64,000 nucleotides of DNA from a candidate division TM6 bacterium UASB124 (GTDB lineage: Bacteria; Babelota; Babeliae; Babelales; RVW-14). The notes under the pieces were generated by a model. That model worked only from the letters and a program-made list of their open reading frames with translations. It made no database searches and was not told the origin of the DNA. The DNA is taken from positions 1,018 through 65,017 of the forward strand of contig CAMDFF010000004.1 of assembly GCA_945897315.1 (NCBI GenBank). The letters are read 5' to 3'. The position numbers and the translations under genes are program-made. This document shows positions 1-64,000 of this stretch, one piece after another. Position 1 is the first letter of the stretch; the number at the start of each line of letters is the position of its first letter.

Positions 1-270
1 AAGGGTTGCTGCCGATACAAAGCTCCTTAAGCTGCGAGCAATTAGAAAGACCTAAGACAGTTAGCAGAGGGCAGGCGTCGAAGTGGAGCTTCTCAAGCTG
101 TGGGCAGGGAGAAACGTCTAACGCAGTCAGTAAAGGGTTGTTGCCGGTAGAAAGCTTCTGAAGCCGTGGGCAATTGGAAAAGTCTAATGCCGTTAGCAGA
201 GGGCAGTAGTCGCAATCGAGCGTCTTAAGCTGCGGGCAATTAGAAACGTTTAAAGCCTTTAGCTGATGGT
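1..270 (-). repeat. Coding tandem repeats (11/22-aa LRR-like units; 132-bp DNA super-period)
   Basis: aagggttgctgcc at 1 recurs as aagggttgttgcc at about 134, and ttagcagagggcag at about 61 recurs at about 193. The translated units are LKALNVSNCPQ / LKTLDCDYCPL / LTALDFSNCPR / LQKLSTGNNPL and so on. Confidence 0.8.
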
Positions 271-1549
271 TCCTAAAGATTATAAGGTATCTCAGCTCGT
301 ATGAAATAATAGTTACGGCACCACATGATTCATCAATGGTCAACTTAGTTGGTTTTATAACGCTAAGCACAAAGTCAATAATTAATTGGGTAATTGCTTC
401 GCAACGAGGGAGTGCCTTGATGCTAGCAAAATTGAGTGTGTACTCATCAAAAAAACGCTCTTTAGTGATTATTTGATTAAGCCTAATATCGGTATCCATG
501 TTGCATGTATGAGGGAAACGGTGGTACCAAGCAAAGGAGAGCGCTATGCGATTTAATAAATCACCTTTATCGATTGTAGCGAGTAAGTCTGTGGCCTTAG
601 TTAGGAAGTATTGTGTGGGAGCGATTATTTCAAGCGCAGTCTTAGCATTGTCGAATGCTATAAGATATTGTGCATGATGCTGATCAATCAATGCGTCTAC
701 TAGTGGTTTCAGAATAGCTATTTTAGCAGCATCATTGGCTATAATTGCGTTGGTGAGTAGCTTCATGGCAATGGGCAGAGGAATGCCGTAAAAACCTTCC
801 GTTGAAAGAGAGATGTTATAAAAACCTTCCGTGTCAGGTTGCTGGCTGGTCTTAATAATAGGTTGAGCACAAAGCATTCTTTCATCATCAGTTAACTCAA
901 TACCACGAGAAATTCGAATTTTGGAAGCAATAGAACCAATGTTTTGCTGGAATGATTCTCCCCACTGTCTGCTTGTTTGCGCAAGTGCCAGCTGATCTGC
1001 TGCTGGTAAAAAGTGAGAAATTAAACAGCGTGCTTGATTGGGGAGTCTTTGTTCTGGAGATAGACGAATTCTAAGGTTTCGAGCCTTATTGTATGCAGCT
1101 ATGACTTGTTTTAGCTCCATGGCATCATCGCTGGTATCAGTTAAAAAAACGCTTCGCATTGCTAAAGTAATATTGTCTGCTAATACATCACAAGCATGCA
1201 GTCGTGCTTGACTAGCTATCTTGAGTACTTTCCCTGCACCATTTAATGCTTCAAGTTGTGCAGGAGTAATGAGTAATGGCTCACTTGGTATAGCATCAGC
1301 AGTAAGTACAGGAAATTGCTCGAGTAAGCTTTGTTGTGCTTTCTTGCAACGTAAAAAAATATCCTCGACTTTTGCCTGCGCTGGAGTTGTAGAAGGTGTA
1401 GAGCGTCTTGCACTGACAGGGGGGGCAGCAGAATATTCTCCTCCAGCACCGCCACATGCGGGTGCTTCTCCTGCGCTATGCAATGGCGCAAGCAAGCTAA
1501 GAGTAAGAAGCAAAACCGTTTGTGTTGCGACTGTTGTAAATCTGATCAA
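1..1549 (-). CDS. Secreted F-box-like / leucine-rich-repeat protein (partial, C-terminus runs off the window; TTG start)
   Basis: Absent from the ORF track because it is open at the window edge. My minus-strand translation starts at TTG 1549, with AAGGGG 6 nt upstream and an in-frame TGA just before. It gives the signal-like N-terminus (M)IRFTTVATQTVLLLTLSLLAPLHSA, the F-box-like stretch LPNQARCLISHFLPAADQLALAQTSRQW, and then repeated LxxL(D/N)xSxCPx units to the edge. Confidence 0.7.
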   Translation of the reverse strand, partial: MIRFTTVATQTVLLLTLSLLAPLHSAGEAPACGGAGGEYSAAPPVSARRSTPSTTPAQAKVEDIFLRCKKAQQSLLEQFPVLTADAIPSEPLLITPAQLEALNGAGKVLKIASQARLHACDVLADNITLAMRSVFLTDTSDDAMELKQVIAAYNKARNLRIRLSPEQRLPNQARCLISHFLPAADQLALAQTSRQWGESFQQNIGSIASKIRISRGIELTDDERMLCAQPIIKTSQQPDTEGFYNISLSTEGFYGIPLPIAMKLLTNAIIANDAAKIAILKPLVDALIDQHHAQYLIAFDNAKTALEIIAPTQYFLTKATDLLATIDKGDLLNRIALSFAWYHRFPHTCNMDTDIRLNQIITKERFFDEYTLNFASIKALPRCEAITQLIIDFVLSVIKPTKLTIDESCGAVTIISYELRYLIIFRNHQLKALNVSNCPQLKTLDCDYCPLLTALDFSNCPRLQKLSTGNNPLLTALDVSPCPQLEKLHFDACPLLTVLGLSNCSQLKELCIGSNP

Positions 1550-1945
1550 AAAATTCCCCTTGGGTAAAATGCATAAAAGTAGGTTTCAGTAGTATGGTAT
1601 TTCAGAGCCGATACATTACAATATGCTTAGTTGAATTACAAGCAATAATGCAAGAAAGATAACAGCCTGCTTTTTACCTAGTTTTATGCCCCGTGTAAAA
1701 GTAATTATTCAAAAACACATAGACCCTCTGGGAGTGTCGATTCAGAGGTCGATTTGAGTGTGTCCGGGGAAGGCGATTTCAGGGCGTTCTCAGCTGCCCG
1801 GAATGCTCTCCTGAGCGGTGTTTGCAGGGGGTAAAAGTTGTAAGTTTTTTTGGGAGATGTGGGATGCAATTGTTTTTGTTTGACTGATTCTGGGTAAAGG
1901 GGGATTGCCTGAGTAAGCGCTGGCTGGATAAGCTATTATACAATT

Positions 1946-1996
1946 AAAAAGAGAGCCCCGGCACTTCTTGGCTCGAAGCGGCGGGGCTCTCTTTTT
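1946..1996 (-). terminator. Rho-independent terminator (bidirectional shape) downstream of the ankyrin gene
   Basis: The stem pairs gagagccccg (1951-1960) with cggggctctc (1982-1991). It is flanked by an A5 run on one side and a T5 run on the other. Confidence 0.7.
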
Positions 1997-2018
1997 ACAT
2001 TACATCAAACGCGAGTAC

Positions 2019-3206
2019 TTACGTAAGCGACATAACCTTTTTAATTGTTTGCGCCTTGTCGATAAGATCCATTGCGGATTGGCCGTCTTTGCCTTTGAGA
2101 TGAGCATCTGAACCGGCTTCCATGAGCAGACGGAATGCTGCGACCATGTCACAATGTGCAGGATCAATCGTTGAAAAACGATGTGCCGCACACATCAAAG
2201 CGGTGTGGCCATGTTCGTTTTGTGTGTCAACACGTGCTCCAGCAGTAAGAAGAAGAGAAGTAAGCTTTTCAGGTCTAGTGTCTAAATGGTACTTATTTGA
2301 TTGATAAGCAGTGTAGACAGTCATTAGGGGTGTATTGCCATGCTTATTTGCAATGTTGGCGTCAGCGTTAGCATCAAGCAACAGGTGTATGATATCTGGC
2401 GCATAATTTGCTGTTGCAATGTTTAATGGTGTATCTCCATTGCTGTTAGTTGCGTTAACGTTAGCTCCTGCTTTCACAAGTGCTGAGATGATCTCAATGG
2501 GAGAATTTTTTTTTGCAGCATAGGTCAACAAGGTCTCTGCACCATTGGACGTAGTTTGGTTAACGTCAGCACCAGCAGCAAGTAATGCTTGAAATGTTTT
2601 ATTCCACATAACTAGAAAATCAGGATTATTAGTTTCATAACAAGAAAGATCGCCACAGAGCTCTTCTAGTGCTGAGTAGTCATTACTATTCTTTAGGTTA
2701 CCATTAGCACCTGCAGCAAGTAGCAACATAGCCGTTTCGTGTCGATTATATCGACAATTATAGATCAGCGCTGTATCTCCATAGTCGTTTTGATTATCAA
2801 TATGTGCACCAGCATCAAGCAAAATTTGAACAATTTCGTTCTCGCTTACAACGCTAGCATAATATGATTGAGCCATGAGTATTAATGCAGTATTTCCCTC
2901 ACAGGTTGCATTAACATCTGCCCCAGCTTCAATCAATACTTGTACGATTTTTTTATGCCCATTGCACGCAGCAGCAGACAATGAATTGTGAGTTATCGAA
3001 TAGCCGTGCCTTCTATAATGAGCATTTGGATTAGCACCAAGCGCTAAATACATGCGTACTTGATTTACATGACCATCTGTTGCTGCAATCACTAATAGAT
3101 CGCCAAGAGTGTCAGCAAGCATAGTGATTTTCGCTTGAAGAGGCACCAAGAAAACACTGAATACTAAACTAATAATCAGACTGGTTTTGAAACCACATTT
3201 TGTCAT
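2019..3206 (-). CDS. Secreted ankyrin-repeat protein
   Basis: Many ankyrin-type repeats are present (GANPNA.., GADVNAT.., GAHIDNQNDYGDTALI.., GANVNATNSNGDTPLNIA, DANADANIANKHGNTPLM). The likely start is MTKCGFKTSLIISLVFSVFLVPLQA at 3206, with AGGAGA upstream. The track ORF extends to 3257. Confidence 0.85.
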   Translation of the reverse strand: MTKCGFKTSLIISLVFSVFLVPLQAKITMLADTLGDLLVIAATDGHVNQVRMYLALGANPNAHYRRHGYSITHNSLSAAACNGHKKIVQVLIEAGADVNATCEGNTALILMAQSYYASVVSENEIVQILLDAGAHIDNQNDYGDTALIYNCRYNRHETAMLLLAAGANGNLKNSNDYSALEELCGDLSCYETNNPDFLVMWNKTFQALLAAGADVNQTTSNGAETLLTYAAKKNSPIEIISALVKAGANVNATNSNGDTPLNIATANYAPDIIHLLLDANADANIANKHGNTPLMTVYTAYQSNKYHLDTRPEKLTSLLLTAGARVDTQNEHGHTALMCAAHRFSTIDPAHCDMVAAFRLLMEAGSDAHLKGKDGQSAMDLIDKAQTIKKVMSLT

Positions 3207-3468
3207 GAGGCAAGTTCTCCTAAAAACGGATGAATGAGAATATAACAGCTCAATCATTGTAAACGTTTTAAGAGGCCATCACAAAGGGGTTTGCGGTTAT
3301 GCAGCTAGAAAGAAATTATGCGAATAAAATGCTGTTTGAAATCAATGATTTGATCTTAGCGTGGTAATTCCTGGTGTCTATTTTCCAGGGGGTGAAAATC
3401 GGTTTTGCCATCTGACTCAGCCTGTGCCTATGGACTAACCTAAAAAAGGGGCTCGAAATGTGTGTGTA

Positions 3469-4539
3469 TTAATTATCATTACCGACATTGCCCTGCTGGG
3501 CTAATATTTTTTTAATGTGCATGAGCATATCGCTTGGTGTGAATGCTGCCATACAGTTGACGCCATCATCCCCGTGCTCTTTTTTATAGGTATGGGGGCA
3601 AGAGATTTGAAGTGCTTGCTTCACGTTGTCGCCATCGAGAAAGGGGCCGTGCTGTTTTTTTGATGTTGGGCCAAAAATACCAATTGTTTTAATGCCTAAA
3701 TAATCGCACAAGTGCAACAGACCAGTGTCTGGTGCAACGACCAACCGTGCGTGGGTGAGGGCGTAGCCAGTCATAGCCAAATGCCACGATGGCATGAGGT
3801 GGAAAGGGATATTGCGCATCGTGAGTTCTGTTACTAAATCTCGTGCGGCTTGCCCAAATGCGCTGCCAACAATAACAAGCGGGTTTTGTACTGCAAGATC
3901 TTGTGCAAGGGCAACCCAGTGCTCAAGAGGCCAATGTTTTGAGATCCATGTTGTGTTTGGGCAGAGTGCAATGAACGATGCAATTTTTTCATGTGCAAGC
4001 CACACCTGAACAGTTTTTTTTTCTTTTTCTTGCATCGCAAGCTGGAAGTCAGATTGCAATGTATGGACGGCAGGGCATGCCTGATAGGGTGCTAAATCGT
4101 ACGCTGCGCAAGCAGCAAGAGCTAAGTTTTTTTGTACGATGTTATTAAATTCTGGGGTAACCTGTTCGTCTGTGAACCAAGTGCTGAGTGGCCAGCGTGC
4201 ATTTTTTTTATCAAAGCCATACTTTTTACCGCTTAAAAAAGCGAGCAGCATACTTGTTTTGGTGAGCCCTTGAAAATCAAGAATGCCGTCCCAATGCACA
4301 GCACGTAGCTCTTTCATGATATGCAGCGTTGTACCAATGTTTTTTGGGTACAAGAAATTATCTGGCAGCACGTATACGCGTTCAAGAAACGGTTGGTTGA
4401 CCAGCAAGCTGGCAGCTTTTTGCTGCACAATCCAGCTGATGCGGGCGGATGGCAGAAGCTGCTTTAATAAAAATATGCATGGCAATGTATGAATAACATC
4501 ACCAATAGCAGAAACTCTCATGATCAGAATATTTAACAT
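3469..4539 (-). CDS. Glycosyltransferase family 9 (LPS heptosyltransferase-like)
   Basis: The N-terminus MLNILIMRVSAIGDVIHTLPCIFLLKQ and the WDGILDFQGLTKTS motif are typical of the WaaC/WaaF family. Whether it is heptosyltransferase I or II cannot be decided. Confidence 0.8.
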   Translation of the reverse strand: MLNILIMRVSAIGDVIHTLPCIFLLKQLLPSARISWIVQQKAASLLVNQPFLERVYVLPDNFLYPKNIGTTLHIMKELRAVHWDGILDFQGLTKTSMLLAFLSGKKYGFDKKNARWPLSTWFTDEQVTPEFNNIVQKNLALAACAAYDLAPYQACPAVHTLQSDFQLAMQEKEKKTVQVWLAHEKIASFIALCPNTTWISKHWPLEHWVALAQDLAVQNPLVIVGSAFGQAARDLVTELTMRNIPFHLMPSWHLAMTGYALTHARLVVAPDTGLLHLCDYLGIKTIGIFGPTSKKQHGPFLDGDNVKQALQISCPHTYKKEHGDDGVNCMAAFTPSDMLMHIKKILAQQGNVGNDN

Positions 4540-4643
4540 GCTTTTTGCTGAATTTTTGGGATAGAATAGAGGCTCTTGTTAACATCGTTACGGTTATTTG
4601 TAACATATTTACGACTATTTGTCACAACCTGAGGGATAGAGTT

Positions 4644-7400
4644 ATGGATTTATTGAATGCAAAAATAAAGATTGTGCTGCTCTTGATTGCTTCTTGTAGC
4701 CTGCTCATGGCGGCATACTGGATGTATACGAAGCAAAAAAAACCAACACTTAAGGCAACGGAGGCGCTGTTTGAAGTGCCGAAAGATAAGATTACCAAGC
4801 GTGTGCTACCAAATGGAATGCATGCAATTGTGTATCAAAATGATGCTATTCCAAAAGTGCTTGTGCAAATGGCATATGATGTTGGGTCATACGTCGAAGA
4901 AACTGGGGAGCGTGGGCTAGCTCACTTAGTAGAACATATGATTTTTAAAGGTACTGATACGCTCTCAGAGACGGATATTGATACTATTGCTCGTAAGTAT
5001 GGCGCAAGCTACAATGCATTTACATCACTTGATGTGACAAGTTATTATTTTGAATCAAATAAGAACAACTGGAAGCCATTTTTAGAGATTCTTGCAGATT
5101 GCATGCACAATGTGCGGTTTGATGAGCAACATCTTGCGTCAGAAGTTAAAGCAGTTGTACAAGAGCTTAAGATGAATAAAGATAGCTACTGGAAAGTTTT
5201 GTATCTCAAGGCTTTAGAGCTGGCATTCCCACCAAATCATCCCTATCATATGCCGACAATAGGTTTTAAAGATGACCTACTGACATTGAAGGCAGATCAA
5301 ATAAAATCTTTTTATAAAAAATATTATCGTCCTGATCGTGCAACGCTTTTTATTGTTGGCGATGTTAACCCAGAAGATGCTTTACATGAAGTAGAGCGGT
5401 TATTTAATACATCTGCTCCTGCTGCACAACCGCTTGTTACCTCTTTTCCTGCCATGCAATCAGAGCTTGCGATGCACAATACTCGGTTTTATGAAGACGT
5501 GCAAAGTGAGCATGTTGCGTTGTATTGGACAATTCCTGGTCTTAAGGATGAGCAAGAGCAAGTTGTATCAGTGATCGAATCACTTCTAGGTGAAGGGCAT
5601 GCTGGTCGTTTGCATCGTGCACTTGTTGATGAGCATAAAGTTGCTGCGTCTGTTTCAGTGTTCGCTTCAAAAATGATGGAAGCAGGACTTTTCTTTGTTT
5701 TGCTTGAGCCGCTACCAGGTAAAAAAGAAGCTTGTGTCCACCTCGTTAAAGAAGAGCTGGCAAAGTTGGCGCTTAAGGGTGTTAGTGATGTTGATTTAGC
5801 GCGTGTTGCAAAGACAAAGAAAGTAGACTTTTTCGAGAAGACTTTGCATTTTAATGGCTTGGTCTACGATTGGTTGCAATCATATTTTGCTACGCGTGAT
5901 GAGATGGCTTTGTTTAATCGTGTCAATCGCTATAACGATATTACGAGTCAAGACGTACAAGCATTTGCAGCATCGTATATTGACCCATTTTTAATGAACC
6001 AAGCTGAAATTTTGCCACTGCCTGCAGACAAGAAAATTATTCGTGAGCACATGAAGCAGCAATCAGATGAGCTTGATCAGAAAATTTTAGCGCGTCATGC
6101 GCGGACAGCGCCGATTGAAGAGCCTCGTGCTGCTGCACATTTTCCAGCTCCTTGCCCGTTAACGTTTAATTTTCCTAAGCCAACAAAGACAATTATATTG
6201 CCCAATGGCCTTACTGTTTTGCTAGCACAGCAGTATCATTTACCGATGATCAGTGCCGTATGTAGCTTTAAGGATGCATCATTTTTCTCAGCAGCACGTG
6301 AAGGTGCAATGCTGGGCCTCATGATGAGCATGTTGCTTGAAGGAACCAAAGGAAGTAGTAAACAAGAGACGGTTGATTTCTTTGAACAGCGCGGAGCATC
6401 GTACAGCTTTGATGCAGGAGGAGCTTCTCTCTCGTGCCTGGCGGCAGATTTTGCAGAGATCGTTGAGCGCTTTATGCTTGTTTTGCAACGGCCAATATTT
6501 GCTAAAGATGCGCTTGAAAAGATTAAGAAAATTGAAATCGATTCGCTGCGTCGCTCTAAAGATGATGCGAAAGACATGGCCGGCAGACTTCTTAAAAACT
6601 CGCTCTACAAAGGGCAGCCATATGCGTGGACCTTTGATGATGTCGTTAATGATGTGACACAAGCGTCGCATAGTTCGTTGCGTGCGCTGCATAAGCAGTA
6701 TGTGACAGCAGAAAATATGATTGTTTCTGTTGTTGGAGATTTTGATGTTGATGAAATGGAGCATCTGGTGCGCTGCTATTTTGGGCAGCTTGAGACGGGT
6801 ACACGTGTTGTTGTGCCTCCTCTTGTTCCGCTCGTACATAGCCCTGAAAACATAGATTTTACGATGACCCGTGACCAAGTAATGTTGATGTACGGCAAGC
6901 CATCAGCCGTGACGGTGTATGACCAAGATTATGTGCCTCTGAGATTGTTGAACTATATCTGCTTTAAATCGCTTGGCTCTCGCCTGTTCAAAATACGTGA
7001 ACGTACAGGCCTCTTTTATAGGGCCTTTGGGGAATTTGCAGCACGTGCTTCAAAAAATCCTGGTTACGATTGTGTTGGCGCGATCATTAGTCCTGAAAAT
7101 GTTGCAGTAGCCGAAAAAGAAATTCTGAAGTGTTTGGCAGAAATTGCCTCAGAGGGTGTTACGGCTGCAGAGCTCAATGCTGCTAAAAACTCATATGAAA
7201 ATGATATGATTGATTTGATCACGAATAATGGTTTGATTGCACGTTTACTCAGCAGCGTTAATACATTGGAATTGCCTGAAGATCATTATGATAAAATATT
7301 AGATCGTGTGCATAATTTGACGGTGGATGAGGCGAATGCTTTGCTGGCGCGCTATGTTTCAGCAGATAATTTTACTTGTGTTCGCGTAGGGCGCGTTTAA
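4644..7400 (+). CDS. M16 (pitrilysin/insulinase) family zinc peptidase, tandem two-unit type, N-terminal TM anchor
   Basis: Carries the HxxEH zinc motif in GLAHLVEHMIFKGTD. A second inactive M16-like half follows. The likely start is MDLLNAKIKIVLLLIASCSLL at 4644, with GAGGGA upstream. The track ORF starts at TTG 4545. Confidence 0.85.
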   Translation: MDLLNAKIKIVLLLIASCSLLMAAYWMYTKQKKPTLKATEALFEVPKDKITKRVLPNGMHAIVYQNDAIPKVLVQMAYDVGSYVEETGERGLAHLVEHMIFKGTDTLSETDIDTIARKYGASYNAFTSLDVTSYYFESNKNNWKPFLEILADCMHNVRFDEQHLASEVKAVVQELKMNKDSYWKVLYLKALELAFPPNHPYHMPTIGFKDDLLTLKADQIKSFYKKYYRPDRATLFIVGDVNPEDALHEVERLFNTSAPAAQPLVTSFPAMQSELAMHNTRFYEDVQSEHVALYWTIPGLKDEQEQVVSVIESLLGEGHAGRLHRALVDEHKVAASVSVFASKMMEAGLFFVLLEPLPGKKEACVHLVKEELAKLALKGVSDVDLARVAKTKKVDFFEKTLHFNGLVYDWLQSYFATRDEMALFNRVNRYNDITSQDVQAFAASYIDPFLMNQAEILPLPADKKIIREHMKQQSDELDQKILARHARTAPIEEPRAAAHFPAPCPLTFNFPKPTKTIILPNGLTVLLAQQYHLPMISAVCSFKDASFFSAAREGAMLGLMMSMLLEGTKGSSKQETVDFFEQRGASYSFDAGGASLSCLAADFAEIVERFMLVLQRPIFAKDALEKIKKIEIDSLRRSKDDAKDMAGRLLKNSLYKGQPYAWTFDDVVNDVTQASHSSLRALHKQYVTAENMIVSVVGDFDVDEMEHLVRCYFGQLETGTRVVVPPLVPLVHSPENIDFTMTRDQVMLMYGKPSAVTVYDQDYVPLRLLNYICFKSLGSRLFKIRERTGLFYRAFGEFAARASKNPGYDCVGAIISPENVAVAEKEILKCLAEIASEGVTAAELNAAKNSYENDMIDLITNNGLIARLLSSVNTLELPEDHYDKILDRVHNLTVDEANALLARYVSADNFTCVRVGRV

Positions 7401-7593
7401 ATTTATACCAACGAATAATGCCATTGATTGGGTTGCAGCTAAGAAGCCGTAGCAGAATTAATGGCACACTAATCCAGAATGGTTTTGCTTCTAGTTGGCG
7501 TAGGGCATAGCGACCACAGCTTTCTGGATAGATGCAAACGGTGAGGCCCAAAAAAGGGCGTAGAGTTTGATACATAAAAGCTAAAGGGCTCAT
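7372..7593 (-). CDS. yidD: Membrane protein insertion efficiency factor YidD
   Basis: A 73-aa protein with C..YPESCGRYALRQLE...LILLRLLSCNP, matching the YidD/DUF37 pattern CRFxPxCSxY...R(I/L)xRCxP. It sits directly downstream of rnpA and overlaps the convergent M16 gene by 29 nt. Confidence 0.8.
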   Translation of the reverse strand: MSPLAFMYQTLRPFLGLTVCIYPESCGRYALRQLEAKPFWISVPLILLRLLSCNPINGIIRWYKFKRALREHK

Positions 7594-7604
7594 GCGTGGG
7601 CCCT

Positions 7605-7940
7605 TTAGCTTTTAGAACAAATATGCTTGAGTAAAAATGCTTTGAGTGCATCAAACGAGCCTTCGGTCGCACGCTTGTTGACAAGCATAATAAATATCGC
7701 AGGCTTGTCGTGCACTGCTAGCTCATAGAAAATTGCTTTGGCCCGGCGACGAATTAAATTACGGTCGTGTGCTTTGCCACTTGCTCGGGGAGTTACCACG
7801 AGGAGCTTGCTGTAGGGGGTGATTGTTGGTGCTTTTATAAGCTTAACCCCTTGGCCATAGCCAAGTTTCACTGCTACCGCAAATGCTTGCTTAACTTCAG
7901 CTGGTTGAAACGAAAATAAATCTCTGAAGTTAATAGGCAT
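7605..7940 (-). CDS. rnpA: Ribonuclease P protein component
   Basis: A 111-aa basic protein with LLVVTPRASGKAHDRNLIRRRAKAIFYEL, matching the RnpA RNR-motif region. The rnpA-yidD synteny supports the call. Confidence 0.8.
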   Translation of the reverse strand: MPINFRDLFSFQPAEVKQAFAVAVKLGYGQGVKLIKAPTITPYSKLLVVTPRASGKAHDRNLIRRRAKAIFYELAVHDKPAIFIMLVNKRATEGSFDALKAFLLKHICSKS

Positions 7941-7963
7941 GCGATTCTCAGTTATCTCATTAA

Positions 7964-8953
7964 TTAATTAAATCGAGTCTTGGTATTTTTAAATAGATCG
8001 TCAGCTGATATAAGTTGTATATTTTTTGCAGGATGAATTCTAAAGTGCAGTATAGGTTCATCAGAATATTCTGTTTCTGCCAGAAAAGCATCTACTTTAT
8101 CAACCGCTTTCTCATGGTACTTTTTCCCAACAAAGGGATTATGCATCATTGCATGATAAAGTACAAATGGATCGTTGCTATCGCTTGTACTTTCTGGAGG
8201 ATACCCAAAAGTGAGTTTGATTTCGCTATGATCAGAAATCCATTCATCGATGATGTCATCATTGCTAGTGCAGACAACAGGGGCAATGATCACGAGCAGC
8301 TCTTTGTTAGAAGTGTTATCGCGTTGCATAAAGCATTTGCCATACAGAATAGCATGTACGATCATTTCCATTGATAATGCATGGATAAGGCGATCTTTAT
8401 TGAGCATAGAAGCATTATAGCTTTTCTTGGATCGCGCTGTTGCTACGTCGCTTATTAATTCTTCTGAGAGTTTTTCGATTACACGGTTGTTGATCAGCAA
8501 CACCCCTTGTTGTTTAATCTTGGCATTAATATTCTTGCGCCGTGCACGAACTGAATCAAGAAGAGCAGTTGCTGCTGTTTGTGTAATTCTAACACGGGTT
8601 TCGCGTGGTTGTTTTGTGAGCGAAGCCTCAATTAGACGTCTCTCTGGGGTGATTTTATTTTTCAAAGCCAGGTTTCGTCTAGGGGTGCCAGCCAAGGGGC
8701 TTTTTGCGGATATTTTTGATTCTCTACGAGGAGGGGTTACCTGAATTTTTACTGTGGCAGGATTTTCTATTAAAGGAGTAGGGTTTTCTATTTCTTCTTC
8801 GCTGTCAGAATCACTTTCATCATCTTCGGAAGAAGAGTAGTCAACAAGGCCCATATAGGCTGCTTGCAGCGGTGTCGTGATGATAATTCCGCATAGAATA
8901 AGAATTAAGAATCGATTGATAAAATGTGTATGCATTGTCATCTCGCTTCTCAT
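7964..8953 (-). CDS. Secreted protein of unknown function (paralog 1 of a tandem pair)
   Basis: Has a signal-like FLILILCGIIITTPLQA, an acidic Ser-rich stretch SSSEDDESDSDSEEE and a basic TPRR/ERR region. The C-terminal block EIKLTFGYPPESTSDSNDPFVLYHAM is shared with the upstream gene. Confidence 0.6.
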   Translation of the reverse strand: MRSEMTMHTHFINRFLILILCGIIITTPLQAAYMGLVDYSSSEDDESDSDSEEEIENPTPLIENPATVKIQVTPPRRESKISAKSPLAGTPRRNLALKNKITPERRLIEASLTKQPRETRVRITQTAATALLDSVRARRKNINAKIKQQGVLLINNRVIEKLSEELISDVATARSKKSYNASMLNKDRLIHALSMEMIVHAILYGKCFMQRDNTSNKELLVIIAPVVCTSNDDIIDEWISDHSEIKLTFGYPPESTSDSNDPFVLYHAMMHNPFVGKKYHEKAVDKVDAFLAETEYSDEPILHFRIHPAKNIQLISADDLFKNTKTRFN

Positions 8954-8955
8954 AA

Positions 8956-18833: not shown

Positions 18834-19436
18834 TTAATCATCATCACCGCCGGCTCCAGCTCCTCCTCCAGCTTCTGCTGGTAGGCCTTCTAAGGACATC
18901 TTTTCATGCATAATTATGTCCTCAGCTAAATACAATAAAGCCTCTTGAATAAGGCCTGTTGCTAGCTCATCAGGCGTAACAGTCGCTACAATATAACGAA
19001 AAGCAAGCTCAGGATTGCAGACAAGTCTCATATCTTCTCTGCTCTCTTCATCAGAATGATACCCGTGGTTTGTGTTGAAACAAGGTCTTATTTTAGCCCG
19101 TAATGGATCAAGCGCGTGATCTATAGCGGGGTCTCCAGCGCGATACTTTCCATCAAGGGCGCGCAAAAATGCGAGCTTGTTCCGATTAAAAATAGCAGCA
19201 CTTTCTGGATGCATCGATAGTCCGTTATAGTCGCTTTTTTTTGTAATCAGTAATTCCTGTGCTTCCGGTGATATTATGTAGCTGGCTAGTGTATCTACTA
19301 CATTGTCTTCCATTGCATTGTCTTCAGCCTCTGGTGCTGGTGCCGCGGCGTGCACTGATAGTGGTCCGCTAATTAATCCAAGCGCAAACACCAATGCGCA
19401 TTGCCGTAAAAACGGCTGTTTTTTCTCGATAGGCAT
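18834..19436 (-). CDS. Secreted hypothetical protein
   Basis: AAGGAG lies upstream. The signal-like N-terminus is CALVFALGLISGPLSVHA, and the C-terminus ends ...EAGGGAGAGGDDD. Confidence 0.5.
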   Translation of the reverse strand: MPIEKKQPFLRQCALVFALGLISGPLSVHAAAPAPEAEDNAMEDNVVDTLASYIISPEAQELLITKKSDYNGLSMHPESAAIFNRNKLAFLRALDGKYRAGDPAIDHALDPLRAKIRPCFNTNHGYHSDEESREDMRLVCNPELAFRYIVATVTPDELATGLIQEALLYLAEDIIMHEKMSLEGLPAEAGGGAGAGGDDD

Positions 19437-19627
19437 ATTTTGCTCCTTGTCTAATGATGACCCTTTTTGAATATTCTATTTGAATTATGATCGATAGGTG
19501 GATTGCAAGTCAATGATTTATGTTTTAATCCATTTTGCAACATTTAGACAAGTGTAGGTTTTTTTGCTATGTTTTCGCCAGTTAGAATAACTTTAGGGGA
19601 CTTCTTTGTTTTCGCTAGGATTTGGTT

Positions 19628-20095
19628 ATGTTTGGTCTACATTTTGATATGAGTTTTTTGCCGTCTGCTGAAATAATGACAGGGTATTTTATTGACGGTG
19701 TGGCATTGGTAGGAGTGACAGCTCTTTGTTTGGTGATAACTGAGTATCTTCTTCCGTTGCGTGGGATACGCTTGAAGCCAATGGCTGCTTATGGTCCACT
19801 CATGGTTCTTCTTGCAGTAGGGCAATATTGCTGTACGACGTATTCGTATCTTCAGTGGGGTGTAATCTTGCAGCTATTGTTTTTAGTGATGCGTGTTATT
19901 CAGCTCCCTATAATTGCTGCTGCTCATCAAGAAAATCTGTGTATTTATGCCGGTGCGCTTGCCAATTTTATTCTGTATCTGTGGTACGTTTGGCTTGGTT
20001 TCACCAACTTTTTTGTTGTGATGCCTGGTGCTGTTTGTTTATACCTTGTATTATTATTTATGATCACAAAGAGACTAGCTAAGAAAGTGATCTAA
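19628..20095 (+). CDS. Integral membrane protein (hypothetical, about 4-5 TM)
   Basis: The protein consists of consecutive long hydrophobic segments. I recognise no family motif. Confidence 0.45.
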   Translation: MFGLHFDMSFLPSAEIMTGYFIDGVALVGVTALCLVITEYLLPLRGIRLKPMAAYGPLMVLLAVGQYCCTTYSYLQWGVILQLLFLVMRVIQLPIIAAAHQENLCIYAGALANFILYLWYVWLGFTNFFVVMPGAVCLYLVLLFMITKRLAKKVI

Positions 20096-20121
20096 AATCC
20101 CCCATTGTTTTGGAGTTAAAG

Positions 20122-20991
20122 ATGCAATTTAATCGAATTAAAACTGTTTTTTTGCTTGCTCTGATGAGCAGCCTATTTTTTCTTGTAGGCCATCTTATTG
20201 GTGGGACTAATGGTTTGGCAATTGCTCTTGTGATGGCATGCCTTTTCAATTTTGTTACCTACTATTTTTCAGATAAAATGGTGCTGGCGATGTATCGCGC
20301 TCAGCCGCTGGACAAAAATAAGTACGCTTGGATTTACGAAATAGTCGAAGAGCTTTGTTTTCAGGCAGGGTTGCCAATGCCAAAATTATGGCTTGTCCCA
20401 GGCAGCACTGCAAATGCATTTGCAACAGGTAGAAATCCTGCCCATGCATCAGTTGCGGTGACAGAGGGTATTCTTGAAATTCTTGATGCTAACGAATTGC
20501 GTGGGGTGCTTGCACATGAAATGTCGCATATTAAAAATCGCGATATTCTTGTTTGTACCGTTGCAGCAACATTGGCGGCTGCTATTAGTTATGTGGCACA
20601 AATGATGCAGTGGGCAATGATTTTTGGTGGCTCATCGCGTGATCGTGAAAATCGTGGTGGTGGATTGCTTCCAGCACTGGCTATTATCATTATTACCCCG
20701 CTGGCGGCGACGCTTTTACAGTTGGCTATTTCTCGATCAAGAGAATATTTGGCAGATGAGACGGGCGCAAAAACGTGTCACGATCCGCTTGCATTGGCTT
20801 CAGCGCTTGAAAAGCTTCATGGCAGTGCTCAGCGCTCTCATCGTGAAGCAGCATCTCCGGCAGAAGCAGCAACAGCAAGTTTGTGCATTGTGAATCCCTT
20901 TTCAATGAAGGGTGTTATGCATCTTTTGTCGACTCATCCACCTATGGAAGAGCGCGTAAAAAGATTGCGTGCGATGGCACGGGGCAAATAA
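20122..20991 (+). CDS. htpX: Zinc metalloprotease HtpX (M48)
   Basis: Carries the HExxH motif in VLAHEMSHIKNRD, N-terminal TM helices, and a C-terminal STHPPMEERVKRL. GGAG lies upstream of the ATG at 20122. Confidence 0.9.
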   Translation: MQFNRIKTVFLLALMSSLFFLVGHLIGGTNGLAIALVMACLFNFVTYYFSDKMVLAMYRAQPLDKNKYAWIYEIVEELCFQAGLPMPKLWLVPGSTANAFATGRNPAHASVAVTEGILEILDANELRGVLAHEMSHIKNRDILVCTVAATLAAAISYVAQMMQWAMIFGGSSRDRENRGGGLLPALAIIIITPLAATLLQLAISRSREYLADETGAKTCHDPLALASALEKLHGSAQRSHREAASPAEAATASLCIVNPFSMKGVMHLLSTHPPMEERVKRLRAMARGK

Positions 20992-21005
20992 ATCACATAA
21001 ATAAT

Positions 21006-21038
21006 AAAAAAGGGCTGCTATGCAAGCAGCCCTTTTTT
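21006..21038 (+). terminator. Rho-independent terminator (bidirectional shape)
   Basis: The stem pairs gggctgct with agcagccc, flanked by A6 upstream and T6 downstream. It lies between the convergent htpX and USP genes. Confidence 0.75.
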
Positions 21039-21058
21039 ACGAGAAATATATTTTTAAT

Positions 21059-22651
21059 TTACAGACTGCCTGCACCACCAGCTGCTGCTACAACGGGGTG
21101 GGCTTGCGCTCTACGAGGTACACGCTCATAGAAGAGCATGGTGGCATCAGCTTGTCCTGGAATAGGCATAAAGCAACCGGTTGTCACGTCTTCGCGTACC
21201 GGGAAGCTTTCTGGGGTATTAAAAAGGTGTGCATCATTGCAATAAATCCAGGTGCCTGTATTGGTAAATGTTCTAGCTGTTGGATCGTATTCAGTCTCTT
21301 GCCTTAATGTTGTCCAATGACCGCTATGCATGGTTTCACCACCATGAAAAAGAATCGCGGTAAGCATAAAGCGCGTGCCGTTAATTGTTAAAAACTTTTC
21401 TATGGCAAGGGGTGTTTTAATTTTCCCCTCGCGTTGTTCTAGAATTTGACCTGGTAGTGGTCCCATGAGATCATTTCTCACTGCACGCTTTACGTTCACC
21501 ACTAAAACTTTTTGAGGGGTTATGGTGGCTTGAATTTCTTCGCCACTATCCAGACGTTCTGCTGTTTCGTAATCTTTCATTAATTGAGTGACTGAGGTGG
21601 CGTGGGCTCCTGCAGGAAGAGTGCCAGGTATTGGGACGTTGACTATAAATTGGTCCTCTGAGGGCAAAATGTCATACTGTCTGAGTGCATTGAGTCGTGT
21701 TGTAGCAATGCTTGTTTTGCTTATAGTTTGATCATACGCAAACATGCTATTCATTAAACCTGTATAAAATTCATCAGCGGTTTGATTGCGTCTTCGTACG
21801 CCAGGTGCTGGAGCTGGAGCTCCTGTGCATAATTCATATGCTCTGTCAGCAAGTGCAGTATACGTTGGATCATTCGGTATAACGTAATGTGTGGTTGGCA
21901 GAAAATAGGTATCCCTAAAGGCTAGGAATACATTTAATAAAGCTGCATCAGTTGGGAAAGTCCGAGCAATTTCGGCTGGTAGTCGCATGATGTTTGCACG
22001 GTTGAAATTGTGTACATAGGTGCATAGCGTTGGGCTTGCAAACATGCCTTGCAGTGTTGCATTCATGAAACACATAATATCTGGATTGTTAATGCCTCTG
22101 ATCATACCGCTAGGGGCTACGCTTCCAGGAGTCGGCAGTAGTGGGTGATATGGTTTAACAAGAGCAGGTTGTTGTGGCTTCATAGATACTAATTCTCTTG
22201 TGACTGGAGCACTTGTGAAGAGTGTAGTAAGTTTTGCAGCAAGAATGCCGGCTAGAGCGGTAGCTTTTTGAAAGATTGTGCTTCTTGGAATTGGTATCGG
22301 TGCTTGAGGGTGTGTAGTGCATGGATTGGTAGTTGTTTGTTCAGTTGTAGGGCTTACACTGAGTGTTTGTGGTACCGCAGGAGGTATCGCTGGTGTTATG
22401 GTAGGTGCTGGGATGGGAGGCGTAGTCGATGTGTTAATCAGTGGGCGAGTCTTTTTAAGAGCAGCTTGCTGGATTTCTCCTGAAGGTTCATCGTCGTCAC
22501 TGCTTAAAACTATTGCCTGAGTTTCTATTTCAGCATGTTTTTTTGTTGCTGAGCGTGTTATGCGTTTTGCTGGATGACGATGACTCGTACAGGACAGATT
22601 ACTGTCTGCAAAAAACAGTGTAAATAGCGTAAAAATAGTATAAAAAATCAT
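21059..22651 (-). CDS. Secreted ubiquitin-specific protease-like cysteine peptidase (USP/UCH, C19-like)
   Basis: Has a Cys-box-like GINNPDIMCFMNATLQGMF and a His-box-like LTAILFHGGETMHSGHWTTL...WIYCNDAHL. The N-terminus is hydrophobic (MIFYTIFTLFTLFFA) and is followed by a Pro/Thr-rich linker. Confidence 0.75.
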   Translation of the reverse strand: MIFYTIFTLFTLFFADSNLSCTSHRHPAKRITRSATKKHAEIETQAIVLSSDDDEPSGEIQQAALKKTRPLINTSTTPPIPAPTITPAIPPAVPQTLSVSPTTEQTTTNPCTTHPQAPIPIPRSTIFQKATALAGILAAKLTTLFTSAPVTRELVSMKPQQPALVKPYHPLLPTPGSVAPSGMIRGINNPDIMCFMNATLQGMFASPTLCTYVHNFNRANIMRLPAEIARTFPTDAALLNVFLAFRDTYFLPTTHYVIPNDPTYTALADRAYELCTGAPAPAPGVRRRNQTADEFYTGLMNSMFAYDQTISKTSIATTRLNALRQYDILPSEDQFIVNVPIPGTLPAGAHATSVTQLMKDYETAERLDSGEEIQATITPQKVLVVNVKRAVRNDLMGPLPGQILEQREGKIKTPLAIEKFLTINGTRFMLTAILFHGGETMHSGHWTTLRQETEYDPTARTFTNTGTWIYCNDAHLFNTPESFPVREDVTTGCFMPIPGQADATMLFYERVPRRAQAHPVVAAAGGAGSL

Positions 22652-22878
22652 GATAACCTTCCTGTGTTAGATATTTTCAAGTAATTTCAGTTGTAATATT
22701 ATTTGTCAGTGTATCACGATTTTGTTACTTTAAAAAACGGCACAATTGACACTATTTGATTGAAGGAAGAAGCTTTTTCGTAAGAATAATGAAAAAAAGC
22801 TTAAAAAGTGGTTGCTAAGGTAAAACCTTTGTGGTACATTTTGTGCGTCTTTTACTCGTATTGACAAGTACATGATGT

Positions 22879-22965
22879 GCCGAGGTGGCGAAATTGGTAG
22901 ACGCACTGCTTTAAGGGGGCAGCGGGGTAAAACCCATGAAAGTTCGAGTCTTTTCCTCGGCACCA
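22879..22965 (+). tRNA. tRNA-Leu, anticodon AAG (class II, long variable arm, CCA encoded)
   Basis: The sequence is GCCGAGG-TG-GCGAAATTGGTAGACGC-A-CTGCT-TTAAGGG-GGCAG-variable arm-GAAAGTTCGAGTCTTTT-CCTCGGC-A-CCA. It aligns position by position with E. coli tRNA-Leu. The anticodon loop UU-AAG-GG lies at 22911-22917. Confidence 0.85.
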
Positions 22966-23107
22966 TTCTACGCTCTTCACCTTGAAGAGTTTGTAGCTAC
23001 GAATAGCAGGCCGTTGGCCGTGGCTCTGTGGGCTACGGTGTGATGACTTGTCCAAGAGAGAATCTAAAAAAGAATCGATAATGTTGGAGTCTGAAGGAGA
23101 ATTCAGG

Positions 23108-24751
23108 ATGCAAACACAATCTAAATTAGGCCGAGCGCTCGTTTCACCACTGATGTTGTGGGTTGGCGTTATTGTTGCCGGTAGTTATTTTATGCTGTCG
23201 CTTGATCAAAAAGCACTGAAGCAGCCTCGCCAGTCAGGTTTTCTTGGAACTGTGCAACATTATTATAATGCACTCAAATTTAGTCATATTAAAAAAGGCA
23301 TCGATCTTGAGGGTGGTACCTATTTGGTTCTTACCGTTGAAATTGAAAAAGCACTTGAAATCAAGTTGTTTGGCGAAGGCCGCAGTTTTGATAATGCGTT
23401 AAAGGCAAAAGGCCTTGCTCTTCCTGCTAAAAAAGAAGTTGCCGATACCGGTCTGAATATGATTTTTCTAAATGATGTTGAAGCAAAAGCGGCTTATGCA
23501 GCACTGAAAGAATCAAAAACAAATTCGCTGCGCTTAAAAGTAAGTGACAACGTACTTCGTGCAACATTTGCACCAGACGTTGAACAAGCGGTTCGCACAG
23601 GGGTTGTTGAACAGGGTGTGAACGTGCTGACCAATCGTCTTGGTGGCTATGGAGTTGAAGGTATTATTGTACAGCAGCATGGCGACCATCAAATAGTCGT
23701 TCAGCTTCCTGGAATTGATGATCCTGAACATGTAAAGTCTGTTATTACAAAAACAGCATTGCTTGAATTTAAAATTGTAGAAAAAATGGCTAGCTCCCGT
23801 GAGTCATTGCTTGATGAGTATGACGGCGAGTTGCCATCAGACAAAATGATTGTGCCTGGTCGTCGCGGTAGCGATGAAGAAGGTCATGGACAGTTCTTTT
23901 TGGTGTCAGCGTTCCCTGATCTTACCGGCGACCATTTGATTGGCGCAACGGTTGATCATGATGAGTATAACAAGCCAATGGTAAGCTTTAAGCTTGATAG
24001 TGAAGGCGGTCGTGAATTTGGCGAACTAACTTCAAATAATATTAAGCGCAATCTGGGTATTATTATTGACGATGTTATGTATACCTATCCACAGATTCAG
24101 ACAGCTATTACTGGCGGTTCTGGTATTATTAATCATATTGCGAGCGTACAAGAAGCACTGGATCTTTCAATTATTCTTAAGTCTGGTTCGCTCCAGGCAC
24201 CGCTTAAAATTGAGCAAGAAAACCGCGTTGGCGCATCACTTGGGCAAGATTCAATTTATAAAGGTGTTTTGGCTTGCGTAGTTGCTCTTGCGATGTTGTT
24301 TTTCTTTAGCTTGGCGTACTATAAAATTCCAGGGCTCTTTGCGATTATTGCGCTGCTGGTAAACATTTTTTTAACGTTATTATTTTTATCATACTTCAAA
24401 GCGACCTTGACATTGCCTGGTATTGCGGGTATCGTACTGACCATCGGCATGGCAATTGACGCTTCAATATTGATTTATGAACGCGTTAAAGATGAGCTGA
24501 AAATCGGTGTTCCTTTCAAAAAGGCAATGCTTGATGGCTTCTCTGACGCAATGCCCGTGATCTTAGACTCAAATATTACAACGTTTCTGACAGGCTTAGT
24601 GCTTTTCTGGTACGGTGGACCGGCAATCAAGGGATTTGCTGTTACATTGATGGCTGGTATTGTTGCAACACTTTTGTCAGGCGTGCTGTTTCTTAAGGCT
24701 ATGTACAAGTTTTGTTTTGATTGTACAAATATTAAACAGTTTAAAATATAG
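23108..24751 (+). CDS. secD: Protein translocase subunit SecD
   Basis: Has an N-terminal TM, a large periplasmic domain (GIDLEGG..., QLPGIDDPE) and a C-terminal 5-TM block (LPGIAGIVLTIGMAIDASILIYERVKDE). AAGGAG lies upstream of the ATG at 23108. No adjacent secF is present. Confidence 0.9.
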   Translation: MQTQSKLGRALVSPLMLWVGVIVAGSYFMLSLDQKALKQPRQSGFLGTVQHYYNALKFSHIKKGIDLEGGTYLVLTVEIEKALEIKLFGEGRSFDNALKAKGLALPAKKEVADTGLNMIFLNDVEAKAAYAALKESKTNSLRLKVSDNVLRATFAPDVEQAVRTGVVEQGVNVLTNRLGGYGVEGIIVQQHGDHQIVVQLPGIDDPEHVKSVITKTALLEFKIVEKMASSRESLLDEYDGELPSDKMIVPGRRGSDEEGHGQFFLVSAFPDLTGDHLIGATVDHDEYNKPMVSFKLDSEGGREFGELTSNNIKRNLGIIIDDVMYTYPQIQTAITGGSGIINHIASVQEALDLSIILKSGSLQAPLKIEQENRVGASLGQDSIYKGVLACVVALAMLFFFSLAYYKIPGLFAIIALLVNIFLTLLFLSYFKATLTLPGIAGIVLTIGMAIDASILIYERVKDELKIGVPFKKAMLDGFSDAMPVILDSNITTFLTGLVLFWYGGPAIKGFAVTLMAGIVATLLSGVLFLKAMYKFCFDCTNIKQFKI

Positions 24752-24763
24752 TAATTCTGTAGC

Positions 24764-24840
24764 GGCGACGTAGCTCAGTTGGTTAGAGCGACGGAATCAT
24801 AATCCGTAGGTCCTGAGTTCGAATCTCAGCGTCGCTACCA
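24764..24840 (+). tRNA. tRNA with anticodon CAT (elongator Met; Ile2-lysidine type not excluded)
   Basis: The sequence is GGCGACG-TA-GCTCAGTTGGTTAGAGC-G-ACGGA-ATCATAA-TCCGT-AGGTC-CTGAGTTCGAATCTCAG-CGTCGCT-A-CCA. It lacks the initiator features of three G:C pairs in the anticodon stem and a 1:72 mismatch. Confidence 0.85.
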
Positions 24841-24856
24841 AAAAATTAGGTACCCT

Positions 24857-25459
24857 GTGTTTATAGCGTTCCTGTTCCTTACTTTAGGGTATGTGATAGG
24901 CGCGATTTCCACAGGGTACTTTTTTTGTCGCTACTTTTTCAAAGTAGATATTACTGAGCATGGATCAGGCAATAGCGGAGCTTCTAACGTAGCTCGGGTT
25001 CTTGGTAAAAAATATTTTATTATTATTGCTTTGTTTGATGTGTTTAAAGCGTATGCTTTACTTGCTCTTGGTCAATTCACCATCGGGCTGTATTATCTGC
25101 CTGCGTTGTTTTTGTATGCAATGATGGCTGGCCTGTTGATTGGTAATGCCTACTCGATGTTTCTTAGCTTTCGAGGGGGCAAGGGAGTTGCTACGGCACT
25201 GGGCATTATGTTTTTTGTATTGGTATGGCATATATGTGGTCTCTTTATGACCTCATGGCTTTTGCTGGTGACGGTTACAAGAGAGCCATTTATTGCTTCT
25301 CTTGTGTCTATTAGTGTGGTACTTGGTGTGCTACTAGCATATGGCAATCCAGAACAAGCATTGTTGATTGGTACTATTGCTCTGTGGCTTTTATTTCGTC
25401 ATCAGGCTAATATTATTGCCTGGATTAAAAAATATAAAAATACGCCCATCGTGAAGTAA
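24857..25459 (+). CDS. plsY: Glycerol-3-phosphate acyltransferase PlsY
   Basis: Has the GSGNSGASNVARVLG motif, a polytopic membrane profile and a GTG start. Confidence 0.9.
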   Translation: MFIAFLFLTLGYVIGAISTGYFFCRYFFKVDITEHGSGNSGASNVARVLGKKYFIIIALFDVFKAYALLALGQFTIGLYYLPALFLYAMMAGLLIGNAYSMFLSFRGGKGVATALGIMFFVLVWHICGLFMTSWLLLVTVTREPFIASLVSISVVLGVLLAYGNPEQALLIGTIALWLLFRHQANIIAWIKKYKNTPIVK

Positions 25460-25488
25460 GGGCTTCTAACTATTATCGTGTGATTTAT

Positions 25489-27252
25489 ATGAAGTTTTCT
25501 TATGTTGCAGAAATATTTAATCGTGTTGAGCAAGAGAGTGCACGTACCTCGATTACCGTAATATTGGCAGAGCTTTTTAGCAAGGCAGATGCTCATGAAG
25601 CAAGTGTCATTGCTTATTTTTCTCTTGGCTCGCTCAAGCCACCATATCTTGGTGCACAATTTAACCTAGCAGAAAAAAGTTTAATCAATATTATCGCACA
25701 GCTTTTGAATGTTGCTGTTGATATTGTAAAAAAAGAGCTTAAATTAGTCGGTGATTTAGGGTCTATTGTTGCTCAGTACTCATGGGGCATAGAGTCATCT
25801 GTTCTTTCATTGGTTGACGTAGAACGCAGTTTGCAACAGGTTCTTCTGATGAGCGGAACTGGTTCACAAGATATTCGTGAGCAAGCAGTGCTAAAACTAT
25901 TACAAGCTCTAGATCCAGTCTCAGCAAAATATGTTTTACGTATTATCGAAGGTAACTTGCGCCTTGGATTTTCTGATATGACCTTGCTTGATGCGTTTTC
26001 TTGGATGCAGACTGGCGATAAATCATTGCGAGCAGATTTAGAGCAATCATACAATGTTTCTGCTGATATTGGCCTAATTATTGGAACACTCAAGACAGAT
26101 GGCGTTGCAGGTATTCGTGCGATGGCCATTACTCCTGGTATTCCTATTCGCCCATCTGCAGCAGAACGTTTACCAGATGCTGCTGCGATTATTAAAAAAT
26201 TAGGGACGTGTGTTGCGCAGCCAAAGCTTGATGGGTTTCGCTTGCAGGTTCATCTGGATAATAGATCGCAAGAAAAAATTGTCCGTTTTTTCTCACGCAA
26301 TTTACTCGACATGTCAGCGATGTTTCCTGACTTAATTGCATCCTTGCATGAGCTGCAGGTTGATCAACTGATTGTTGAAGGAGAGGCGATTTGTATTGAT
26401 CCGCAGACAGGTAATTTTTTACCATTTCAAGAAACAGTAAAGCGTAAACGTAAGCATAATATTGCCCAAGTAGCAGAAGATTTTCCTCTTAAATTATATT
26501 TATTTGATGTGCTATTTTTAGATGGGCAGTCACTACTGACAAAAACCCATGAAGAGCGCCGTTCTATAATGCTTCAGTTGTGTGCTAATAAAGCGTTGCA
26601 GGAGCATGGCATTATCAAAGTGATTGATGAACACGTTATGCATGATGCAGAAACGCTTTATAACTACTTTGAAGAGACGGTGACAATGGGGCTTGAGGGC
26701 CTGGTAGTTAAACGTCCTGACGCTGTGTATCAGCCTGGTAAGCGTAATTTTAACTGGATTAAATTGAAGCGAGAAGAGACAGGATCACTTGATGATACGC
26801 TCGACTGCGTTGTTTTGGGATACTACGCTGGTCAAGGTAAGCGTGCACAATTTGGTATTGGCGCATTGCTTGTTGGTGTGTATCACCCGGGGAATGACGA
26901 ATTTCAGACTGTTGCAAAAATTGGTACAGGGTTTACTGATGCAGAATGGCGTGAAGTAAAAATAACCTGTGATGCGCTTAAAGTAATGCATCAACCGCAT
27001 AATGTGGTGTGCAAAAAAGAGCTTTATCCTGATGTGTGGGTTGATCCGTCAGTTGTCTGTATGATTCGTGCAGATGAAATTACGCTGTCGCCATCGCATA
27101 CTGCTCATGCAACAACAGAAAAACTTGGCTATGCTTTGCGGTTTCCACGGTTTATGGGCTATCGTCCTGATAAATCAGCAACAGCTGCTACGACATCACT
27201 GGAAGTTCAGAGTCTCTACCACCTGCAATTTGAGAAAAAGTCTAAAAAATAA
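25489..27252 (+). CDS. ATP-dependent DNA ligase (Lig1/archaeal-like, with N-terminal DNA-binding domain)
   Basis: Has the adenylation motif I in AQPKLDGFRLQVH, then EGEAICID, LYLFDVLFLDG and LEGLVVKRPDAVYQPGKRNFNWIKLK. The protein is about 587 aa with a long N-terminal domain. The start is taken at the ATG at 25489. Confidence 0.9.
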   Translation: MKFSYVAEIFNRVEQESARTSITVILAELFSKADAHEASVIAYFSLGSLKPPYLGAQFNLAEKSLINIIAQLLNVAVDIVKKELKLVGDLGSIVAQYSWGIESSVLSLVDVERSLQQVLLMSGTGSQDIREQAVLKLLQALDPVSAKYVLRIIEGNLRLGFSDMTLLDAFSWMQTGDKSLRADLEQSYNVSADIGLIIGTLKTDGVAGIRAMAITPGIPIRPSAAERLPDAAAIIKKLGTCVAQPKLDGFRLQVHLDNRSQEKIVRFFSRNLLDMSAMFPDLIASLHELQVDQLIVEGEAICIDPQTGNFLPFQETVKRKRKHNIAQVAEDFPLKLYLFDVLFLDGQSLLTKTHEERRSIMLQLCANKALQEHGIIKVIDEHVMHDAETLYNYFEETVTMGLEGLVVKRPDAVYQPGKRNFNWIKLKREETGSLDDTLDCVVLGYYAGQGKRAQFGIGALLVGVYHPGNDEFQTVAKIGTGFTDAEWREVKITCDALKVMHQPHNVVCKKELYPDVWVDPSVVCMIRADEITLSPSHTAHATTEKLGYALRFPRFMGYRPDKSATAATTSLEVQSLYHLQFEKKSKK

Positions 27253-27327
27253 TATGACATTATGCATGCCACTGTATGGCGCCTGGGATGTATTATCTAG
27301 AGAGGTTAATCATCTTGTTGTAGCCAA

Positions 27328-27951
27328 CTAAGGGGTTGTTTTTGCTGCTGGTTTTGCGGTGCTTCCAGCAGAAGCAACACCAGGACCTGCCGCGGCATAT
27401 TTAATTCTTGCTGTTGTAATTTCTTTGGTAATCGACTCTATGTCAGCTTGGGCTTTGGCTGCTTGTTTCTTAGCATTGGATGCCTCTTGTTTTTCAGCAT
27501 CAGTATTGGCTGCTTTTGTCATACCATCGCTGGCGCTAGCAATAGCAGTCTCACTCGATATAATTCCTGCTGTTTGTTCTGTAATGAGGCTTCCAAGTGT
27601 TGTGTTCACACTTCCTATTTTTGCTTCGCATAAGCTGACGGTATCAGTTGCTTTCTTAAGACTGTTTTGTGCATCTGTAAGCTGTTGCTGGAAAATTTGG
27701 ATCTGCTCCATATATTTTTTAATATTAGAGGTAGCGGTATTTTTTTCTGTGGTAATTACATCATATTGATTTTTTACTTCAGAAGATGATGATTTTAGAG
27801 AATCAGTAATTTTAGCGAGCGTTGCAATATGTGCCGTGAAGGTTGTTTTGTAAATTTCATATTGTGACATTGCAGATGCTAAATTATCTGTTGATGGGTT
27901 GAGTGTGGGAGTAAGTATTAAGCAAAAAATAAAAAATACTGTACGTTTCAT
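27328..27951 (-). CDS. Secreted coiled-coil protein (hypothetical)
   Basis: Has the signal MKRTVFFIFCLILTPTL, followed by helical low-complexity sequence rich in S, T, A, K and Q. Confidence 0.5.
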   Translation of the reverse strand: MKRTVFFIFCLILTPTLNPSTDNLASAMSQYEIYKTTFTAHIATLAKITDSLKSSSSEVKNQYDVITTEKNTATSNIKKYMEQIQIFQQQLTDAQNSLKKATDTVSLCEAKIGSVNTTLGSLITEQTAGIISSETAIASASDGMTKAANTDAEKQEASNAKKQAAKAQADIESITKEITTARIKYAAAGPGVASAGSTAKPAAKTTP

Positions 27952-27987
27952 ACCAGGTCCTTTATGTACTATATCATGTGTACTGGG

Positions 27988-28611
27988 TTATCGAATCAAG
28001 GCACGAAATGATTGTGCCGCTCGTAGCGGGCTTTCGGCTCGCGTAACCGGTGATCCAATCATGATGCCTTGAGGTTTGAGCGATACAACTTGTTCAAAAT
28101 TTGAAATATCGACTTTGCCGGTTACAAAGATTGGAAGGCTCGTATTGTCACGCACATTGTGCCATACAGAGTCGATATCGCTTGCTTCTTCCATGTGCGG
28201 TGCGTGGTGCAAGATGAGCATGTCAGCACCCATGGTTGTTGCATCCATAGCTGCCTGACCTAGTGATTGAGCATCCAGCAGATCAATGGCTATTTTTATA
28301 TCAAAGCGATGGGCAGTCGCAATAGCTTTTTTAATGCTGGTGTTAAATGTTCCAGCTAAAACAGAAACATATGATGCTCCTGCTTGTGCCATCAAAATAA
28401 TTGACTCTTCTGTTTTGTCTACCAATTTTGTCTCAGCAAAAATTTCTTTGTTGGGAAATGCGCTCTTAAAAACTTTGATAGCGTTAGCTCCTTCTTTCAG
28501 TAAAAGTAGCGATCCGACACCGATAATGTCGGCGCACTCTGCTGTTTGCTCCGCGATTTTGATAGCTTGAGCAAGATCTGCAATATTATAGGTAAAATGC
28601 AGCTTTATCAC
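27988..28611 (-). CDS. OMP-decarboxylase-suprafamily TIM-barrel protein (3-hexulose-6-phosphate synthase / KGPDC-like, divergent)
   Basis: The length of 207 aa and the layout match HPS/UlaD-like proteins: ..ADIIGVGSLLL.., FAETKLVDK (compare DxKxxD), GASYVSVLAG, LILHH, and IFVTGKV..IMIGSPVTRAESP at the phosphate-binding end. It starts at GTG with AAGGAG upstream. Confidence 0.5.
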   Translation of the reverse strand: MIKLHFTYNIADLAQAIKIAEQTAECADIIGVGSLLLLKEGANAIKVFKSAFPNKEIFAETKLVDKTEESIILMAQAGASYVSVLAGTFNTSIKKAIATAHRFDIKIAIDLLDAQSLGQAAMDATTMGADMLILHHAPHMEEASDIDSVWHNVRDNTSLPIFVTGKVDISNFEQVVSLKPQGIMIGSPVTRAESPLRAAQSFRALIR

Positions 28612-28741
28612 TTATTCTCCTTTTGCTAAAATTGCAAAATGCAGTATGTTAATTTCTGCTTTTTCTCAGTCCATAATTCGCCCGTATCACCTTACGTAAA
28701 ATCTTGTGGTGCAGCAACAGTTTAACGAAAGCAAGCTTGTT

Positions 28742-30196
28742 ATGAAACAGTTAATTACCCGATTGAAACAGAGTTGCCAAAAACACGTTCTTGTTATTGG
28801 CGACGTCATGATTGATGAATATTTCTTTGGTAATGTCAATCGTATTTCACCAGAAGCGCCTGTACCCATTTTACTTGAAGAAGGTAAAGAGTGGAGTCTT
28901 GGTGGCGCAGCTAATGTTGCTGCCAATTGTAAGCACATTGGTCTTGACGTGTCACTAATTGGCATAATTAATGATAAAGATCATGAGGGGCAGCGTTTTT
29001 TAGCACAACTAGAGAGCAATAAAATAGCAGTTGCAGGAGTTGTCTATTCTAGTGAGCGACAGACAACGTGTAAGCGTCGATTTCTTTCAAAAAATCATCA
29101 GATGTTTCGCCTCGATACTGAAACAACTCATCCTTTAACCGCAGAAGAATTTGCTGTCGTTAAAGCGCGCATTGTCTCAATGCTCAAGCCAGGAGCAATT
29201 ATTTTGGTGTCTGATTACGCAAAAGGCATGGTAACTAAAGAGTTAATGGATTTTCTTCGGCAGCAGGCAGAAATATTTCAATGTCGTATTTTAGTTGATC
29301 CAAAAGGCCCAGATTTTGAAAAATATTACGGTGTCGATATCATTAAGCCGAACTTGCGTGAGTACCAGCAAATGGTTGCTTATTTTAACCTCCCAGTGGA
29401 AAATTCTATTGAAGCGAATGGTCGATTACTCTGTGATGTGCTAGGGCTCCAAGGGATTATCGTTACGCTTGGTGAAAAGGGGATGGTTTACATTACTCAA
29501 GACGTATGTTTGACATCACCAGCGTATAAGCGTGAGGTATATGATTTGACTGGCGCTGGAGATACGGTTGTTTCATTTTTAGCGCTTGGGTTTGCACATT
29601 TATTACCGATAGAGGATTGCCTGCGGTTGGCAAATAATGCTGCCTCATTGGCTGTATCGCATATTAAAACGTATGCCGTAAGCTTGGAAGAATTAATTAG
29701 TAGAGCAGACGAGATGGAAGAAAAAGTATTTTTTGATTGGGCATTGCTTAAGATCGAGCTTGATTGGTTGCGTATTGAAGGTAAACGAGTAATTTTTACC
29801 AATGGCTGTTTTGATATTATGCATCCAGGGCATATTCATGTTCTTAAAGAGGCAAAGCGTTTGGGTGATATTTTAGTTGTTGGGCTTAATGGTGATGAAT
29901 CGATACGTCGCCTCAAGGGGGCTTCGCGCCCTGTTAATAACGTTTCTTCTCGTGCTACGATGCTCGCTGCTTTGGGAATGGTTGATTTTATCGTACCATT
30001 TGATGACGATACACCAGCAGCTCTCCTTGAATACATTAGGCCAGATGTCCTTGTAAAGGGTGGGGATTATAAGCGAGAGTCTGTTGTTGGGTATGAGCTT
30101 TTGAGGTCATACGGTGGGGAAGTGCATATAATTGATTTTCTACAGGGGCATTCGACTACAAATATTATTAAAGCAGTCACTCAAGCAGTGAAATAA
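28742..30196 (+). CDS. hldE: Bifunctional D-beta-D-heptose 7-phosphate kinase / heptose 1-phosphate adenylyltransferase
   Basis: VLVIGDVMIDEYFFGNVNRISPEAPVPIL marks the ribokinase-like half, and FTNGCFDIMHPGHIHVLKEAK marks the cytidylyltransferase half. The start is ambiguous between GTG 28706 and ATG 28742. Confidence 0.9.
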   Translation: MKQLITRLKQSCQKHVLVIGDVMIDEYFFGNVNRISPEAPVPILLEEGKEWSLGGAANVAANCKHIGLDVSLIGIINDKDHEGQRFLAQLESNKIAVAGVVYSSERQTTCKRRFLSKNHQMFRLDTETTHPLTAEEFAVVKARIVSMLKPGAIILVSDYAKGMVTKELMDFLRQQAEIFQCRILVDPKGPDFEKYYGVDIIKPNLREYQQMVAYFNLPVENSIEANGRLLCDVLGLQGIIVTLGEKGMVYITQDVCLTSPAYKREVYDLTGAGDTVVSFLALGFAHLLPIEDCLRLANNAASLAVSHIKTYAVSLEELISRADEMEEKVFFDWALLKIELDWLRIEGKRVIFTNGCFDIMHPGHIHVLKEAKRLGDILVVGLNGDESIRRLKGASRPVNNVSSRATMLAALGMVDFIVPFDDDTPAALLEYIRPDVLVKGGDYKRESVVGYELLRSYGGEVHIIDFLQGHSTTNIIKAVTQAVK

Positions 30197-30204
30197 GTTA
30201 TTTT

Positions 30205-31722
30205 TTGAGAGGGGAGCTTGTGTACAAGCTAGGGATTATTGGTTTTGGTGTTGTTGGTAAGTCTGTATTGTCATTTTTACGCAATACTAAAAATCATGTG
30301 TCGAATACTGGTGATGCTACGAGCAATGTTGCTCGCATTGTGCGTGAATGTGAAACGATTGAAGTATGGGACAAGCGTGCACTTAATGACGAAGAGCTTC
30401 TGTTGCTAGAGCAAGCACGGGCGGTGTTTGTTAATGGTACGGATGTTGGGCTTGATTCTTTTTTTCAGCATAATGACTTTGTTGTTGCAAGCCCAGGGAT
30501 TGATCTTTCAGCCTATAAGCAATGGCGACATAAAATAGTCTGTGAGCTTGATTTTTTTAGTGCCTTTTTCAGTAAGCCTGTGGTGGCTATTACTGGCTCA
30601 GTTGGCAAAACAACCATCACGCGCTTGTTGGGAGTTTTAGCAAATAAATTGCCTGTGAGTGTCGCGTCTCCGTGGCCTATTAATAGTGAAGATCGCACGC
30701 ATGTGCGGGCAGCAATTGGTGGTAATATTGGCATTGGGATGTTGGACTTGGTTGGTCACCAACAAGATATTGATACAGCGATTGTTGAATTATCAAGTTT
30801 TCAGCTGGAATTCAGCACACATTTTGTCCCAGCAGTAGCAATTTATACGAATATCTATCCGAATCATCTTGATCGGCATGGAACCATTAAAAGCTACTGT
30901 GCGGCAAAGACAACGATGCTTCACAAGCAAGAAGCAGGGAACATAGCAATTTTTTCACATGAATTATTGACGGGTCCGTCAGCACGGTTTATGGCTGACG
31001 AGCTTGAACAAATTCGGAGTCAAATAGTAGTAACGTCGCCGCATAAGCTTAAGCGGGCAGCGATTACAGCTATTCCTGTTTCGTGTTTCCATCTTGTGTA
31101 TCTCGATGGCAAGCAAATAATATTGGCATCGTATGAAAATTATAAAAGTGCAGCTTCGATCATACTGGTAGATAATGTGGAGCTCCCTGATATTACTTTT
31201 ACAAGCAATTGGGTACAGGTTATCGCAGGGCTTTATCTGATGGGACTTGCGGTTGATAAGCTCCCTATGCTGCTCAAAAAAACTACGACAGAAGACTTAT
31301 TGCCTGGTCTTGGGCATCGTGTACATCTGTGTGCAACAGTTAAGGGCGTTGATTTCTATGACGATTCCAAGTCGACTATTACCCAGGCAACGCTCGCTGC
31401 CGTAGAACGTCTTGCAGAGCAAAAACGGCCTATCATAGTCATTCTTGGTGGTCTGAGTAAGGGTATTGATCGTTCGTGGTTAATGACGGCATTAGGAAAA
31501 ATCAGCTATATTAAGCGGGTTTTTTGCTTTGGTCCTGAGAGCAGCCAGTTTGAAGGGGCAGAAGAATATGAAACGTTAGAAGCCCTTATGCAGGCTGTTG
31601 GATCGATTATGACAACGGGTGATATTGTTCTGTTTTCTCCTAGTGGTACTAGTTTTGATTTTTTCAAGAACTATGAGCATCGTGGGCAGGTGTTTGAGCA
31701 GCTTGTGCAAAATCTTGCCTAG
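30205..31722 (+). CDS. murD: UDP-N-acetylmuramoylalanine--D-glutamate ligase
   Basis: Has the Mur ligase P-loop AITGSVGKTT, GGNIG, and a C-terminal SPSGTSFDFFKNYEHRG. It lies upstream of ftsW. The start is uncertain between TTG 30205 and GTG 30220. Confidence 0.85.
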   Translation: MRGELVYKLGIIGFGVVGKSVLSFLRNTKNHVSNTGDATSNVARIVRECETIEVWDKRALNDEELLLLEQARAVFVNGTDVGLDSFFQHNDFVVASPGIDLSAYKQWRHKIVCELDFFSAFFSKPVVAITGSVGKTTITRLLGVLANKLPVSVASPWPINSEDRTHVRAAIGGNIGIGMLDLVGHQQDIDTAIVELSSFQLEFSTHFVPAVAIYTNIYPNHLDRHGTIKSYCAAKTTMLHKQEAGNIAIFSHELLTGPSARFMADELEQIRSQIVVTSPHKLKRAAITAIPVSCFHLVYLDGKQIILASYENYKSAASIILVDNVELPDITFTSNWVQVIAGLYLMGLAVDKLPMLLKKTTTEDLLPGLGHRVHLCATVKGVDFYDDSKSTITQATLAAVERLAEQKRPIIVILGGLSKGIDRSWLMTALGKISYIKRVFCFGPESSQFEGAEEYETLEALMQAVGSIMTTGDIVLFSPSGTSFDFFKNYEHRGQVFEQLVQNLA

Positions 31723-31808
31723 CGAGGACCAAGCCTTTTAATGTTTAACACGTAAATATTCCGCTCTTTCATTGAGGAAGAGCGGGGACCACTAATCAGA
31801 GGGTTGCT

Positions 31809-32933
31809 ATGGCATTACCGGTAAGTCGTTTGCGTGCTGATGTACAAACATTAATGGGTGTCGTGACGCTCTTAACCCTGGTTGGGCTTGTGTTCGTGTA
31901 CTCATCTAGCTCTATTTTTGCCTTAGAAAAATGTGGTAGTGATACCTATTTTTTGAAGAAGCAGGCTATGTATACACTGTTGGCAGTGATTGGATTTTTT
32001 GCCTTTGCATTGGTGCCGCATGAGTTGTTAAAAAAATATGCACCAGGTCTCTTTGTCTGCTCTTTAGGGTTGATGCTGCTAACTTTTGTTCCTGGTCTTG
32101 GGCTGAAAATGCATGGAGCTAATCGGTGGCTAAACCTCGGGTTTATAAGCTTACAGCCGAGTGAGCTTCTGAAGATTTTTCTTATTTTGTACATGGGTTA
32201 TTTTTTAGAAAAGAAGCAGTATCGCATTAAATCGTTTCTTTATACCTACTTACCATTTCTTTTGGTTCTTGGGGTTTCATTTGCTATTCTACTCAAACAG
32301 CCTGACTTTGGCTCAGTAATTACGCTTTTTTCAACAGCGCTAGTTCTCTTTTTTGTTGCTGAGTGCAATATGCGCTATCTGCTTACAACTGCTTTATTAG
32401 CATGTCCGGCTATTGTGTACCTGATTTTTTCTAAATCATATCGCCTCAGTCGTATTTTAATTTTTCTAAATCCATGGGCAGATCCCCAGGGTAAGGGATT
32501 TCAGATTATTCAGTCGCTAATCGCTATTGGTAATGGGAAGCTATGGGGCGTTGGGATAGCTAACTCAAAACAAAAATTCTTTTACTTGCCGATGCAACAT
32601 ACCGATTTTATTTTTCCTATTATTGCAGAAGAGATAGGTTTTATTGGTTCGCTTGGGCTTATTACGTTATACGCAGCATTGTTATTTTTTGGTATGCGTA
32701 TCGTGTTACTTTTTCGTGAAGGCTTTAGCTTTTTTACATCACTTGGCTTTATTGTATTATTGACCATTCAGGCACTTATTAATCTGATGGTGTCTTGTGG
32801 GCTGTTGCCAACCAAGGGGCTTGGGCTACCATTTATTAGCTACGGGGGGACTGCTCTTATTGCTGGGTGGTGCATGATTGGCTTTATCGTTAACTGTGCC
32901 AAACATGAGAGAATAAGTGCAGACAGGAATTAA
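31809..32933 (+). CDS. ftsW: SEDS-family peptidoglycan glycosyltransferase (FtsW by murD synteny)
   Basis: A polytopic protein with QPSELLKI, QPDFGS, QSLIAIGNGKLWGVG and HTDFIFPIIAEEIGFIG. It lies immediately after murD. Confidence 0.8.
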   Translation: MALPVSRLRADVQTLMGVVTLLTLVGLVFVYSSSSIFALEKCGSDTYFLKKQAMYTLLAVIGFFAFALVPHELLKKYAPGLFVCSLGLMLLTFVPGLGLKMHGANRWLNLGFISLQPSELLKIFLILYMGYFLEKKQYRIKSFLYTYLPFLLVLGVSFAILLKQPDFGSVITLFSTALVLFFVAECNMRYLLTTALLACPAIVYLIFSKSYRLSRILIFLNPWADPQGKGFQIIQSLIAIGNGKLWGVGIANSKQKFFYLPMQHTDFIFPIIAEEIGFIGSLGLITLYAALLFFGMRIVLLFREGFSFFTSLGFIVLLTIQALINLMVSCGLLPTKGLGLPFISYGGTALIAGWCMIGFIVNCAKHERISADRN

Positions 32934-33062
32934 TATATCTGCTCTCTTGGTGTCTGGTTATTTCTATTCTATTTTAATTGACAGCCGTGTAGGCCTTGCC
33001 ATACTAGTTCTTTGAATTGGGTGGAGCTTATTATTATACCTTCTATTACACGGTGTTTTTTT

Positions 33063-35348
33063 ATGACTATGAAACAACTTCGACGTGCATTTTCAAAATC
33101 ATTCTTTTTCTGTGGTTTGGTAGTCTCTTTAGCTGCTACAGAAACAACGCAAGCAACAAAAGAGCTGGAATTATTTAAAGATTTTGATCAAGCGGCTACT
33201 AGTTTACATGGCGGATCGGGAGCAAGGCAGTATCCTGGTGGTTTGAGCAACGACACTGATATGGAAGCGATCATTCAGGCCTTACTGGCAGACGTCATGC
33301 GTCACCAGCAAGAAATTGGTCAGCAGCATCTTCGATCGTTGCCGGAAGATACCCGTGCTCTTGTTAATCAGGTTTTAGACGATAAAAATACTCTCACAAG
33401 CACATTGCGATTACAAAATACTGTAGGGAATTTGACCGAAGTAATTCGTGCGCAAACGGTACAATCTGAGAAGCTGAAGCAGGCTTTAGCTTCGCTTAAT
33501 ATTGCATTATATGATGGTACATTTTTCTCACTCTTTTTTACCAATATCAGCAATAATCCTGATGATAAAAAGCACCCTGTTGTAGCAGCTGTATGGGGCA
33601 AACCTGAAGCTGAAGCATTGCTTGGTTTGTTACAGCAAGCGCCTGGTAGTGAAGCAGCAGTATTGTGCGATGTTATACAAAAATTAACTGTTACCAATTA
33701 TAGCGGTGCCGCTCGTGCTTGCTATGAAATCAATGTTCCAGCAATCGATGCGCTTGAGTTGCAATTGAAAAAAGTGAGCGCCGTTCTGATGCAGCAGGCA
33801 GCGATGGTAGCCCCTGGAGACGTGGTCTTACGCAATGCATTTGTGCATTGGACAAAGCAGATTAATAAGCATTTGCATACAATCATCAATGTTAAAAAAG
33901 CTGCGGCAAAGGCAACTATTGACTTGAGTTGGTTACTGTACGCGGTTTCTCATTTGTACGATATTGTGGCTCCATATTATGAGCTCAATGCTCAGCCCTC
34001 TGCGGGCTTTAGTACAGCATTGGTACAAGATGTATTTATTCGATCAGGGATAGCATTAGCAAGCCTGGCTCAAAAGAATTTTGATGCTGCTGGTCGTGAT
34101 ATTACTCATTGTATTATGAGCGATTCTTCGTTAGTTCAATTTGTTGATCCGCTAAGCGAAGGCATAGGCTTAGCAGGCTTGCTTGCGATTTCAACTAATG
34201 TACAAAAATATGGTACGTATCTGTTTGCTGCAGGGCAAGCAGCTTCTAATCCTGCAATGTATGCGTCAAAAATGTCACCCTTGGTACGCTTTGGGATTCG
34301 TTTTAGCTGTGCATTTGCTTGGTATAATCTAGGTAATTTCAAAAATTTGGTTACTAGTTATGGAGCAGACAACCAAGCTCTTAGTAATCCCGTTTACTGT
34401 GCCATTTTACGTATGGGTATTTTTCAGTTAGAAGGCTATGTTAGTGGGGTTATACAAAAAACTATTTACGAGCATGTTGGTGCTGATCGTGTGTACGCGA
34501 TTGAAAATGCAACAATGGGGATTGTGAGCCCGCATCTTCTGACAGAGCTCATGGATGTATGCGTGACAAATTTTTTAATGGATCGCCATCCCGGTATTGA
34601 AAATTATATAGCGAAGTTTAGTGATTCTGATGTGTATCGTTACAATAGCCCTTGGTATCTGAATCATATGGCTAATGCGTATACAGAAAATAATCCGCGT
34701 GGTGATAACGCTGGGTTTTCTCAGTTTTTGCGCTCAAATAAAAAGCTCTATGTTGAGTATAGCGCATTGTATTACCTTTGTGGTTCCATGGGGCGTTATT
34801 GGGCTCGTAAGGGCGCAGAGGCAAATATTGATGCATTAGCTTCAGGCCTAGGCAAAGTTAGCTTAAAAGCATTATCGCTTGTTTATGCTGAGGAAGACCT
34901 CATGATGCTGAGCCATAGTAAAGAAATTATTGTCAGCATGCTGCAGGCTATGGTTCAAGATATTATGCATACTCCAGGTAGTCAGCAGCGCCGATCATTT
35001 ATTGAGTCTATGCGGTGGCTTGGTATGTTGCCAGCGCACGTGCAAGATGATAAAATAATCAATGACGTGGTGGTTGCTGCATTCATTGATATTTGCTTGT
35101 TTAAGGGCATTTTTGATTATAAGCAAGCGACTGTCTGCCACGAAGAATATAAAAAACAGCAAGATAATTTGGTAGAATACGTACCATTCCTTGTTGATAA
35201 AATTGGAGATGGTATACTTATCACCCTGAGTGGTGTGGCAGGGCGTTATGTTGGTCACAGGGTTGCTGAGCTCTTTTTTAGGAAGCCAGTTTCCCCACCT
35301 TCACCAGATGGTTCAGGTGCAGCCGCTGTGATGCTAGCTACCGCCTAG
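33063..35348 (+). CDS. Large secreted/membrane-associated hypothetical protein
   Basis: The likely start is MTMKQLRRAFSKSFFFCGLVVSLAATETTQA at 33063. The 761-aa protein is mostly helical with several hydrophobic segments. I recognise no motif. Confidence 0.5.
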   Translation: MTMKQLRRAFSKSFFFCGLVVSLAATETTQATKELELFKDFDQAATSLHGGSGARQYPGGLSNDTDMEAIIQALLADVMRHQQEIGQQHLRSLPEDTRALVNQVLDDKNTLTSTLRLQNTVGNLTEVIRAQTVQSEKLKQALASLNIALYDGTFFSLFFTNISNNPDDKKHPVVAAVWGKPEAEALLGLLQQAPGSEAAVLCDVIQKLTVTNYSGAARACYEINVPAIDALELQLKKVSAVLMQQAAMVAPGDVVLRNAFVHWTKQINKHLHTIINVKKAAAKATIDLSWLLYAVSHLYDIVAPYYELNAQPSAGFSTALVQDVFIRSGIALASLAQKNFDAAGRDITHCIMSDSSLVQFVDPLSEGIGLAGLLAISTNVQKYGTYLFAAGQAASNPAMYASKMSPLVRFGIRFSCAFAWYNLGNFKNLVTSYGADNQALSNPVYCAILRMGIFQLEGYVSGVIQKTIYEHVGADRVYAIENATMGIVSPHLLTELMDVCVTNFLMDRHPGIENYIAKFSDSDVYRYNSPWYLNHMANAYTENNPRGDNAGFSQFLRSNKKLYVEYSALYYLCGSMGRYWARKGAEANIDALASGLGKVSLKALSLVYAEEDLMMLSHSKEIIVSMLQAMVQDIMHTPGSQQRRSFIESMRWLGMLPAHVQDDKIINDVVVAAFIDICLFKGIFDYKQATVCHEEYKKQQDNLVEYVPFLVDKIGDGILITLSGVAGRYVGHRVAELFFRKPVSPPSPDGSGAAAVMLATA

Positions 35349-35390
35349 ACTCTTCTTTCTGTTGTAAGTAATTATAAAGTAAATGAAGCG

Positions 35391-35424
35391 AAGCCCCTCG
35401 TGTATTTTCACAGGGGCTTTTTTT
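35391..35424 (+). terminator. Rho-independent terminator
   Basis: The stem pairs aagcccct with aggggctt and is followed by a T7 run. Confidence 0.75.
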
Positions 35425-35453
35425 ATCTCATAGAAAAAATGTAGGAATAATGC

Positions 35454-37358
35454 ATGCTGATAGCGCAAGGTTTAGAGCTGATTTTTGGTCAGCAAGAAGT
35501 TTTCAAAGATGTATCATTTACTATCCAACTTGGACAAAAAGTTGGACTTGTTGGTCGCAATGGTGCAGGCAAAAGTACGCTCCTCAAAGTCATTGCAGGT
35601 CGTCAGCCGCTAGACAAGGGTGCCATTAGCCTTGAGCGTGAGCGTAAAATCGCTTACTTGCCACAAGAAGTAGTGTTGCTTTCTTCTCGCTCAGTGCTGG
35701 AAGAAACGTGCTCAGTATTTGATGAAGCACAGGCGTTGCAAAAAACAGTTGTTGATCTAGAAGCTATTTTAGCTACCGGTGAGGCTACCGATGAGCAGTT
35801 TGAAGAGTACACAACGGTAATTACTAAACTTGCTGATTTTGACTTGCCAGCCTTGATAGTTGAAGCAAAACAAGTACTACAAGGCCTTGGTCTTGGTATT
35901 GAGCGCTGGGAAACACCTGTTGATCAACTGAGCGTTGGTTGGAAGATGCGCGTTGTTCTTGCGAAATTATTGCTACAAAAAGCTGATTTATATCTGTTTG
36001 ATGAACCAACTAACCACTTGGACATTGTTGCACAAACCTGGTTTTTGGATTTCTTGAGAAGCGCTCGCTTTGGCTTCTTATTGGTATCGCATGATCGGTA
36101 TTTCTTGGATCACGTTTGTAACAATATTTTTGAAGTTGAGATGGGTAATGGTACCATGTACACGGGTAACTACACACGCTACCTTGATCAAAAACAGCAA
36201 GCAGAAGAGCTGAAGCAGAAGCAGTATGACGCTCAGCAACGTGATATTAAAAAAAGAATGGAAATTATCAATAAATTTAGAGCAAGTGCTGCGCGTGCAA
36301 GTACTGCTCAGAGCATGCTTAAATCTCTTGACAAAATGGATAAAATTGAGATTCACGCAGGTCCATCAACAATGCGCATATCAATGCCACCGGCAAAACG
36401 CTCTGGTGATATTGTGATGAAAGTTGAAGGTATTGCTAAGCAGTTTGATGGCAAAAAGCTTTTTCAAGATGTTGAGTTTAATATTATTCGTGGCGAAAAA
36501 GTGGCACTTGTTGCTGCAAACGGCGTTGGTAAAACCACCTTGCTTAGTATTCTGATGGGTAAAGTCGAACAAGATGCTGGTACGTATACTCTTGGGTATA
36601 ATGTTGAACCGGTACTGTTTGAACAGGACCAGGAGCGTTCACTTGATGGTGATAAAACCGTTCTGCAAGAAGCGGAAGCGTCAGCTAAGACATTAACGGC
36701 TCACGGTCGGCTTCGTCCACTCCTCGGATCATTTTTGTTCTCTGGTGATGATGTTGCTAAGCGTATTCGTGTTCTTAGTGGTGGTGAGAAAAACCGCGTA
36801 GCGATGGTAAAAGTACTTTTAGCAGAAGGCAACTTCTTGCTTCTTGATGAACCTACTAACCACTTGGATTTGCAGTCTAAAGATATTTTAGGCCAAGCGC
36901 TTAAGCAGTTTGAAGGTACGATTCTTTTTGTATCGCATGATAGAACTTTCTTGGATGAGCTAGCAACACGTATCTTGGAGCTAACACCAATGGGTGTGCG
37001 TAGTTATCAAGGTAATTTTGAGTCATACCAATATGCTAAGCATGTTGAAGCGCGTCTTGAACTTGAAAAACAAGCTGCGGCTACTCCTGCCAAAGGCCCA
37101 CAAAAGCGTTCAGAAAAATCAAATGTACCAGATGCTTCTACAGCAAAAGGCGCTGCTCGACCTGAAGACCAGCAAAAGAAAATCAAGAATCTTGAAAGTT
37201 CTATAGCTAAACTCGAGCGTGAAAACGAGGCACTTACTCTTAAGTTTGCCGACGTGACCTGGGGTACAGAAGAATATAAAAAGCTTGAAATAAAGCATGC
37301 TCACCTGAAAAAGCAGCTTGAAGATGCTTATGAGCAGTGGGAAAAACTGACAGCATAA
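35454..37358 (+). CDS. ABC-F family ATPase (two ABC domains, no TM; C-terminal coiled coil)
   Basis: Has two Walker A sites (GRNGAGKSTLLK, AANGVGKTTLLS), two LSGG-type signatures (LSVGWKMR, LSGGEKNR) and a charged C-terminal extension. Confidence 0.9.
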   Translation: MLIAQGLELIFGQQEVFKDVSFTIQLGQKVGLVGRNGAGKSTLLKVIAGRQPLDKGAISLERERKIAYLPQEVVLLSSRSVLEETCSVFDEAQALQKTVVDLEAILATGEATDEQFEEYTTVITKLADFDLPALIVEAKQVLQGLGLGIERWETPVDQLSVGWKMRVVLAKLLLQKADLYLFDEPTNHLDIVAQTWFLDFLRSARFGFLLVSHDRYFLDHVCNNIFEVEMGNGTMYTGNYTRYLDQKQQAEELKQKQYDAQQRDIKKRMEIINKFRASAARASTAQSMLKSLDKMDKIEIHAGPSTMRISMPPAKRSGDIVMKVEGIAKQFDGKKLFQDVEFNIIRGEKVALVAANGVGKTTLLSILMGKVEQDAGTYTLGYNVEPVLFEQDQERSLDGDKTVLQEAEASAKTLTAHGRLRPLLGSFLFSGDDVAKRIRVLSGGEKNRVAMVKVLLAEGNFLLLDEPTNHLDLQSKDILGQALKQFEGTILFVSHDRTFLDELATRILELTPMGVRSYQGNFESYQYAKHVEARLELEKQAAATPAKGPQKRSEKSNVPDASTAKGAARPEDQQKKIKNLESSIAKLERENEALTLKFADVTWGTEEYKKLEIKHAHLKKQLEDAYEQWEKLTA

Positions 37359-37365
37359 TCTGTGT

Positions 37366-37394
37366 GGGGTGCTTTGTACAAAGCACCCCTTTTC
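37366..37394 (+). terminator. Rho-independent terminator
   Basis: The stem is ggggtgcttt-gtac-aaagcacccc, followed by tttt. Confidence 0.8.
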
Positions 37395-37425
37395 TATACC
37401 ATTTTGATCAGTGCTTTTAATAATC

Positions 37426-38667
37426 TTATTCGTCAGAATGAGGACTCTTTTTTTTAGTCGGGGCATAGAACTTTGTGAAAAGCTCGGGAATATTTTGCCA
37501 CGAAATAAAGTGTGGTCCGGTAGGTGAAATAGCATCCGGTCCCGTGTAAATCACATAGCTTTGATCTAGGGGGTGTCCTGTTAGATCATGCCAAAATGAG
37601 ATCACATCGGTCATATTGTTTCTAGCAACGTTGGCTGATTTAATTTCTAGGGGGACCAGTGTTCCTGCCAGGTCAACAATCAAATCAATCTCATGCTTTT
37701 GTTCATCGCACCAAAAATACAGAGCGGGCCTTGTCGAGCTGCTCGTGTAGTACCATTTTGATGACTCTGTGATAACAAAATTTTCAAACAAGGCACCACG
37801 TATTTTATGGTTTGCTAATGCTTCTGGTGAGTTTATACCCAATAGACTACAGATAATACCTGTATCAGTGAAATACAACTTGGGGCTTTTTGTAAGCTGT
37901 TTATTAAAGTTTTCATAATGTGGTGATAGCGTATAAATGATGTAGCAACTGGAAAGTAATGAAAGCCACTGGTTTGCTGTTTTAACATCAATTTTTGCGT
38001 CTGCAGCGAGTGTGTTTACATTAAGAACTTGTCCGCAGCGACCAGCGCATAGCTTTAAAAACTTAAGAAATTGTGCTTCGTCTGGTAATTTTTGAAGCGT
38101 TTTGATGTCTCGTTGGATGTAGGTATCAATATAATCCAGATAAAACTGTTCTGTTGATAAATTTGTATCGGCATGCAAGCGCGGAAAACTGCCCTTAAAC
38201 ATGAGTTCGTCAATATTGTCTGGTAGTATCTTTGATTGTTTTAGTTCATTGATTGACGGGGGTAAAATGGTAAAAAGCACTACCCGGCCAGCGAGTGATT
38301 CTGTTACATTTGCCATCATCAAATAATTTTGCGAACCCGTTAAAATAATCTGCCCCTGGCTTCCTGTCTCATCAACATAAATTTTAATAGCAGGTAGTAT
38401 TCTTGGGCATAATTGAAACTCATCAATGATGATACCCGGAGCGGTGGCAAGATTGTCTGCTATAAATGCTTCGGGGTCAGCATTAATACTGTTTGCGGTT
38501 GCTTCCCTATCACATAAAAAATATTTATACGTTGGAAAACACTGTTTTGCTAGTGTTGTTTTTCCTGCTTGTCGTGGGCCACGAATACAGGTTACTGGCA
38601 TGAGAGGTGCGTATGATTTTATAAATTCAGTTTTGTCGCGATTAATGAACACAATGATCTCTTTCAA
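37426..38667 (-). CDS. AAA-type ATPase with DUF4143-like C-terminal domain
   Basis: Has Walker A GPRQAGKTTLAKQ and Walker B IIIDEFQ. The length and layout are typical of the widespread AAA_14+DUF4143 family. Confidence 0.7.
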   Translation of the reverse strand: MKEIIVFINRDKTEFIKSYAPLMPVTCIRGPRQAGKTTLAKQCFPTYKYFLCDREATANSINADPEAFIADNLATAPGIIIDEFQLCPRILPAIKIYVDETGSQGQIILTGSQNYLMMANVTESLAGRVVLFTILPPSINELKQSKILPDNIDELMFKGSFPRLHADTNLSTEQFYLDYIDTYIQRDIKTLQKLPDEAQFLKFLKLCAGRCGQVLNVNTLAADAKIDVKTANQWLSLLSSCYIIYTLSPHYENFNKQLTKSPKLYFTDTGIICSLLGINSPEALANHKIRGALFENFVITESSKWYYTSSSTRPALYFWCDEQKHEIDLIVDLAGTLVPLEIKSANVARNNMTDVISFWHDLTGHPLDQSYVIYTGPDAISPTGPHFISWQNIPELFTKFYAPTKKKSPHSDE

Positions 38668-38739
38668 CTATTGCCACTGGTTGTTTTGGGAGGGTTTATT
38701 TTTGCAGAATTACGCTTAAAACGCAAACGTCTGGAAAAT

Positions 38740-39543
38740 CTAGACTGCTACCAGCACGATCTCAAGCTCTTGGGCACGTGCAATAAAATTGTCTTTGTCT
38801 GCGATAAGCGTATGCGATGCAAGCCATGCAATGGCAGCAATATCGCCCGGCTGAAAATCCTGGAGTGACCGTGGTCCAAGCGTAGGCAAATCATATGATT
38901 TGTTTTGATGCTGGTGTGCTGCTTTGCAGATTACAATATTATTGTTACCCAAAGCGAGCCCGCGTTGAATGCACGCGTCAGTCCCTTCAATCGCTTCTAC
39001 CGCTAAAATCATAGCATCTTTTACAACGACTGTTTGGCCGATGTCTGCCTGTGAAATAATAAGTGCTGCCTTAATGCCTAACGCAATACTTGCTTCAAGT
39101 TCAGGGGTAAGCGTACCGCATAAAATACCGGGTTTTACGAGTAGCCCATCGAGCACTTCATCTTGCCGTATGGTTGTGATTCCATGGCTGGCGAGCTCTG
39201 CGAGAAGGGCATCCATAATATCTTTGTCGCCACGGGTTACGAGCGACCCCATGAACTTAATCGCAAGCCAGTCGAGCTTGATTTGCTTGAGAAGATTTGT
39301 TTTATCTACTTTGCCAATGAACAAAACATGAGTCGTATTTTTTTCTTGCAGCGTTCGTAAAATTGCTCCTGCTTTAAAGCAATTTTGCGCAATAATTTCT
39401 ATGCCGTTACCACCTATTGCTTTGAGCTGCACGAGGTTTTCTTCAGGGAATAAACAGACAATAAAAAACTGTTTTTTTTGGCTTAAAAGTTTCTTACAAG
39501 CCTCAATCGGCAAAGAGCCAGTCCCGGCAATGACAGCAATCAT
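38740..39543 (-). CDS. lpxI: UDP-2,3-diacylglucosamine pyrophosphatase LpxI (DUF1009 family)
   Basis: Has the N-terminal MIAVIAGTGSLP, a C-terminal YDLPTLGPRSL, and lies in the lipid A gene neighbourhood. Confidence 0.7.
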   Translation of the reverse strand: MIAVIAGTGSLPIEACKKLLSQKKQFFIVCLFPEENLVQLKAIGGNGIEIIAQNCFKAGAILRTLQEKNTTHVLFIGKVDKTNLLKQIKLDWLAIKFMGSLVTRGDKDIMDALLAELASHGITTIRQDEVLDGLLVKPGILCGTLTPELEASIALGIKAALIISQADIGQTVVVKDAMILAVEAIEGTDACIQRGLALGNNNIVICKAAHQHQNKSYDLPTLGPRSLQDFQPGDIAAIAWLASHTLIADKDNFIARAQELEIVLVAV

Positions 39544-39579
39544 TTTTACTTCGCTCTTTCTTGGCCTCGTGGGCCAGCG

Positions 39580-39700
39580 TCCTTCGACAGGCTCAGGAGG
39601 AGCGATGAGAAGGGAATAATATCAAAAATATAGACAGACAGCATGTTTAAGTAGAGCTTTCTGCGTTGTTGTTTTCGCTCACCCTGAGCTTGTCGAATGA
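39580..39700. repeat. Inverted pair of a 25-nt interspersed repeat (MITE/REP-like)
   Basis: Copy 39580-39604 (tccttcgacaggctcaggaggagcg) is the imperfect reverse complement of copy 39676-39700 (cgctcaccctgagcttgtcgaatga). A third copy lies at 63105-63129. Confidence 0.75.
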
Positions 39701-40684
39701 TCGAAATCCGTCAGCATGAGAAAGAGCGAGTGTTTCTCGCAGTTGCACGCTAAGCTGCCGTTCAATTTCAACAATAATATCAAGCGCTTGAATATCTTGG
39801 CTCGCGTTGCGCATGTCATTTTTTGTTTCAATGGCACGCATAAAATGCATTATTTCTTGTTTGAGCGGATTATCTTTATGAACAAAAACATGCTCAACGA
39901 GAGACTCTTGGCGATAGCTAAGTTGGTCGAGGCCAACCTGAACGCTTGAGCTTGTTTGGCGGTGAATCACTAAATCTTGTGTCGTAAAATCTAAATGAAA
40001 AAATGCATCTTTTTCGTGTACTGCCATGGTGCGTTTTTTAATTTGTGATGCACGGCTTGAAATGATTGATGCAATGCAACCGCTTGGAAACGTCAACTGT
40101 ACGCTGGCAATGTCACACAGGGGTGAATGGACGCTGCTGCCGTGTGTCGTAATGCTCACCGGTTTTTCGTTCACTAAGCTGAGTACTAAATCAACATCAT
40201 GAATCATCAGGTCAAGCACAACGCTATCTTTTGCTGCACGTGGCACAAACGGGCCCATGCGGTGGCATTCGATAAACAGGGGGCGGGTGACAATTTTTTT
40301 GAGCTCTTGGATAGCACCATTAAAACGTTCAACATGGCCAACATGTAACGCAAGATTGTTCTTTTCAGCAAGAGCAAAAAGTTCTGTTGCTTCAGCGCTT
40401 GTTTTGGTTAGTGGTTTTTCCACGAGCACATGTTTGCCGCGCTCCAGGCACTCTTTAGCAACGGCATAATGTTTGCCGGTTTGTACCGCAATAATAACCG
40501 CGTCAACGTGATCAAGCCATGCTGAAAAATCATTGTTTTTAATGACCGCAAGGTCTGGAATCTTATCGAGGTTTGATTGGTGTGGATCGGCAACGGCGAC
40601 CAGCTGTACATTTCCTAACGTTGCTGCAATTGAGGCGTGGTAGCCACCCATTTTGCCAAGGCCGACGATGCCGAGTTTGATCAT
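39647..40684 (-). CDS. Gfo/Idh/MocA-family NAD-dependent oxidoreductase (possible GnnA-type UDP-GlcNAc 3-dehydrogenase)
   Basis: Has the Rossmann N-terminus MIKLGIVGLGKMGGYH, EKPL and the family layout. It overlaps lpxA by 4 nt. The last 18 or so codons (..FDKLRVSENN..) are read through the repeat element. Confidence 0.7.
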   Translation of the reverse strand: MIKLGIVGLGKMGGYHASIAATLGNVQLVAVADPHQSNLDKIPDLAVIKNNDFSAWLDHVDAVIIAVQTGKHYAVAKECLERGKHVLVEKPLTKTSAEATELFALAEKNNLALHVGHVERFNGAIQELKKIVTRPLFIECHRMGPFVPRAAKDSVVLDLMIHDVDLVLSLVNEKPVSITTHGSSVHSPLCDIASVQLTFPSGCIASIISSRASQIKKRTMAVHEKDAFFHLDFTTQDLVIHRQTSSSVQVGLDQLSYRQESLVEHVFVHKDNPLKQEIMHFMRAIETKNDMRNASQDIQALDIIVEIERQLSVQLRETLALSHADGFRSFDKLRVSENNNAESST

Positions 40685-41511
40685 AATAATTCTGTTTCTG
40701 TGTCTTTACCGCAGCGACGCGAGACGCCTCGTGCGCTGTTGGTTATAAAAGTTAAAAAATGTTGTACGTGGTGATCACTGCCCCAGCTAGGCTCTGCTGC
40801 GCTTGCTTCAACTATGTTTTGCAGCGGTAATTTTTCTTGATAAAAGAGTTTGGCGATGTGCTTAAGCGCATTAATACTTTCGCGCGAAACACTGTTGCGC
40901 TTGAGTCCAATGAGATTAAGGCCAAAAAACGCTGCAGGCTTACCGCTAAAAATACAGTAGGGTGGCAAGTCTTGGCGTATGCCGCTGAACGGTGCTAGCG
41001 CGGTTAAGGTGCCAACGTGTGCAAATTGGTGTGTTGCACTGCCTGTCATAATCACAGCACGGTCTTCAATGACGGTATGCCCACCAAGGTTGACGTTGGG
41101 GTTGATGACGACGTTGTTGCCGACGACGACATCGTGTGCGATGTGTGCATAATGCATCACGTAGCAATTGTTGCCAATGCGTGTTGATCCTTCGCTGGTA
41201 CGCGCTGCGTGGACAGTAACAAACTCACGAATTTCGCAGTTGCTGCCAATCACAATTGTTCCAAGGCTTTGCACAACACCGACTACTTGGCCAGGAAAGC
41301 CAATCGTGACATGTGGGTGTAGGCGGGTGTTTTCACCGATAGTAGTAGTGCCAATGACGGTACAAAAAGGACCGATCTTGACGCCTTTACCAAGAATGAC
41401 ATTGTCACCGACAACAGCAGTTGGATGGATGTATGTTTCTGTAGAATGAAAGAAGGCTTCCTCAAATGAGGAAGCCTTAGAAATTTTTTCGGAATTGTGA
41501 AAATTGCTCAC
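40681..41511 (-). CDS. lpxA: Acyl-ACP--UDP-N-acetylglucosamine O-acyltransferase
   Basis: Has hexapeptide-repeat beta-helix sequence (IHPTAVVGDNVILGKGVKIGPFCTVIG...) plus the LpxA C-terminal helical domain. I place the start at GTG 41511, with AAGGAA upstream, because the track ORF (to 41628) reads through tRNA-Gln. Confidence 0.8.
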   Translation of the reverse strand: MSNFHNSEKISKASSFEEAFFHSTETYIHPTAVVGDNVILGKGVKIGPFCTVIGTTTIGENTRLHPHVTIGFPGQVVGVVQSLGTIVIGSNCEIREFVTVHAARTSEGSTRIGNNCYVMHYAHIAHDVVVGNNVVINPNVNLGGHTVIEDRAVIMTGSATHQFAHVGTLTALAPFSGIRQDLPPYCIFSGKPAAFFGLNLIGLKRNSVSRESINALKHIAKLFYQEKLPLQNIVEASAAEPSWGSDHHVQHFLTFITNSARGVSRRCGKDTETELL

Positions 41512-41530
41512 AGAAGATATTTCCTTAAGC

Positions 41531-41605
41531 TGGCTGGGGCGGAAGGATTCGAACCTCCGAATGGCAGGACCAAAACCTGCTGCCTTACCACTTGGCGACG
41601 CCCCA
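41531..41605 (-). tRNA. tRNA-Gln (UUG), CCA encoded
   Basis: The minus strand reads TGGGGCG-TC-GCCAAGTGGTAAGGC-A-GCAGG-TTTTGGT-CCTGC-CATTC-GGAGGTTCGAATCCTTC-CGCCCCA-G-CCA. It has the U1:A72 pair and overall similarity seen in E. coli tRNA-Gln. Confidence 0.9.
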
Positions 41606-41642
41606 ATCAATTTCATTATCGATGGCACATATACTATACTAA

Positions 41643-41906
41643 TTATGCGGTTTCGCCAACTATTTTTTTATATTCTTCGATAACTTTATTTTCAATCTCT
41701 TGACGAGTCTCTATATTCAACGGATGAACGATGTCTTTGAATGATCCGTCTTTCTTGCGTCGTGATGGCATAGAAACAAAATATCCTTCATCGCTTTGGA
41801 TAATTTTCATGTCCCGCACGATAAAGGCGTTGTCAAATACCATTGTTGCATAACCCTTGAGTCTTCCCTCGTTTGCTGGAAAAACTTTTACTTCTGTGAT
41901 CTCCAT
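41643..41906 (-). CDS. spoVG: Septation/regulatory protein SpoVG
   Basis: MEITEVKVFPANEGRLKGYATMVFDNAFIVRDMKIIQSDEGYFVSMPSRRKKDGSFKDIVHPLN is a clear SpoVG sequence. GGAGAT lies upstream of the ATG at 41906. The track ORF adds a spurious 43-aa extension. Confidence 0.9.
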   Translation of the reverse strand: MEITEVKVFPANEGRLKGYATMVFDNAFIVRDMKIIQSDEGYFVSMPSRRKKDGSFKDIVHPLNIETRQEIENKVIEEYKKIVGETA

Positions 41907-42343
41907 GAATATCTCCGACTTTTTACGTCTTTTGGTTGCATAGCGACTTTTTGTAAACGTCCTGCCACCGCGCTCATCATACATATAACTGCGACGATCT
42001 GGCATCAATCTAAAGCCGACCTGCCTTTTTGTCAACTATTTTTAGGGGAGACAAGTTGAAAAATTGAGTAGAAGGGGCCAGTATTGACCCCTCGATTATC
42101 TAGTGCCTACGAGCCTAGAGGGATCTCTTCCAAACTTGGAATAATAGCTGCTGAAAGTAAGCGAGTTCTGCAGGTTGCATCAGCTACGCTTACCCTTGAT
42201 GGATCTCTACCAGCTGGTCCTTGTTCAGTGGATTTATTTTCTTTTGTTTTTTTAATCCGTGCATTAAGGGGGAGTGTTTTTTTACACTGAAGGGGCAATT
42301 GTGTATGAACCGTAAATAGTAATGAAGCGTTATAGGTTGCAGA

Positions 42344-45300
42344 ATGGGTGTTTCTATGAAAACATTTTTTATTTTAGTTGTTCTGATCGCGGGGCTTACA
42401 GCATCGAGCGTTGGCTTATTGGCCAGTGCGCGGCGTGCTCCAGTGGCTGCCGTTTCTGCTGCTGACCTTGAGGTACAGTTGCGTTCTTGTCGGAGTGCAG
42501 CAGATGCTCGCGCAATTTTAGTTGATGCTAACAAAATTGTGAGTGCAGGAGGAGCGGATTATGCAGTGGCAAAAAAGGTTTCTCAGTCTGCGAGCGCGGC
42601 AATTGTACGGTTTGAAGCAGAAGAGCGCGAAGCAAAGATAAGGGCTGAGCAGCAAGTTGCTCGAGCACGAGAAGAAGTTGTTCGAGCACGAGAAGAAGCA
42701 GCGGCAGCGCAAGAAGCACGGCGTGCGGGTGAAGCCAAGATTGCGGCGGCGGGAGGTACGGTGGAAGCGCTTAGTGCTGAAGTTGCTCGATTAACGGCTG
42801 ATCTTCAAGCAGGAGCGGTTGTTAATATGAGATTGCAAGCGCATTGTGAGCAGCTGCGTGCTGATGCGGTTCGTGAAGCGGCAGCAAAAGCTACAGAGCT
42901 TGCTGCGCAGGTAGCCAAAAATTCTGGTTTGGCAGAACAAATTCGTGCTGTGCAAAATGAATTACAGCAAGTGCGGTTTCTCATGGCTCAGAAAGAACAA
43001 CAAGGTGCAGCGCTCCTTCAGAAAAACCAACAGCAGCGCGATGTGAATGCGCGGCTTCAACGAGAAATAGCTCAGGTTAGTGCTCAAAATGAAGCAGCAG
43101 AGGCTCGCGTCACAGCGGCAGAAGCAGAAAAAAATCAAGAATGTGCTCGCGTGCAAGCGGAAAAAGATGAAGCAGTGCAGGAAGCAGCGAGACTAGGTTC
43201 AGTTGCTGAAGCGCGGATTGCAGCTATACAGCAAGCCGTAGCTGCAGTGACTGTGAATTTACAAGCGTCACAGGCAGCCCTTGCTGAGCAGGCTGCGAGC
43301 AAAGCTGTGATTGAACGTGAAAATGCTAGAGTCAAAGCCGATCTTACTCGTGTGCGTGGAGCTCAAGATGAAATTGCTGCAGAAGCAGAGGCTACTGTTA
43401 TAGCTGCACAAAGAGAAAAAGATGAAGAATGTGCTCGAGCACGAGAAGAAGCAGCGTTATCACAAGCAGCACTGCGTGCGGGTGAAGCCAGGCTTGCGGA
43501 GGCAGGAGGTACCGTGGAAGCGCTTCGTGCTGAGGTTTCCGCGCAGGTAGCACAAAATTCTCGCTTGGCTGCTGAGATTCAGGCTGTGCAAAATAAATTA
43601 CAGCAAGTGGAGCGTCAAATGGCTCAGAAAGAACAGCAACGTGCAGTGCTGCTTCAGGAAAACCAACAGCAGTGCGATGTGAATGCGCGGCTTCAACAAG
43701 AAATAGGTCAGGTTCAGGCCGAAAATGCAGCAGCGATTGCTCGTGCTCAAGCAGAAAAAGAGAGAGCGCAGCAGGAGGCAGAGGCTCGTGTTGCAGCGGC
43801 AGAAGAAGAACAAGTTCGAGAATGTGCTGCTTTACGAACTGAAAAAGAAAGTGTGACAAGGCAAGCACAGGCTGATGTTGCTGTTGCTCAGGCACGGGCG
43901 CTCCAATTGGAAGAAGGGAACGCTACAGGTCGCCGGAAATTTGAGGACGAGAATCGTATATTGCAGCAGCAAGTTGATGCTCACAATACAGAATTGCAAG
44001 CACTGAGAGGTCAGCTTGCTGCTGAACAGGCACAACAAGCCCAAATTGCTGCAGAAGCAGAGGCTAGTGTTATAGCTGCACAAAGAGAAAAAGATGAAGA
44101 AGTTGTTCGAGCACGAGAAGAAGCAGCGGCAGCGCAAGAAGCACTGCGTGCGGGTGACGCCAGGGTTGCGGCGGGGGTAGATGCAGCGGGAGCGCTTAGT
44201 GCTGAAGTTACTCGATTAACGGCTGATCTTCAAGCAGGAGCGGCTGTGAATGTGAGATTGCAAAAATCTTGTGAGTCGCAGCGTGCTGATGCGGTTCGTG
44301 AAGCGGCAGTAAAAGCTACAGAGCTTGCTGCGCAGGTAGCCCAAAATTCTGGTTTGGCTACTCAGATTCAGGATGTGCAAAATGAATTACAGCAGATGCA
44401 GCGTTACATGGCTGAGAAAGAGAGAGAGCAGCAGGAAGCAGAGCGTCAGGCTGCCACAATCAAAACGCAACATGAGCAAGCAGTTGCGGTAGTGACTGCC
44501 GAGTTGGAAGCATCACAGGCGGCGCTTGCTCAGCAGGCTGCGAGCAAAGCTGTGATTGAAGGTGAAATTGCTAGCGTCAACGCAGAGCTTGATCGTGTGC
44601 GTGCAGCTCAAGATGAAATTACTGTACAAACAGAGGCTCGTGTGCGTGCAGTAGAAGCAGAAAAATCTCAAGAATCTGCTCGCCTTCAACGAGAAATAGC
44701 TCAGGTTCGTGCCGAAAATGCAGCAGCGATTGTTGCTGCTCAAGCGGAAAAAGAGCTAGCAGCGCAGGAAGCAGCGAGTCACATTGCAGAGGTGCAAGCA
44801 CGATGTGAAGAAGCAGTGAGCGCGGTTAGAGCCGAGCTAGAAGCATCACGGGCGGCGCTTGCTGCGCAGCGTCAGAAAAATGGCGAAATTTCTGCACAAT
44901 TAGAAAGTCGAGAGCAGGATATTCAGCGTGCTATGTTCACAATTCAATCACTTGTACATTCACCTCATACAGAAGATCCTGAAAGAACTTGGGATTTTGG
45001 TCAGCTGCAGAAACAAAATACAGAGTTAAAGGCAGAAAATACAGTGCTAAAGCATGCGAAATGTAAAGTGTGTGAGCAGGCAGCTCAGGAAACAGACGGA
45101 GAATGGGAGCGCTTGATGGCAACTAGTCTTGATGATGTAGCGGGCGGTCCCGCGTGTAGTTCTGCTGCTGCGGGGGGAATGTCTTCAATAACTGAAACTG
45201 TGCTTGCGATAGAGCGAGAGAAGGACGATTTAGTACTTCGTTGTGAGGCTTTACGTGAAGATAACCAACGATTAAGACAAGCGTATGAAGAAATGCAAGT

Positions 45301-45493
45301 GCGCAATAGTGCCTTAGAGCAACAATATCTACGTTTGGCAGAAGAGTGTTATAAAATTTCTCAGGAATTAACGATTCTAGATCGTGTGGCAGATGAGGCG
45401 GTAAAACCAGAAGCATTGTTAGCAAAGAAAAGCACATTTGGAGCGTTGCTCGCTAGAGTGCGAGCATTAGGACAAGCGTTTCCTAAGCCGTAA
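42344..45493 (+). CDS. Secreted giant coiled-coil protein with kb-scale internal repeats
   Basis: The signal is MKTFFILVVLIAGLTASSVGLLASA. The 1049-aa protein is dominated by A, E, Q and R heptad-like sequence. Modules such as REEAAAAQEA(L/R)RAGEA and TADLQAGA.VN.RLQ..CE..RADAVREAA.KATELAAQVA.NSGLA recur two or three times. Confidence 0.7.
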   Translation: MGVSMKTFFILVVLIAGLTASSVGLLASARRAPVAAVSAADLEVQLRSCRSAADARAILVDANKIVSAGGADYAVAKKVSQSASAAIVRFEAEEREAKIRAEQQVARAREEVVRAREEAAAAQEARRAGEAKIAAAGGTVEALSAEVARLTADLQAGAVVNMRLQAHCEQLRADAVREAAAKATELAAQVAKNSGLAEQIRAVQNELQQVRFLMAQKEQQGAALLQKNQQQRDVNARLQREIAQVSAQNEAAEARVTAAEAEKNQECARVQAEKDEAVQEAARLGSVAEARIAAIQQAVAAVTVNLQASQAALAEQAASKAVIERENARVKADLTRVRGAQDEIAAEAEATVIAAQREKDEECARAREEAALSQAALRAGEARLAEAGGTVEALRAEVSAQVAQNSRLAAEIQAVQNKLQQVERQMAQKEQQRAVLLQENQQQCDVNARLQQEIGQVQAENAAAIARAQAEKERAQQEAEARVAAAEEEQVRECAALRTEKESVTRQAQADVAVAQARALQLEEGNATGRRKFEDENRILQQQVDAHNTELQALRGQLAAEQAQQAQIAAEAEASVIAAQREKDEEVVRAREEAAAAQEALRAGDARVAAGVDAAGALSAEVTRLTADLQAGAAVNVRLQKSCESQRADAVREAAVKATELAAQVAQNSGLATQIQDVQNELQQMQRYMAEKEREQQEAERQAATIKTQHEQAVAVVTAELEASQAALAQQAASKAVIEGEIASVNAELDRVRAAQDEITVQTEARVRAVEAEKSQESARLQREIAQVRAENAAAIVAAQAEKELAAQEAASHIAEVQARCEEAVSAVRAELEASRAALAAQRQKNGEISAQLESREQDIQRAMFTIQSLVHSPHTEDPERTWDFGQLQKQNTELKAENTVLKHAKCKVCEQAAQETDGEWERLMATSLDDVAGGPACSSAAAGGMSSITETVLAIEREKDDLVLRCEALREDNQRLRQAYEEMQVRNSALEQQYLRLAEECYKISQELTILDRVADEAVKPEALLAKKSTFGALLARVRALGQAFPKP

Positions 45494-45527
45494 GTAGTAC
45501 AACGATTTTATTATAACAAGGCTATCG

Positions 45528-47126
45528 ATGAAGACAAAAAATATAGTTTTTATCTTATTCGCGTGTAGCGCAGCAACACTTGCTGCAGGGAGCGCAACAG
45601 GCCGATCATTTTTCCAGCCACGGTTGCTATGGGCTGAGCAGATGCTGACATTGCATAATGGCACGGAATACGATTGTATGCCTCCAGCGAGCAGCGGCTT
45701 TAGCTTTAATGCTGCTGCGGGCTTTCAAGCGTCAACGCATGACAGCAAATTTGCTAGCTACTTCTTGCCGAATGGCAAAAATGATTTAGTTGTGAAAGGG
45801 GCTAATGCTCCGGGTCCGCGTGATATCTCTGCGATGTGGTTGCAAATTGTTGGTGACAACACTGTTGCTCAGCCTGCAGCGCTTTTTGTGCCAAGTCCAG
45901 ATAAAATTTTTGATTATGAGCGGGCTGCAATGCAATGGATCAATGAATACTCCAGCGTTATTAGCTTGCGACCACGCTTTGAATCATCCGGGGTGCTGAC
46001 ACACTTATCGTACTGTGCAAAGATCAATCGCATGCCGTGCCAGCTGACAGTTGGAGTGCCTGTGCTGCACGTGCGTAATAATATGCAGCTTTGTGAAACT
46101 GATGTGCAAAATGGTTTTACCAAGAGAAGTGATGTTAGTTCATTGCTAATTGAGCCCACAAGCATAGAGCTATTACAAGAAGTTCAACCTCAGTATTCAC
46201 TGTCTGCTATCGAAGCTTTTAATAATCCTAACAAGCGCTTTGCCAAGATCAGCCAGGGAGCTCTTGAAAAACGTGGCCTGGGCGATGTGAGCCTTGACCT
46301 TGCTGTTCGTCCTGTCTCGTCTGTAACCATAGGGCTGCGTGGTGAGTTGCCAACGGCATCTAAGGGGACCGCAGAATATCTTTTTGAGCCGCTGCTGGGT
46401 AGCAATGGTCACGGGACACTGGGAGCCTATGCACAGATGCGAGAAGCGTTGTGGTCTTGTGATCAAGGCACACTGTTTTTGAAAGCACAGCTGCAGTACC
46501 AAGCACAGTTTGCTGGCAACCAGTTGCGTACGTTTGACCTTACTGCTGCTGGCCAGTGGAGCAGATATCTTTTATTAATTGATGCAGCCAATAACCCAAA
46601 AAATGCTGACTCTGGTGTGAATTTTTTAACGCAATCGGCACACGTGAGCGCTCGGCAAGAGGGACTCGGTGGTCTTAGCCTAGAGCTGGAACACAAAGGC
46701 TTTTTGGCATCAGCCGGATACTCATTGTTTGCGCGAGAAAAAGAACGTGTCTCTGTGCGTACGCAGTTGCCGCAAAATCTTTTTATTGTGGGGCAGCTGG
46801 CATCAAATAACAGCGGAAAAAGAAATATTTCTGCTGGTGAAAAAAACAGCTCGATTGGTAATCATATTCCTGTTGGGCACAGTGCGTTTGTTGATCCCTT
46901 AGCCCAAGCTAACGCAGGCCTTGCATTGACCACAGCCGACCTTGATGTGCAGTCTGCAAGCATGCCAAAATATTTTTCGCATACCGTTCACGCGTCGCTT
47001 GGCTACGCTGGCCGAGTGCGCCAGCAAGAGGTGCATTGTAATCTGGGTGGCCGCTATGAAATGTTGCGCTATGGGCATAACTACAATGTGTACAGTCTCT
47101 TTGCGGGGTTAGAAATTAAGATTTAG
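45528..47126 (+). CDS. Putative outer-membrane (beta-barrel) protein
   Basis: Has the signal MKTKNIVFILFACSAATLAAGSA and beta-strand-like alternation throughout. The C-terminal strand is NVYSLFAGLEIKI. I recognise no family. Confidence 0.35.
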   Translation: MKTKNIVFILFACSAATLAAGSATGRSFFQPRLLWAEQMLTLHNGTEYDCMPPASSGFSFNAAAGFQASTHDSKFASYFLPNGKNDLVVKGANAPGPRDISAMWLQIVGDNTVAQPAALFVPSPDKIFDYERAAMQWINEYSSVISLRPRFESSGVLTHLSYCAKINRMPCQLTVGVPVLHVRNNMQLCETDVQNGFTKRSDVSSLLIEPTSIELLQEVQPQYSLSAIEAFNNPNKRFAKISQGALEKRGLGDVSLDLAVRPVSSVTIGLRGELPTASKGTAEYLFEPLLGSNGHGTLGAYAQMREALWSCDQGTLFLKAQLQYQAQFAGNQLRTFDLTAAGQWSRYLLLIDAANNPKNADSGVNFLTQSAHVSARQEGLGGLSLELEHKGFLASAGYSLFAREKERVSVRTQLPQNLFIVGQLASNNSGKRNISAGEKNSSIGNHIPVGHSAFVDPLAQANAGLALTTADLDVQSASMPKYFSHTVHASLGYAGRVRQQEVHCNLGGRYEMLRYGHNYNVYSLFAGLEIKI

Positions 47127-47147
47127 CAAATTTAAATGTGCATGCAA

Positions 47148-47192
47148 ATACCGAGGTAGAAGTTATTTACAACTACTACCTCGGTATTTTTT
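47148..47192 (+). terminator. Rho-independent terminator
   Basis: A 12-bp stem pairs ataccgaggtag with ctacctcggtat and is followed by T6. Confidence 0.8.
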
Positions 47193-47321
47193 ATTCGTAG
47201 GGAGAAGCAAGTCGAGAGAGCAACGTGCAGGGAGACTCAGTCGATATTATCAGGGGTAGAAAAGCATTTTTTTATGGTTTGTGACCACCCCCAAAACAAG
47301 AAAGTACCACAATGTATAGGC

Positions 47322-47354
47322 AAAAAAAATGGGGACGGCGCGAGCGCCATCCCC
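47322..47354 (-). terminator. Rho-independent terminator of fibre gene A (GGGGACGGCG hairpin family)
   Basis: The minus strand reads ggggatggcgc-tc-gcgccgtcccc followed by T8. Confidence 0.75.
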
Positions 47355-47383
47355 AGAATGTGTGGTGGTGTGAGAAGTCCTGC

Positions 47384-49741
47384 TTACTTATTATTCATCG
47401 CTTTGATTTGCTCGCGTAGTGCAGCAAGCTCTTGCTCAAGTGAGCCAACGCGTTTGTCTTGACGTTGATACTCATTCAAGAGTAAAGCAGGGAGCAAGTG
47501 GTAGCGAACGGTTTCAGCTTGATGCTCTTTGTTAACAATAACTAGATTTGGCATGATCTCTTGTACTTCTTCTGCAATCAAACCGTATTGCGTAACGTGT
47601 GAGTCATCGCCTTTATAAACAAAGCTTACGGGACGTAGCTTGAGCAGATCGGCAGATATGTTGCCAAGGTCTTTAATGTCGTCTTTGTAACGAGCAGATG
47701 ATGCAAGGGTGCCAAGGTTGCCGTTAGAGTCAATTAATACTGCTGAAGCAGTTTCAACATCGGATGTTGTTTTGTTGTAGATACCGGCAATATAACATGC
47801 TGCTTGTGAAGTACCAATACGCGTTGTGCTGCTTTCACTGCTGGTTGCTGCGTTGCTATTGATGTAAATATTGCTCGACCCTGAGGTAAGGGTACCACCG
47901 GCGCCATATCCAAGGCAAATGTTGCTGTTGCCTGATCTGAGCGATGGCCCTGCTTCTGCGCCAAGAATGACGTTGTTATCGCCAGAGGTAATTGCATCGC
48001 CAGCATTGAGTCCAACCAGTGTGTTATCATTTGCGCTGCCATTAAAATTGGCGCCTGCGCCTTTACCAAAGACAACGTTACTGTTGACATCAGCAGCGAG
48101 AACTCTTCCTGTAACTGAAACATCAGCAGAAAAATTTCCGCCACCAGGTACGAGTATGCGGCCTAAGGTAGAAGTACCAGTAACGTTGAGATCGCCATTG
48201 ATATATGCATCATCATTCATGGTTGTTACGCCAGCGATGTAGGCTGTACCTGCAATAGACAAGTTACCATCGAGTTCACCATAGGCATGGGTTGCAATAT
48301 CGGCATAAACATTGAGGTCAGATTCCATCGTTGTTTCACCAGAGATGAGCACAACGCCTGATGAGTGCAAGCTGCCAACATTGGTTGTGCCTGTGATGGT
48401 AGTATCGCCTGTAATGTTTGTGTCACCGTTAATATTTGCGTGGCCAGCAATTTGTGCGCCACCAGCTGTGACGGTGATGCCTGCTCCAAAGGTACTGCTG
48501 CCGGTAACGCAGAGGTTGCCACCAATATTTGTATCATTTATTACGGTAAGGCCTGTTCCTGCGCCAGAGAGTGTTGCGTCGCCAGAAATATTCATGACGC
48601 CTGATGAGTGCAAGCTGCCAACATTGGTTGTGCCTGTAATATTTGTATCGCCGGTAATATTTGCATGGCCAGCAATGTGTGCACCACCGGTAGTAATTGT
48701 GATGCCGTTACCAAATGTGGCAGATTGTGAAACGTCTAAGTTTCCTGTGATAGAAGCATTGTCATCGATGGTTGTGTACCCAGCGATGTAGGCTGTGCCA
48801 GCAATGGATAAGTTGCCATTGAGTTCGCCGTGAGCATAGGTAGCAATGTTGCCATACACATCAAGGTCGTTGTCCATGGTTGTTACGCCAGAAATAAGCA
48901 CAACGCCTGATGAGTGCAAGCTGCCAACATGGACGGTACCTGTGGTGCTAAAGTCACCAGTAACTGATGAATCACCAGTGATATGTGCCCCGCCGGTAGT
49001 CACCGTTAAGCCACCATCACCACCGATTAAAGCAGATCCTGTTGTGGTGAAATTTCCATTAAGTTGCTGGTTGCCATTGATTGTTGTATTGCCATTGATG
49101 GTTGTTTCGCCCGTGAGCGTAGGAGAGCCGAGTAGGTTTCCTGTAACGTTTCCGATGAGATCTGCTGTGATGATGTGTGCTGCAAAGTCGCCATTAAGGT
49201 CGCGTCTAACAATGAGCCCAGGAGAATTTGTTGGAACACCACTGATCGCAGTGAGTGCTGAAGCTGTAAGATTGCCAACACCAACGGTATTTGCGGCAAT
49301 TTTATCGCCAGTGACAGATCCTGCGGCGATTTTTACGTTAGTTACTGCTCCGTCTGCAAGGCGTATTGTATCGATTGCTTGAGCAATAACATTGTAACGA
49401 CGAATAGCATCAACGCCGATAAGTGTGTTGACGAGTGGAAGTAAGGTACGTGTTGTTTCGTCTACAGCATCAATAAATTCGCTTGCAGGGATATCACGAT
49501 GCTTATTATAAATGCGTTCGAGTACGTTTCTAAATGCTTCAGGCAAGGCGATGTTGTGGTTGTGAATAAGCTGTGCAACTTCAATGAGCGTTACAGCGTC
49601 AGCATCGCTGAGTCTATGCGTGTCTTCTGCCCGTTGTTCTCTAGCTTCAGGCGTAAGCTGTAGGGCTGTAGGTAGAACTTGATGCGCCGAAAGCGAGAGC
49701 ATCAACGTAAGTTTTAATAAGTGGTTTATACTCGTAGACAT
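47384..49741 (-). CDS. Secreted tail-fibre-like beta-helix repeat protein with C-terminal S74-type intramolecular chaperone (autoproteolytic) domain - fibre A
   Basis: The signal-like N-terminus is LLKLTLMLSLSAHQ. It has a fibre-type IADGAVTNVKIAAGSVTGDKIA..VRRDLNGDFAAHIITADLIGNVTGN, then G/T/N-rich repeats of about 100 aa. The C-terminal region reads SSARYKDDIKDLG..LRPVSFVYK..QYGLIAEEVQEIMPNLV..VRYHLLPALLLNE, followed by a terminal coiled coil. Confidence 0.8.
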   Translation of the reverse strand: MSTSINHLLKLTLMLSLSAHQVLPTALQLTPEAREQRAEDTHRLSDADAVTLIEVAQLIHNHNIALPEAFRNVLERIYNKHRDIPASEFIDAVDETTRTLLPLVNTLIGVDAIRRYNVIAQAIDTIRLADGAVTNVKIAAGSVTGDKIAANTVGVGNLTASALTAISGVPTNSPGLIVRRDLNGDFAAHIITADLIGNVTGNLLGSPTLTGETTINGNTTINGNQQLNGNFTTTGSALIGGDGGLTVTTGGAHITGDSSVTGDFSTTGTVHVGSLHSSGVVLISGVTTMDNDLDVYGNIATYAHGELNGNLSIAGTAYIAGYTTIDDNASITGNLDVSQSATFGNGITITTGGAHIAGHANITGDTNITGTTNVGSLHSSGVMNISGDATLSGAGTGLTVINDTNIGGNLCVTGSSTFGAGITVTAGGAQIAGHANINGDTNITGDTTITGTTNVGSLHSSGVVLISGETTMESDLNVYADIATHAYGELDGNLSIAGTAYIAGVTTMNDDAYINGDLNVTGTSTLGRILVPGGGNFSADVSVTGRVLAADVNSNVVFGKGAGANFNGSANDNTLVGLNAGDAITSGDNNVILGAEAGPSLRSGNSNICLGYGAGGTLTSGSSNIYINSNAATSSESSTTRIGTSQAACYIAGIYNKTTSDVETASAVLIDSNGNLGTLASSARYKDDIKDLGNISADLLKLRPVSFVYKGDDSHVTQYGLIAEEVQEIMPNLVIVNKEHQAETVRYHLLPALLLNEYQRQDKRVGSLEQELAALREQIKAMNNK

Positions 49742-49833
49742 TTTGTCTCCTTTTTATAACAACGATCGTTTTTGTTTATTGTGTGATAACGCGTCAATTT
49801 TAAAAATTTGCTTGGTAGAAATGCAAGTGCTGT

Positions 49834-49863
49834 AAAAAAAAACCGGGGATGGTAAGTCCCCGG
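49834..49863 (-). terminator. Rho-independent terminator of fibre gene B
   Basis: The minus strand reads ccgggga-cttacca-tccccgg followed by T9. Confidence 0.75.
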
Positions 49864-49878
49864 TAAGTAATCTATGAA

Positions 49879-51801
49879 TTAAGCGGTTGGCTCTGGTGCA
49901 ATACCCAAAGCAGCTTCGATTTTATCTAGTCGGCTTAGAATCGAATCAAATGTTGTTGCTTGTTGTTCGACCATACAAAGACGCTTCTCTTGGGCAAGAA
50001 CTTCATTGATGAGCAACGGTGTAAACAGCTCATAGCGAATTGCATCTGGTCTGTTTTCTTTGTCAAAAACAACAGTGTGAGGTAGAAGATCAGCTACTTC
50101 TTCAGCAACAAGGCCAAATTGTAAACGTTTTTGAGGATCTTGTTTGTACGTAAATGTAACAGGGCGTAACTGTTTAAATGCATCAGCTTGGCTGCCTACA
50201 TCTTTAATATCGTCTTTATAGCGACGGGATGATGCAAAACCACTGACGGTGCCTAATTCGCCTCCAGGAGTAATTGCGACGTTTGCGAAATCTATACCTA
50301 AAAAATGTCCAAAACCACCAATCATGTTTCCTGCAACTCCTGAAAAATTAACGCTACCAGGGACAGAAAGATTTGCGATATGCAAAGTGCCATCAACAGT
50401 TAGATCATTGCGAAATGTAGAATTACCGTAAATATCCGATGATCCAACGGGTAGATATAAATTACCTGTTGGTAGGGTTAGGTTGCCAGCAATGTAGCAT
50501 GCTGTGTGGGTACCCGTGGTGCCTAGGCGAGTTGTTTGTGATTCTTGGTGAGCGCCAACGTTGCCAATATAAATAGTATTGTTTTCGCTACCTGCCAGTG
50601 ACGATCCTGACTGGCACCCGAGGGCAATATTGCTTGCACCGGTGCGAAGATTTTGTAGCGCTCGTGACCCAACAGCTGTATTGTCATAACCCGTTGTTCT
50701 AATGAGCGCTTGGAATCCTACAGCGGCATTGTTGTTGCCAGTAAGATTGGCAGCAAGAGAGCCTTGGCCAATGGCGGTATTTTGTTGTCCTGCGGTGTTG
50801 CCACTGAGTGCAGTTGTGCCAATAGCTGTATTGTTTATCCCCGTGGTATTGCTGAACATCGATTTGTAACCAATAGCGGTATTATTGCTGCCTGAACTAT
50901 TGGAGTAAAGATTTTTAAACCCGATAGCAACGTTGCTGACCCCACTGTTGTTGTTGTACATTGCTGCGTAGCCAAGAGCCGTATTCTCATGGCCAGTATT
51001 GTTGTTGTACATTGTTGTGTAGCCGACAGCAGTATTATTGTTACCTGTCGAGGTGCTGGCCATTGCTTGTGAGCCAAAAGCGGTATTGCTGTCTCCAGCA
51101 TTGTTAGCAAGAGCACTGTGTCCCATCGCAGTATTGTCGTTGCCTGAGGTATTGTTTAAGAGTGCTTGGTATCCGGTAGCGCTGTTGCGATCGCCAGATG
51201 TATTGCTACTGAGTGCTTGTACGCCAGAAGCCGTATTTTCGTCTCCAATGGTATTGCTGTTGAGTGCCTGATAGCCAAGCCCCGTATTTGCTTTGCCAAT
51301 AGTAGTAGATTGCCCTGTGCTAGCGCCAATAAAGGTATTGTTTGCCGCGCTTGGCAGGAATGATTCAGCCGTATATTCATTGCCAAAAGCAGCATTGTTA
51401 TTATTGTCAACAAACTCATTTACCGTTAAGGAATACTTGAATTTTTGTTGGGCTGGTACATGGTACAAACTCAAAGCTTGCAGGGATTTGACAAGCGCAC
51501 TTTTTTGCTCGCTGTCTGGCAATGGTGCAATGATACCGTGCGCATCTTTAACGCCTGCTACTAAATCTTCTGCCCTGATTGTTCGGTGTTCAATAAGCGC
51601 TTCAAATATGTGTTTAAGAGGTGGTGGTAACTCCATCTGTTTGGCATCACAAATGTGTGCCACTGCCATGAGTGTTGCAATATCGGCATCGTCTAAAACA
51701 GCCGATGATTCATCACGTGTTTGCATTGCATCTGGTGTGGCACTTATGGGGACGCATGCAAAAAGCATGGTGACAAATAAATAATATAGTGTTGGAAACA
51801 T
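49879..51801 (-). CDS. Secreted tail-fibre-like repeat protein with C-terminal S74-type intramolecular chaperone domain - fibre B
   Basis: The signal-like N-terminus is LFVTMLFACVPISA. It has 17-aa NTAxGxxALxxNTxGxx repeats (51-bp DNA period). The C-terminal region reads SSRRYKDDIKDVGSQADAFKQLRPVTFTYKQDPQKRLQFGLVAEEVADLLPHTVV. AGGAG lies upstream. Confidence 0.8.
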   Translation of the reverse strand: MFPTLYYLFVTMLFACVPISATPDAMQTRDESSAVLDDADIATLMAVAHICDAKQMELPPPLKHIFEALIEHRTIRAEDLVAGVKDAHGIIAPLPDSEQKSALVKSLQALSLYHVPAQQKFKYSLTVNEFVDNNNNAAFGNEYTAESFLPSAANNTFIGASTGQSTTIGKANTGLGYQALNSNTIGDENTASGVQALSSNTSGDRNSATGYQALLNNTSGNDNTAMGHSALANNAGDSNTAFGSQAMASTSTGNNNTAVGYTTMYNNNTGHENTALGYAAMYNNNSGVSNVAIGFKNLYSNSSGSNNTAIGYKSMFSNTTGINNTAIGTTALSGNTAGQQNTAIGQGSLAANLTGNNNAAVGFQALIRTTGYDNTAVGSRALQNLRTGASNIALGCQSGSSLAGSENNTIYIGNVGAHQESQTTRLGTTGTHTACYIAGNLTLPTGNLYLPVGSSDIYGNSTFRNDLTVDGTLHIANLSVPGSVNFSGVAGNMIGGFGHFLGIDFANVAITPGGELGTVSGFASSRRYKDDIKDVGSQADAFKQLRPVTFTYKQDPQKRLQFGLVAEEVADLLPHTVVFDKENRPDAIRYELFTPLLINEVLAQEKRLCMVEQQATTFDSILSRLDKIEAALGIAPEPTA

Positions 51802-51848
51802 AACGCTCCTGGTTTTAGAAATTTAAACATGGTTTAAGCAGTGGCTCA

Positions 51849-51878
51849 ATTATAGAAAGGGGGGCTTGAGCAACACAA
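51849..51878 (-). promoter_or_regulatory. Putative sigma70-type promoter of fibre gene B (TTGTGT-N18-TATAAT)
   Basis: The minus strand reads ttgtgt-tgctcaagcccccctttc-tataat. The same architecture is conserved upstream of fibre gene C. Confidence 0.45.
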
Positions 51879-52066
51879 GATTTCATCAAAAGTAAAAAAT
51901 ATGACTTTCTTTGTGTACTTGGGAATGGTTATTTGCAGGGCGTATTGCATGAATATGGCTATGATATCGATCTGGTAAGTGAATGCCGCTAGCGGGCTGA
52001 GAATGGGTATTGTTGAAGAAGAGTGGGCACCCGTTGGTACCCCCTCGGTAAAAAAGCATATAAAAG

Positions 52067-55000
52067 TTATTTGCTTGCCAGCGCTTTAATATGTGCACGC
52101 ATATCAGCAAGCTCTTGTTGAAATGCATTCATACGACTGCTCATTGCTTCAAGAGTATCTGCTTTTGTTTCAACCATGCAAAGACGCTTCTCTTGGGCAA
52201 GTACTTCATTGATAAGCAAGGGTGTAAACAGCTCATAGCGAATTGCATCTGGTCTTTTTTCTTTGTCAAAAACAACGGTGTGAGGTAGAAGATCAGCTAC
52301 TTCTTCAGCAACAAGGCCAAATTGTAAACGTTTTTGAGGATCTTGTTTGTACGTAAATGTAACAGGGCGTAACTGTTTAAATGCGTCAGCTTGGCTGCCT
52401 ACATCTTTAATATCGTCTTTATAACGACGGGATGATGGTAGGAAGCCACTGACGGTGCCTAATTCGCCTCCAGGAGTAATTGCGACGTTTGCGAAATCTA
52501 TCCCTAAAACATGTCCAAAGTCACCAATTGTGTTCCCTGCAACTCCTGAAAAATTAACGCTACCAGGGACAGAAAGATTTGCGATATTCAAAGTTCCATC
52601 AACAGTTAGATCATTGCGAAATGTAGAATTACCGTAAATATCCGATGATCCAACGGGTAGATATAAATTACCTGTTGGTAGGGTGAGGTTGCCAGCAATG
52701 TAGCATGCTGTGTGGGTACCCGTGGTGCCTAGGCGAGTTGTCTTATTTTCGCCATGCGCACCTAAATTTCCAATGTAAATATTATTTGATTCGCTCTTTG
52801 CCAGTGATGTGCCGGCGTTGTAACCAAGTGCAATATTGTTTGACCCGCTGCCCAGGTTTTGTAGCGACTGTGAACCATGAGCGGTATTATATTCTCCCGT
52901 ATTGTGGTAAAGCGCGTTGTGTCCAACAGCAGTGTTTGCTCCGCCGGTATTATTATAAAGTGCGCTATCACCAACGGCAACGTTATTGGATCCGCTATTA
53001 TTTGAATATAATGCCTGGTAGCCGAGAGCGGTATTGGGTTTTCCTGAGGTATTATTGTATAGAGCTTGCGATCCTACGCCGGTATTATTGTCTGCAGTAT
53101 TGTTGTAGAGCGCTTCATATCCGACGCCAGTATTGTCTGATGCTGATGGATTGATGAAGAGGGCGTTAGTTCCAATAGCAACGTTTTGAGAAGCGCTGCC
53201 ACTTTCACCCTCTGCATTACTGTTATAAAGAGCATAGTTGCCAATTGCAATGTTGTCAGATCCTGCTGTGTTGGAGTAAAGGGCTTGATATCCCAGAGCA
53301 TTATTGTTGTAGCCGGTAGTGTTACTCATGAGCGCTTGGCTGCCAACAGCAGTGTTGTCATCTGATTCATTGACGAGGAGTGCATAAAATCCAAGAGCGG
53401 TATTGTTGCTGCCAGAGGCATTATCACGTAATGCTTGGTTGCCAAGCGCGGTGTTGTTTTCTCCTGTGGTATGATGCCCTGCCCAGAAGCCAATAGCAGT
53501 ATTAGCGGTACCGGTTTGGTTGGCTGAAAGAGCTTGGTACCCTACAGCAACGCCGCTACCAGCTGTTGTATTGCTGTAAAGGGTGCTTGAGCCAATCGCA
53601 ATGTTTTGTGATCCTGCTGGTCCACCTTCTGTGCGATTCTTTGATTTAGGGCTCATGAAGTAAGAGCTATTTGAATAGAGTGCACTATTTCCGATGGCAA
53701 TGTTGTCAGAGCCAGTGTCATTATTAAATAGAGCTTTGTAGCCAAGGGCATTATTTGCTGATCCAGTGGTATTTCCTTCTAGCGCTTGGTACCCAACAGC
53801 AACGTTAGGGCCGCCAGAGGTGTTATTATAGAGGGCATGGCTACCAATCGCCGTATTTTGCGAAATGGCATTGTTATAGAGCGCGTTGTCTCCAATAGCG
53901 ACGTTAAAATTACCAGGGTTTGTTCCGCCTGCAAGGGCATTGTCACCGATAGCTGTGTTGCTGGTGCCCATTGTTGCGCTGTTCATACTTGCAGTTCCAA
54001 CAGCAGTATTGTCTGAACAGTTACCTTCTTCATCTGCCCCGAGATTTTGAAGAGAATAATAACCGACGGCAACGTTGCCAGTAGCATCTGCATTTGTAAG
54101 TGCTTTATGGCCAAGGGCAATGTTTTGCTTGCCCGATCTGTTTATATTAAGGGTCTCTATGCCAATCGCAATGTTGTGTTCACCATCTGTTACATTGAGC
54201 AAGGCATTGTCGCCGATCGCAATATTTTCGCTGGTGGTGGCGCCTAATCCAATCGCGTTGTTTCCGATAGCAATATTTTTGCTGCCAAAGGTGTTTGCGT
54301 TAAGAGCTTGGTAGCCAACAGCAACGTTATGTTCACCGCTTGTGTTTTTTTGAAGAGCTCGTGCACCTGTTGCTGTATTGTATGGAGCTGTATTTGTTTC
54401 AAGCGCGCGGTAGCCAACAGCAGTATTTTCTGGCGAGCGGCGGTTGGTGCCAAGGGCATTGAATCCAACAGCAGTATTGTGCGTACCGGTTGAGTTGTAG
54501 CTGAGAGCAGCGGCACCAACGGCTGTGTTTTCATGGCTGGTAGTTCTGATGAGCGCTTGAAATCCGATTGCTGCGTTGTTACTGCCGGTAAGGTTAGCTG
54601 CAAGAGAACCTTGACCGATAGCAGTATTTTGTTTGCCTGAGGTGTTGCCACTTAAAGCAGTTGTGCCAATTGCAGTATTGTTGATACCGGAGGTGTTGCT
54701 GAACATCGATTTGTAACCAATAGCGGTATTATTACTGCCTGAACTATTGGAGTAAAGATTTTTATACCCGATAGCAACGTTGCTGGCCCCGCTGTCATTG
54801 CTGTACAGTGCAGCATAGCCAACGGCAGTGTTTTCATGGCCAGTATTGTTGTTGCACATCGTTGTGTAGCCGACAGCAGTATTATTGTTACCTGCCGAGG
54901 TACTGGCCATTGCTTGTGAGCCAAAAGCGGTATTGCTGTCTCCCGCATTGTTAGCAAGAGCACTGTGTCCCATGGCGGTATTGTCATTGCCAGAGATATT

Positions 55001-55687
55001 TGCAAACAGTGCTTGATACCCCACAGCACTGTTGCGATCACCAGATGTATTGCTGCAGAGGGCTTGTACGCCAAGAGCACTATTTTCATCGCCAATAGTA
55101 TTGTAAAAGCTGGCTTCGCTACCAAGAGCAACGTTGCGACCCCCAGTAGCGTTGTTATTTAGCGTGTGATAACCGACGGCAGTATTATCGTTTCCGATAG
55201 TGTCGTATTTACCAGCGCTAACGCCAATAAAAGTATTGTGTACAGCGCTTGGTAGTAGTGCTGCAGCGGTCGTCTCGTCACCAAAAACAGTATTGCCATT
55301 ATCGTCAACAAACGCTGTAAGAATAGGATCTCCTCCTCTGCTATCGACTAAATTTTTCGGTTTGCAGAGTTTGATCTGTTCTTCGAGAGATGTGATAAGT
55401 ATGTTTTTTTCTTGGCATTCAGGCAGCAGTGTAACGATTTTTTGTGCGTCCTTTAATCCATTTTCAAGGTCTTTGATTGCAATTGTTCGATGTTCAAAAA
55501 TATCGGCTAGAATGTTTTTTAGTCTGTCTGGTAAGTCAATGTTCTGAGTATCACAAATGTTTGCTACTGTCATAAGTGGTGCAATATCGATTGCGTCAGC
55601 AAGTAGCTCTTCCTGGTTTTTTACTTGTGCGTTGTGCGTTGATGCGATAAGCAGTGTAAACAATAAGTAAAATTGTATACGAGTCAT
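52067..55687 (-). CDS. Secreted tail-fibre-like repeat protein (about 50 x 17-aa units) with C-terminal S74-type intramolecular chaperone domain - fibre C
   Basis: The signal-like N-terminus is FYLLFTLLIASTHNA, followed by a very long array of NTAxGxxALxxNTxGxx units. Its C-terminal 190 or so aa are almost identical to fibre B, including SSRRYKDDIKDVGSQADAFKQLRPVTFTYK. Confidence 0.8.
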   Translation of the reverse strand: MTRIQFYLLFTLLIASTHNAQVKNQEELLADAIDIAPLMTVANICDTQNIDLPDRLKNILADIFEHRTIAIKDLENGLKDAQKIVTLLPECQEKNILITSLEEQIKLCKPKNLVDSRGGDPILTAFVDDNGNTVFGDETTAAALLPSAVHNTFIGVSAGKYDTIGNDNTAVGYHTLNNNATGGRNVALGSEASFYNTIGDENSALGVQALCSNTSGDRNSAVGYQALFANISGNDNTAMGHSALANNAGDSNTAFGSQAMASTSAGNNNTAVGYTTMCNNNTGHENTAVGYAALYSNDSGASNVAIGYKNLYSNSSGSNNTAIGYKSMFSNTSGINNTAIGTTALSGNTSGKQNTAIGQGSLAANLTGSNNAAIGFQALIRTTSHENTAVGAAALSYNSTGTHNTAVGFNALGTNRRSPENTAVGYRALETNTAPYNTATGARALQKNTSGEHNVAVGYQALNANTFGSKNIAIGNNAIGLGATTSENIAIGDNALLNVTDGEHNIAIGIETLNINRSGKQNIALGHKALTNADATGNVAVGYYSLQNLGADEEGNCSDNTAVGTASMNSATMGTSNTAIGDNALAGGTNPGNFNVAIGDNALYNNAISQNTAIGSHALYNNTSGGPNVAVGYQALEGNTTGSANNALGYKALFNNDTGSDNIAIGNSALYSNSSYFMSPKSKNRTEGGPAGSQNIAIGSSTLYSNTTAGSGVAVGYQALSANQTGTANTAIGFWAGHHTTGENNTALGNQALRDNASGSNNTALGFYALLVNESDDNTAVGSQALMSNTTGYNNNALGYQALYSNTAGSDNIAIGNYALYNSNAEGESGSASQNVAIGTNALFINPSASDNTGVGYEALYNNTADNNTGVGSQALYNNTSGKPNTALGYQALYSNNSGSNNVAVGDSALYNNTGGANTAVGHNALYHNTGEYNTAHGSQSLQNLGSGSNNIALGYNAGTSLAKSESNNIYIGNLGAHGENKTTRLGTTGTHTACYIAGNLTLPTGNLYLPVGSSDIYGNSTFRNDLTVDGTLNIANLSVPGSVNFSGVAGNTIGDFGHVLGIDFANVAITPGGELGTVSGFLPSSRRYKDDIKDVGSQADAFKQLRPVTFTYKQDPQKRLQFGLVAEEVADLLPHTVVFDKEKRPDAIRYELFTPLLINEVLAQEKRLCMVETKADTLEAMSSRMNAFQQELADMRAHIKALASK

Positions 55688-55737
55688 GTTATTCCCAATT
55701 TATTAGAAATGTATGGTTGATTTCATTCAGTGGGGTG

Positions 55738-55767
55738 ATTATAGAAAGTGGAGTTTGGGCAATACAA
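55738..55767 (-). promoter_or_regulatory. Putative sigma70-type promoter of fibre gene C (TTGTAT-N18-TATAAT)
   Basis: The minus strand reads ttgtat-tgcccaaactccactttc-tataat. It is homologous to the region upstream of fibre gene B. Confidence 0.45.
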
Positions 55768-55881
55768 GATTTTAGAAAACGAGCAAGAAATAATAATTTT
55801 ACGGCTATTTGACAACATCGATCTGTAGTGCTCATCTCATCAGGGCGGATGAATTCACGTGTGGAATGGAAGTGTTGGTAC

Positions 55882-55912
55882 AAAAAAATCCCCTGCAAAA
55901 TTTGCAGGGGAT
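55882..55912 (-). terminator. Rho-independent terminator of the RING/ankyrin gene
   Basis: The stem pairs atcccctgcaaa with tttgcaggggat. On the minus strand it is followed by T7. Confidence 0.75.
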
Positions 55913-55952
55913 TCAGGTAGAAAGTCGTTGTGATGTGAGATCGACTTATTTA

Positions 55953-64000: not shown

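Follow-up and report, generated by a model that had tools for sequence, protein, structure and literature searches.

A Dependentiae gene for a leader-bearing protein with a divergent F-box-like motif and bacterial-type leucine-rich repeats, a candidate effector directed at host ubiquitin ligases

The window analyzed here, a stretch of DNA of 64,000 nucleotides, was assigned to Candidatus Dependentiae (TM6) on the basis of a LepA protein 69–77% identical to those of Dependentiae/TM6 genomes; the organism, as a member of this phylum, is an obligate intracellular associate or parasite of protists. On the minus strand, positions 1–1549 hold a stop-free frame of 516 codons that is cut by the left edge of the window. 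The initial annotation had read it as an edge-open gene with a TTG start, and this was confirmed: no canonical start precedes the TTG at 1549–1547 once the in-frame stop TGA (1588–1586) has been passed, public gene calls use the same start, and leftward extension through these calls recovered the complete product, named P0001, of 680 amino acids (100% identity). An independent assembly, Logan contig L001, was 100% identical across window positions 1–1883, including a run of seven C discussed below. The frame is a real gene, which was absent from the six-frame track only because it crosses the window edge. An alternative start that would remove the N-terminal leader was considered and rejected: the frame is closed by a stop 39 nt upstream, the TTG is preceded by a Shine-Dalgarno-like element, and paralogs retain the leader. 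The following features were delineated:

1–1549, minus strand: coding sequence of P0001, edge-cut, codons 1–516 of 680 (open frame and identical full-length public gene call)
1555–1561, minus strand: Shine-Dalgarno-like AAGGGGA, 5 nt upstream of the TTG start (direct sequence reading)
1472–1549, minus strand: putative Sec-type signal peptide, residues 1–26, MIRFTTVATQ / TVLLLTLSLLAPL / HSA-G, the hyphen marking the cut (hydrophobicity profile and paralog conservation)
1385–1471, minus strand: Gly/Ala/Pro/Ser-rich linker predicted to be disordered, residues 27–55, holding the C7 run (AF2 pLDDT <50 for residues 1–55)
1070–1384, minus strand: helical module A, residues 56–160 (exhaustive HMMER search and alignments; AF2 helices with pLDDT 57–90)
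923–1054, minus strand: F-box-like motif, residues 166–209, with LP at 169–170 and W196 (sub-threshold Pfam matches, hhalign, family consensus and AnkB profile match)
275–922, minus strand: helical module B, residues 210–425 (conserved in nine family members; AF2 pLDDT 85–96)
2–262, minus strand: first eight of about 20 eleven-residue half-units, residues 430–516, the remainder lying past the window edge (phase table)

The N-terminus of P0001 contains a single basic residue (R3) and a hydrophobic core of 13 residues with a mean Kyte-Doolittle value of 2.2, ahead of a putative cleavage site, HSA-G, with Ala at −1 and His at −3. Conservation of this leader extends to paralogs, among them P0010 and P0012, in which sites of the LDA-A type occur. 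A Sec-like N-terminus had been pointed out from the outset as an unusual trait; the hydrophobic leader is indeed present, but it is not unusual for the phylum. Leaders have been reported on 44% of the coding sequences and 78% of the ankyrin proteins of Chromulinavorax (PMC6561590), and on 79 of 126 ankyrin proteins of Babela massiliensis (PMC4378268). Eukaryote-like proteins of Dependentiae normally bear signal peptides, and the one carried by P0001 is thus ordinary. The C7 run in the linker, at 1419–1425, encodes AAPP. Its presence was verified, whereas the suggestion that it is unusual and could slip found no support: the window contains two G/C runs of at least seven, compared to 2.9 ± 1.7 in shuffled sequences. 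Phase variation at this tract was rejected, its frequency being at chance level and the second assembly being identical.

Tandem Cys/Pro leucine-rich repeats (LRRs) had also been described in this frame, and eight in-phase 11-residue units of the form LxxLxxSxCPx were confirmed inside the window. Full-length P0001 contains thirteen consecutive in-phase units, and its approximately 20 half-units correspond to about ten nested repeats of 22 residues (11+11). They are true LRRs, as the full protein matched LRR_4 with an E-value of 1.3e-13, LRR_6 being matched weakly (E 0.0045); no ankyrin repeats were found in P0001 with Pfam. AF2 predicted a solenoid with one strand per 11 residues, for which the top Foldseek match was the Listeria surface protein InlJ (3bz5; E 7.7e-11, 27% identity over 298 columns), and the NCBIfam InlJ model gave a weak match. 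The repeats of P0001 are of the bacterial type, of the InlJ/IRREKO kind. Together with the putative signal peptide, and with LRR-only relatives that are bacterial surface-type proteins, these matches would suit a Sec-exported, internalin-like adhesin or invasin that uses InlJ-like LRRs for attachment to or entry into protists, the resemblance to an F-box being irrelevant. We consider such a role improbable. No anchoring or outer-membrane domain was found in P0001 with Pfam or NCBIfam, sister proteins with the same leader bear RING-like and ankyrin domains, and the F-box relative described below has no known role outside the eukaryotic cytosol. In addition, leader-bearing eukaryote-like proteins of the phylum have been read as host-directed (PMC4378268, PMC6561590).

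An F-box had been proposed between the leader and the repeats. Searched alone, P0001 matched the Pfam families F-box-like (PF12937; E 0.005, 16.9 bits, cutoff 24.3) and F-box (PF00646; E 0.008, 16.6 bits, cutoff 20.5) below threshold, with an aligned core at residues 168–197 (window 959–1048). The alignment ended at profile position 32 of 43–47, so that helix 3 was left unmatched. The peptide running from LP to W, LPNQARCLISHFLPAADQLALAQTSRQW, spans residues 169–196. Within it, L169-P170 at the head of helix 1 and the pattern residues I177, F180-L181, D185 and L187/L189 of helices 1 and 2 have gap-free counterparts in FBXW7, Skp2 and AnkB, and W196 of helix 3 (…W…L…LW) is present. AF2 placed three short helices at 171–178, 183–191 and 196–209 with low confidence (pLDDT <50 over residues 157–198); in a second model helices 2 and 3 reached 52–78, helix 196–209 being at about 66–78. 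No F-box was found in the PDB by phmmer with the 61-residue motif, the N-terminal 394 residues gave no meaningful PDB match by the same method, and Foldseek returned no significant neighbour for the motif, whether F-box or other. A home-made HMM of seven F-box sequences, with which every six-frame ORF of the window and loci was searched, scored the target at 4.8 bits and not first, showing that this model was too narrow. Sub-threshold Pfam scores, no PDB match by single sequence and no fold match are what would be expected if the resemblance had arisen by chance in a helical segment rich in Leu, P0001 then being an LRR protein of unknown role.

Evidence from the protein family makes this explanation very improbable. 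When a motif alignment of six family members was compared by hhalign to seven solved F-boxes, 40 columns aligned in register with a probability of 90% and a P-value of 1.4e-6; the score was 31.3, versus a maximum of 15.4 over 200 column shuffles (z about 12). Omission of P0001 still gave 24.7 (P 5.8e-5), and in sliding windows only those covering residues 163–218 scored, all others remaining at or below 11. With five independently chosen eukaryotic F-boxes as templates the score was 23.6, and shuffles reached 12.7 at most. Each of the four controls (shuffling, leaving out P0001, sliding windows and independent templates) thus favours a specific match. The Pfam check, negative for P0001 alone, was positive for the family consensus, which matched PF00646 with 21.2 bits, above the cutoff, and hit families of the F-box clan only; a consensus built without P0001 still had an F-box as top match (E 0.004). 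Two of the three PDB matches of the family profile were F-boxes in register, namely Legionella AnkB (5k35), the best match albeit a weak one (E 0.31), and FBXW7. Combined, these results bear out the proposed kinship, and they support the motif as a divergent but genuine F-box relative at the level of the family, not of the single sequence. This implies that standard Pfam thresholds under-count the F-box content of the phylum, the family being visible only at profile level.

Whether this relative would still bind Skp1 is a separate matter. Of the six aligned family members, P0001 is the only one in which the Leu-Pro and the Trp of the signature occur, and individual searches with the other members gave no match to Pfam F-box models at E ≤ 1. 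The family does share a conserved motif core, SSFL.A.D..aLA.TSK. P0001 could be a secreted effector that acts simply by binding a host target with its LRRs, its F-box-derived helices having lost Skp1 binding and persisting only as a structural part of the helical N-terminal region. The missing signature in five of six members, which also lack a Pfam match, the unaligned helix 3 and the low model confidence over the motif argue for this view, and there is precedent, since PpgA and Lpg2525 of Legionella are predicted F-box proteins that showed no interaction with SKP1 (PMC5770618). As two of five such Legionella predictions did not bind SKP1 (PMC5770618), a predicted F-box is no guarantee of function. 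Against it, P0001 is precisely the member that retains LP and W, the Skp1-binding AnkB likewise lacks the Trp, conservation of the core throughout the family suggests that it is selected, and the genome contains other mimics of the ubiquitin system. On balance we regard loss of Skp1 binding as possible but rather unlikely.

The two helical modules flanking the motif give further hints about the family. Module A is common to paralogs P0011 and P0012 and to the RING-like/ankyrin protein P0014, and had no match in Pfam or the PDB. Module B, with the core ALSFAWYHRFP … ITQLIIDFVL, runs into the repeat solenoid as its N-terminal cap and had no structural neighbour in the PDB (every E >1). The exhaustive search disclosed a small and rare paralog family, whose clusters are singletons and several of whose members come from one and the same sequencing run. 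No paralogs of P0001 were found within the window, no close relatives in 185,579 species-representative genomes and no match in JGI metagenome contigs in two scans with the family alignments; sequence relatives were detected only in a few metagenomic samples. Word-indexed profile and single-sequence searches of a set of 5.8 billion proteins with the N-terminal regions of the family failed to recover the queries themselves and were therefore uninformative. As judged from these sequences, the family appears small, lineage-specific and modular, the same leader and module A preceding either the F-box-like motif and LRRs or a RING-like finger and ankyrins. Four further genes of the window are of interest here: three for proteins with leaders, namely a RING protein, a RING-like/ankyrin protein and a USP-type deubiquitinase, and one for an ankyrin protein. 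A RING-like finger is located in the gene at 55953–57191. The Dot/Icm Ank models of NCBIfam matched only the neighbouring ankyrin gene, far under their cutoffs.

The most likely role of P0001 is that of an effector hijacking ubiquitin ligases of the host, which is an established theme in Dependentiae and in other amoeba-associated bacteria. For the complete scheme, in which an exported effector of Dependentiae engages host Skp1 through its F-box and a target through its LRRs, with delivery of that target to SCF or sequestration of Skp1 as the outcome, we estimate the chances as about even. P0001 would be exported from the bacterial cytoplasm by its Sec signal peptide, seen here as a conserved leader, and would enter the host by the route followed by other leader-bearing eukaryote-like proteins of the phylum, for which type II secretion or outer-membrane vesicles have been proposed in the literature. 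Inside the host cell, the divergent F-box (residues 166–209) may dock on Skp1, while the C-terminal solenoid of about ten nested 22-residue Cys-ladder LRRs would bind a host protein and module B (residues 210–425) would link the F-box rigidly to the repeats as a helical connector and cap. The bound protein might then be presented to the host SCF complex (Skp1-Cul1-Rbx1) for ubiquitination, or Skp1 might be sequestered. Further points against the effector model are the distance of about 220 residues between motif and repeats, unlike that in Skp2, and a passage from periplasm to host cytosol that we infer.

The F-box effectors of bacteria are regarded as a model case of molecular mimicry. To our knowledge, almost all those studied enter the host by injection through type III or type IV systems; for Dependentiae, in which most eukaryote-like proteins appear to bear Sec leaders, we know of no dedicated injection machinery established for effectors of this kind. 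A verified Skp1-binding member of the P0001 family would therefore provide a concrete handle on effector delivery in these abundant, poorly known parasites, as well as on their use of the host ubiquitin system. The P0001 gene alone is a further candidate in a known category, not a new principle. A broader and still speculative idea, which we hold to be less probable than its opposite, is that the lineage assembles its E3-ligase mimics in a combinatorial manner: the leader and module A, a helical unit not described before, would be combined with swappable ligase recruiters (divergent F-box or RING-like) and swappable repeats (LRRs or ankyrins) for delivery to the host independent of type III and type IV systems; modules A and B might then represent new folds for delivery or positioning.

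The FBXL/Skp2 architecture attributed to this gene in the initial annotation was not upheld. P0001 shares with FBXL proteins (Skp2, FBXL2, FBXL5) an F-box N-terminal to an LRR solenoid and a highly conserved segment (HCS) of the repeats with Cys at position 9. However, in FBXL proteins repeats of about 26 residues, of the CC type, follow the F-box directly, whereas those of P0001 are nested 22-residue repeats separated from the motif by a helical spacer of about 220 residues, and no Skp2 or FBXL structure was within the top 50 fold matches of P0001. P0001 resembles FBXL proteins by architectural analogy and is not one of them. The idea that a eukaryotic FBXL gene had been acquired whole was rejected because the type of LRR and the spacing between motif and repeats do not fit. 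With InlJ (3bz5) and the IRREKO proteins (PMC2946307), P0001 has in common short LRRs of bacterial type in which Cys occupies the Asn position and a nested 10/11-residue periodicity, LxxLxLxx(N/C)x, with strands on both faces. InlJ differs in being a Gram-positive surface protein with 21-residue repeats, while P0001 has 11+11 = 22 residues per repeat, a Cys-Pro/Asn-Pro signature and the F-box-like motif.

Among bacterial effectors, the GALA/RipG proteins of Ralstonia solanacearum are likewise F-box and LRR mimics of SCF substrate receptors (PMC2244805, PMC3263339). Their LRRs are 24-residue repeats of the CC type and of plant origin that adjoin the F-box, in contrast to the nested repeats of P0001, which lie apart from the motif, and they are delivered into plants by type III secretion, whereas P0001 has a Sec-type leader. 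AnkB of Legionella pneumophila (5k35; PMC5770618), an amoeba-adapted effector that binds SKP1 and Cullin 1, lacks the canonical Trp, as do most members of the P0001 family; its F-box is at the extreme N-terminus and is paired with ankyrin repeats, and it is a Dot/Icm substrate. By description, NEX1 of Neochlamydia, a member of the Chlamydiae living in amoebae (Domman et al. [quoted passage not shown] NEX1 proteins differ in their type III secretion signals, where P0001 has a Sec leader, in a conserved spacer of about 50 amino acids versus about 220, and in an F-box that is readily detected versus sub-threshold in P0001; no NEX1 member was among the exhaustive-search matches to P0001 residues 27–420. 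Babela massiliensis, a member of the same phylum, shares with the window the combination of F-box, RING, secreted C19 (UCH/USP) hydrolases and many leader-bearing ankyrin proteins (PMC4378268); neither modules A and B nor nested LRRs of this kind figure in its description. TM6 genomes have been found to encode both type II secretion components and F-box and LRR domains (PMC4776705).

The target gene runs through window positions 1-1549 on the minus strand as a single open frame of 516 codons and is cut by the left edge. It starts at TTG (1549-1547), the first canonical start past an in-frame TGA (1588-1586), with AAGGGGA 5 nt upstream of this TTG. Public gene calls have the identical start and give a complete product of 680 residues, P0001, 100% identical to the window frame. 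L001, a contig of an independent Logan assembly (run ERR3719148), was 100% identical to window 1-1883 and completed the C-terminus. The gene is real, and the initial annotation was borne out in its edge-open frame with a TTG start, in expecting the C-terminus from leftward extension, and in the LP...W peptide LPNQARCLISHFLPAADQLALAQTSRQW (residues 169-196). The LepA encoded in the window showed 69-77% identity to Candidatus Dependentiae/TM6 LepA and about 55% to that of other phyla; members of the Dependentiae live in obligate intracellular association with protists (PMC4776705, PMC6561590, PMC4378268). Directly past the stop codon of the neighbouring ankyrin gene, at 1950-2005 (minus strand), a long GC-rich hairpin with a T-run behind it (AGAGAGCCCCG…CGGGGCTCTCTTTTT) is a likely terminator, missed by a simple terminator scan because of its long loop; a gene-free leader of 470 nt separates it from the target gene.

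Residues 27-420 served as query in an exhaustive HMMER search of 1.84 billion representatives, which retrieved 12 other proteins at E ≤ 0.001, of which 11 were credible as relatives. Every member looked up was a singleton cluster, and several came from the run of P0001 or from a single ENA assembly, so that the relatives count as paralogs or as homologs from a close lineage. The modular layout of the family is as follows, from the N-terminus:

Conserved leader
Disordered linker
Helical module A (residues 56-160), common to relatives P0011, P0012 and P0014
F-box-like motif
Helical module B (residues 210-425), with the core ALCFAW..FP…AQLIIDFVLA
Repeats
Cap helix VAxNRARIAAE at the C-terminus, with an Ala/Glu-rich tail after it in paralogs

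P0014 (ENA ERZ27296333), a relative of residues 47-179, carries leader and module A as in P0001, then a RING-like Cys/His cluster (weak zf-ANAPC11 and zf-RING_2 matches) and about 20 ankyrin repeats, a composition suggesting that modules were shuffled between F-box-like/LRR designs and RING/ankyrin ones. Many members of the family (P0009-P0019), and also the RING-like/ankyrin protein at window 55953-57191, end in an Ala/Pro/Glu-rich tail whose last residue is mostly Glu (Gln in two family members). In LRR members it is placed after the cap helix, which P0001 keeps without the tail. A sorting signal shared at the C-terminus is a possible role for these tails.

The N-terminal leader, initially regarded as unusual, is the norm for the phylum Dependentiae. 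It is conserved in paralogs; similar leaders are found in the window on the neighbouring ankyrin gene, the RING protein and the RING-like/ankyrin protein, and the N-terminus of the USP-type hydrolase is hydrophobic. In Chromulinavorax, signal peptides occur on 44% of CDS overall and on 78% of the ankyrin proteins (PMC6561590). In Babela 79 of 126 ankyrin proteins have them, and these proteins were read as destined for secretion into the amoeba (PMC4378268). The C7 run is present at 1419-1425 as annotated, but its reading as a slippery tract did not hold: the 64-kb window has two G/C runs of at least 7, this one included (shuffles, 2.9 ± 1.7), and the tract was identical in the second assembly.

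The repeats are well defined. Pfam LRR_4 matched full-length P0001 with E 1.3e-13, and Cys/Pro leucine-rich 11-residue units in phase numbered eight within the window, in agreement with the at least eight first counted, and about twenty over all 680 residues. The repeat unit is of 22 residues with exact 11+11 nesting, LTALD(L/F/V)SNCPx alternating with LxxLxxxxNPx/CPL, and AF2 modelled one strand per 11 residues (pLDDT 80-93). The top PDB fold match was the Cys-ladder LRR domain of Listeria InlJ (3bz5, E 7.7e-11, 27% identity), followed by other internalins, SDS22 and LRRC8, with no Skp2 or FBXL among the top 50; LRR-only sequence relatives were bacterial proteins. These repeats have the defining features of the InlJ/IRREKO class. 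IRREKO repeats are bacterial LRRs in which 10/11-residue units are nested and strands lie on both faces (PMC2946307); P0001 differs in a unit of 22 residues where that class has 21. Between motif and first repeat lie about 220 helical residues of module B (AF2 pLDDT 85-96). On these grounds the FBXL/Skp2 architecture first proposed was not upheld and a copied FBXL gene was rejected. Since the repeats are not FBXL-type and module B separates them from the motif, the architecture of P0001 is that of an SCF-receptor analogue with a bacterial-type LRR.

Taken by itself, the motif of P0001 lies in the twilight zone, because residues 168-197 scored below threshold against Pfam F-box-like (16.9 bits, cutoff 24.3, E 0.005) and F-box (16.6 bits, cutoff 20.5, E 0.008), and phmmer with P0001 found no F-box in the PDB (a control consensus F-box query retrieved 30 F-box chains). 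Both Pfam matches overlap and span profile positions 3-32 only, leaving helix 3 unaligned. No other family member matched a Pfam F-box individually, the best-known signature residues, Leu-Pro and Trp, occur only in P0001 among six aligned members, and a narrow home-made F-box HMM did not single P0001 out. AF2 placed three short helices over the motif (171-178, 183-191 and 196-209; pLDDT <50 in the full-length model, 44-78 in an N-terminal model), and Foldseek found no neighbours of the N-terminal region.

The family as a whole gave a clearer signal. Searched against 177,635 PDB sequences, a six-member motif profile had three matches, the first being the Legionella AnkB F-box (5k35, E 0.31) and the third the FBXW7 F-box (E 1.9), both in register. 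Aligned by hhalign with seven genuine F-box sequences gathered from PDB search outputs and then aligned, the family motif scored 31.3 (probability 90%, P 1.4e-6, 40 columns in register), versus 8.2 ± 1.9 (maximum 15.4) in 200 column shuffles, and 24.7 without P0001 (P 5.8e-5). Sliding windows over the whole family alignment reached 26-31 only where they covered residues 163-218, and ≤11 elsewhere. Against five eukaryotic F-boxes picked independently of the PDB profile matches the score was 23.6, or 16.7 without P0001 (shuffle maximum 12.7). The family motif HMM consensus passed the Pfam PF00646 cutoff (21.2 bits versus 20.5, E 2.7e-4), its other matches being only F-box-like and F-box_4, and F-box was still the top match of a consensus built without P0001 (E 0.004). 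At the level of sequence profiles, homology is well supported, and we conclude that the motif descends from an F-box; P0001 is, by profile evidence only, a divergent member of the F-box superfamily. The initial F-box assignment stands through these family comparisons, while the Pfam scores of P0001 itself remain sub-threshold.

Housekeeping genes of the window encode ArgRS, LepA, SecD, FtsW, an LpxA-like protein, a heptosyltransferase and an M16 peptidase. Other features are:

2019-3257, ankyrin protein
16513-17415, minus strand, zf-RING_2 protein of 300 aa (31.5 bits, above Pfam cutoff), signal-like leader and C-terminal hydrophobic helix
21059-22651, minus strand, UCH/USP-type hydrolase of 530 aa (38.1 bits, above cutoff)
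37426-38667 and 63275-63976, minus strand, AAA_14/DUF4143 and AAA-ATPase_like/PDDEXK_9 genes, also at L083 (locus of another family member) and on the P0014 contig
55953-57191, minus strand, RING-like/ankyrin protein of 412 aa with leader, RING-like Cys cluster, ankyrin repeats and Ala/Pro/Glu tail

The zf-RING_2, UCH/USP and RING-like/ankyrin proteins are three further ubiquitin-system mimics. Babela has F-box, RING and secreted C19 hydrolases (PMC4378268), and because the window repeats this same combination, the prior for an F-box relative acting on the host ubiquitin system is raised.

Several other observations concern the region. The AAA_14/DUF4143 and AAA-ATPase_like/PDDEXK_9 genes adjoin family members on three different contigs and may be mobile or defence-type elements marking variable regions. 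Four large paralogous proteins of 451-1206 aa (47384-49741, 49879-51801, 52067-55687 and 61662-63017, all minus strand), each with a Peptidase_S74 domain (endosialidase/tail-fibre type intramolecular chaperone) at its C-terminal end, have the look of clustered fibre- or spike-like proteins, here in a Dependentiae genome. Two ORFan genes of 1049 and 532 aa without Pfam family (42344-47126, plus strand) lie in a patch of G+C 0.48-0.50, versus about 0.42 elsewhere, and positive AT skew that may be foreign DNA. At 25480-27252 (plus strand) this bacterial genome encodes an ATP-dependent DNA ligase with the three domains of the archaeal/eukaryotic type (DNA_ligase_A_N/M/C).

The reading we consider most likely, with about an even chance of being correct, is that P0001 would be exported by Sec and carried on into the host by whatever route the phylum uses, the candidates being type II secretion, whose components are conserved in TM6 (PMC4776705), and vesicles, as has been proposed (PMC6561590); there its divergent F-box would dock on Skp1 and its LRR solenoid would hold a host protein to be ubiquitinated in an SCF-dependent manner. 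Of five Legionella proteins with a predicted F-box, two did not bind SKP1 (PMC5770618). Judged by their defining features, P0001 belongs to none of FBXL, GALA and AnkB. Bacterial F-box/LRR effector candidates are a known class, to which P0001 adds a new, rare variant specific to its lineage. Its closest analogue is the Neochlamydia NEX1 family, which combines an F-box or RING/U-box, a conserved unknown region and LRRs, its own proteins leaving by type III secretion (PMC4209131); Ralstonia GALA/RipG (PMC2244805) and Legionella AnkB (PMC5770618) rank after it.

Follow-up and report, generated by a model that had tools for sequence, protein, structure and literature searches.

A predicted exported USP-type deubiquitinase in a conserved chromosomal slot of a Dependentiae (TM6) bacterium

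The window, i.e., the whole 64-kb stretch of DNA of a candidate division TM6 bacterium that was analyzed in this study, contains a gene that probably encodes an exported cysteine deubiquitinase of the USP type (C19), which would act on host-side ubiquitin; the bacterium belongs to the Dependentiae (TM6), an obligate intracellular lineage. We give this reading a probability of roughly 0.7. It draws on the sequence of the catalytic domain, on the N-terminal region, and on the genomic position and evolution of the gene.

Gene, expression signals and genomic surroundings

An earlier note, made from the DNA sequence, had described an open reading frame at 21059-22651, and the ORF list contains exactly this frame, with 530 aa on the minus strand. 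The gene, its signals, and its borders have the following positions:

21059 to 22651, minus strand: USP-family protein gene, 530 aa, complete with its stop codon (ORF list)
22657 to 22663, minus strand: Shine-Dalgarno sequence AGGAAGG, 5 nt 5' of the ATG at 22651 (direct sequence reading)
21004 to 21040, minus strand: hairpin terminator with a 16-bp stem, separating the convergent htpX and USP genes (terminator scan)
22879 to 22965, plus strand: tRNA-Leu(aag), which forms the conserved left edge of the slot with the USP gene (ARAGORN, Rfam)

The ATG at position 22651 is the earliest start codon downstream of the in-frame stop. The strong Shine-Dalgarno sequence speaks for the annotated start, and with it for the hydrophobic N-terminus of the protein. 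An identical 530-aa protein is present on an independent Logan assembly (ERR3719148). The neighbors of the gene have housekeeping functions (ArgRS, LepA, HtpX, SecD, and PlsY). No genes for secretion machinery, including those of a type II secretion system (T2SS), were found within the 64-kb window.

Catalytic domain

The homology to USPs (C19) that the earlier note proposed was confirmed by a search with the UCH family (Pfam PF00443), which scores the protein at 38.1 bits (gathering cutoff 23.9; E 1.7e-9) and is covered in full (profile positions 2-254 of 254). An NCBIfam search of the protein gave no match. In the PDB, USP30 was found by phmmer through both boxes with the window protein as query (E 4e-5), while a six-member family profile matched USP30 over the whole domain (E 9e-18), as well as more than 60 other USP chains. 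The domain and its predicted active-site elements are located as follows:

21128 to 22096, minus strand: USP (peptidase C19) catalytic domain, aa 186-508 (Pfam PF00443, family profile against USP30)
22040 to 22096, minus strand: Cys box, aa 186-204, with oxyanion Asn189 and catalytic Cys194 (codon 22070-22072), aligned to USP30 GLVNLGNTCFMNSLLQG
21224 to 21361, minus strand: His box, aa 431-476, aligned to USP30 MHSGHFVTYRR and WLWVSDD
21317 to 21319, minus strand: codon of catalytic His445, next to the gatekeeper Trp446
21233 to 21238, minus strand: codons of Asn472 and Asp473, aligned to USP30

The Cys box (GINNPDIMCFMN) aligns to that of USP30 (GLVNLGNTCFMN) with N189 and C194 in register, the oxyanion-hole Asn lying five residues N-terminal to the Cys. 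HSGHW of the window protein pairs with HSGHF of USP30 and, in the strand following the His box, WIYCND pairs with WLWVSD. The earlier note had made its proposal dependent on the alignment of the triad with a human USP core; C194, H445, and N472/D473 all align with USP30, where we take their counterparts to be Cys77, His452, and Ser477, with Asp478 opposite D473. In the alignment of the bacterial family, G186, C194, and N197 are invariant in the Cys box, as are H436, G438, G444, H445, N472, and D473 in the His box. The gatekeeper position 446, for which an aromatic residue is the criterion taken from PMC10643670, is occupied by Trp in most members, by Phe in paralog 2 of L006, and by Val in P0010. 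All motifs quoted earlier are present (GINNPDIMCFMNATLQGMF at aa 186-204, TAILFHGGETMHSGHWTTL...WIYCNDAHL at aa 431-476, and TTPPIPAPTITPAIPPAVPQT at aa 76-96). The catalytic region, previously put at about 350 aa, is about 325 aa long. Taken by its sequence, the window protein is a true USP homolog with a complete predicted catalytic apparatus.

Two parts of the domain deviate from canonical USPs. The ligands of the fingertip zinc ribbon (TC..GH...C..CG) are kept in the orthologs P0007, P0014, and P0008 and are all missing from the window protein, whose fingertip region is about 35 aa shorter than in these orthologs. A zinc ribbon occurs in many USPs, not in all, and its loss is compatible with USP membership since USP7 and USP14 also lack the zinc ligands. 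The QQD box of canonical USPs contacts the ubiquitin tail. The corresponding box reads NQT in the window protein, so that tail recognition may differ; it is variable across the clade and is separated from the His box by about 140 aa (aa 291-430).

Structure prediction with AlphaFold2 yielded a mean pLDDT of 33 for the full-length protein (4 sequences) and 43 for the catalytic domain (8 sequences), a low confidence that is explained by the input of only 4-8 homologs. A Foldseek search with the low-confidence catalytic-domain model (pLDDT 43) returned USP14/USP1 chains as the top three PDB matches, with a TM of about 0.2 and E > 0.01. The helices followed by strands in the low-confidence model have a USP-like order, which carries no weight. 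Because both AlphaFold models are of low confidence, the support for the USP fold is that of the sequence profiles only.

N-terminal region

The region preceding the catalytic domain contains four features, and no Pfam or NCBIfam domain was found N-terminal to aa 186:

22601 to 22651, minus strand: signal-peptide-like N-terminus, aa 1-17 (MIFYTIFTLFTLFFADS; hydropathy)
22487 to 22516, minus strand: AIVLSSDDDE, aa 46-55, resembling a SUMO-interaction motif (SIM) with a hydrophobic core and a Ser/acidic tail (pattern comparison)
22277 to 22435, minus strand: Pro/Thr-rich low-complexity linker, aa 73-125 (composition)
22202 to 22276, minus strand: moderately hydrophobic predicted helix, aa 126-150 (IFQKATALAGILAAKLTTLFTSAPV; Kyte-Doolittle 19-residue maximum 1.42)

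The hydrophobic N-terminus, already pointed out earlier, is genuine and no start-codon artefact, given the Shine-Dalgarno sequence 5 nt upstream; the orthologs have similar N-termini (M[SN]IYTIFTLLMLL..TFA|SS). In the window protein it has no basic n-region and only about 14 hydrophobic residues, and a signal cleavage after A-D-S is possible. In the more distant relatives, the signal peptide is of the classical type, complete with a basic n-region and an AxA site; a signal-like N-terminus is common to every family member found. Within the window, signal-like N-termini occur in most eukaryote-like or unknown proteins and not in the cytosolic housekeeping ones. A lipoprotein signal was rejected, as NLSC misfits the lipobox and the Cys is missing from the orthologs.

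The linker of the window protein is unalignable to the orthologs, whose own N-terminal region of about 190 aa differs. A second transmembrane helix at aa 126-150 was also rejected, the value of 1.42 being below the confident threshold. A helix at aa 123-144 appears in a low-confidence model only, and P0008 has a comparable segment with a hydropathy of 1.61. The SIM-like motif is found at a similar position in three of the eight non-redundant members, against a mean of 0.21 in shuffled N-regions (P about 0.001), with a pattern that was set after the sequences were seen and thus provides a lead only. The strict SIM pattern has no match in the window protein, which is matched by the looser, post hoc one.

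Relatives, chromosomal slot and evolutionary rate

An exhaustive search among 1.84 billion representative proteins (E <= 0.001) revealed five real relatives of the catalytic region. Word-indexed searches, whether with the window protein alone or with either of two family profiles (one of them at E <= 10), found only clade members plus P0017 and P0018, both marginal eukaryote-like USP fragments. In a scan of GTDB genomes, the single protein as query found nothing and a three-sequence alignment found two TM6 loci. A metagenome scan yielded nothing with an alignment of P0009 and P0011; with the ortholog alignment, it found the P0007 contig again and nothing else. P0007 is named ‘[Candidatus Dependentiae bacterium]’ and L008 ‘candidate division TM6 bacterium’. 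As delineated by these searches, the clade is tiny, very divergent, and TM6-only. P0012 and P0013, which the exhaustive search had also matched, were set aside as Kelch-like repeat proteins, which share only the short EYDPTxxTFT stretch of the His-box insert. The USP-family relatives P0009 and P0011 have CaaX-type ends (CVIC and CTIS).

The PlsY-SecD-tRNA-Leu-USP-HtpX slot is also present in at least three other TM6 assemblies. Synteny is kept in L002-L004, in the P0014 contigs, and in L008, which has the same tRNA-derived sequence between SecD and the USP gene, and L005/L006 has a triple USP array adjoining SecD. Every related genome seen has kept the gene at the same locus. The gene lies on the chromosome and has been passed on vertically, its slot beside SecD and tRNA-Leu being fixed. 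The conserved synteny marks it as old in the lineage rather than recently acquired, and a transfer from a eukaryote is plausible.

The same-slot orthologs are only 27-35% identical, compared to 84-94% for the flanking genes (94% for LepA between the window and the P0007 contig). The dN/dS ratio is 0.32 for the entire USP gene and 0.25 for the catalytic domain, while that of the neighbors lies between 0.02 and 0.07. The gene is thus under purifying selection overall, yet evolves far faster than its neighbors.

Proposed function and alternative explanations

The hydrophobic N-terminus would direct Sec-dependent export of the protein, which may then reach host-exposed surfaces or the host cytosol and remove ubiquitin, or a close Gly-Gly-ended modifier, from host or bacterial-surface substrates. 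Such a deubiquitination would blunt the ubiquitin-dependent degradation or xenophagy of the parasite, and the rapid divergence and N-terminal turnover would fit an adaptation to different host targets. TM6 isolates have effectors with signal peptides and use the Sec system (PMC6561590). In Babela, type II is the only secretion system found and three C19 hydrolases are predicted to be secreted (PMC4378268). Bacterial USP domains with a conserved triad and gatekeeper are active as deubiquitinases in Simkania (PMC10643670) and Burkholderia (PMC10719079). It counts against the proposed route that the signal peptide is atypical, that the window contains no secretion machinery, and that type II secretion could not cross the host vacuolar membrane, should the bacterium live inside a vacuole. 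Cytosolic ubiquitin-like conjugation systems exist in bacteria, and the earlier statement that bacteria have no ubiquitin system is too strong; a host target is still the best reading, favored because of the export signal and the obligate intracellular lineage.

A USP-fold protease for another host Gly-Gly modifier (SUMO, NEDD8, or similar), or a SUMO-guided deubiquitinase, is a rather unlikely alternative that would account for the NQT sequence and clade-wide variability of the QQD-type box and for the recurrence of the SIM-like AIVLSSDDDE in three of eight members despite unalignable N-regions. USPL1, as cited in PMC10719079, illustrates that the USP fold can be SUMO-specific, and SnUSP2 reacts with an ISG15 probe, too (PMC10643670). 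However, ubiquitin is the substrate of most USP domains by far and of every bacterial one tested (PMC10719079, PMC10643670), and the SIM-like motif, besides being matched by a post hoc pattern, is degenerate in the window protein with a core of three residues.

As has been proposed for Burkholderia TssM, an envelope-tethered USP might clear the surface of the bacterium itself of ubiquitin, also where this is ester-linked to lipopolysaccharide. We consider this improbable, and it would be a variant of the main explanation rather than an alternative fold or function. The hydrophobic N-terminus and the long linker resemble the TssM layout of hydrophobic region, spacer, and catalytic domain (PMC10719079), a further, moderately hydrophobic helix is predicted at aa 126-150, and LPS biosynthesis genes (LpxA, LpxI, heptosyltransferase, and HldE) are located within the window. 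An esterase activity of TssM on LPS is reported in PMC10371091. Against such a tether, the clade aligns with canonical USPs including the Fingers and is not TssM-like, and a Pfam search found no Ig-like domain.

We see equally little reason to expect that the SecD/tRNA-Leu slot is an ‘arms-race’ locus whose version in the window encodes a SUMO-guided or organelle-anchored deubiquitinase that blocks host mitophagy or xenophagy. The protein would be retooled for each host target via new N-terminal modules and fingertip loss and, elsewhere in the lineage, via tandem triplication in one relative and CaaX-type tails for host lipidation in others. The window version would combine the SIM-like motif with a USP30-like core behind a hydrophobic anchor. 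Such a block would fit the mitochondrial remodeling that is reported for Chromulinavorax (PMC6561590).

It is very unlikely that the gene encodes a dead enzyme or a decaying remnant (a pseudoenzyme), or else a protease of the periplasm that has nothing to do with ubiquitin. The very fast divergence, the lost zinc ribbon, and the deviant QQD box might be read as decay, and a signal peptide implies export to the periplasm. Yet the catalytic residues are clade-invariant with Trp at position 446 in most members, dN/dS in the catalytic domain is well below 1, the reading frame is intact with a ribosome-binding site and a terminator, and the same locus still carries the gene in all related genomes seen.

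That DNA of the eukaryotic host was wrongly binned or assembled into a bacterial contig is effectively refuted. In favor of such an origin, the overwhelming majority of USPs are eukaryotic, and human USP30 is the best match among solved structures. However, the gene is intron-free, carries a bacterial ribosome-binding site and an intrinsic terminator, matches its surroundings in GC content, has bacterial housekeeping genes and tRNAs on either side, and was independently assembled in the same arrangement in at least five data sets.

Novelty and significance

Secreted C19 hydrolases were already predicted for the TM6 bacterium Babela in 2015, and active USP-type effectors are known from Simkania and Burkholderia. 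As judged from the comparisons made here, the tiny, divergent, TM6-only clade, its extreme divergence in a fixed slot, and the loss of the fingertip zinc ribbon are new. Characterized bacterial USP-type deubiquitinases are rare (TssM and three Simkania enzymes) and none is of Dependentiae, a phylum of protist parasites that is widespread and has very few isolates in culture. The window gene, with its compact catalytic domain of about 330 aa, its intact predicted active site, and its lack of a zinc ribbon, is a candidate for host-ubiquitin manipulation by TM6 bacteria. The same-slot orthologs, at 27-35% identity in genomes whose housekeeping proteins share about 90%, form a natural series for the evolution of effector specificity. 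The prevailing view, by which intracellular bacteria living in amoebae have borrowed ubiquitin enzymes from eukaryotes, is unchanged.

Comparison with known systems

USP30 is a mitochondrial outer-membrane deubiquitinase with a membrane anchor. The human protein is the best-scoring solved relative in the profile search of the PDB, about 19 bits above the next USP, although the PDB is biased to human proteins and USP30 as ‘closest’ may not reflect the donor lineage. In USP30 and the window protein alike, a comparable insertion separates the His box from the Asn/Asp strand, and a hydrophobic segment at the N-terminus precedes the catalytic domain. The identity is low, and the third triad residue is Ser in USP30 and Asn in the window protein. 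The comparison gave no sign of orthology or of a target in mitochondria.

Burkholderia TssM (Hermanns et al. 2023, PMC10719079) is a USP-class effector of bacterial origin in which a hydrophobic region at the N-terminus and a spacer are also present; its export uses a Sec-dependent type II system rather than type III, IV, or VI. In contrast to TssM-type fingerless USPs, the profile of the window clade is continuous with USP30 through the Fingers (positions 136-250); of the Fingers, the window protein lacks just the zinc-ribbon tip. N-terminal to the USP domain, it also differs by a Pro/Thr-rich linker with no detected domain. TssM is not among the best 60 of 92 PDB sequence matches of the family profile.

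The statement in the earlier note that USP-like genes occur in amoeba symbionts agrees with the literature on Amoebophilus, which has two predicted USPs (PMC8831229), Simkania (PMC10643670), and Babela (PMC4378268). Simkania SnUSP1-3 (Boll et al. 2023, PMC10643670) resemble the window protein in their origin from an amoeba-associated intracellular bacterium, the entire USP domain with conserved active-site residues, the aromatic gatekeeper beside the catalytic His, and the presence of hydrophobic stretches in other parts of the protein than the catalytic domain. They differ in belonging to the phylum Chlamydiota, in their larger size, and in an experimentally shown activity, on Ub-PA/Ub-AMC. 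The exhaustive search, run with the window catalytic region at E <= 0.001, did not find any SnUSP; any kinship is therefore remote.

In Babela massiliensis, secreted C19 ‘ubiquitin C-terminal hydrolases’ are a prediction of the genome study (Pagnier et al. 2015, PMC4378268). Compared by description, these may represent a different USP lineage, the window clade having only five detectable relatives. They agree with the window protein in phylum, in the predicted architecture of a signal peptide and a C19/USP domain, and in the proposed route via Sec and type II secretion, and have a similar genomic company of a RING finger protein and many ankyrin proteins with signal peptides.

Catalytic domain and organization of the USP homolog

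The USP gene is an uninterrupted open reading frame of 530 codons, in which the three stretches quoted in the earlier note are all found (Cys box, aa 186-204; His box, aa 431-476; Pro/Thr-rich stretch, aa 76-96). No start codon lies between an in-frame stop and the ATG at 22651, which is preceded by a Shine-Dalgarno sequence; a terminator separates the gene from htpX. With this start context, the hydrophobic N-terminus already described for the protein is real and no artefact of a wrongly chosen start.

Features of the USP gene
22657-22663 (-), Shine-Dalgarno sequence AGGAAGG, 5 nt upstream of the USP ATG
21059-22651 (-), USP open reading frame
22487-22516 (-), SIM-like motif AIVLSSDDDE
21004-21040 (-), 16-bp hairpin terminator between the USP gene and the convergent htpX (terminator scan)

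Organization of the window protein
aa 1-17, signal-like segment
aa 21-72, basic, then acidic stretch, including AIVLSSDDDE (aa 46-55)
aa 73-125, Pro/Thr-rich linker
aa 126-150, predicted, moderately hydrophobic helix, under a confident transmembrane score
aa 186-508, USP domain
C-terminal to the USP domain, short Ala/Gly-rich tail

The Pfam UCH profile (PF00443), proposed earlier as a check, scores 38.1 bits (gathering cutoff 23.9), aligning aa 186-508 with profile positions 2-254 of 254; NCBIfam gave no match to the protein. In a phmmer search of PDB sequences, the human mitochondrial deubiquitinase USP30 was found through the Cys and His boxes. With a profile of the six-member clade, the alignment to USP30 spans the entire catalytic domain (E 9e-18), and USP1, USP14, USP2, Ubp6, USP36, Ubp8, USP7 and others are matched as well (92 chains in total at E <= 0.01).

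Active-site residues aligned with USP30 (Cys77, His452, Ser477 and Asp478 follow the numbering of the published structures)
Asn189, oxyanion hole; USP30 Asn five residues ahead of the catalytic Cys
Cys194, catalytic Cys; USP30 Cys77
His445, catalytic His; USP30 His452
Asn472, third triad residue; USP30 Ser477
Asp473, Asp after Asn472; USP30 Asp478

The triad alignment on which the USP assignment had been made to depend thus holds, with Cys194, His445 and Asn472/Asp473 all aligned with USP30. Trp446 is the aromatic “gatekeeper,” a feature used by Boll et al. as a criterion for deubiquitinases (PMC10643670). G186, C194, N197, H436, G438, G444, H445, N472, D473 and Y508 are invariant across the six-sequence family alignment. 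By its sequence, the window protein is a genuine USP homolog and retains the full catalytic apparatus. Two AlphaFold2 runs, with only 4-8 homologs as input, gave a mean pLDDT of 33 and 43. Because both models are of low confidence and a fold search with the better one was uninformative, the USP fold is argued solely from sequence profiles, where the evidence is strong.

Between the His box and the Asn/Asp strand there is an insert, EYDPTARTFTNTGTW (aa 451-476; 21224-21300, -); USP30 carries one of comparable length there. About 35 residues are missing compared to the orthologs, among them every candidate zinc ligand of the fingertip ribbon, and the QQD-type box is NQT. The rest of the region aligned with the USP30 Fingers is kept.

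Relatives, signal peptides and C-termini

With the catalytic region as query, phmmer was run exhaustively against 1.84 billion representative proteins; at E <= 0.001 it gave only seven matches besides the query. Two of these (P0012 and P0013) were rejected, being Kelch-like repeat proteins (ELYDPSTGTFT repeats) with a weak match to a short motif in the EYDPTARTFTNTGTW insert that was judged to be chance. P0007 and P0014 share 33-42% identity with the window protein and 76% with each other; P0008/P0019, P0009, P0011 and the tandem array P0010/P0015/P0016 are real relatives as well. Essentially no further relatives came from profile searches or from scanning GTDB genomes and JGI metagenomes. The family is very small and, on present evidence, found only in TM6.

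Every family member has a signal-peptide-like N-terminus. Those of the distant members are classical signal peptides (e.g., MKRLFIVYLALSLLSTSGVNA|A); the window protein and the orthologs have an atypical one that lacks a basic n-region. SIM-like counterparts of AIVLSSDDDE are IIDVSSDYEQEE (P0007), IIDLNSDDE (P0014) and VIIIDDDDD (P0011), located 20-40 residues past the signal peptide in regions that are otherwise unalignable. The motif, a pattern defined post hoc, occurs in three of eight non-redundant members, with 0.21 expected from shuffles.

P0009 and P0011 (44% identity; clusters with contigs up to 382.8 kb) have the CaaX-like C-termini CVIC and CTIS (…GGWCVIC, …DRWCTIS) in a conserved W-C-x-I-x context. 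CaaX-like motifs would be prenylated only in the cytosol of a eukaryote, which is known to happen to some Legionella effectors. If both proteins are bacterial, these ends would argue for entry of the family into the host cytosol.

A conserved position and a fast-evolving gene

The USP gene is located between SecD/tRNA-Leu and HtpX in the window, three P0007 assemblies, two P0014 assemblies and L008, a contig of “candidate division TM6 bacterium UASB124” on which the USP gene runs past the contig end. In a more distant TM6 genome (GCA_964356255.1; contigs L005 and L006), three tandem UCH-type genes (L005 1597-5047; L006 1597-4973) adjoin a SecD gene whose product is 67% identical to that of the window. 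Each of the three encodes its own classical signal peptide. The second has an internal duplicated Ala/Gly/Ser-rich segment, and the third is apparently truncated past the QQD-type box.

Amino acid identity of the window proteins to those of the related contigs L002/L007 and L008, and dN/dS (Nei-Gojobori) for the closest pair, L002 versus L007
LepA: L002/L007, 94%; absent from the L008 contig; dN/dS 0.02
SecD: L002/L007, 90%; L008, 84%; dN/dS 0.03
HtpX: L002/L007, 86-87%; absent from the L008 contig; dN/dS 0.04
DNA ligase: L002/L007, 82-84%; absent from the L008 contig; dN/dS 0.07
USP (identity over the catalytic domain only): L002/L007, 33-35%; L008, 27%; dN/dS 0.32 (whole gene), 0.59 (N-terminal region), 0.25 (catalytic domain)

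Over their N-terminal 165-215 residues, the USP proteins are unalignable. Relative to silent change, the USP changes 5-15 times as much as its neighbours, and its dN/dS values indicate a gene that is maintained by selection and not decaying, though evolving faster. Such fast change is typical of genes that interact with a host and fits positive selection, relaxed constraint or paralog replacement alike. PlsY (24857-25459, +), 53-57% identical to relatives, and a 207-aa protein of unknown function with a signal peptide (27328-27951, -), 46% identical, are also far more divergent than the neighbours at 82-94%; the USP is thus extreme, yet one of several fast-evolving genes.

Other genes of the window

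The whole window is bacterial chromosomal DNA, with genes for ArgRS, LepA, MerR, HtpX, SecD, PlsY, an ATP-dependent DNA ligase, HldE, a Mur ligase, FtsW/RodA, LpxA, LpxI, a MacAB/TolC-like transporter and three tRNAs. P0007, the closest relative of the USP protein, is a Candidatus Dependentiae bacterium protein, and the LepA, SecD and HtpX of its contig are 94%, 90% and 86% identical to those of the window, which is thereby placed in the Dependentiae (TM6). The window also encodes two ankyrin-repeat proteins and one RING-plus-ankyrin protein. Nearly all eukaryote-like or unknown proteins have signal-like hydrophobic starts, and none of the cytosolic housekeeping proteins do.

Selected further features
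2019-3257 and 55953-57191 (both -), ankyrin-repeat proteins, 412 aa each
16513-17415 (-), 300-aa RING-H2-type protein with signal peptide, ankyrin repeats and hydrophobic extreme C-terminus
25480-27252 (+), ATP-dependent DNA ligase (DNA_ligase_A_N, _M, _C; eukaryotic/archaeal three-domain layout)
42344-47126 (+), two large ORFs (1049 and 532 aa) with signal peptides
47384-49741, 49879-51801, 52067-55687 and 61662-63017 (all -), four Peptidase_S74 paralogs, 451-1206 aa

The RING-H2-type protein matches Pfam zf-RING_2 (31.5 bits; gathering cutoff 27.3), with candidate ligands C41, C44, C62, H63, H66, C69, C89 and C92 and zero residues between the third and fourth. Its gene, 3.6 kb away from that of the USP, belongs to a block of four ORFs (16409-20109) between MerR and HtpX. 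L002 and L007 have a single 72-81-aa ORF in place of this block, so that a putative secreted E3 ligase adjoins the putative secreted deubiquitinase only in the lineage of the window.

The DNA ligase gene has the same position in related TM6 contigs. The two large ORFs have no Pfam match; they lie where, alone in the window, GC is raised (0.48-0.50 versus ~0.42) and the AT skew is positive. The four S74 paralogs combine signal-like N-termini with a C-terminal Peptidase_S74 domain (endosialidase/tail-fibre-type intramolecular chaperone) and may be surface fibres or adhesins. The ankyrin protein at 55953-57191 has a clear signal peptide, in agreement with published work in which most TM6 ankyrin proteins have one (PMC6561590, PMC4378268).

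Putative function and comparison with known systems

We consider the window protein probably (roughly 0.7) an exported deubiquitinase. Export would proceed through Sec and perhaps type II secretion, the only secretion system found in Babela (PMC4378268); outer-membrane vesicles, suggested for Chromulinavorax (PMC6561590), would be an alternative route. The enzyme would act on ubiquitin conjugates of the host, as the USP domains of Simkania (PMC10643670) and Burkholderia (PMC10719079) do, or less probably on another Gly-Gly modifier. It may be released or stay on the bacterial surface, and would have to cross a vacuolar membrane if the bacterium lives within one. The USP identity and signal-like N-terminus proposed in the earlier note are borne out by PF00443, the triad alignment and the family-wide N-termini, and its host-ubiquitin reading gains support by analogy to Simkania and Burkholderia.

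All Dependentiae in culture live as obligate parasites inside the cells of amoebae and other protists (PMC4378268, PMC6561590). For one of them, the TM6 bacterium Babela massiliensis, Pagnier et al. predicted three secreted C19 hydrolases (PMC4378268). Two USPs are predicted in Amoebophilus (PMC8831229). The Simkania proteins SnUSP1-3 are active; they keep the triad and the gatekeeper and have hydrophobic regions beyond the catalytic domain (PMC10643670). The Burkholderia effector TssM is structurally characterised (PMC10719079). The window USP thus adds to an already known kind. TssM is “fingerless” (PMC10719079), whereas the window protein is not, since it keeps the Fingers-aligned region apart from the fingertip. 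As a candidate effector it is good and experimentally tractable, its phylum has been little studied and its pattern of evolution is interesting; it is no new kind of system. What seems undescribed is a small, highly divergent TM6-specific clade; the combination of a fixed SecD/tRNA-Leu position with extreme divergence; and a modular turnover comprising fingertip loss (window), triplication (one relative) and CaaX-like ends (P0009, P0011).

What the first reader, a model, noticed from the sequence alone, without database searches (positions are those of the whole stretch)
47384..55687. Chromosomal set of Sec-signal-bearing, phage-tail-fibre-like proteins with S74 autoproteolytic chaperone caps and no phage around them
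Three consecutive minus-strand genes (785, 640 and 1206 aa) share one architecture, as does a fourth at 61662-63017. Each begins with a hydrophobic signal-peptide-like N-terminus. Each then has hundreds of residues of fibre or beta-helix repeats: 17-aa NTAxGxxALxxNTxGxx units (51-bp DNA period) in B, C and D, and G/T/N-rich units of about 100 aa in A. Fibre A also carries the tail-fibre-style stretch VRRDLNGDFAAHIITADLIGNVTGN. Each ends with SS(A/R)RYK(D/N)DI..LRPV.F.YK....(Q)(F/Y)GL(I/V)AEEV...P.LV...(I/V)RY..L.P.LLNE plus a terminal coiled coil. That C-terminal block matches the intramolecular chaperone / peptidase S74 domain of endosialidase tailspikes and the T5 L-shaped tail fibre, which uses a Ser-Lys dyad, drives trimer folding and then cleaves itself off. 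Phage fibres have no signal peptides and sit among tail and baseplate genes. Here I find no capsid, tail, baseplate, terminase or integrase gene anywhere in the 64 kb, and three of the four genes (A, B and C) have a recognisable terminator or promoter. My inference is that these are domesticated, cell-surface, trimeric host-recognition fibres of a host-dependent bacterium. How they cross the outer membrane is unexplained, since no YadA-type anchor or autotransporter barrel is present.
Basis: partly seen in the sequence, partly recalled or inferred. Interest (0 to 1): 0.85.

Follow-up and report, generated by a model that had tools for sequence, protein, structure and literature searches.

The report
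Secreted phage-like fibres in Dependentiae
A parasitic Dependentiae (TM6) bacterium carries at least five chromosomal genes for export-signal-bearing proteins built like phage tail fibres with a self-cleaving folding cap; they are probably surface adhesins of a kind first shown in the predator Bdellovibrio in 2024, so this is a new example, not a new principle.

Summary
The four ORFs exist as described. All four hit Pfam Peptidase_S74 above threshold, and the Ser-x4-Lys dyad is aligned and invariant. B, C and D have 17-aa repeats (z 9-20). All four have hydrophobic N-termini behind Shine-Dalgarno-supported starts. No phage gene was found in the 64 kb. A fifth such gene lies just beyond the window.

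The contig is from a Dependentiae (TM6) bacterium: LepA is 94% identical to a Dependentiae protein, and the window also encodes ankyrin, RING and UCH proteins.

The architecture is not unprecedented. Bdellovibrio MAT fibres (Caulton 2024) are chromosomal and signal-peptide-bearing. Thirteen of the 21 end in S74, and sampled members were seen on the predator surface. The repeat-plus-S74 body is also very widespread, with at least 590 loci in species-representative genomes, most with signal-like N-termini. What is specific here is a roughly 80-aa four-helix N-terminal module in A, B and C, found almost nowhere else and unlike the beta-rich MAT N-domain.

Best reading: Sec-exported trimeric surface fibres, folded and then released by the S74 cap, and tethered by the N-module. 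Host recognition, surface display and the route across the outer membrane are inferred, not shown.

Verdict: new member of a known kind, of moderate interest.

The parts
47384..49741 (-). Fibre A, 785 aa. Leader residues 1-22; helical N-module about 36-130; G/T/N-rich beta-helix-like body about 131-660 (6-aa period, 75-100-aa units); S74 cap 681-785 with S681/K686.
   Evidence: ORF; Pfam S74 E 4e-14; PHROGs tail families; periodicity; AGGAG before the ATG; dyad; N-module homology to B (E 1e-9).
47330..47355 (-). Terminator-like hairpin (11 pairs plus T-run) 29 nt after the stop of A.
49879..51801 (-). Fibre B, 640 aa. Leader 1-21; four-helix N-module 35-113; 14 x 17-aa NTAxG repeats about 130-410; tip 411-523; S74 cap 524-640 with S524/K529.
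   Evidence: AlphaFold2 model: helices 38-53, 60-70, 77-91, 98-113 at pLDDT 71-90; a strand every 17 residues at pLDDT 85-95; S74 region 75-86.
49842..49864 (-). Terminator-like hairpin 15 nt after the stop of B.
52067..55687 (-). Fibre C, 1206 aa. Leader 1-20; N-module 25-112; 46 x 17-aa repeats about 130-975; tip 976-1084; S74 cap 1085-1206 with S1085/K1090. Recent paralogue of B: protein identity is N 37%, first stalk 75%, tip 90%, S74 99%.
61662..63017 (-). Fibre D, 451 aa. Leader 1-24; helical but unrelated N-region 25-100; 5-8 x 17-aa repeats 101-250; tip 251-332; S74 cap 333-451 with S333/K338. No terminator between D and the pump genes downstream.
   Evidence: AlphaFold2 model. Foldseek top hits are ICA domains 7dc3, 3gud, 3gw6, 4uw8.
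55953..61344 (-). Genes between C and D on the same strand: HlyD-family adaptor (60433-61344), OEP outer-membrane channel (59051-60436), MacB-type permease (57891-59057), ABC ATPase (57208-57894) and a signal-peptide-bearing ankyrin protein (55953-57191). A terminator lies at 55914-55886. This may be one transcription unit with D; any link to fibre export is speculative.
   Evidence: Pfam; terminators; similar fibre-then-MacB-pump adjacency in L036 and L057.
42344..47126 (+). Neighbouring pair convergent with A: a signal-peptide-bearing 1049-aa Ala/Glu/Gln-rich repeat protein and the 532-aa 'omp532'. omp532 has a signal peptide and no Pfam or PHROG hit, and its family is seen only in Dependentiae-like contigs. 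Listed as context, not as a proven part.
   Evidence: A homologue lies next to the fibre gene in L064.

Best explanation
A, B, C, D and a fifth gene just outside the window are a paralogous family of Sec-exported, phage-tail-fibre-derived fibres of a Dependentiae (TM6) bacterium. They are the same kind of thing as the S74 subgroup of Bdellovibrio MAT adhesins.

Proposed mechanism:
1. The N-terminal leader sends each chain through Sec into the periplasm. This is inferred from sequence features and from conservation of the leader in orthologues.
2. The C-terminal S74 intramolecular chaperone, with its terminal coiled coil, brings three chains into register and templates folding of the tip and the repeat stalk. 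This is inferred from homology.
3. The Ser-Lys dyad (Ser at the first S of SSxRYK, Lys five residues on) then cuts the 105-122-residue cap off and exposes the tip. The dyad is shown to be intact and aligned; cleavage is inferred.
4. The short N-terminal module, a four-helix unit in A, B and C, takes the place of the virion-attachment domain of phage fibres and tethers the fibre to an envelope component. This is an inference by position and by analogy with MAT.
5. The exposed tips bind a surface ligand, most plausibly on the protist host, and so promote attachment and uptake. This is the weakest step.

B and C carry nearly the same tip on stalks of 14 and 46 repeats, so they would present one specificity at two distances. 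How the fibres pass the outer membrane is unknown here, as it is for MAT.
For: S74 is above the Pfam cut-off in all four proteins and in the fifth. S, R and K of SSxRxK are invariant in 32 homologues. They align to solved phage fibres and MyRF: profile against PDB gives 8hqz E 4e-8, 6f45 E 1.7e-7 and 7dc3 E 8.5e-5. Foldseek top hits are ICA domains.

Phage homology of the body comes from PHROGs and 105 phage records. The N-terminal ~95 residues are never covered by the phage matches.

Leaders plus Shine-Dalgarno motifs are, and A's leader is conserved in P0140 and P0141. SecDF is in the window. The envelope is diderm: LpxA, LpxI, heptosyltransferase and OEP.

There are no phage genes in 64 kb. 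A and B are followed by strong terminator-like hairpins and C by a weak one, so they look like separate transcription units.

Dependentiae identity rests.

Precedent: Bdellovibrio MAT fibres have a signal peptide, 13 of 21 end in S74, self-cleave, and sampled members locate to the predator surface or its vesicle (PMC10769870).

The same logic recurs in other small genomes. L015 has four and L051 three tandem genes with a shared leader and N-module, a collagen repeat and S74.

57 of 77 S74 ORFs in 80 bacterial loci have signal-like N-termini, against 215 of 679 other ORFs.
Against: There is no experimental evidence of export, trimerisation, cleavage or surface display. The AlphaFold2 models are monomers, and the tips (B 429-528, D 265-318) have pLDDT below 50. 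The signal-peptide call is a home-made heuristic that also flags 32% of control ORFs, and signal peptides are very common in this phylum.

The family is abundant in free-living phyla, so 'host recognition' does not follow from the architecture. No outer-membrane anchor or dedicated transporter was identified. Unlike MAT, the N-module is the least conserved part between B and C (37%) while their tips are 90% identical. That does not fit a simple 'constant anchor, variable tip' scheme. A related paralogue, P0003, has lost the dyad, so cleavage is not obligatory in the lineage.
Confidence: 0.62

Rival explanations
1. They are receptor-binding fibres of a phage-derived particle (prophage, tailocin or extracellular contractile injection system) whose structural genes lie elsewhere in the genome. 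The fibre genes are simply encoded apart from it.
For: There is strong homology to virion fibre and tailspike families. eCIS tail fibres with Peptidase_S74 are described (PMC12923769, listed). Only one 66.7-kb contig of the genome is available.
Against: All of them have hydrophobic leaders, and no phage homologue covers the N-terminus. At least five genes are spread over 19 kb between housekeeping and pump genes, and A and B are followed by strong terminator-like hairpins of their own. No sheath, tube, baseplate, capsid, terminase or integrase gene was found in 64 kb. Particles assemble in the cytoplasm, which is incompatible with Sec export. The same leader-bearing architecture is proven non-viral in Bdellovibrio.
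Confidence: 0.06
2. They are exported tailspike-like enzymes, not adhesins. They would be trimeric beta-helix glycan depolymerases or modifying enzymes acting on the host glycocalyx, or on the bacterium's own surface polysaccharide. S74 would serve only as the folding cap, as in endosialidases.
For: S74 was first defined on endosialidases. Foldseek of the B and D models lists parallel beta-helix lyases, epimerases and tailspikes after the ICA hits. A has a hexapeptide-like 6-aa period and a weak YdcK-family hit.
Against: Those fold hits are weak (E at least 0.04, TM-score at most 0.23). No catalytic family was detected by Pfam or NCBIfam. The 17-aa NTAxG stalk is a simple repeat with no insertions that could form an active-site cleft. 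Length variation of 5 to 46 repeats suits a spacer, not an enzyme.
Confidence: 0.12
3. They are general-purpose surface fibres with no role in host recognition. Candidate roles are cell-cell cohesion, surface adhesion or an envelope spacer layer, as is presumably the case for the many homologues in free-living soil and water bacteria.
For: There are at least 590 loci in species-representative genomes of free-living phyla, most with signal-like leaders. B and C share one tip. A syntenic Dependentiae relative lacks the cluster at this position, so it is dispensable there.
Against: Dependentiae have reduced genomes and an obligate host-associated life style (PMC6561590). Keeping at least five large fibre genes, and further arrays in relatives, argues for a role tied to that life style. 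The only tested relatives, in Bdellovibrio, act at the predator-prey interface.
Confidence: 0.2

Closest known systems
Bdellovibrio bacteriovorus MAT (mosaic adhesive trimer) fibres, S74 subgroup, e.g. Bd3182 (Caulton et al. 2024, PMC10769870)
   Same: Both are multigene chromosomal families in a bacterium that depends on another cell. Both have an N-terminal signal peptide, a small N-terminal module, a long fibre and a C-terminal S74 chaperone-protease with a Ser-x4-Lys motif. Both are phage-tail-fibre-like with no phage around them. In both cases the anchor and the outer-membrane route are unknown.
   Different: MAT proteins share a conserved beta-rich N-domain of about 130 aa. A, B and C instead have a four-helix module of about 80 aa found in only a handful of proteins among 1.84 billion, and D has yet another N-region. 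The motif is SSxRYK here and SDxxxK in MAT. The stalk is a 17-aa NTAxG repeat. The presumed target is a eukaryotic host, not bacterial prey. Nothing here has been tested experimentally.
Phage fibres and spikes with the intramolecular chaperone: K1F/endoNF endosialidase (3GW6), T5 L-shaped tail fibre pb1 (4UW8, 8HQZ), GA-1 neck appendage (3GUD)
   Same: They share the C-terminal S74/ICA domain, with the nucleophile Ser and general-base Lys aligned and the same predicted fold. The expected mechanism is trimer nucleation followed by self-cleavage.
   Different: Phage proteins have no signal peptide, carry a virion-attachment N-terminus and sit among structural genes. None of that applies here.
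Phage fibres with the same NTAxG repeat body: Pelagibacter phage HTVC112P tail fibre, Bacillus phage SPO1 gp2.52 tailspike, Roseobacter phages CRP-1 and CRP-7; PHROGs 6002, 4636 and 23837
   Same: Repeat stalk, tip and S74 align over about 70% of D at 26-33% identity. PHROG E-values go down to 7.5e-177 for C.
   Different: The phage matches never cover the N-terminal ~95 residues. Bacterial homologues are closer (34-53% identity).
Trimeric autotransporter adhesins (type Vc; YadA, AtaA)
   Same: Both have a signal peptide and a trimeric repetitive stalk with YadA-head-like short repeats. Several homologues are auto-annotated 'trimeric autotransporter adhesin'.
   Different: There is no YadA_anchor beta-barrel and no Hep_Hag hit. 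The polarity is reversed: in these proteins the C-terminus is a removable cap, not the membrane anchor.
Myelin regulatory factor MYRF (eukaryotic ICA domain, 7DC3)
   Same: It is the best structural match of the cap (Foldseek probability 1.00) and also a sequence-profile hit (E 8.5e-5).
   Different: MYRF is a membrane-bound transcription factor that uses the domain to release itself. There is no functional relation to a fibre.

Membership tests
Peptidase S74 / intramolecular chaperone auto-processing (ICA) domain | Sequence match to PF13884 above the gathering score | tested here: met
   A 53.1, B 46.5, C 45.6 and D 51.1 bits against a cut-off of 22, covering profile positions 1-57 of 58. The fifth gene scores 55.7 bits.
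Peptidase S74 / intramolecular chaperone auto-processing (ICA) domain | Catalytic Ser and Lys five residues apart, aligned with the dyad of characterised members | tested here: met
   The motif SS(A/R)RYK occurs once per protein. S, R and K are invariant in 32 sequences. They align to SDRRIK of 6f45 and SGIEYK of 8hqz.
Peptidase S74 / intramolecular chaperone auto-processing (ICA) domain | ICA fold followed by a C-terminal helix or coiled coil | tested here: met
   AlphaFold2 pLDDT is 87-97 for D 340-451 and 75-86 for B 530-633, with terminal helices 399-450 and 594-633. The top Foldseek hits are 7dc3, 3gud, 3gw6 and 4uw8, although E-values are weak for the full-length query.
Peptidase S74 / intramolecular chaperone auto-processing (ICA) domain | Trimerisation-dependent self-cleavage at the Ser | not testable with these tools
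   This needs expression of wild type and Ser-to-Ala protein. Only monomer models could be made.
Bdellovibrio MAT fibre family | N-terminal signal peptide | tested here: inconclusive
   The hydrophobic leaders, SD-supported starts and orthologue conservation fit. No trained predictor was available, and my heuristic flags 32% of control ORFs.
Bdellovibrio MAT fibre family | Conserved beta-rich N-terminal domain of about 130 aa directly after the signal peptide (PMC10769870) | tested here: not met
   B residues 35-113 are predicted as four helices at pLDDT 71-90. D's N-region is helical at low confidence. A profile of the A/B/C module finds only 5 proteins in 1.84 billion. No MAT N-domain sequence was compared directly.
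Bdellovibrio MAT fibre family | Long fibre ending in an S74 cap or another adhesive tip; multigene family | tested here: met
   At least five paralogues lie on one contig, all with S74. Stalks have 5 to 46 repeats.
Bdellovibrio MAT fibre family | Location on the cell surface and a role at the interface with the target cell | not testable with these tools
   This needs microscopy or proteomics of the organism, which is known only from metagenomes.
Trimeric autotransporter adhesin (type Vc) | C-terminal YadA-type beta-barrel anchor; Hep_Hag or HIM head motifs | tested here: not met
   No YadA_anchor or Hep_Hag hit at E below 0.01 in any of the four proteins. The C-terminus is the S74 cap.
Virion tail fibre or tailspike of a (pro)phage, tailocin or eCIS | Encoded with tail, baseplate or capsid genes; cytoplasmic, without an export signal | tested here: not met
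   There are no phage structural, packaging or integration families among the other ORFs of at least 150 aa in the window. Leaders are present. Only 2.7 kb of the contig lies outside the window, and it holds a PDDEXK_9 gene and a fifth fibre gene. The rest of the genome is unseen.

The most novel reading that the evidence does not exclude
S74-capped, Sec-exported fibres may be a pan-bacterial class of surface organelle built from a phage-fibre body plus interchangeable, lineage-specific N-terminal tether modules. At least three unrelated modules are now visible: the Bdellovibrio MAT domain, the four-helix module here, and a third shared by L015, L051 and L064. In Dependentiae they would be the long-sought host-attachment apparatus that starts infection of protists. 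Their passage across the outer membrane might use the MacB-type tripartite pump found directly downstream of a fibre gene here and in two unrelated phyla.
Probability: 0.15. Interest if true: 0.7.

Novelty: new member of a known kind. Interest (0 to 1): 0.42.

Why it matters
Dependentiae are a widespread, almost uncultured phylum of protist parasites, and how they recognise and enter hosts is unknown. A family of exported, phage-derived fibres gives concrete candidates to test. The tip domains could be expressed and used as host-binding probes.

More broadly, the survey shows that the 'phage tail fibre domain' proteins annotated in many bacterial genomes mostly carry export signals and sit in chromosomal context. 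The Bdellovibrio MAT discovery is therefore probably one instance of a much larger and largely unstudied class of bacterial surface fibres. These fibres have exchangeable N-terminal anchors, and their route to the surface is unsolved.

Tried and rejected
1. DNA-level tandem repeats. Tandem Repeats Finder finds no 51-bp array in B, C or D. The periodicity exists only at protein level.

2. omp532 as the fibres' outer-membrane partner. It lies convergent with A, and a homologue lies next to the fibre gene in L064. In three other Dependentiae contigs, however, the family sits in an operon with a large protein that has no Pfam hit (680, 833 or 1110 aa) and no S74 gene adjacent. It is therefore more likely the partner of the 1049-aa repeat protein upstream, and I dropped it as an explanation.

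3. MacB-type pump as exporter. A fibre gene directly precedes an adaptor/ABC/MacB cluster in the window, in L036 (Binataceae) and in L057 (Gammaproteobacteria). That is 3 of about 80 loci in phyla rich in such pumps. The ABC genes next to the fibres in L052 and L067 look, from their N-terminal sequences, like other ABC types (not checked against Pfam). I keep this only as a lead.

4. Finding the N-module elsewhere. An exhaustive profile search gave only B itself, two A-like fragments and two unrelated repeat proteins that match a helical hairpin motif. There was no similarity to the N-regions of fibres in the 80 fetched loci.

5. Identifying the genome in the GTDB representative set. The scan returned no self-hit. 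The taxon was obtained from named homologues instead.

7. Literature. One paper in the library holds both 'Dependentiae' and 'tail fiber', a subsurface-aquifer virome study that I did not open. The Chromulinavorax paper does not mention fibres or adhesins.

Full report
**What is there.** The four minus-strand ORFs exist exactly as described: A 47384-49741 (785 aa), B 49879-51801 (640 aa), C 52067-55687 (1206 aa) and D 61662-63017 (451 aa). Each matches Pfam Peptidase_S74 (PF13884) over the whole profile, at 45.6-53.1 bits against a gathering score of 22. PHROGs places the bodies in phage tail fibre, tailspike and virion-structural families. E-values reach 7.5e-177 for C, and A hits a different set of families. 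NCBIfam gives nothing useful.

**The cap.** The motif SS(A/R)RYK occurs once per protein: A S681/K686, B S524/K529, C S1085/K1090 and D S333/K338.
- In a 32-sequence alignment with distant homologues the Ser, the Arg and the Lys are invariant.
- A profile of the C-terminal region finds three solved structures: a T5-type L-shaped tail fibre (8hqz, E 4e-8), a long-tail-fibre distal subunit (6f45, E 1.7e-7) and the MyRF ICA domain (7dc3, E 8.5e-5). The Ser and Lys sit on the SDRRIK / SGIEYK motifs.
- AlphaFold2 models of D and B give the cap high confidence (pLDDT 87-97 and 75-86) and a long terminal helix.
- The best Foldseek matches in the PDB are the ICA domains 7dc3, 3gud, 3gw6 and 4uw8. E-values are weak because a full-length monomer was the query.

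**The stalks.** B, C and D have a 17-residue period (31-39% self-identity at lag 17, z 9.4-20.3 against shuffles), with 14, 46 and 5 copies of N[TV]AxG. In the models a short strand recurs every 17 residues at pLDDT 85-95. The repeat is too diverged to register at DNA level. A is different. It has a 6-residue period (z 8.7) and longer units of 75-100 residues. Its VRRDLNGDF... stretch matches structural proteins of T4-like cyanophages (55.6% over 45 aa, E 2e-4).

B and C are recent paralogues with a mosaic pattern. Protein identity is 37% in the N-terminal 120 residues, 75% in the first stalk, 90% in the tip, 99% in S74 and 45% in the terminal coil. They would carry nearly the same tip on stalks of very different length.

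**The N-termini.** Each ATG is preceded at the right distance by AGGAG (A, B, D) or GGGA (C). It is followed by a hydrophobic core, and no other membrane-spanning-like segment was found. A's leader is conserved in two orthologous fragments from other samples (MTSLRPLATLALMLSLSAYQVSA...). No trained signal-peptide predictor was available, so export is a well-founded prediction and not a result.

Behind the leader, A, B and C share a module of about 80 residues (A-B E 1e-9; B-C 41% identity). AlphaFold2 predicts it as four helices at pLDDT 71-90. D's N-region is helical at low confidence and not detectably related. A profile of the A/B/C module, run without a word index against 1.84 billion representative proteins, finds five proteins. 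These are B, two A-like fragments, and two unrelated repeat proteins that match only a helical hairpin motif. Phage homologues never cover this region.

**The surroundings and the organism.** The remaining ORFs of at least 150 aa encode ordinary bacterial functions:
- ArgRS, LepA, SecDF, PlsY, an ATP-dependent DNA ligase, HldE, a Mur ligase and FtsW;
- LpxI, LpxA, a heptosyltransferase, and M16 and M48 peptidases;
- eukaryote-like ankyrin, RING and UCH proteins.

The ORFs without a Pfam hit have no informative PHROGs hit either; the only match is a weak SbcC-like nuclease family (E 1.4e-4). Between C and D lie an HlyD-type adaptor, an OEP channel, a MacB-type permease, an ABC ATPase and a leader-bearing ankyrin protein.

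The window is 64 kb of a 66.7-kb metagenome contig. The remaining 2.7 kb holds the rest of a PDDEXK_9 gene and the 3' end of a fifth S74 fibre gene of the A type.

LepA is 94% identical to a protein named 'Candidatus Dependentiae bacterium' and 74-78% identical to Babeliales and TM6 proteins. The neighbouring omp532 family is named only from Dependentiae.

A syntenic Dependentiae contig has ABCF-LpxI-GFO-LpxA ... omp-PDDEXK_9 with no fibre cluster between the last two genes. The 16-kb block from A to D is therefore variable within the lineage. Another contig from that sample carries a tandem array of 1285-, 753- and at least 469-aa genes. The 753-aa member, P0003, aligns end to end with B, including the N-module (35% identity, E 9e-125). 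It has lost the dyad (ASSRRYKDD becomes IFARRHEDD) and no longer hits PF13884.

**How common is this?** Very common.
- A word-index search with D returns more than 1600 significant proteins. Many are on contigs of hundreds of kilobases, and they are labelled 'tail fiber domain-containing protein', 'trimeric autotransporter adhesin' or 'chaperone of endosialidase'.
They fall in Acidobacteriota, Gammaproteobacteria, Binatia, Thermoanaerobaculia, Verrucomicrobia, Planctomycetota, Myxococcota, TM6 and unnamed 1.2-1.5-Mb chromosomes.
- With a crude leader heuristic, 57 of 77 S74 ORFs in the 80 fetched loci have a signal-like N-terminus, against 215 of 679 other ORFs.
- Two small chromosomes carry tandem arrays. 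L015 has four genes and L051 three, each with a shared leader and N-module followed by collagen repeats and S74. Their N-module is shared with L064 (E 1e-11 to 1e-38) but not with the window.

**What is known.** The library holds a direct precedent. Bdellovibrio bacteriovorus has 21 'MAT' fibres, each with a signal peptide and a conserved beta-rich N-domain of about 130 aa. Thirteen end in an S74 domain with an SDxxxK motif. Bd3182 self-cleaves at S782, and S782A does not. Sampled members locate to the predator surface or to the vesicle it deposits in prey, and mutants were examined for prey entry. The envelope partner of the N-domain is unknown, and the authors note related proteins in other bacteria (PMC10769870). 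I found no paper linking such proteins to Dependentiae.

**Interpretation.** The most economical reading is that A-E are exported, trimeric, S74-matured surface fibres of the MAT kind. They are attached through a lineage-specific N-module and present a tip to the outside. In an obligate protist parasite the obvious target is the host surface.

- Shown: the domain architecture, the intact dyad, the leaders, the chromosomal context and the taxon.
- Inferred: export, trimerisation, cleavage, tethering, surface exposure and target.

They are not MAT family members in the strict sense, because the defining N-domain is replaced. They are not autotransporters, because they have no anchor. They are unlikely to be virion parts.

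The wide occurrence in free-living bacteria and the abundance of signal peptides in Dependentiae (44% of CDS in Chromulinavorax) weaken the specific 'host recognition' claim. The B/C pattern of divergent N-module and shared tip does not match the simple constant-anchor, variable-tip model.

**Leads on the outer-membrane question.** Neither lead settled it. The omp532 gene next to A is more probably paired with the large repeat protein upstream. A MacB-type pump follows a fibre gene here and in two unrelated genomes, but that is three of about eighty loci.

**Verdict.** This is a new member of a known kind with a distinctive N-terminal module, and of moderate interest.

Noticed in passing
L001 2-715 (equivalent to window coordinates 65077-65790, minus strand, beyond the window end): A fifth S74 fibre gene is cut by the contig end. 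It has an A-like G/T/A-rich body and SSRRYKDDI (Pfam S74 E 6.3e-15). The family on this contig therefore has at least five members within 19 kb.
   Followed up: partly
window 42344-47126 (+): This is an operon-like pair: a 1049-aa signal-peptide-bearing Ala/Glu/Gln-rich internally repeated protein and the 532-aa 'omp532', which has no Pfam or PHROG hit. Only 13 homologues were found in 5.8 billion proteins, and the named ones are Dependentiae. In relatives the omp gene is always next to a large protein with no Pfam hit (680, 833 or 1110 aa). It may be a lineage-specific outer-membrane protein plus surface-protein pair.
   Followed up: partly
window 55953-63017 (-); L036 10205-16115; L057 9989-15944: An S74 fibre gene directly precedes a MacB-type tripartite pump cluster (HlyD adaptor, ABC ATPase, FtsX/MacB_PCD permease; OEP in the window only). 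This is seen in three unrelated phyla: Dependentiae, Binataceae and Gammaproteobacteria. It could be chance or an export link.
   Followed up: partly
window 55953-57191 (-), repeats 56127-56486: This ankyrin protein has a signal peptide and a Cys-rich CxxC...CxxC stretch (residues ~95-140). It also has 3.5 copies of a 102-bp DNA tandem repeat (86% matches) that encodes the ankyrin units. It is the last gene before the strong terminator at 55914-55886.
   Followed up: no
window 16513-17415 (-), 21059-22651 (-), 2019-3257 (-): These are eukaryote-like genes: a RING finger (zf-RING_2), a ubiquitin C-terminal hydrolase (UCH) and a second ankyrin protein. They are typical effector repertoire of an intracellular bacterium.
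   Followed up: no
P0003 (753 aa; sample ERZ1426820, tandem array of 1285-, 753- and at least 469-aa genes): This relative's B-like fibre keeps the N-module, the repeats and the S74-like fold region. It has lost the catalytic Ser and Lys (IFARRHEDD) and falls below Pfam detection. It is a natural, presumably non-cleaving variant.
   Followed up: partly
L015 228-14923; L051 5893-16159; L064 8993-11494: Small (1.2-1.4 Mb, GC 0.37) 'uncultured bacterium' chromosomes carry tandem arrays of 3-4 fibre genes. Each has a shared leader, a second type of N-terminal module (also in L064), collagen triple-helix repeats and S74. L012 and L070 hold S74 proteins of 3255-3964 aa.
   Followed up: partly
window 41531-41605 (-): tRNA-Gln overlaps the 5' end of the LpxA ORF as listed (40681-41628, GTG start), so the real LpxA start is probably further downstream. 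G+C rises from about 0.42 to 0.46-0.50 between 40 and 50 kb, where the repeat-protein and fibre genes begin.
   Followed up: no
syntenic contig of P0127 versus window 35454-64000: A related Dependentiae contig has the same gene order (ABCF, LpxI, GFO, LpxA ... omp, PDDEXK_9) but lacks the A-to-D block between omp and PDDEXK_9. The 16-kb fibre and pump block is a variable region.
   Followed up: partly
window 25480-27252 (+): An ATP-dependent DNA ligase with the full N, adenylation and C domains is present. This is uncommon as a bacterial chromosomal ligase.
   Followed up: no

Follow-up and report, generated by a model that had tools for sequence, protein, structure and literature searches.

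Gene-conversion mosaics among paralogous surface-protein genes are textbook biology. In the adhesin families Vomp of Bartonella quintana, UspA1/UspA2/UspA2H of Moraxella, Hia/Hsf of Haemophilus and babA/babB of Helicobacter, the proteins have been reshaped by conversion and by changes in repeat number. The C-terminal chaperone domain Peptidase_S74 (PF13884) is carried by phage fibres and by a large family of 'tail fiber domain-containing proteins' that is annotated in many phyla; work on the K1F endosialidase identified the Ser and Lys of its S-x4-K motif as the cleavage dyad. The Dependentiae, in which we describe such proteins here, are obligate intracellular parasites of protists. Searching the literature for fibres or adhesins in Dependentiae, or for non-phage S74 proteins, we found nothing relevant.

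The two genes of interest, B and C, are two of four paralogues (A–D) on a Candidatus Dependentiae (TM6/Babeliales) chromosome. They lie in a window of 64 kb, by which we mean the whole stretch of DNA that was analysed:

49879–51801, minus strand: gene B, 640 aa; an open reading frame with PF13884 at aa 524–577, analysed by repeat parsing and an AF2 model.
52067–55687, minus strand: gene C, 1206 aa; an open reading frame with PF13884 at aa 1085–1138, B-like architecture and about 49 repeats.
47384–49741, minus strand: paralogue A, 785 aa; leader, N-domain and S74 chaperone as in B and C, repeats different.
61662–63017, minus strand: paralogue D, 451 aa; about 7 repeats, S74 chaperone and an A/C-type tail.

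All four proteins are built in the same way, with a hydrophobic, signal-peptide-like leader, a helical N-domain, a stalk of 17-aa repeats, a tip and a C-terminal Peptidase_S74 domain. The label 'tip + chaperone' given to their distal part in an earlier note on this DNA was apt: the S74 domain is C-terminal in four of four proteins, scoring 53.1 (A), 46.5 (B), 45.6 (C) and 51.1 (D) bits against a Pfam gathering cut-off of 22. An S-x4-K motif, SS[A/R]RYK, stands at the start of the domain (A681, B524, C1085 and D333), and S524, R527 and K529 hardly vary across a family alignment of 52 sequences. If they behave like phage endosialidase and the T5 fibre, the chaperones would start the folding of the trimer and afterwards be released by self-cleavage at this motif. 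In a sequence search, the chaperone region matched the phage T5 L-shaped tail fibre (8hqz, E = 5.5e-5); compared by fold, the whole-protein model of B gave a non-significant E of about 1 against 3GW6. Neither the full-length B model (Foldseek against the PDB) nor full-length C (PDB sequence search) gave a significant match, and an NCBIfam search of A–D returned nothing useful.

The stalk repeat has the consensus NTAxGxxALxxNTxGxx and a variable copy number (about 16 in B, 49 in C and 7 in D). We parsed the repeats at the protein level, because the units are so diverged that Tandem Repeats Finder did not report an array for either B or C. Two conserved cap repeats separate the stalk from the tip. 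In the AF2 model of B, the N-domain is helical, the repeat region is regular (pLDDT about 90) and the chaperone is confidently modelled with a long terminal helix (590–632), whereas the tip region is of low confidence (pLDDT <50 at aa 438–504). The N-domain, of about 100 aa, is lineage-restricted: a profile search against 1.84 billion representatives gave seven matches, two of which are B and D themselves, and its model has no significant Foldseek match in the PDB. A–D are probably exported and may act as trimeric, self-cleaving adhesins.

Short elements flank the genes on both sides:

51839–51884, minus strand: promoter-like element of B (TTGTGT, 18 nt, TATAAT).
55728–55773, minus strand: promoter-like element of C (TTGTAT, 18 nt, TATAAT).
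49842–49864, minus strand: terminator-like hairpin after B.

The two upstream elements are 46 nt long, agree at 36 of 46 positions and end 37 nt (B) and 40 nt (C) upstream of the ATG. The earlier note had read this match as a shared promoter within the patchwork. The match is real and the element is a putative promoter, but it is short and weaker forms precede A and D as well, which points to functional conservation and not to a swapped block. With a promoter-like element and a terminator-like hairpin of its own, every fibre gene looks like a separate transcription unit.

Such proteins might be tail fibres of a prophage, a tailocin or a contractile injection system, with the patchwork reflecting ordinary shuffling of fibre modules. 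S74 chaperones are classically phage domains, and both repeats and chaperone match PHROG families that carry the annotation tail fibre, tailspike or virion structural protein (the repeats with E down to 7.5e-177 against phage structural and tailspike families). The setting is nonetheless bacterial. The ORFs that were tested across the 64-kb window are housekeeping, lipopolysaccharide, peptidoglycan, envelope, transporter and effector-like genes, including LpxA/LpxI, HldE, a Mur ligase, FtsW, SecD, LepA, ArgS, a MacB-type pump and eukaryote-like effector genes for ankyrin, RING and UCH proteins, and none of them is a phage or injection-system structural gene. The closest named matches of LepA, with identities as high as 94%, are from Candidatus Dependentiae; for two sister MAGs (P0124 and P0125) the LepA identity is 92–94%. 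All four fibre proteins have the hydrophobic leader, each gene appears to be monocistronic, and IMG/VR holds no close relative (best match 36% identity). A–D are chromosomal bacterial genes, and it is very unlikely that they encode tail fibres of a phage or injection-system particle.

Against this background, B and C resemble one another in blocks. The five features that the earlier note described are all present, with minor shifts in coordinates. The most similar block covers the tip and the chaperone core:

49984–50544, minus strand: main tract, B copy; aa 420–606, spanning the last part of the cap, a tip specific to B and C, and the chaperone core.
52187–52750, minus strand: main tract, C copy; aa 980–1167, one codon longer (GFLPSS where B has GF-ASS).

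By blastn and codon alignment the copies are 95.5% identical, with 25 differences over 561 nt and one 3-nt indel, and their longest exact run is 107 nt; the similarity is far above chance (blastn E = 0). The near-identical block had earlier been placed by eye at 49968–50535 and 52170–52742, within about 16 nt of these limits. Synonymous divergence in the tract is low (dS about 0.11): silent codons differ at 9 of 167 sites, compared with 37% outside, a contrast reached in none of 20000 permutations (p<5e-5). For the same chaperone core, pS is 0.10 between B and C and 0.66–0.83 in other paralogue pairs. Site patterns among B, C and D agree, with 202 sites grouping B with C, 9 grouping C with D and 5 grouping B with D. 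This signal changes at the limits of the tract (Fisher p=4e-12 and 7e-10, the former at the junction with the tail).

Outside the tract, the two genes are old relatives:

50545–50670, minus strand: cap repeats of B, aa 378–419; positional homologue of C 52751–52876, old (dS about 1.0).
49882–49983, minus strand: tail of B, aa 607–640; distal end of the chaperone C-terminal helix, diverged from the C tail.
52070–52186, minus strand: tail of C, aa 1168–1206; A/D type (..EL A..R..I.A...K).

B–C dS is 1.23 in the N-domain, 1.01 in the cap (where C aligns with B at about 70%) and 1.28 in the tail, compared with 0.11 in the tract, so that divergence is arranged in blocks, as had been proposed, and is not uniform. 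The tails had been called unrelated. The peptides quoted for them are exact and the last 35 or so codons do differ strongly (pS 0.61, pN 0.38), but the word goes too far, as the first 20 or so codons can still be weakly aligned (..SRL.. in one, ..SRM.. in the other). The resemblance of the C tail to those of A and D is borne out: 21 tail sites are shared by C and D and 6 by B and D (p=0.006), and one family of direct repeats (D14) joins tail sites 47396–47442, 52079–52125 and 61674–61720. The B tail weakly resembles that of P0002, the closest outgroup protein. A search downstream of B for a frameshifted relic of an A/D-type tail found none.

Could stronger purifying selection on tip and chaperone have produced this pattern without recombination? 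In the conserved blocks dN is indeed low (0.01–0.07). Selection on the protein, however, leaves synonymous sites unprotected: block 2e combines a dN of 0.07 with a dS of 1.29, compared with 0.11 in the tract, and the very same chaperone core is saturated at synonymous sites in the pairs A–B, A–C, B–D, C–D and A–D. Selection alone, however strong, cannot account for the dS contrast and is hardly credible as an explanation; gene conversion acting on an old duplication can account for it.

A second region of similarity lies in the proximal part of the stalk:

50671–51255, minus strand: proximal repeat block, B copy; aa 183–377, with a low-dS sub-tract at 50851–51123.
54518–55102, minus strand: proximal repeat block, C copy; aa 196–390, with the sub-tract at 54698–54970.

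The copies align without gaps over 585 nt at 85.3% identity (dS 0.64, dN 0.065), in keeping with the earlier description of a second homologous block of lower identity. Within them, a stretch of 273 nt (B 50851–51123, C 54698–54970) reaches 92.7%. In this sub-tract (aa 227–317 of B), 12 of 80 silent codons differ, compared with 37% elsewhere, and 4 of 20000 permutations did as well (p about 2e-4). Low and high dS alternate along the gene: high in the N-domain, low at 227–317, high at 327–419, low at 420–606 and high in the tail. Sharply bounded low-dS tracts in a saturated pair, with a change of phylogenetic signal at their boundaries, are the pattern by which gene conversion is recognized, and B and C show it.

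We consider that an old duplication, at least two later gene conversions and changes in repeat number explain the B/C patchwork, with a probability of roughly 0.7. The duplication giving rise to B and C would be old, in line with the saturated synonymous sites of N-domain, cap and tail. At least two later non-reciprocal transfers between the tandem copies would then have followed, one homogenizing the tip and chaperone core over 561 nt and the other covering about 270 nt of the proximal repeats. The main tract ends inside the terminal helix of the chaperone, so each gene would retain its own type of tail. In-frame changes in repeat number would have added about 29 repeats to C and removed 4 from B, leaving a pair of fibres that share their distal tip and differ greatly in stalk length, with about 16 repeats in one and about 49 in the other.

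The polarity might also be reversed, with a recent partial duplication whose N-domain, cap and tail were later replaced from other paralogues or from foreign DNA. This, too, would give low dS in tip and chaperone and high dS elsewhere, and the C tail is indeed of A/D type. But dS switches between high and low five times or more from end to end, which would call for several separate replacements, and the window holds no donor for them. It is simpler to suppose two short conversions within an old pair; the two models differ mainly in polarity, and the partial duplication is doubtful.

The difference in length between the fibres is composite; the segment present in C alone is:

52877–54517, minus strand: C-specific repeats, aa 391–937; 1641 nt, 547 codons, delimited by global alignment.

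The extra repeats announced for C are real, although they amount to 1641 nt and not to about 1.8 kb, as the range first given (52745–54540) takes in the two cap repeats. Repeat-unit matching in a three-way alignment with P0002 suggests a direction for the changes. P0002 is collinear with C minus aa 454–950 and carries the four repeats missing from B; relative to it, C would have gained 497 aa (aa 454–950, 52838–54328; about 29 repeats) and B would have lost 67 aa (4 repeats), three of them corresponding to C aa 387–436. This polarity comes from a single outgroup, compared as protein sequence only, that is equidistant from B and C and has a neighbour of 1285 aa; the pair of long and short stalks may therefore be older than inferred. 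Within C the repeats are mutually diverged, at most about 80% identical over at most 130 nt. No recent internal duplication was found among them, and no donor of the extra repeats within the window. The suggestion that recombination is still varying fibre length did not hold up, given the age and divergence of the C repeats and the dS of about 0.11 in the converted tract, which is not fresh.

The locus comes from a short-read metagenome assembly. The assembler could by mistake have strung strain variants of one gene together, or joined unrelated pieces into a chimera. The record name (k141_...) indicates a MEGAHIT-style short-read assembly, the Logan assembly of run ERR3719148 is interrupted within the ankyrin gene that immediately precedes C, and gene B is recorded in NCBI and ENA only, not in Logan. 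On the other hand, 25 of 561 sites and an in-frame codon distinguish the copies, both reading frames are intact, and flanks, promoters, terminators, N-domains and tails all differ. The longest exact run, of 107 nt, is shorter than the k-mer of 141 that the record name suggests, so the copies could stay separate in a de Bruijn graph. In addition, a second assembly (L101) contains exactly the same C gene, although the two assemblies probably share reads. Mis-assembly is thus unlikely, and less probable than the partial duplication.

Scans of genome contigs with B found no relative, and those with the MacB-type permease gave only distant homologues (identity at most 50%), none adjoining fibre genes; neither scan yielded a syntenic locus in another genome. 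Metagenome contigs contained distant family members only (31–50% identity) and no closely related locus; these members served solely for a comparison of tandem arrays. Among 19 other metagenome tandem arrays of the family, none had a comparable near-identical tract, which may be partly due to assemblers breaking at such repeats.

The mosaicism of B and C is in itself not new, as conversion mosaics are textbook biology and the S74 family is widely annotated; it is a clear example of a well-known form of surface-protein evolution. The modest value of the locus lies in its setting, with four candidate surface fibres bearing a lineage-restricted N-domain in an uncultured phylum. The same tip on two stalk lengths is a clean natural example that could guide host-recognition experiments, and the pair could inform how S74 chaperones control which chains trimerise together. 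More speculatively, and as a tentative idea that we think improbable, a Dependentiae parasite of protists may have taken over phage-type self-cleaving trimeric fibres, exported for host attachment, with a short and a long stalk, a repeatedly converted tip and chaperone core, and unconverted coiled-coil tails serving as sorting tags against mixed trimers of chains of unequal length.

Among known systems, those closest to A–D include the fibres and tailspikes with an S74 chaperone, represented by the coliphage K1F endosialidase, the T5 pb1 L-shaped tail fibre and the bacterial 'tail fiber domain-containing proteins'. A–D share with these the C-terminal PF13884 domain, the S-x4-K motif, the long terminal helix, a repetitive stalk that matches PHROG repeat families and a chaperone module that is exchanged between genes. 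Unlike phage fibres, they are chromosomal, with no phage genes nearby, and have a signal-peptide-like leader and a rare helical N-domain in place of a virion-attachment domain. Like the YadA-family trimeric autotransporter adhesins, they have short, regular, Asn/Gly-rich repeats, as expected of a beta-solenoid stalk, and some databases label their relatives 'trimeric autotransporter adhesin'; however, their C-terminus is S74 and not a membrane anchor, and a Pfam search of A–D at E<=0.01 detected none of the YadA domains (anchor, head or stalk). As for the adhesin families of Bartonella, Moraxella, Haemophilus and Helicobacter, B and C belong to another protein class, with a C-terminal chaperone predicted to be removable and no autotransporter beta-barrel anchor. 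They nevertheless follow the same plan, in which adjacent paralogues carry near-identical cassettes beside diverged ones, direct repeats could give rise to deletions or hybrids, and the same binding end is set on stalks of different length.

The tandem neighbours B and C belong to a four-gene family of fibre genes, with A and D as further paralogues:

47384–49741: gene A, 785 aa
49879–51801, minus strand: gene B, 640 aa
52067–55687, minus strand: gene C, 1206 aa
61662–63017: gene D, 451 aa
51397–51729: helical N-domain of B (aa 25–135; equivalent parts in A, C and D)
51839–51884 (B) and 55728–55773 (C): 46-nt upstream element

All four proteins have a hydrophobic leader and a helical domain of about 100 aa at the N terminus and, at the C terminus, a Peptidase_S74 ‘chaperone of endosialidase’ domain that clears the Pfam cut-off by a wide margin. 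A 17-aa repeat (NTAxGxxALxxNTxGxx) occurs in about 16 copies in B, 49 in C and 7 in D, and matches the phage PHROG families ‘virion structural protein’ and ‘tail spike’; the strongest match is in C (E = 7.5e-177). In a 52-member alignment, the family plan is repeats, two cap repeats, a TIRIG..IAG motif, a short linker, SSxRxK and the chaperone. Gene A carries a different repeat system at 48182–49012, in which long direct repeats (258 nt, 74% identity) recur 549 nt apart inside the gene, alongside an 18-bp periodicity; within the family, stalks that are unrelated thus go with a common N-domain and chaperone.

The earlier note had described B and C as mosaics with shared blocks and a shared promoter, and blastn together with codon-anchored alignment bore out the observation as a whole. 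B 50671–51255 matches C 54518–55102 (585 nt, 85.3% identical), and B 49984–50544 matches C 52187–52750 over 561 nt at 95.5% identity, with one codon indel and a longest exact run of 107 nt. This main tract runs from the end of the cap through the tip into the chaperone core, and stops at ..RLCMVE within the terminal helix. Identity is only about 70% in the cap repeats between the blocks and 59–69% over the N-terminal 180 codons, and the last 35 or so codons have strongly diverged. The upstream sequence is also shared, as a 46-nt element with the layout TTG...18 nt...TATAAT (36/46 identical), of which weaker versions lie upstream of A and D. Each fibre gene has its own hairpin at its 3′ side.

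Nei–Gojobori estimates set the main tract sharply apart from its surroundings. Synonymous divergence (dS) between B and C is 0.11 in the tip and chaperone tract and 0.12 in B aa 227–266, against 1.23 in the N-domain, 1.14 before the repeats, 1.01 in the cap and 1.28 in the tail. The 585-nt block combines low dN with high dS (0.065 and 0.64 for the whole; 0.07 and 1.29 for its distal part), so protein-level constraint does not keep synonymous sites still. Where B and C encode the same amino acid, the codon differs at 9 of 167 positions in B420–594, compared with 37% elsewhere, a contrast reached in none of 20,000 permutations; a second tract, B227–317, has 12 of 80 differing (4 of 20,000 permutations). 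Over an 85-codon chaperone core, pS is 0.10 for B–C and saturated (0.66–0.83) in every other paralogue pair. Site patterns in the B/C/D triplet (BC, CD, BD) shift from 202, 9 and 5 in the tract to 23, 21 and 6 in the tail (Fisher p = 4e-12) and 36, 12 and 13 in the cap (p = 7e-10). The earlier note's assignment of the C tail to the A/D type also holds: C agrees with D at 21 sites and B with D at 6 (p = 0.006), and in nucleotide sequence the direct-repeat family D14 connects the C tail with those of A and D. Together, the dS contrast, permutations and triplet patterns support gene conversion, or an equivalent non-reciprocal recombination, between B and C, which would have been laid over an older duplication of the two genes.

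Mis-assembly could also produce near-identical copies, but it is unlikely here: the copies differ at 25 sites and by one codon, their flanks are unlike, and their longest shared exact run (107 nt) is shorter than 141, which we take from the contig's k141_ record name to be the k-mer length. L101, an ENA assembly that covers this locus, shows no difference across C and into the start of B, where the L101 sequence compared here ends; a Logan assembly of the region ends just short of C.

C has a stretch of its own at 52877–54517 (1641 nt), which the earlier note put at about 1.8 kb. The closest relative in the protein database, P0002 (753 aa, from a four-gene tandem array in an ENA metagenome, where it adjoins a 1285-aa gene), lies at roughly the same distance from B as from C. 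Removing C aa 454–950 makes C collinear with P0002, which has four repeats without counterpart in B (C aa ~178–194 and 387–436). On the simplest reading of these alignments, C would be longer by a gain of about 29 repeats (497 aa) and B shorter by a loss of 4 (67 aa), making the ‘1.8-kb insertion’ composite. Nothing shows recency, and the suggested ongoing length variation found no support: the best self-matches in the C repeats are 70–80% over at most 130 nt, with no recent internal duplication. Nothing else in the window could have supplied the repeats, and their GC3 is unremarkable. B and C thus have the same tip on stalks that differ in length, with about 16 repeats in one fibre and about 49 in the other. 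Deletions that yield hybrid genes could also arise between the direct repeats of 561 nt and 585 nt, whose copies lie 2.2 and 3.8 kb apart.

An AF2 model of B (mean pLDDT 73.6) has a helical N-domain (aa 38–113), highly regular repeats with one short strand per 17 aa (pLDDT about 90), a low-confidence B/C-specific tip (aa 438–504) and a confident chaperone ending in a long helix (aa 590–632). What the earlier note called swapped extreme 3′ ends therefore corresponds to the distal part of that helix. In sequence, the chaperone region resembles the L-shaped tail fibre of phage T5 (8hqz, E = 5.5e-5). In the K1F endosialidase and T5 systems, this domain nucleates trimer folding from the C terminus and then cleaves at a conserved serine; we infer the same for these proteins. 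If the chaperone is released as in the phage proteins, the tail would be discarded with it. Speculatively, the unconverted tails might keep B and C chains out of mixed trimers. In P0002, SSxRxK is lost (FARRHEDDTED instead, aa ~625–640) and Pfam S74 is not matched, yet the remainder of its chaperone can still be recognised; this chaperone may no longer self-cleave.

The N-domain is nearly unique, with 7 profile matches among 1.84 billion representative proteins, B and D included, and no structural analogue in the PDB. Two matches, P0360 and P0361, are short fragments resembling A; the other, weak ones share only an ‘..ALPDSxxKxxLxxRL..’ helical-hairpin motif, repeated many times in unrelated proteins (P0362, P0364).

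The genomic setting includes the following genes:

16513–17415, minus strand: RING finger protein, eukaryote-like ubiquitin system
21059–22651, minus strand: eukaryote-like protein with a UCH-type deubiquitinase domain
42344–45493, plus strand: 1049-aa Ala/Glu/Gln-rich coiled-coil protein with leader and long internal repeats; no Pfam match
45528–47126, plus strand: 532-aa protein with leader, directly upstream of the fibre cluster; no Pfam or NCBIfam match
55953–57191, minus strand: leader, Cys-rich RING-like N-terminal stretch (CIICFEK..CPPCF..CLNCRR) and ankyrin repeats; between C and the pump operon
57208–61344, minus strand: four-gene MacB-type tripartite pump (HlyD-like, TolC-like OEP, FtsX/MacB permease, ABC ATPase), between C and D

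The LepA of the window shares 94% identity with a ‘Candidatus Dependentiae bacterium’ protein, and each of the next named matches comes from Dependentiae, Babeliales or TM6. Elsewhere in the window are genes for ArgS, LepA, SecD, an ATP-dependent ligase, HldE, LpxA/LpxI-type enzymes, a Mur ligase, FtsW and an ABC-F protein, besides the MacB/HlyD/TolC-type pump and the ankyrin, RING and UCH proteins. We rejected a prophage assignment: the tested ORFs of the window include no phage or injection-system genes and IMG/VR has no close relative of the fibre proteins, whose genes therefore belong to the cell, an obligate intracellular parasite of protists. The UCH-type and RING proteins fit a host-manipulating parasite of this kind. 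The 532-aa protein looks like an outer-membrane protein from its sequence. The coiled-coil gene lies in the most G+C-rich part of the window (0.49 versus about 0.42), and the ankyrin repeats are encoded by a 102-bp tandem repeat (3.5 copies, 86% identity, 56127–56486). In the closest genome match, L001 (50% identity), no fibre genes lie near the pump. A G+C-rich palindromic hairpin, GGGGAYGGC..GCCGTCCCC, follows gene A (47331–47354), gene D (61607–61628) and a nuclease-like gene upstream of D (63212–63233). Chance alone would give no copy; the hairpin may represent either a terminator common to these genes or a small repeated element. Tail type and 3′ hairpin are thus both alike in A and D.

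The family is very large and spans many phyla (>5800 database matches). Some relatives carry T9SS or pilin-type modules (precomputed Pfam labels), which would fit fibres on the cell surface whose parts for export or anchoring are specific to each lineage. Within the family, tandem arrays are typical. None of 19 arrays of 2–6 chaperone-bearing genes, drawn from 80 distantly related metagenomic loci in which assemblers may break at such repeats, contains a stretch of ≥150 nt that is ≥93% identical; the best real matches reach at most 83% over hundreds of nucleotides. Mosaicism by gene conversion is itself a well-known class of phenomenon, and the present case is of modest interest, mostly for its Dependentiae setting.
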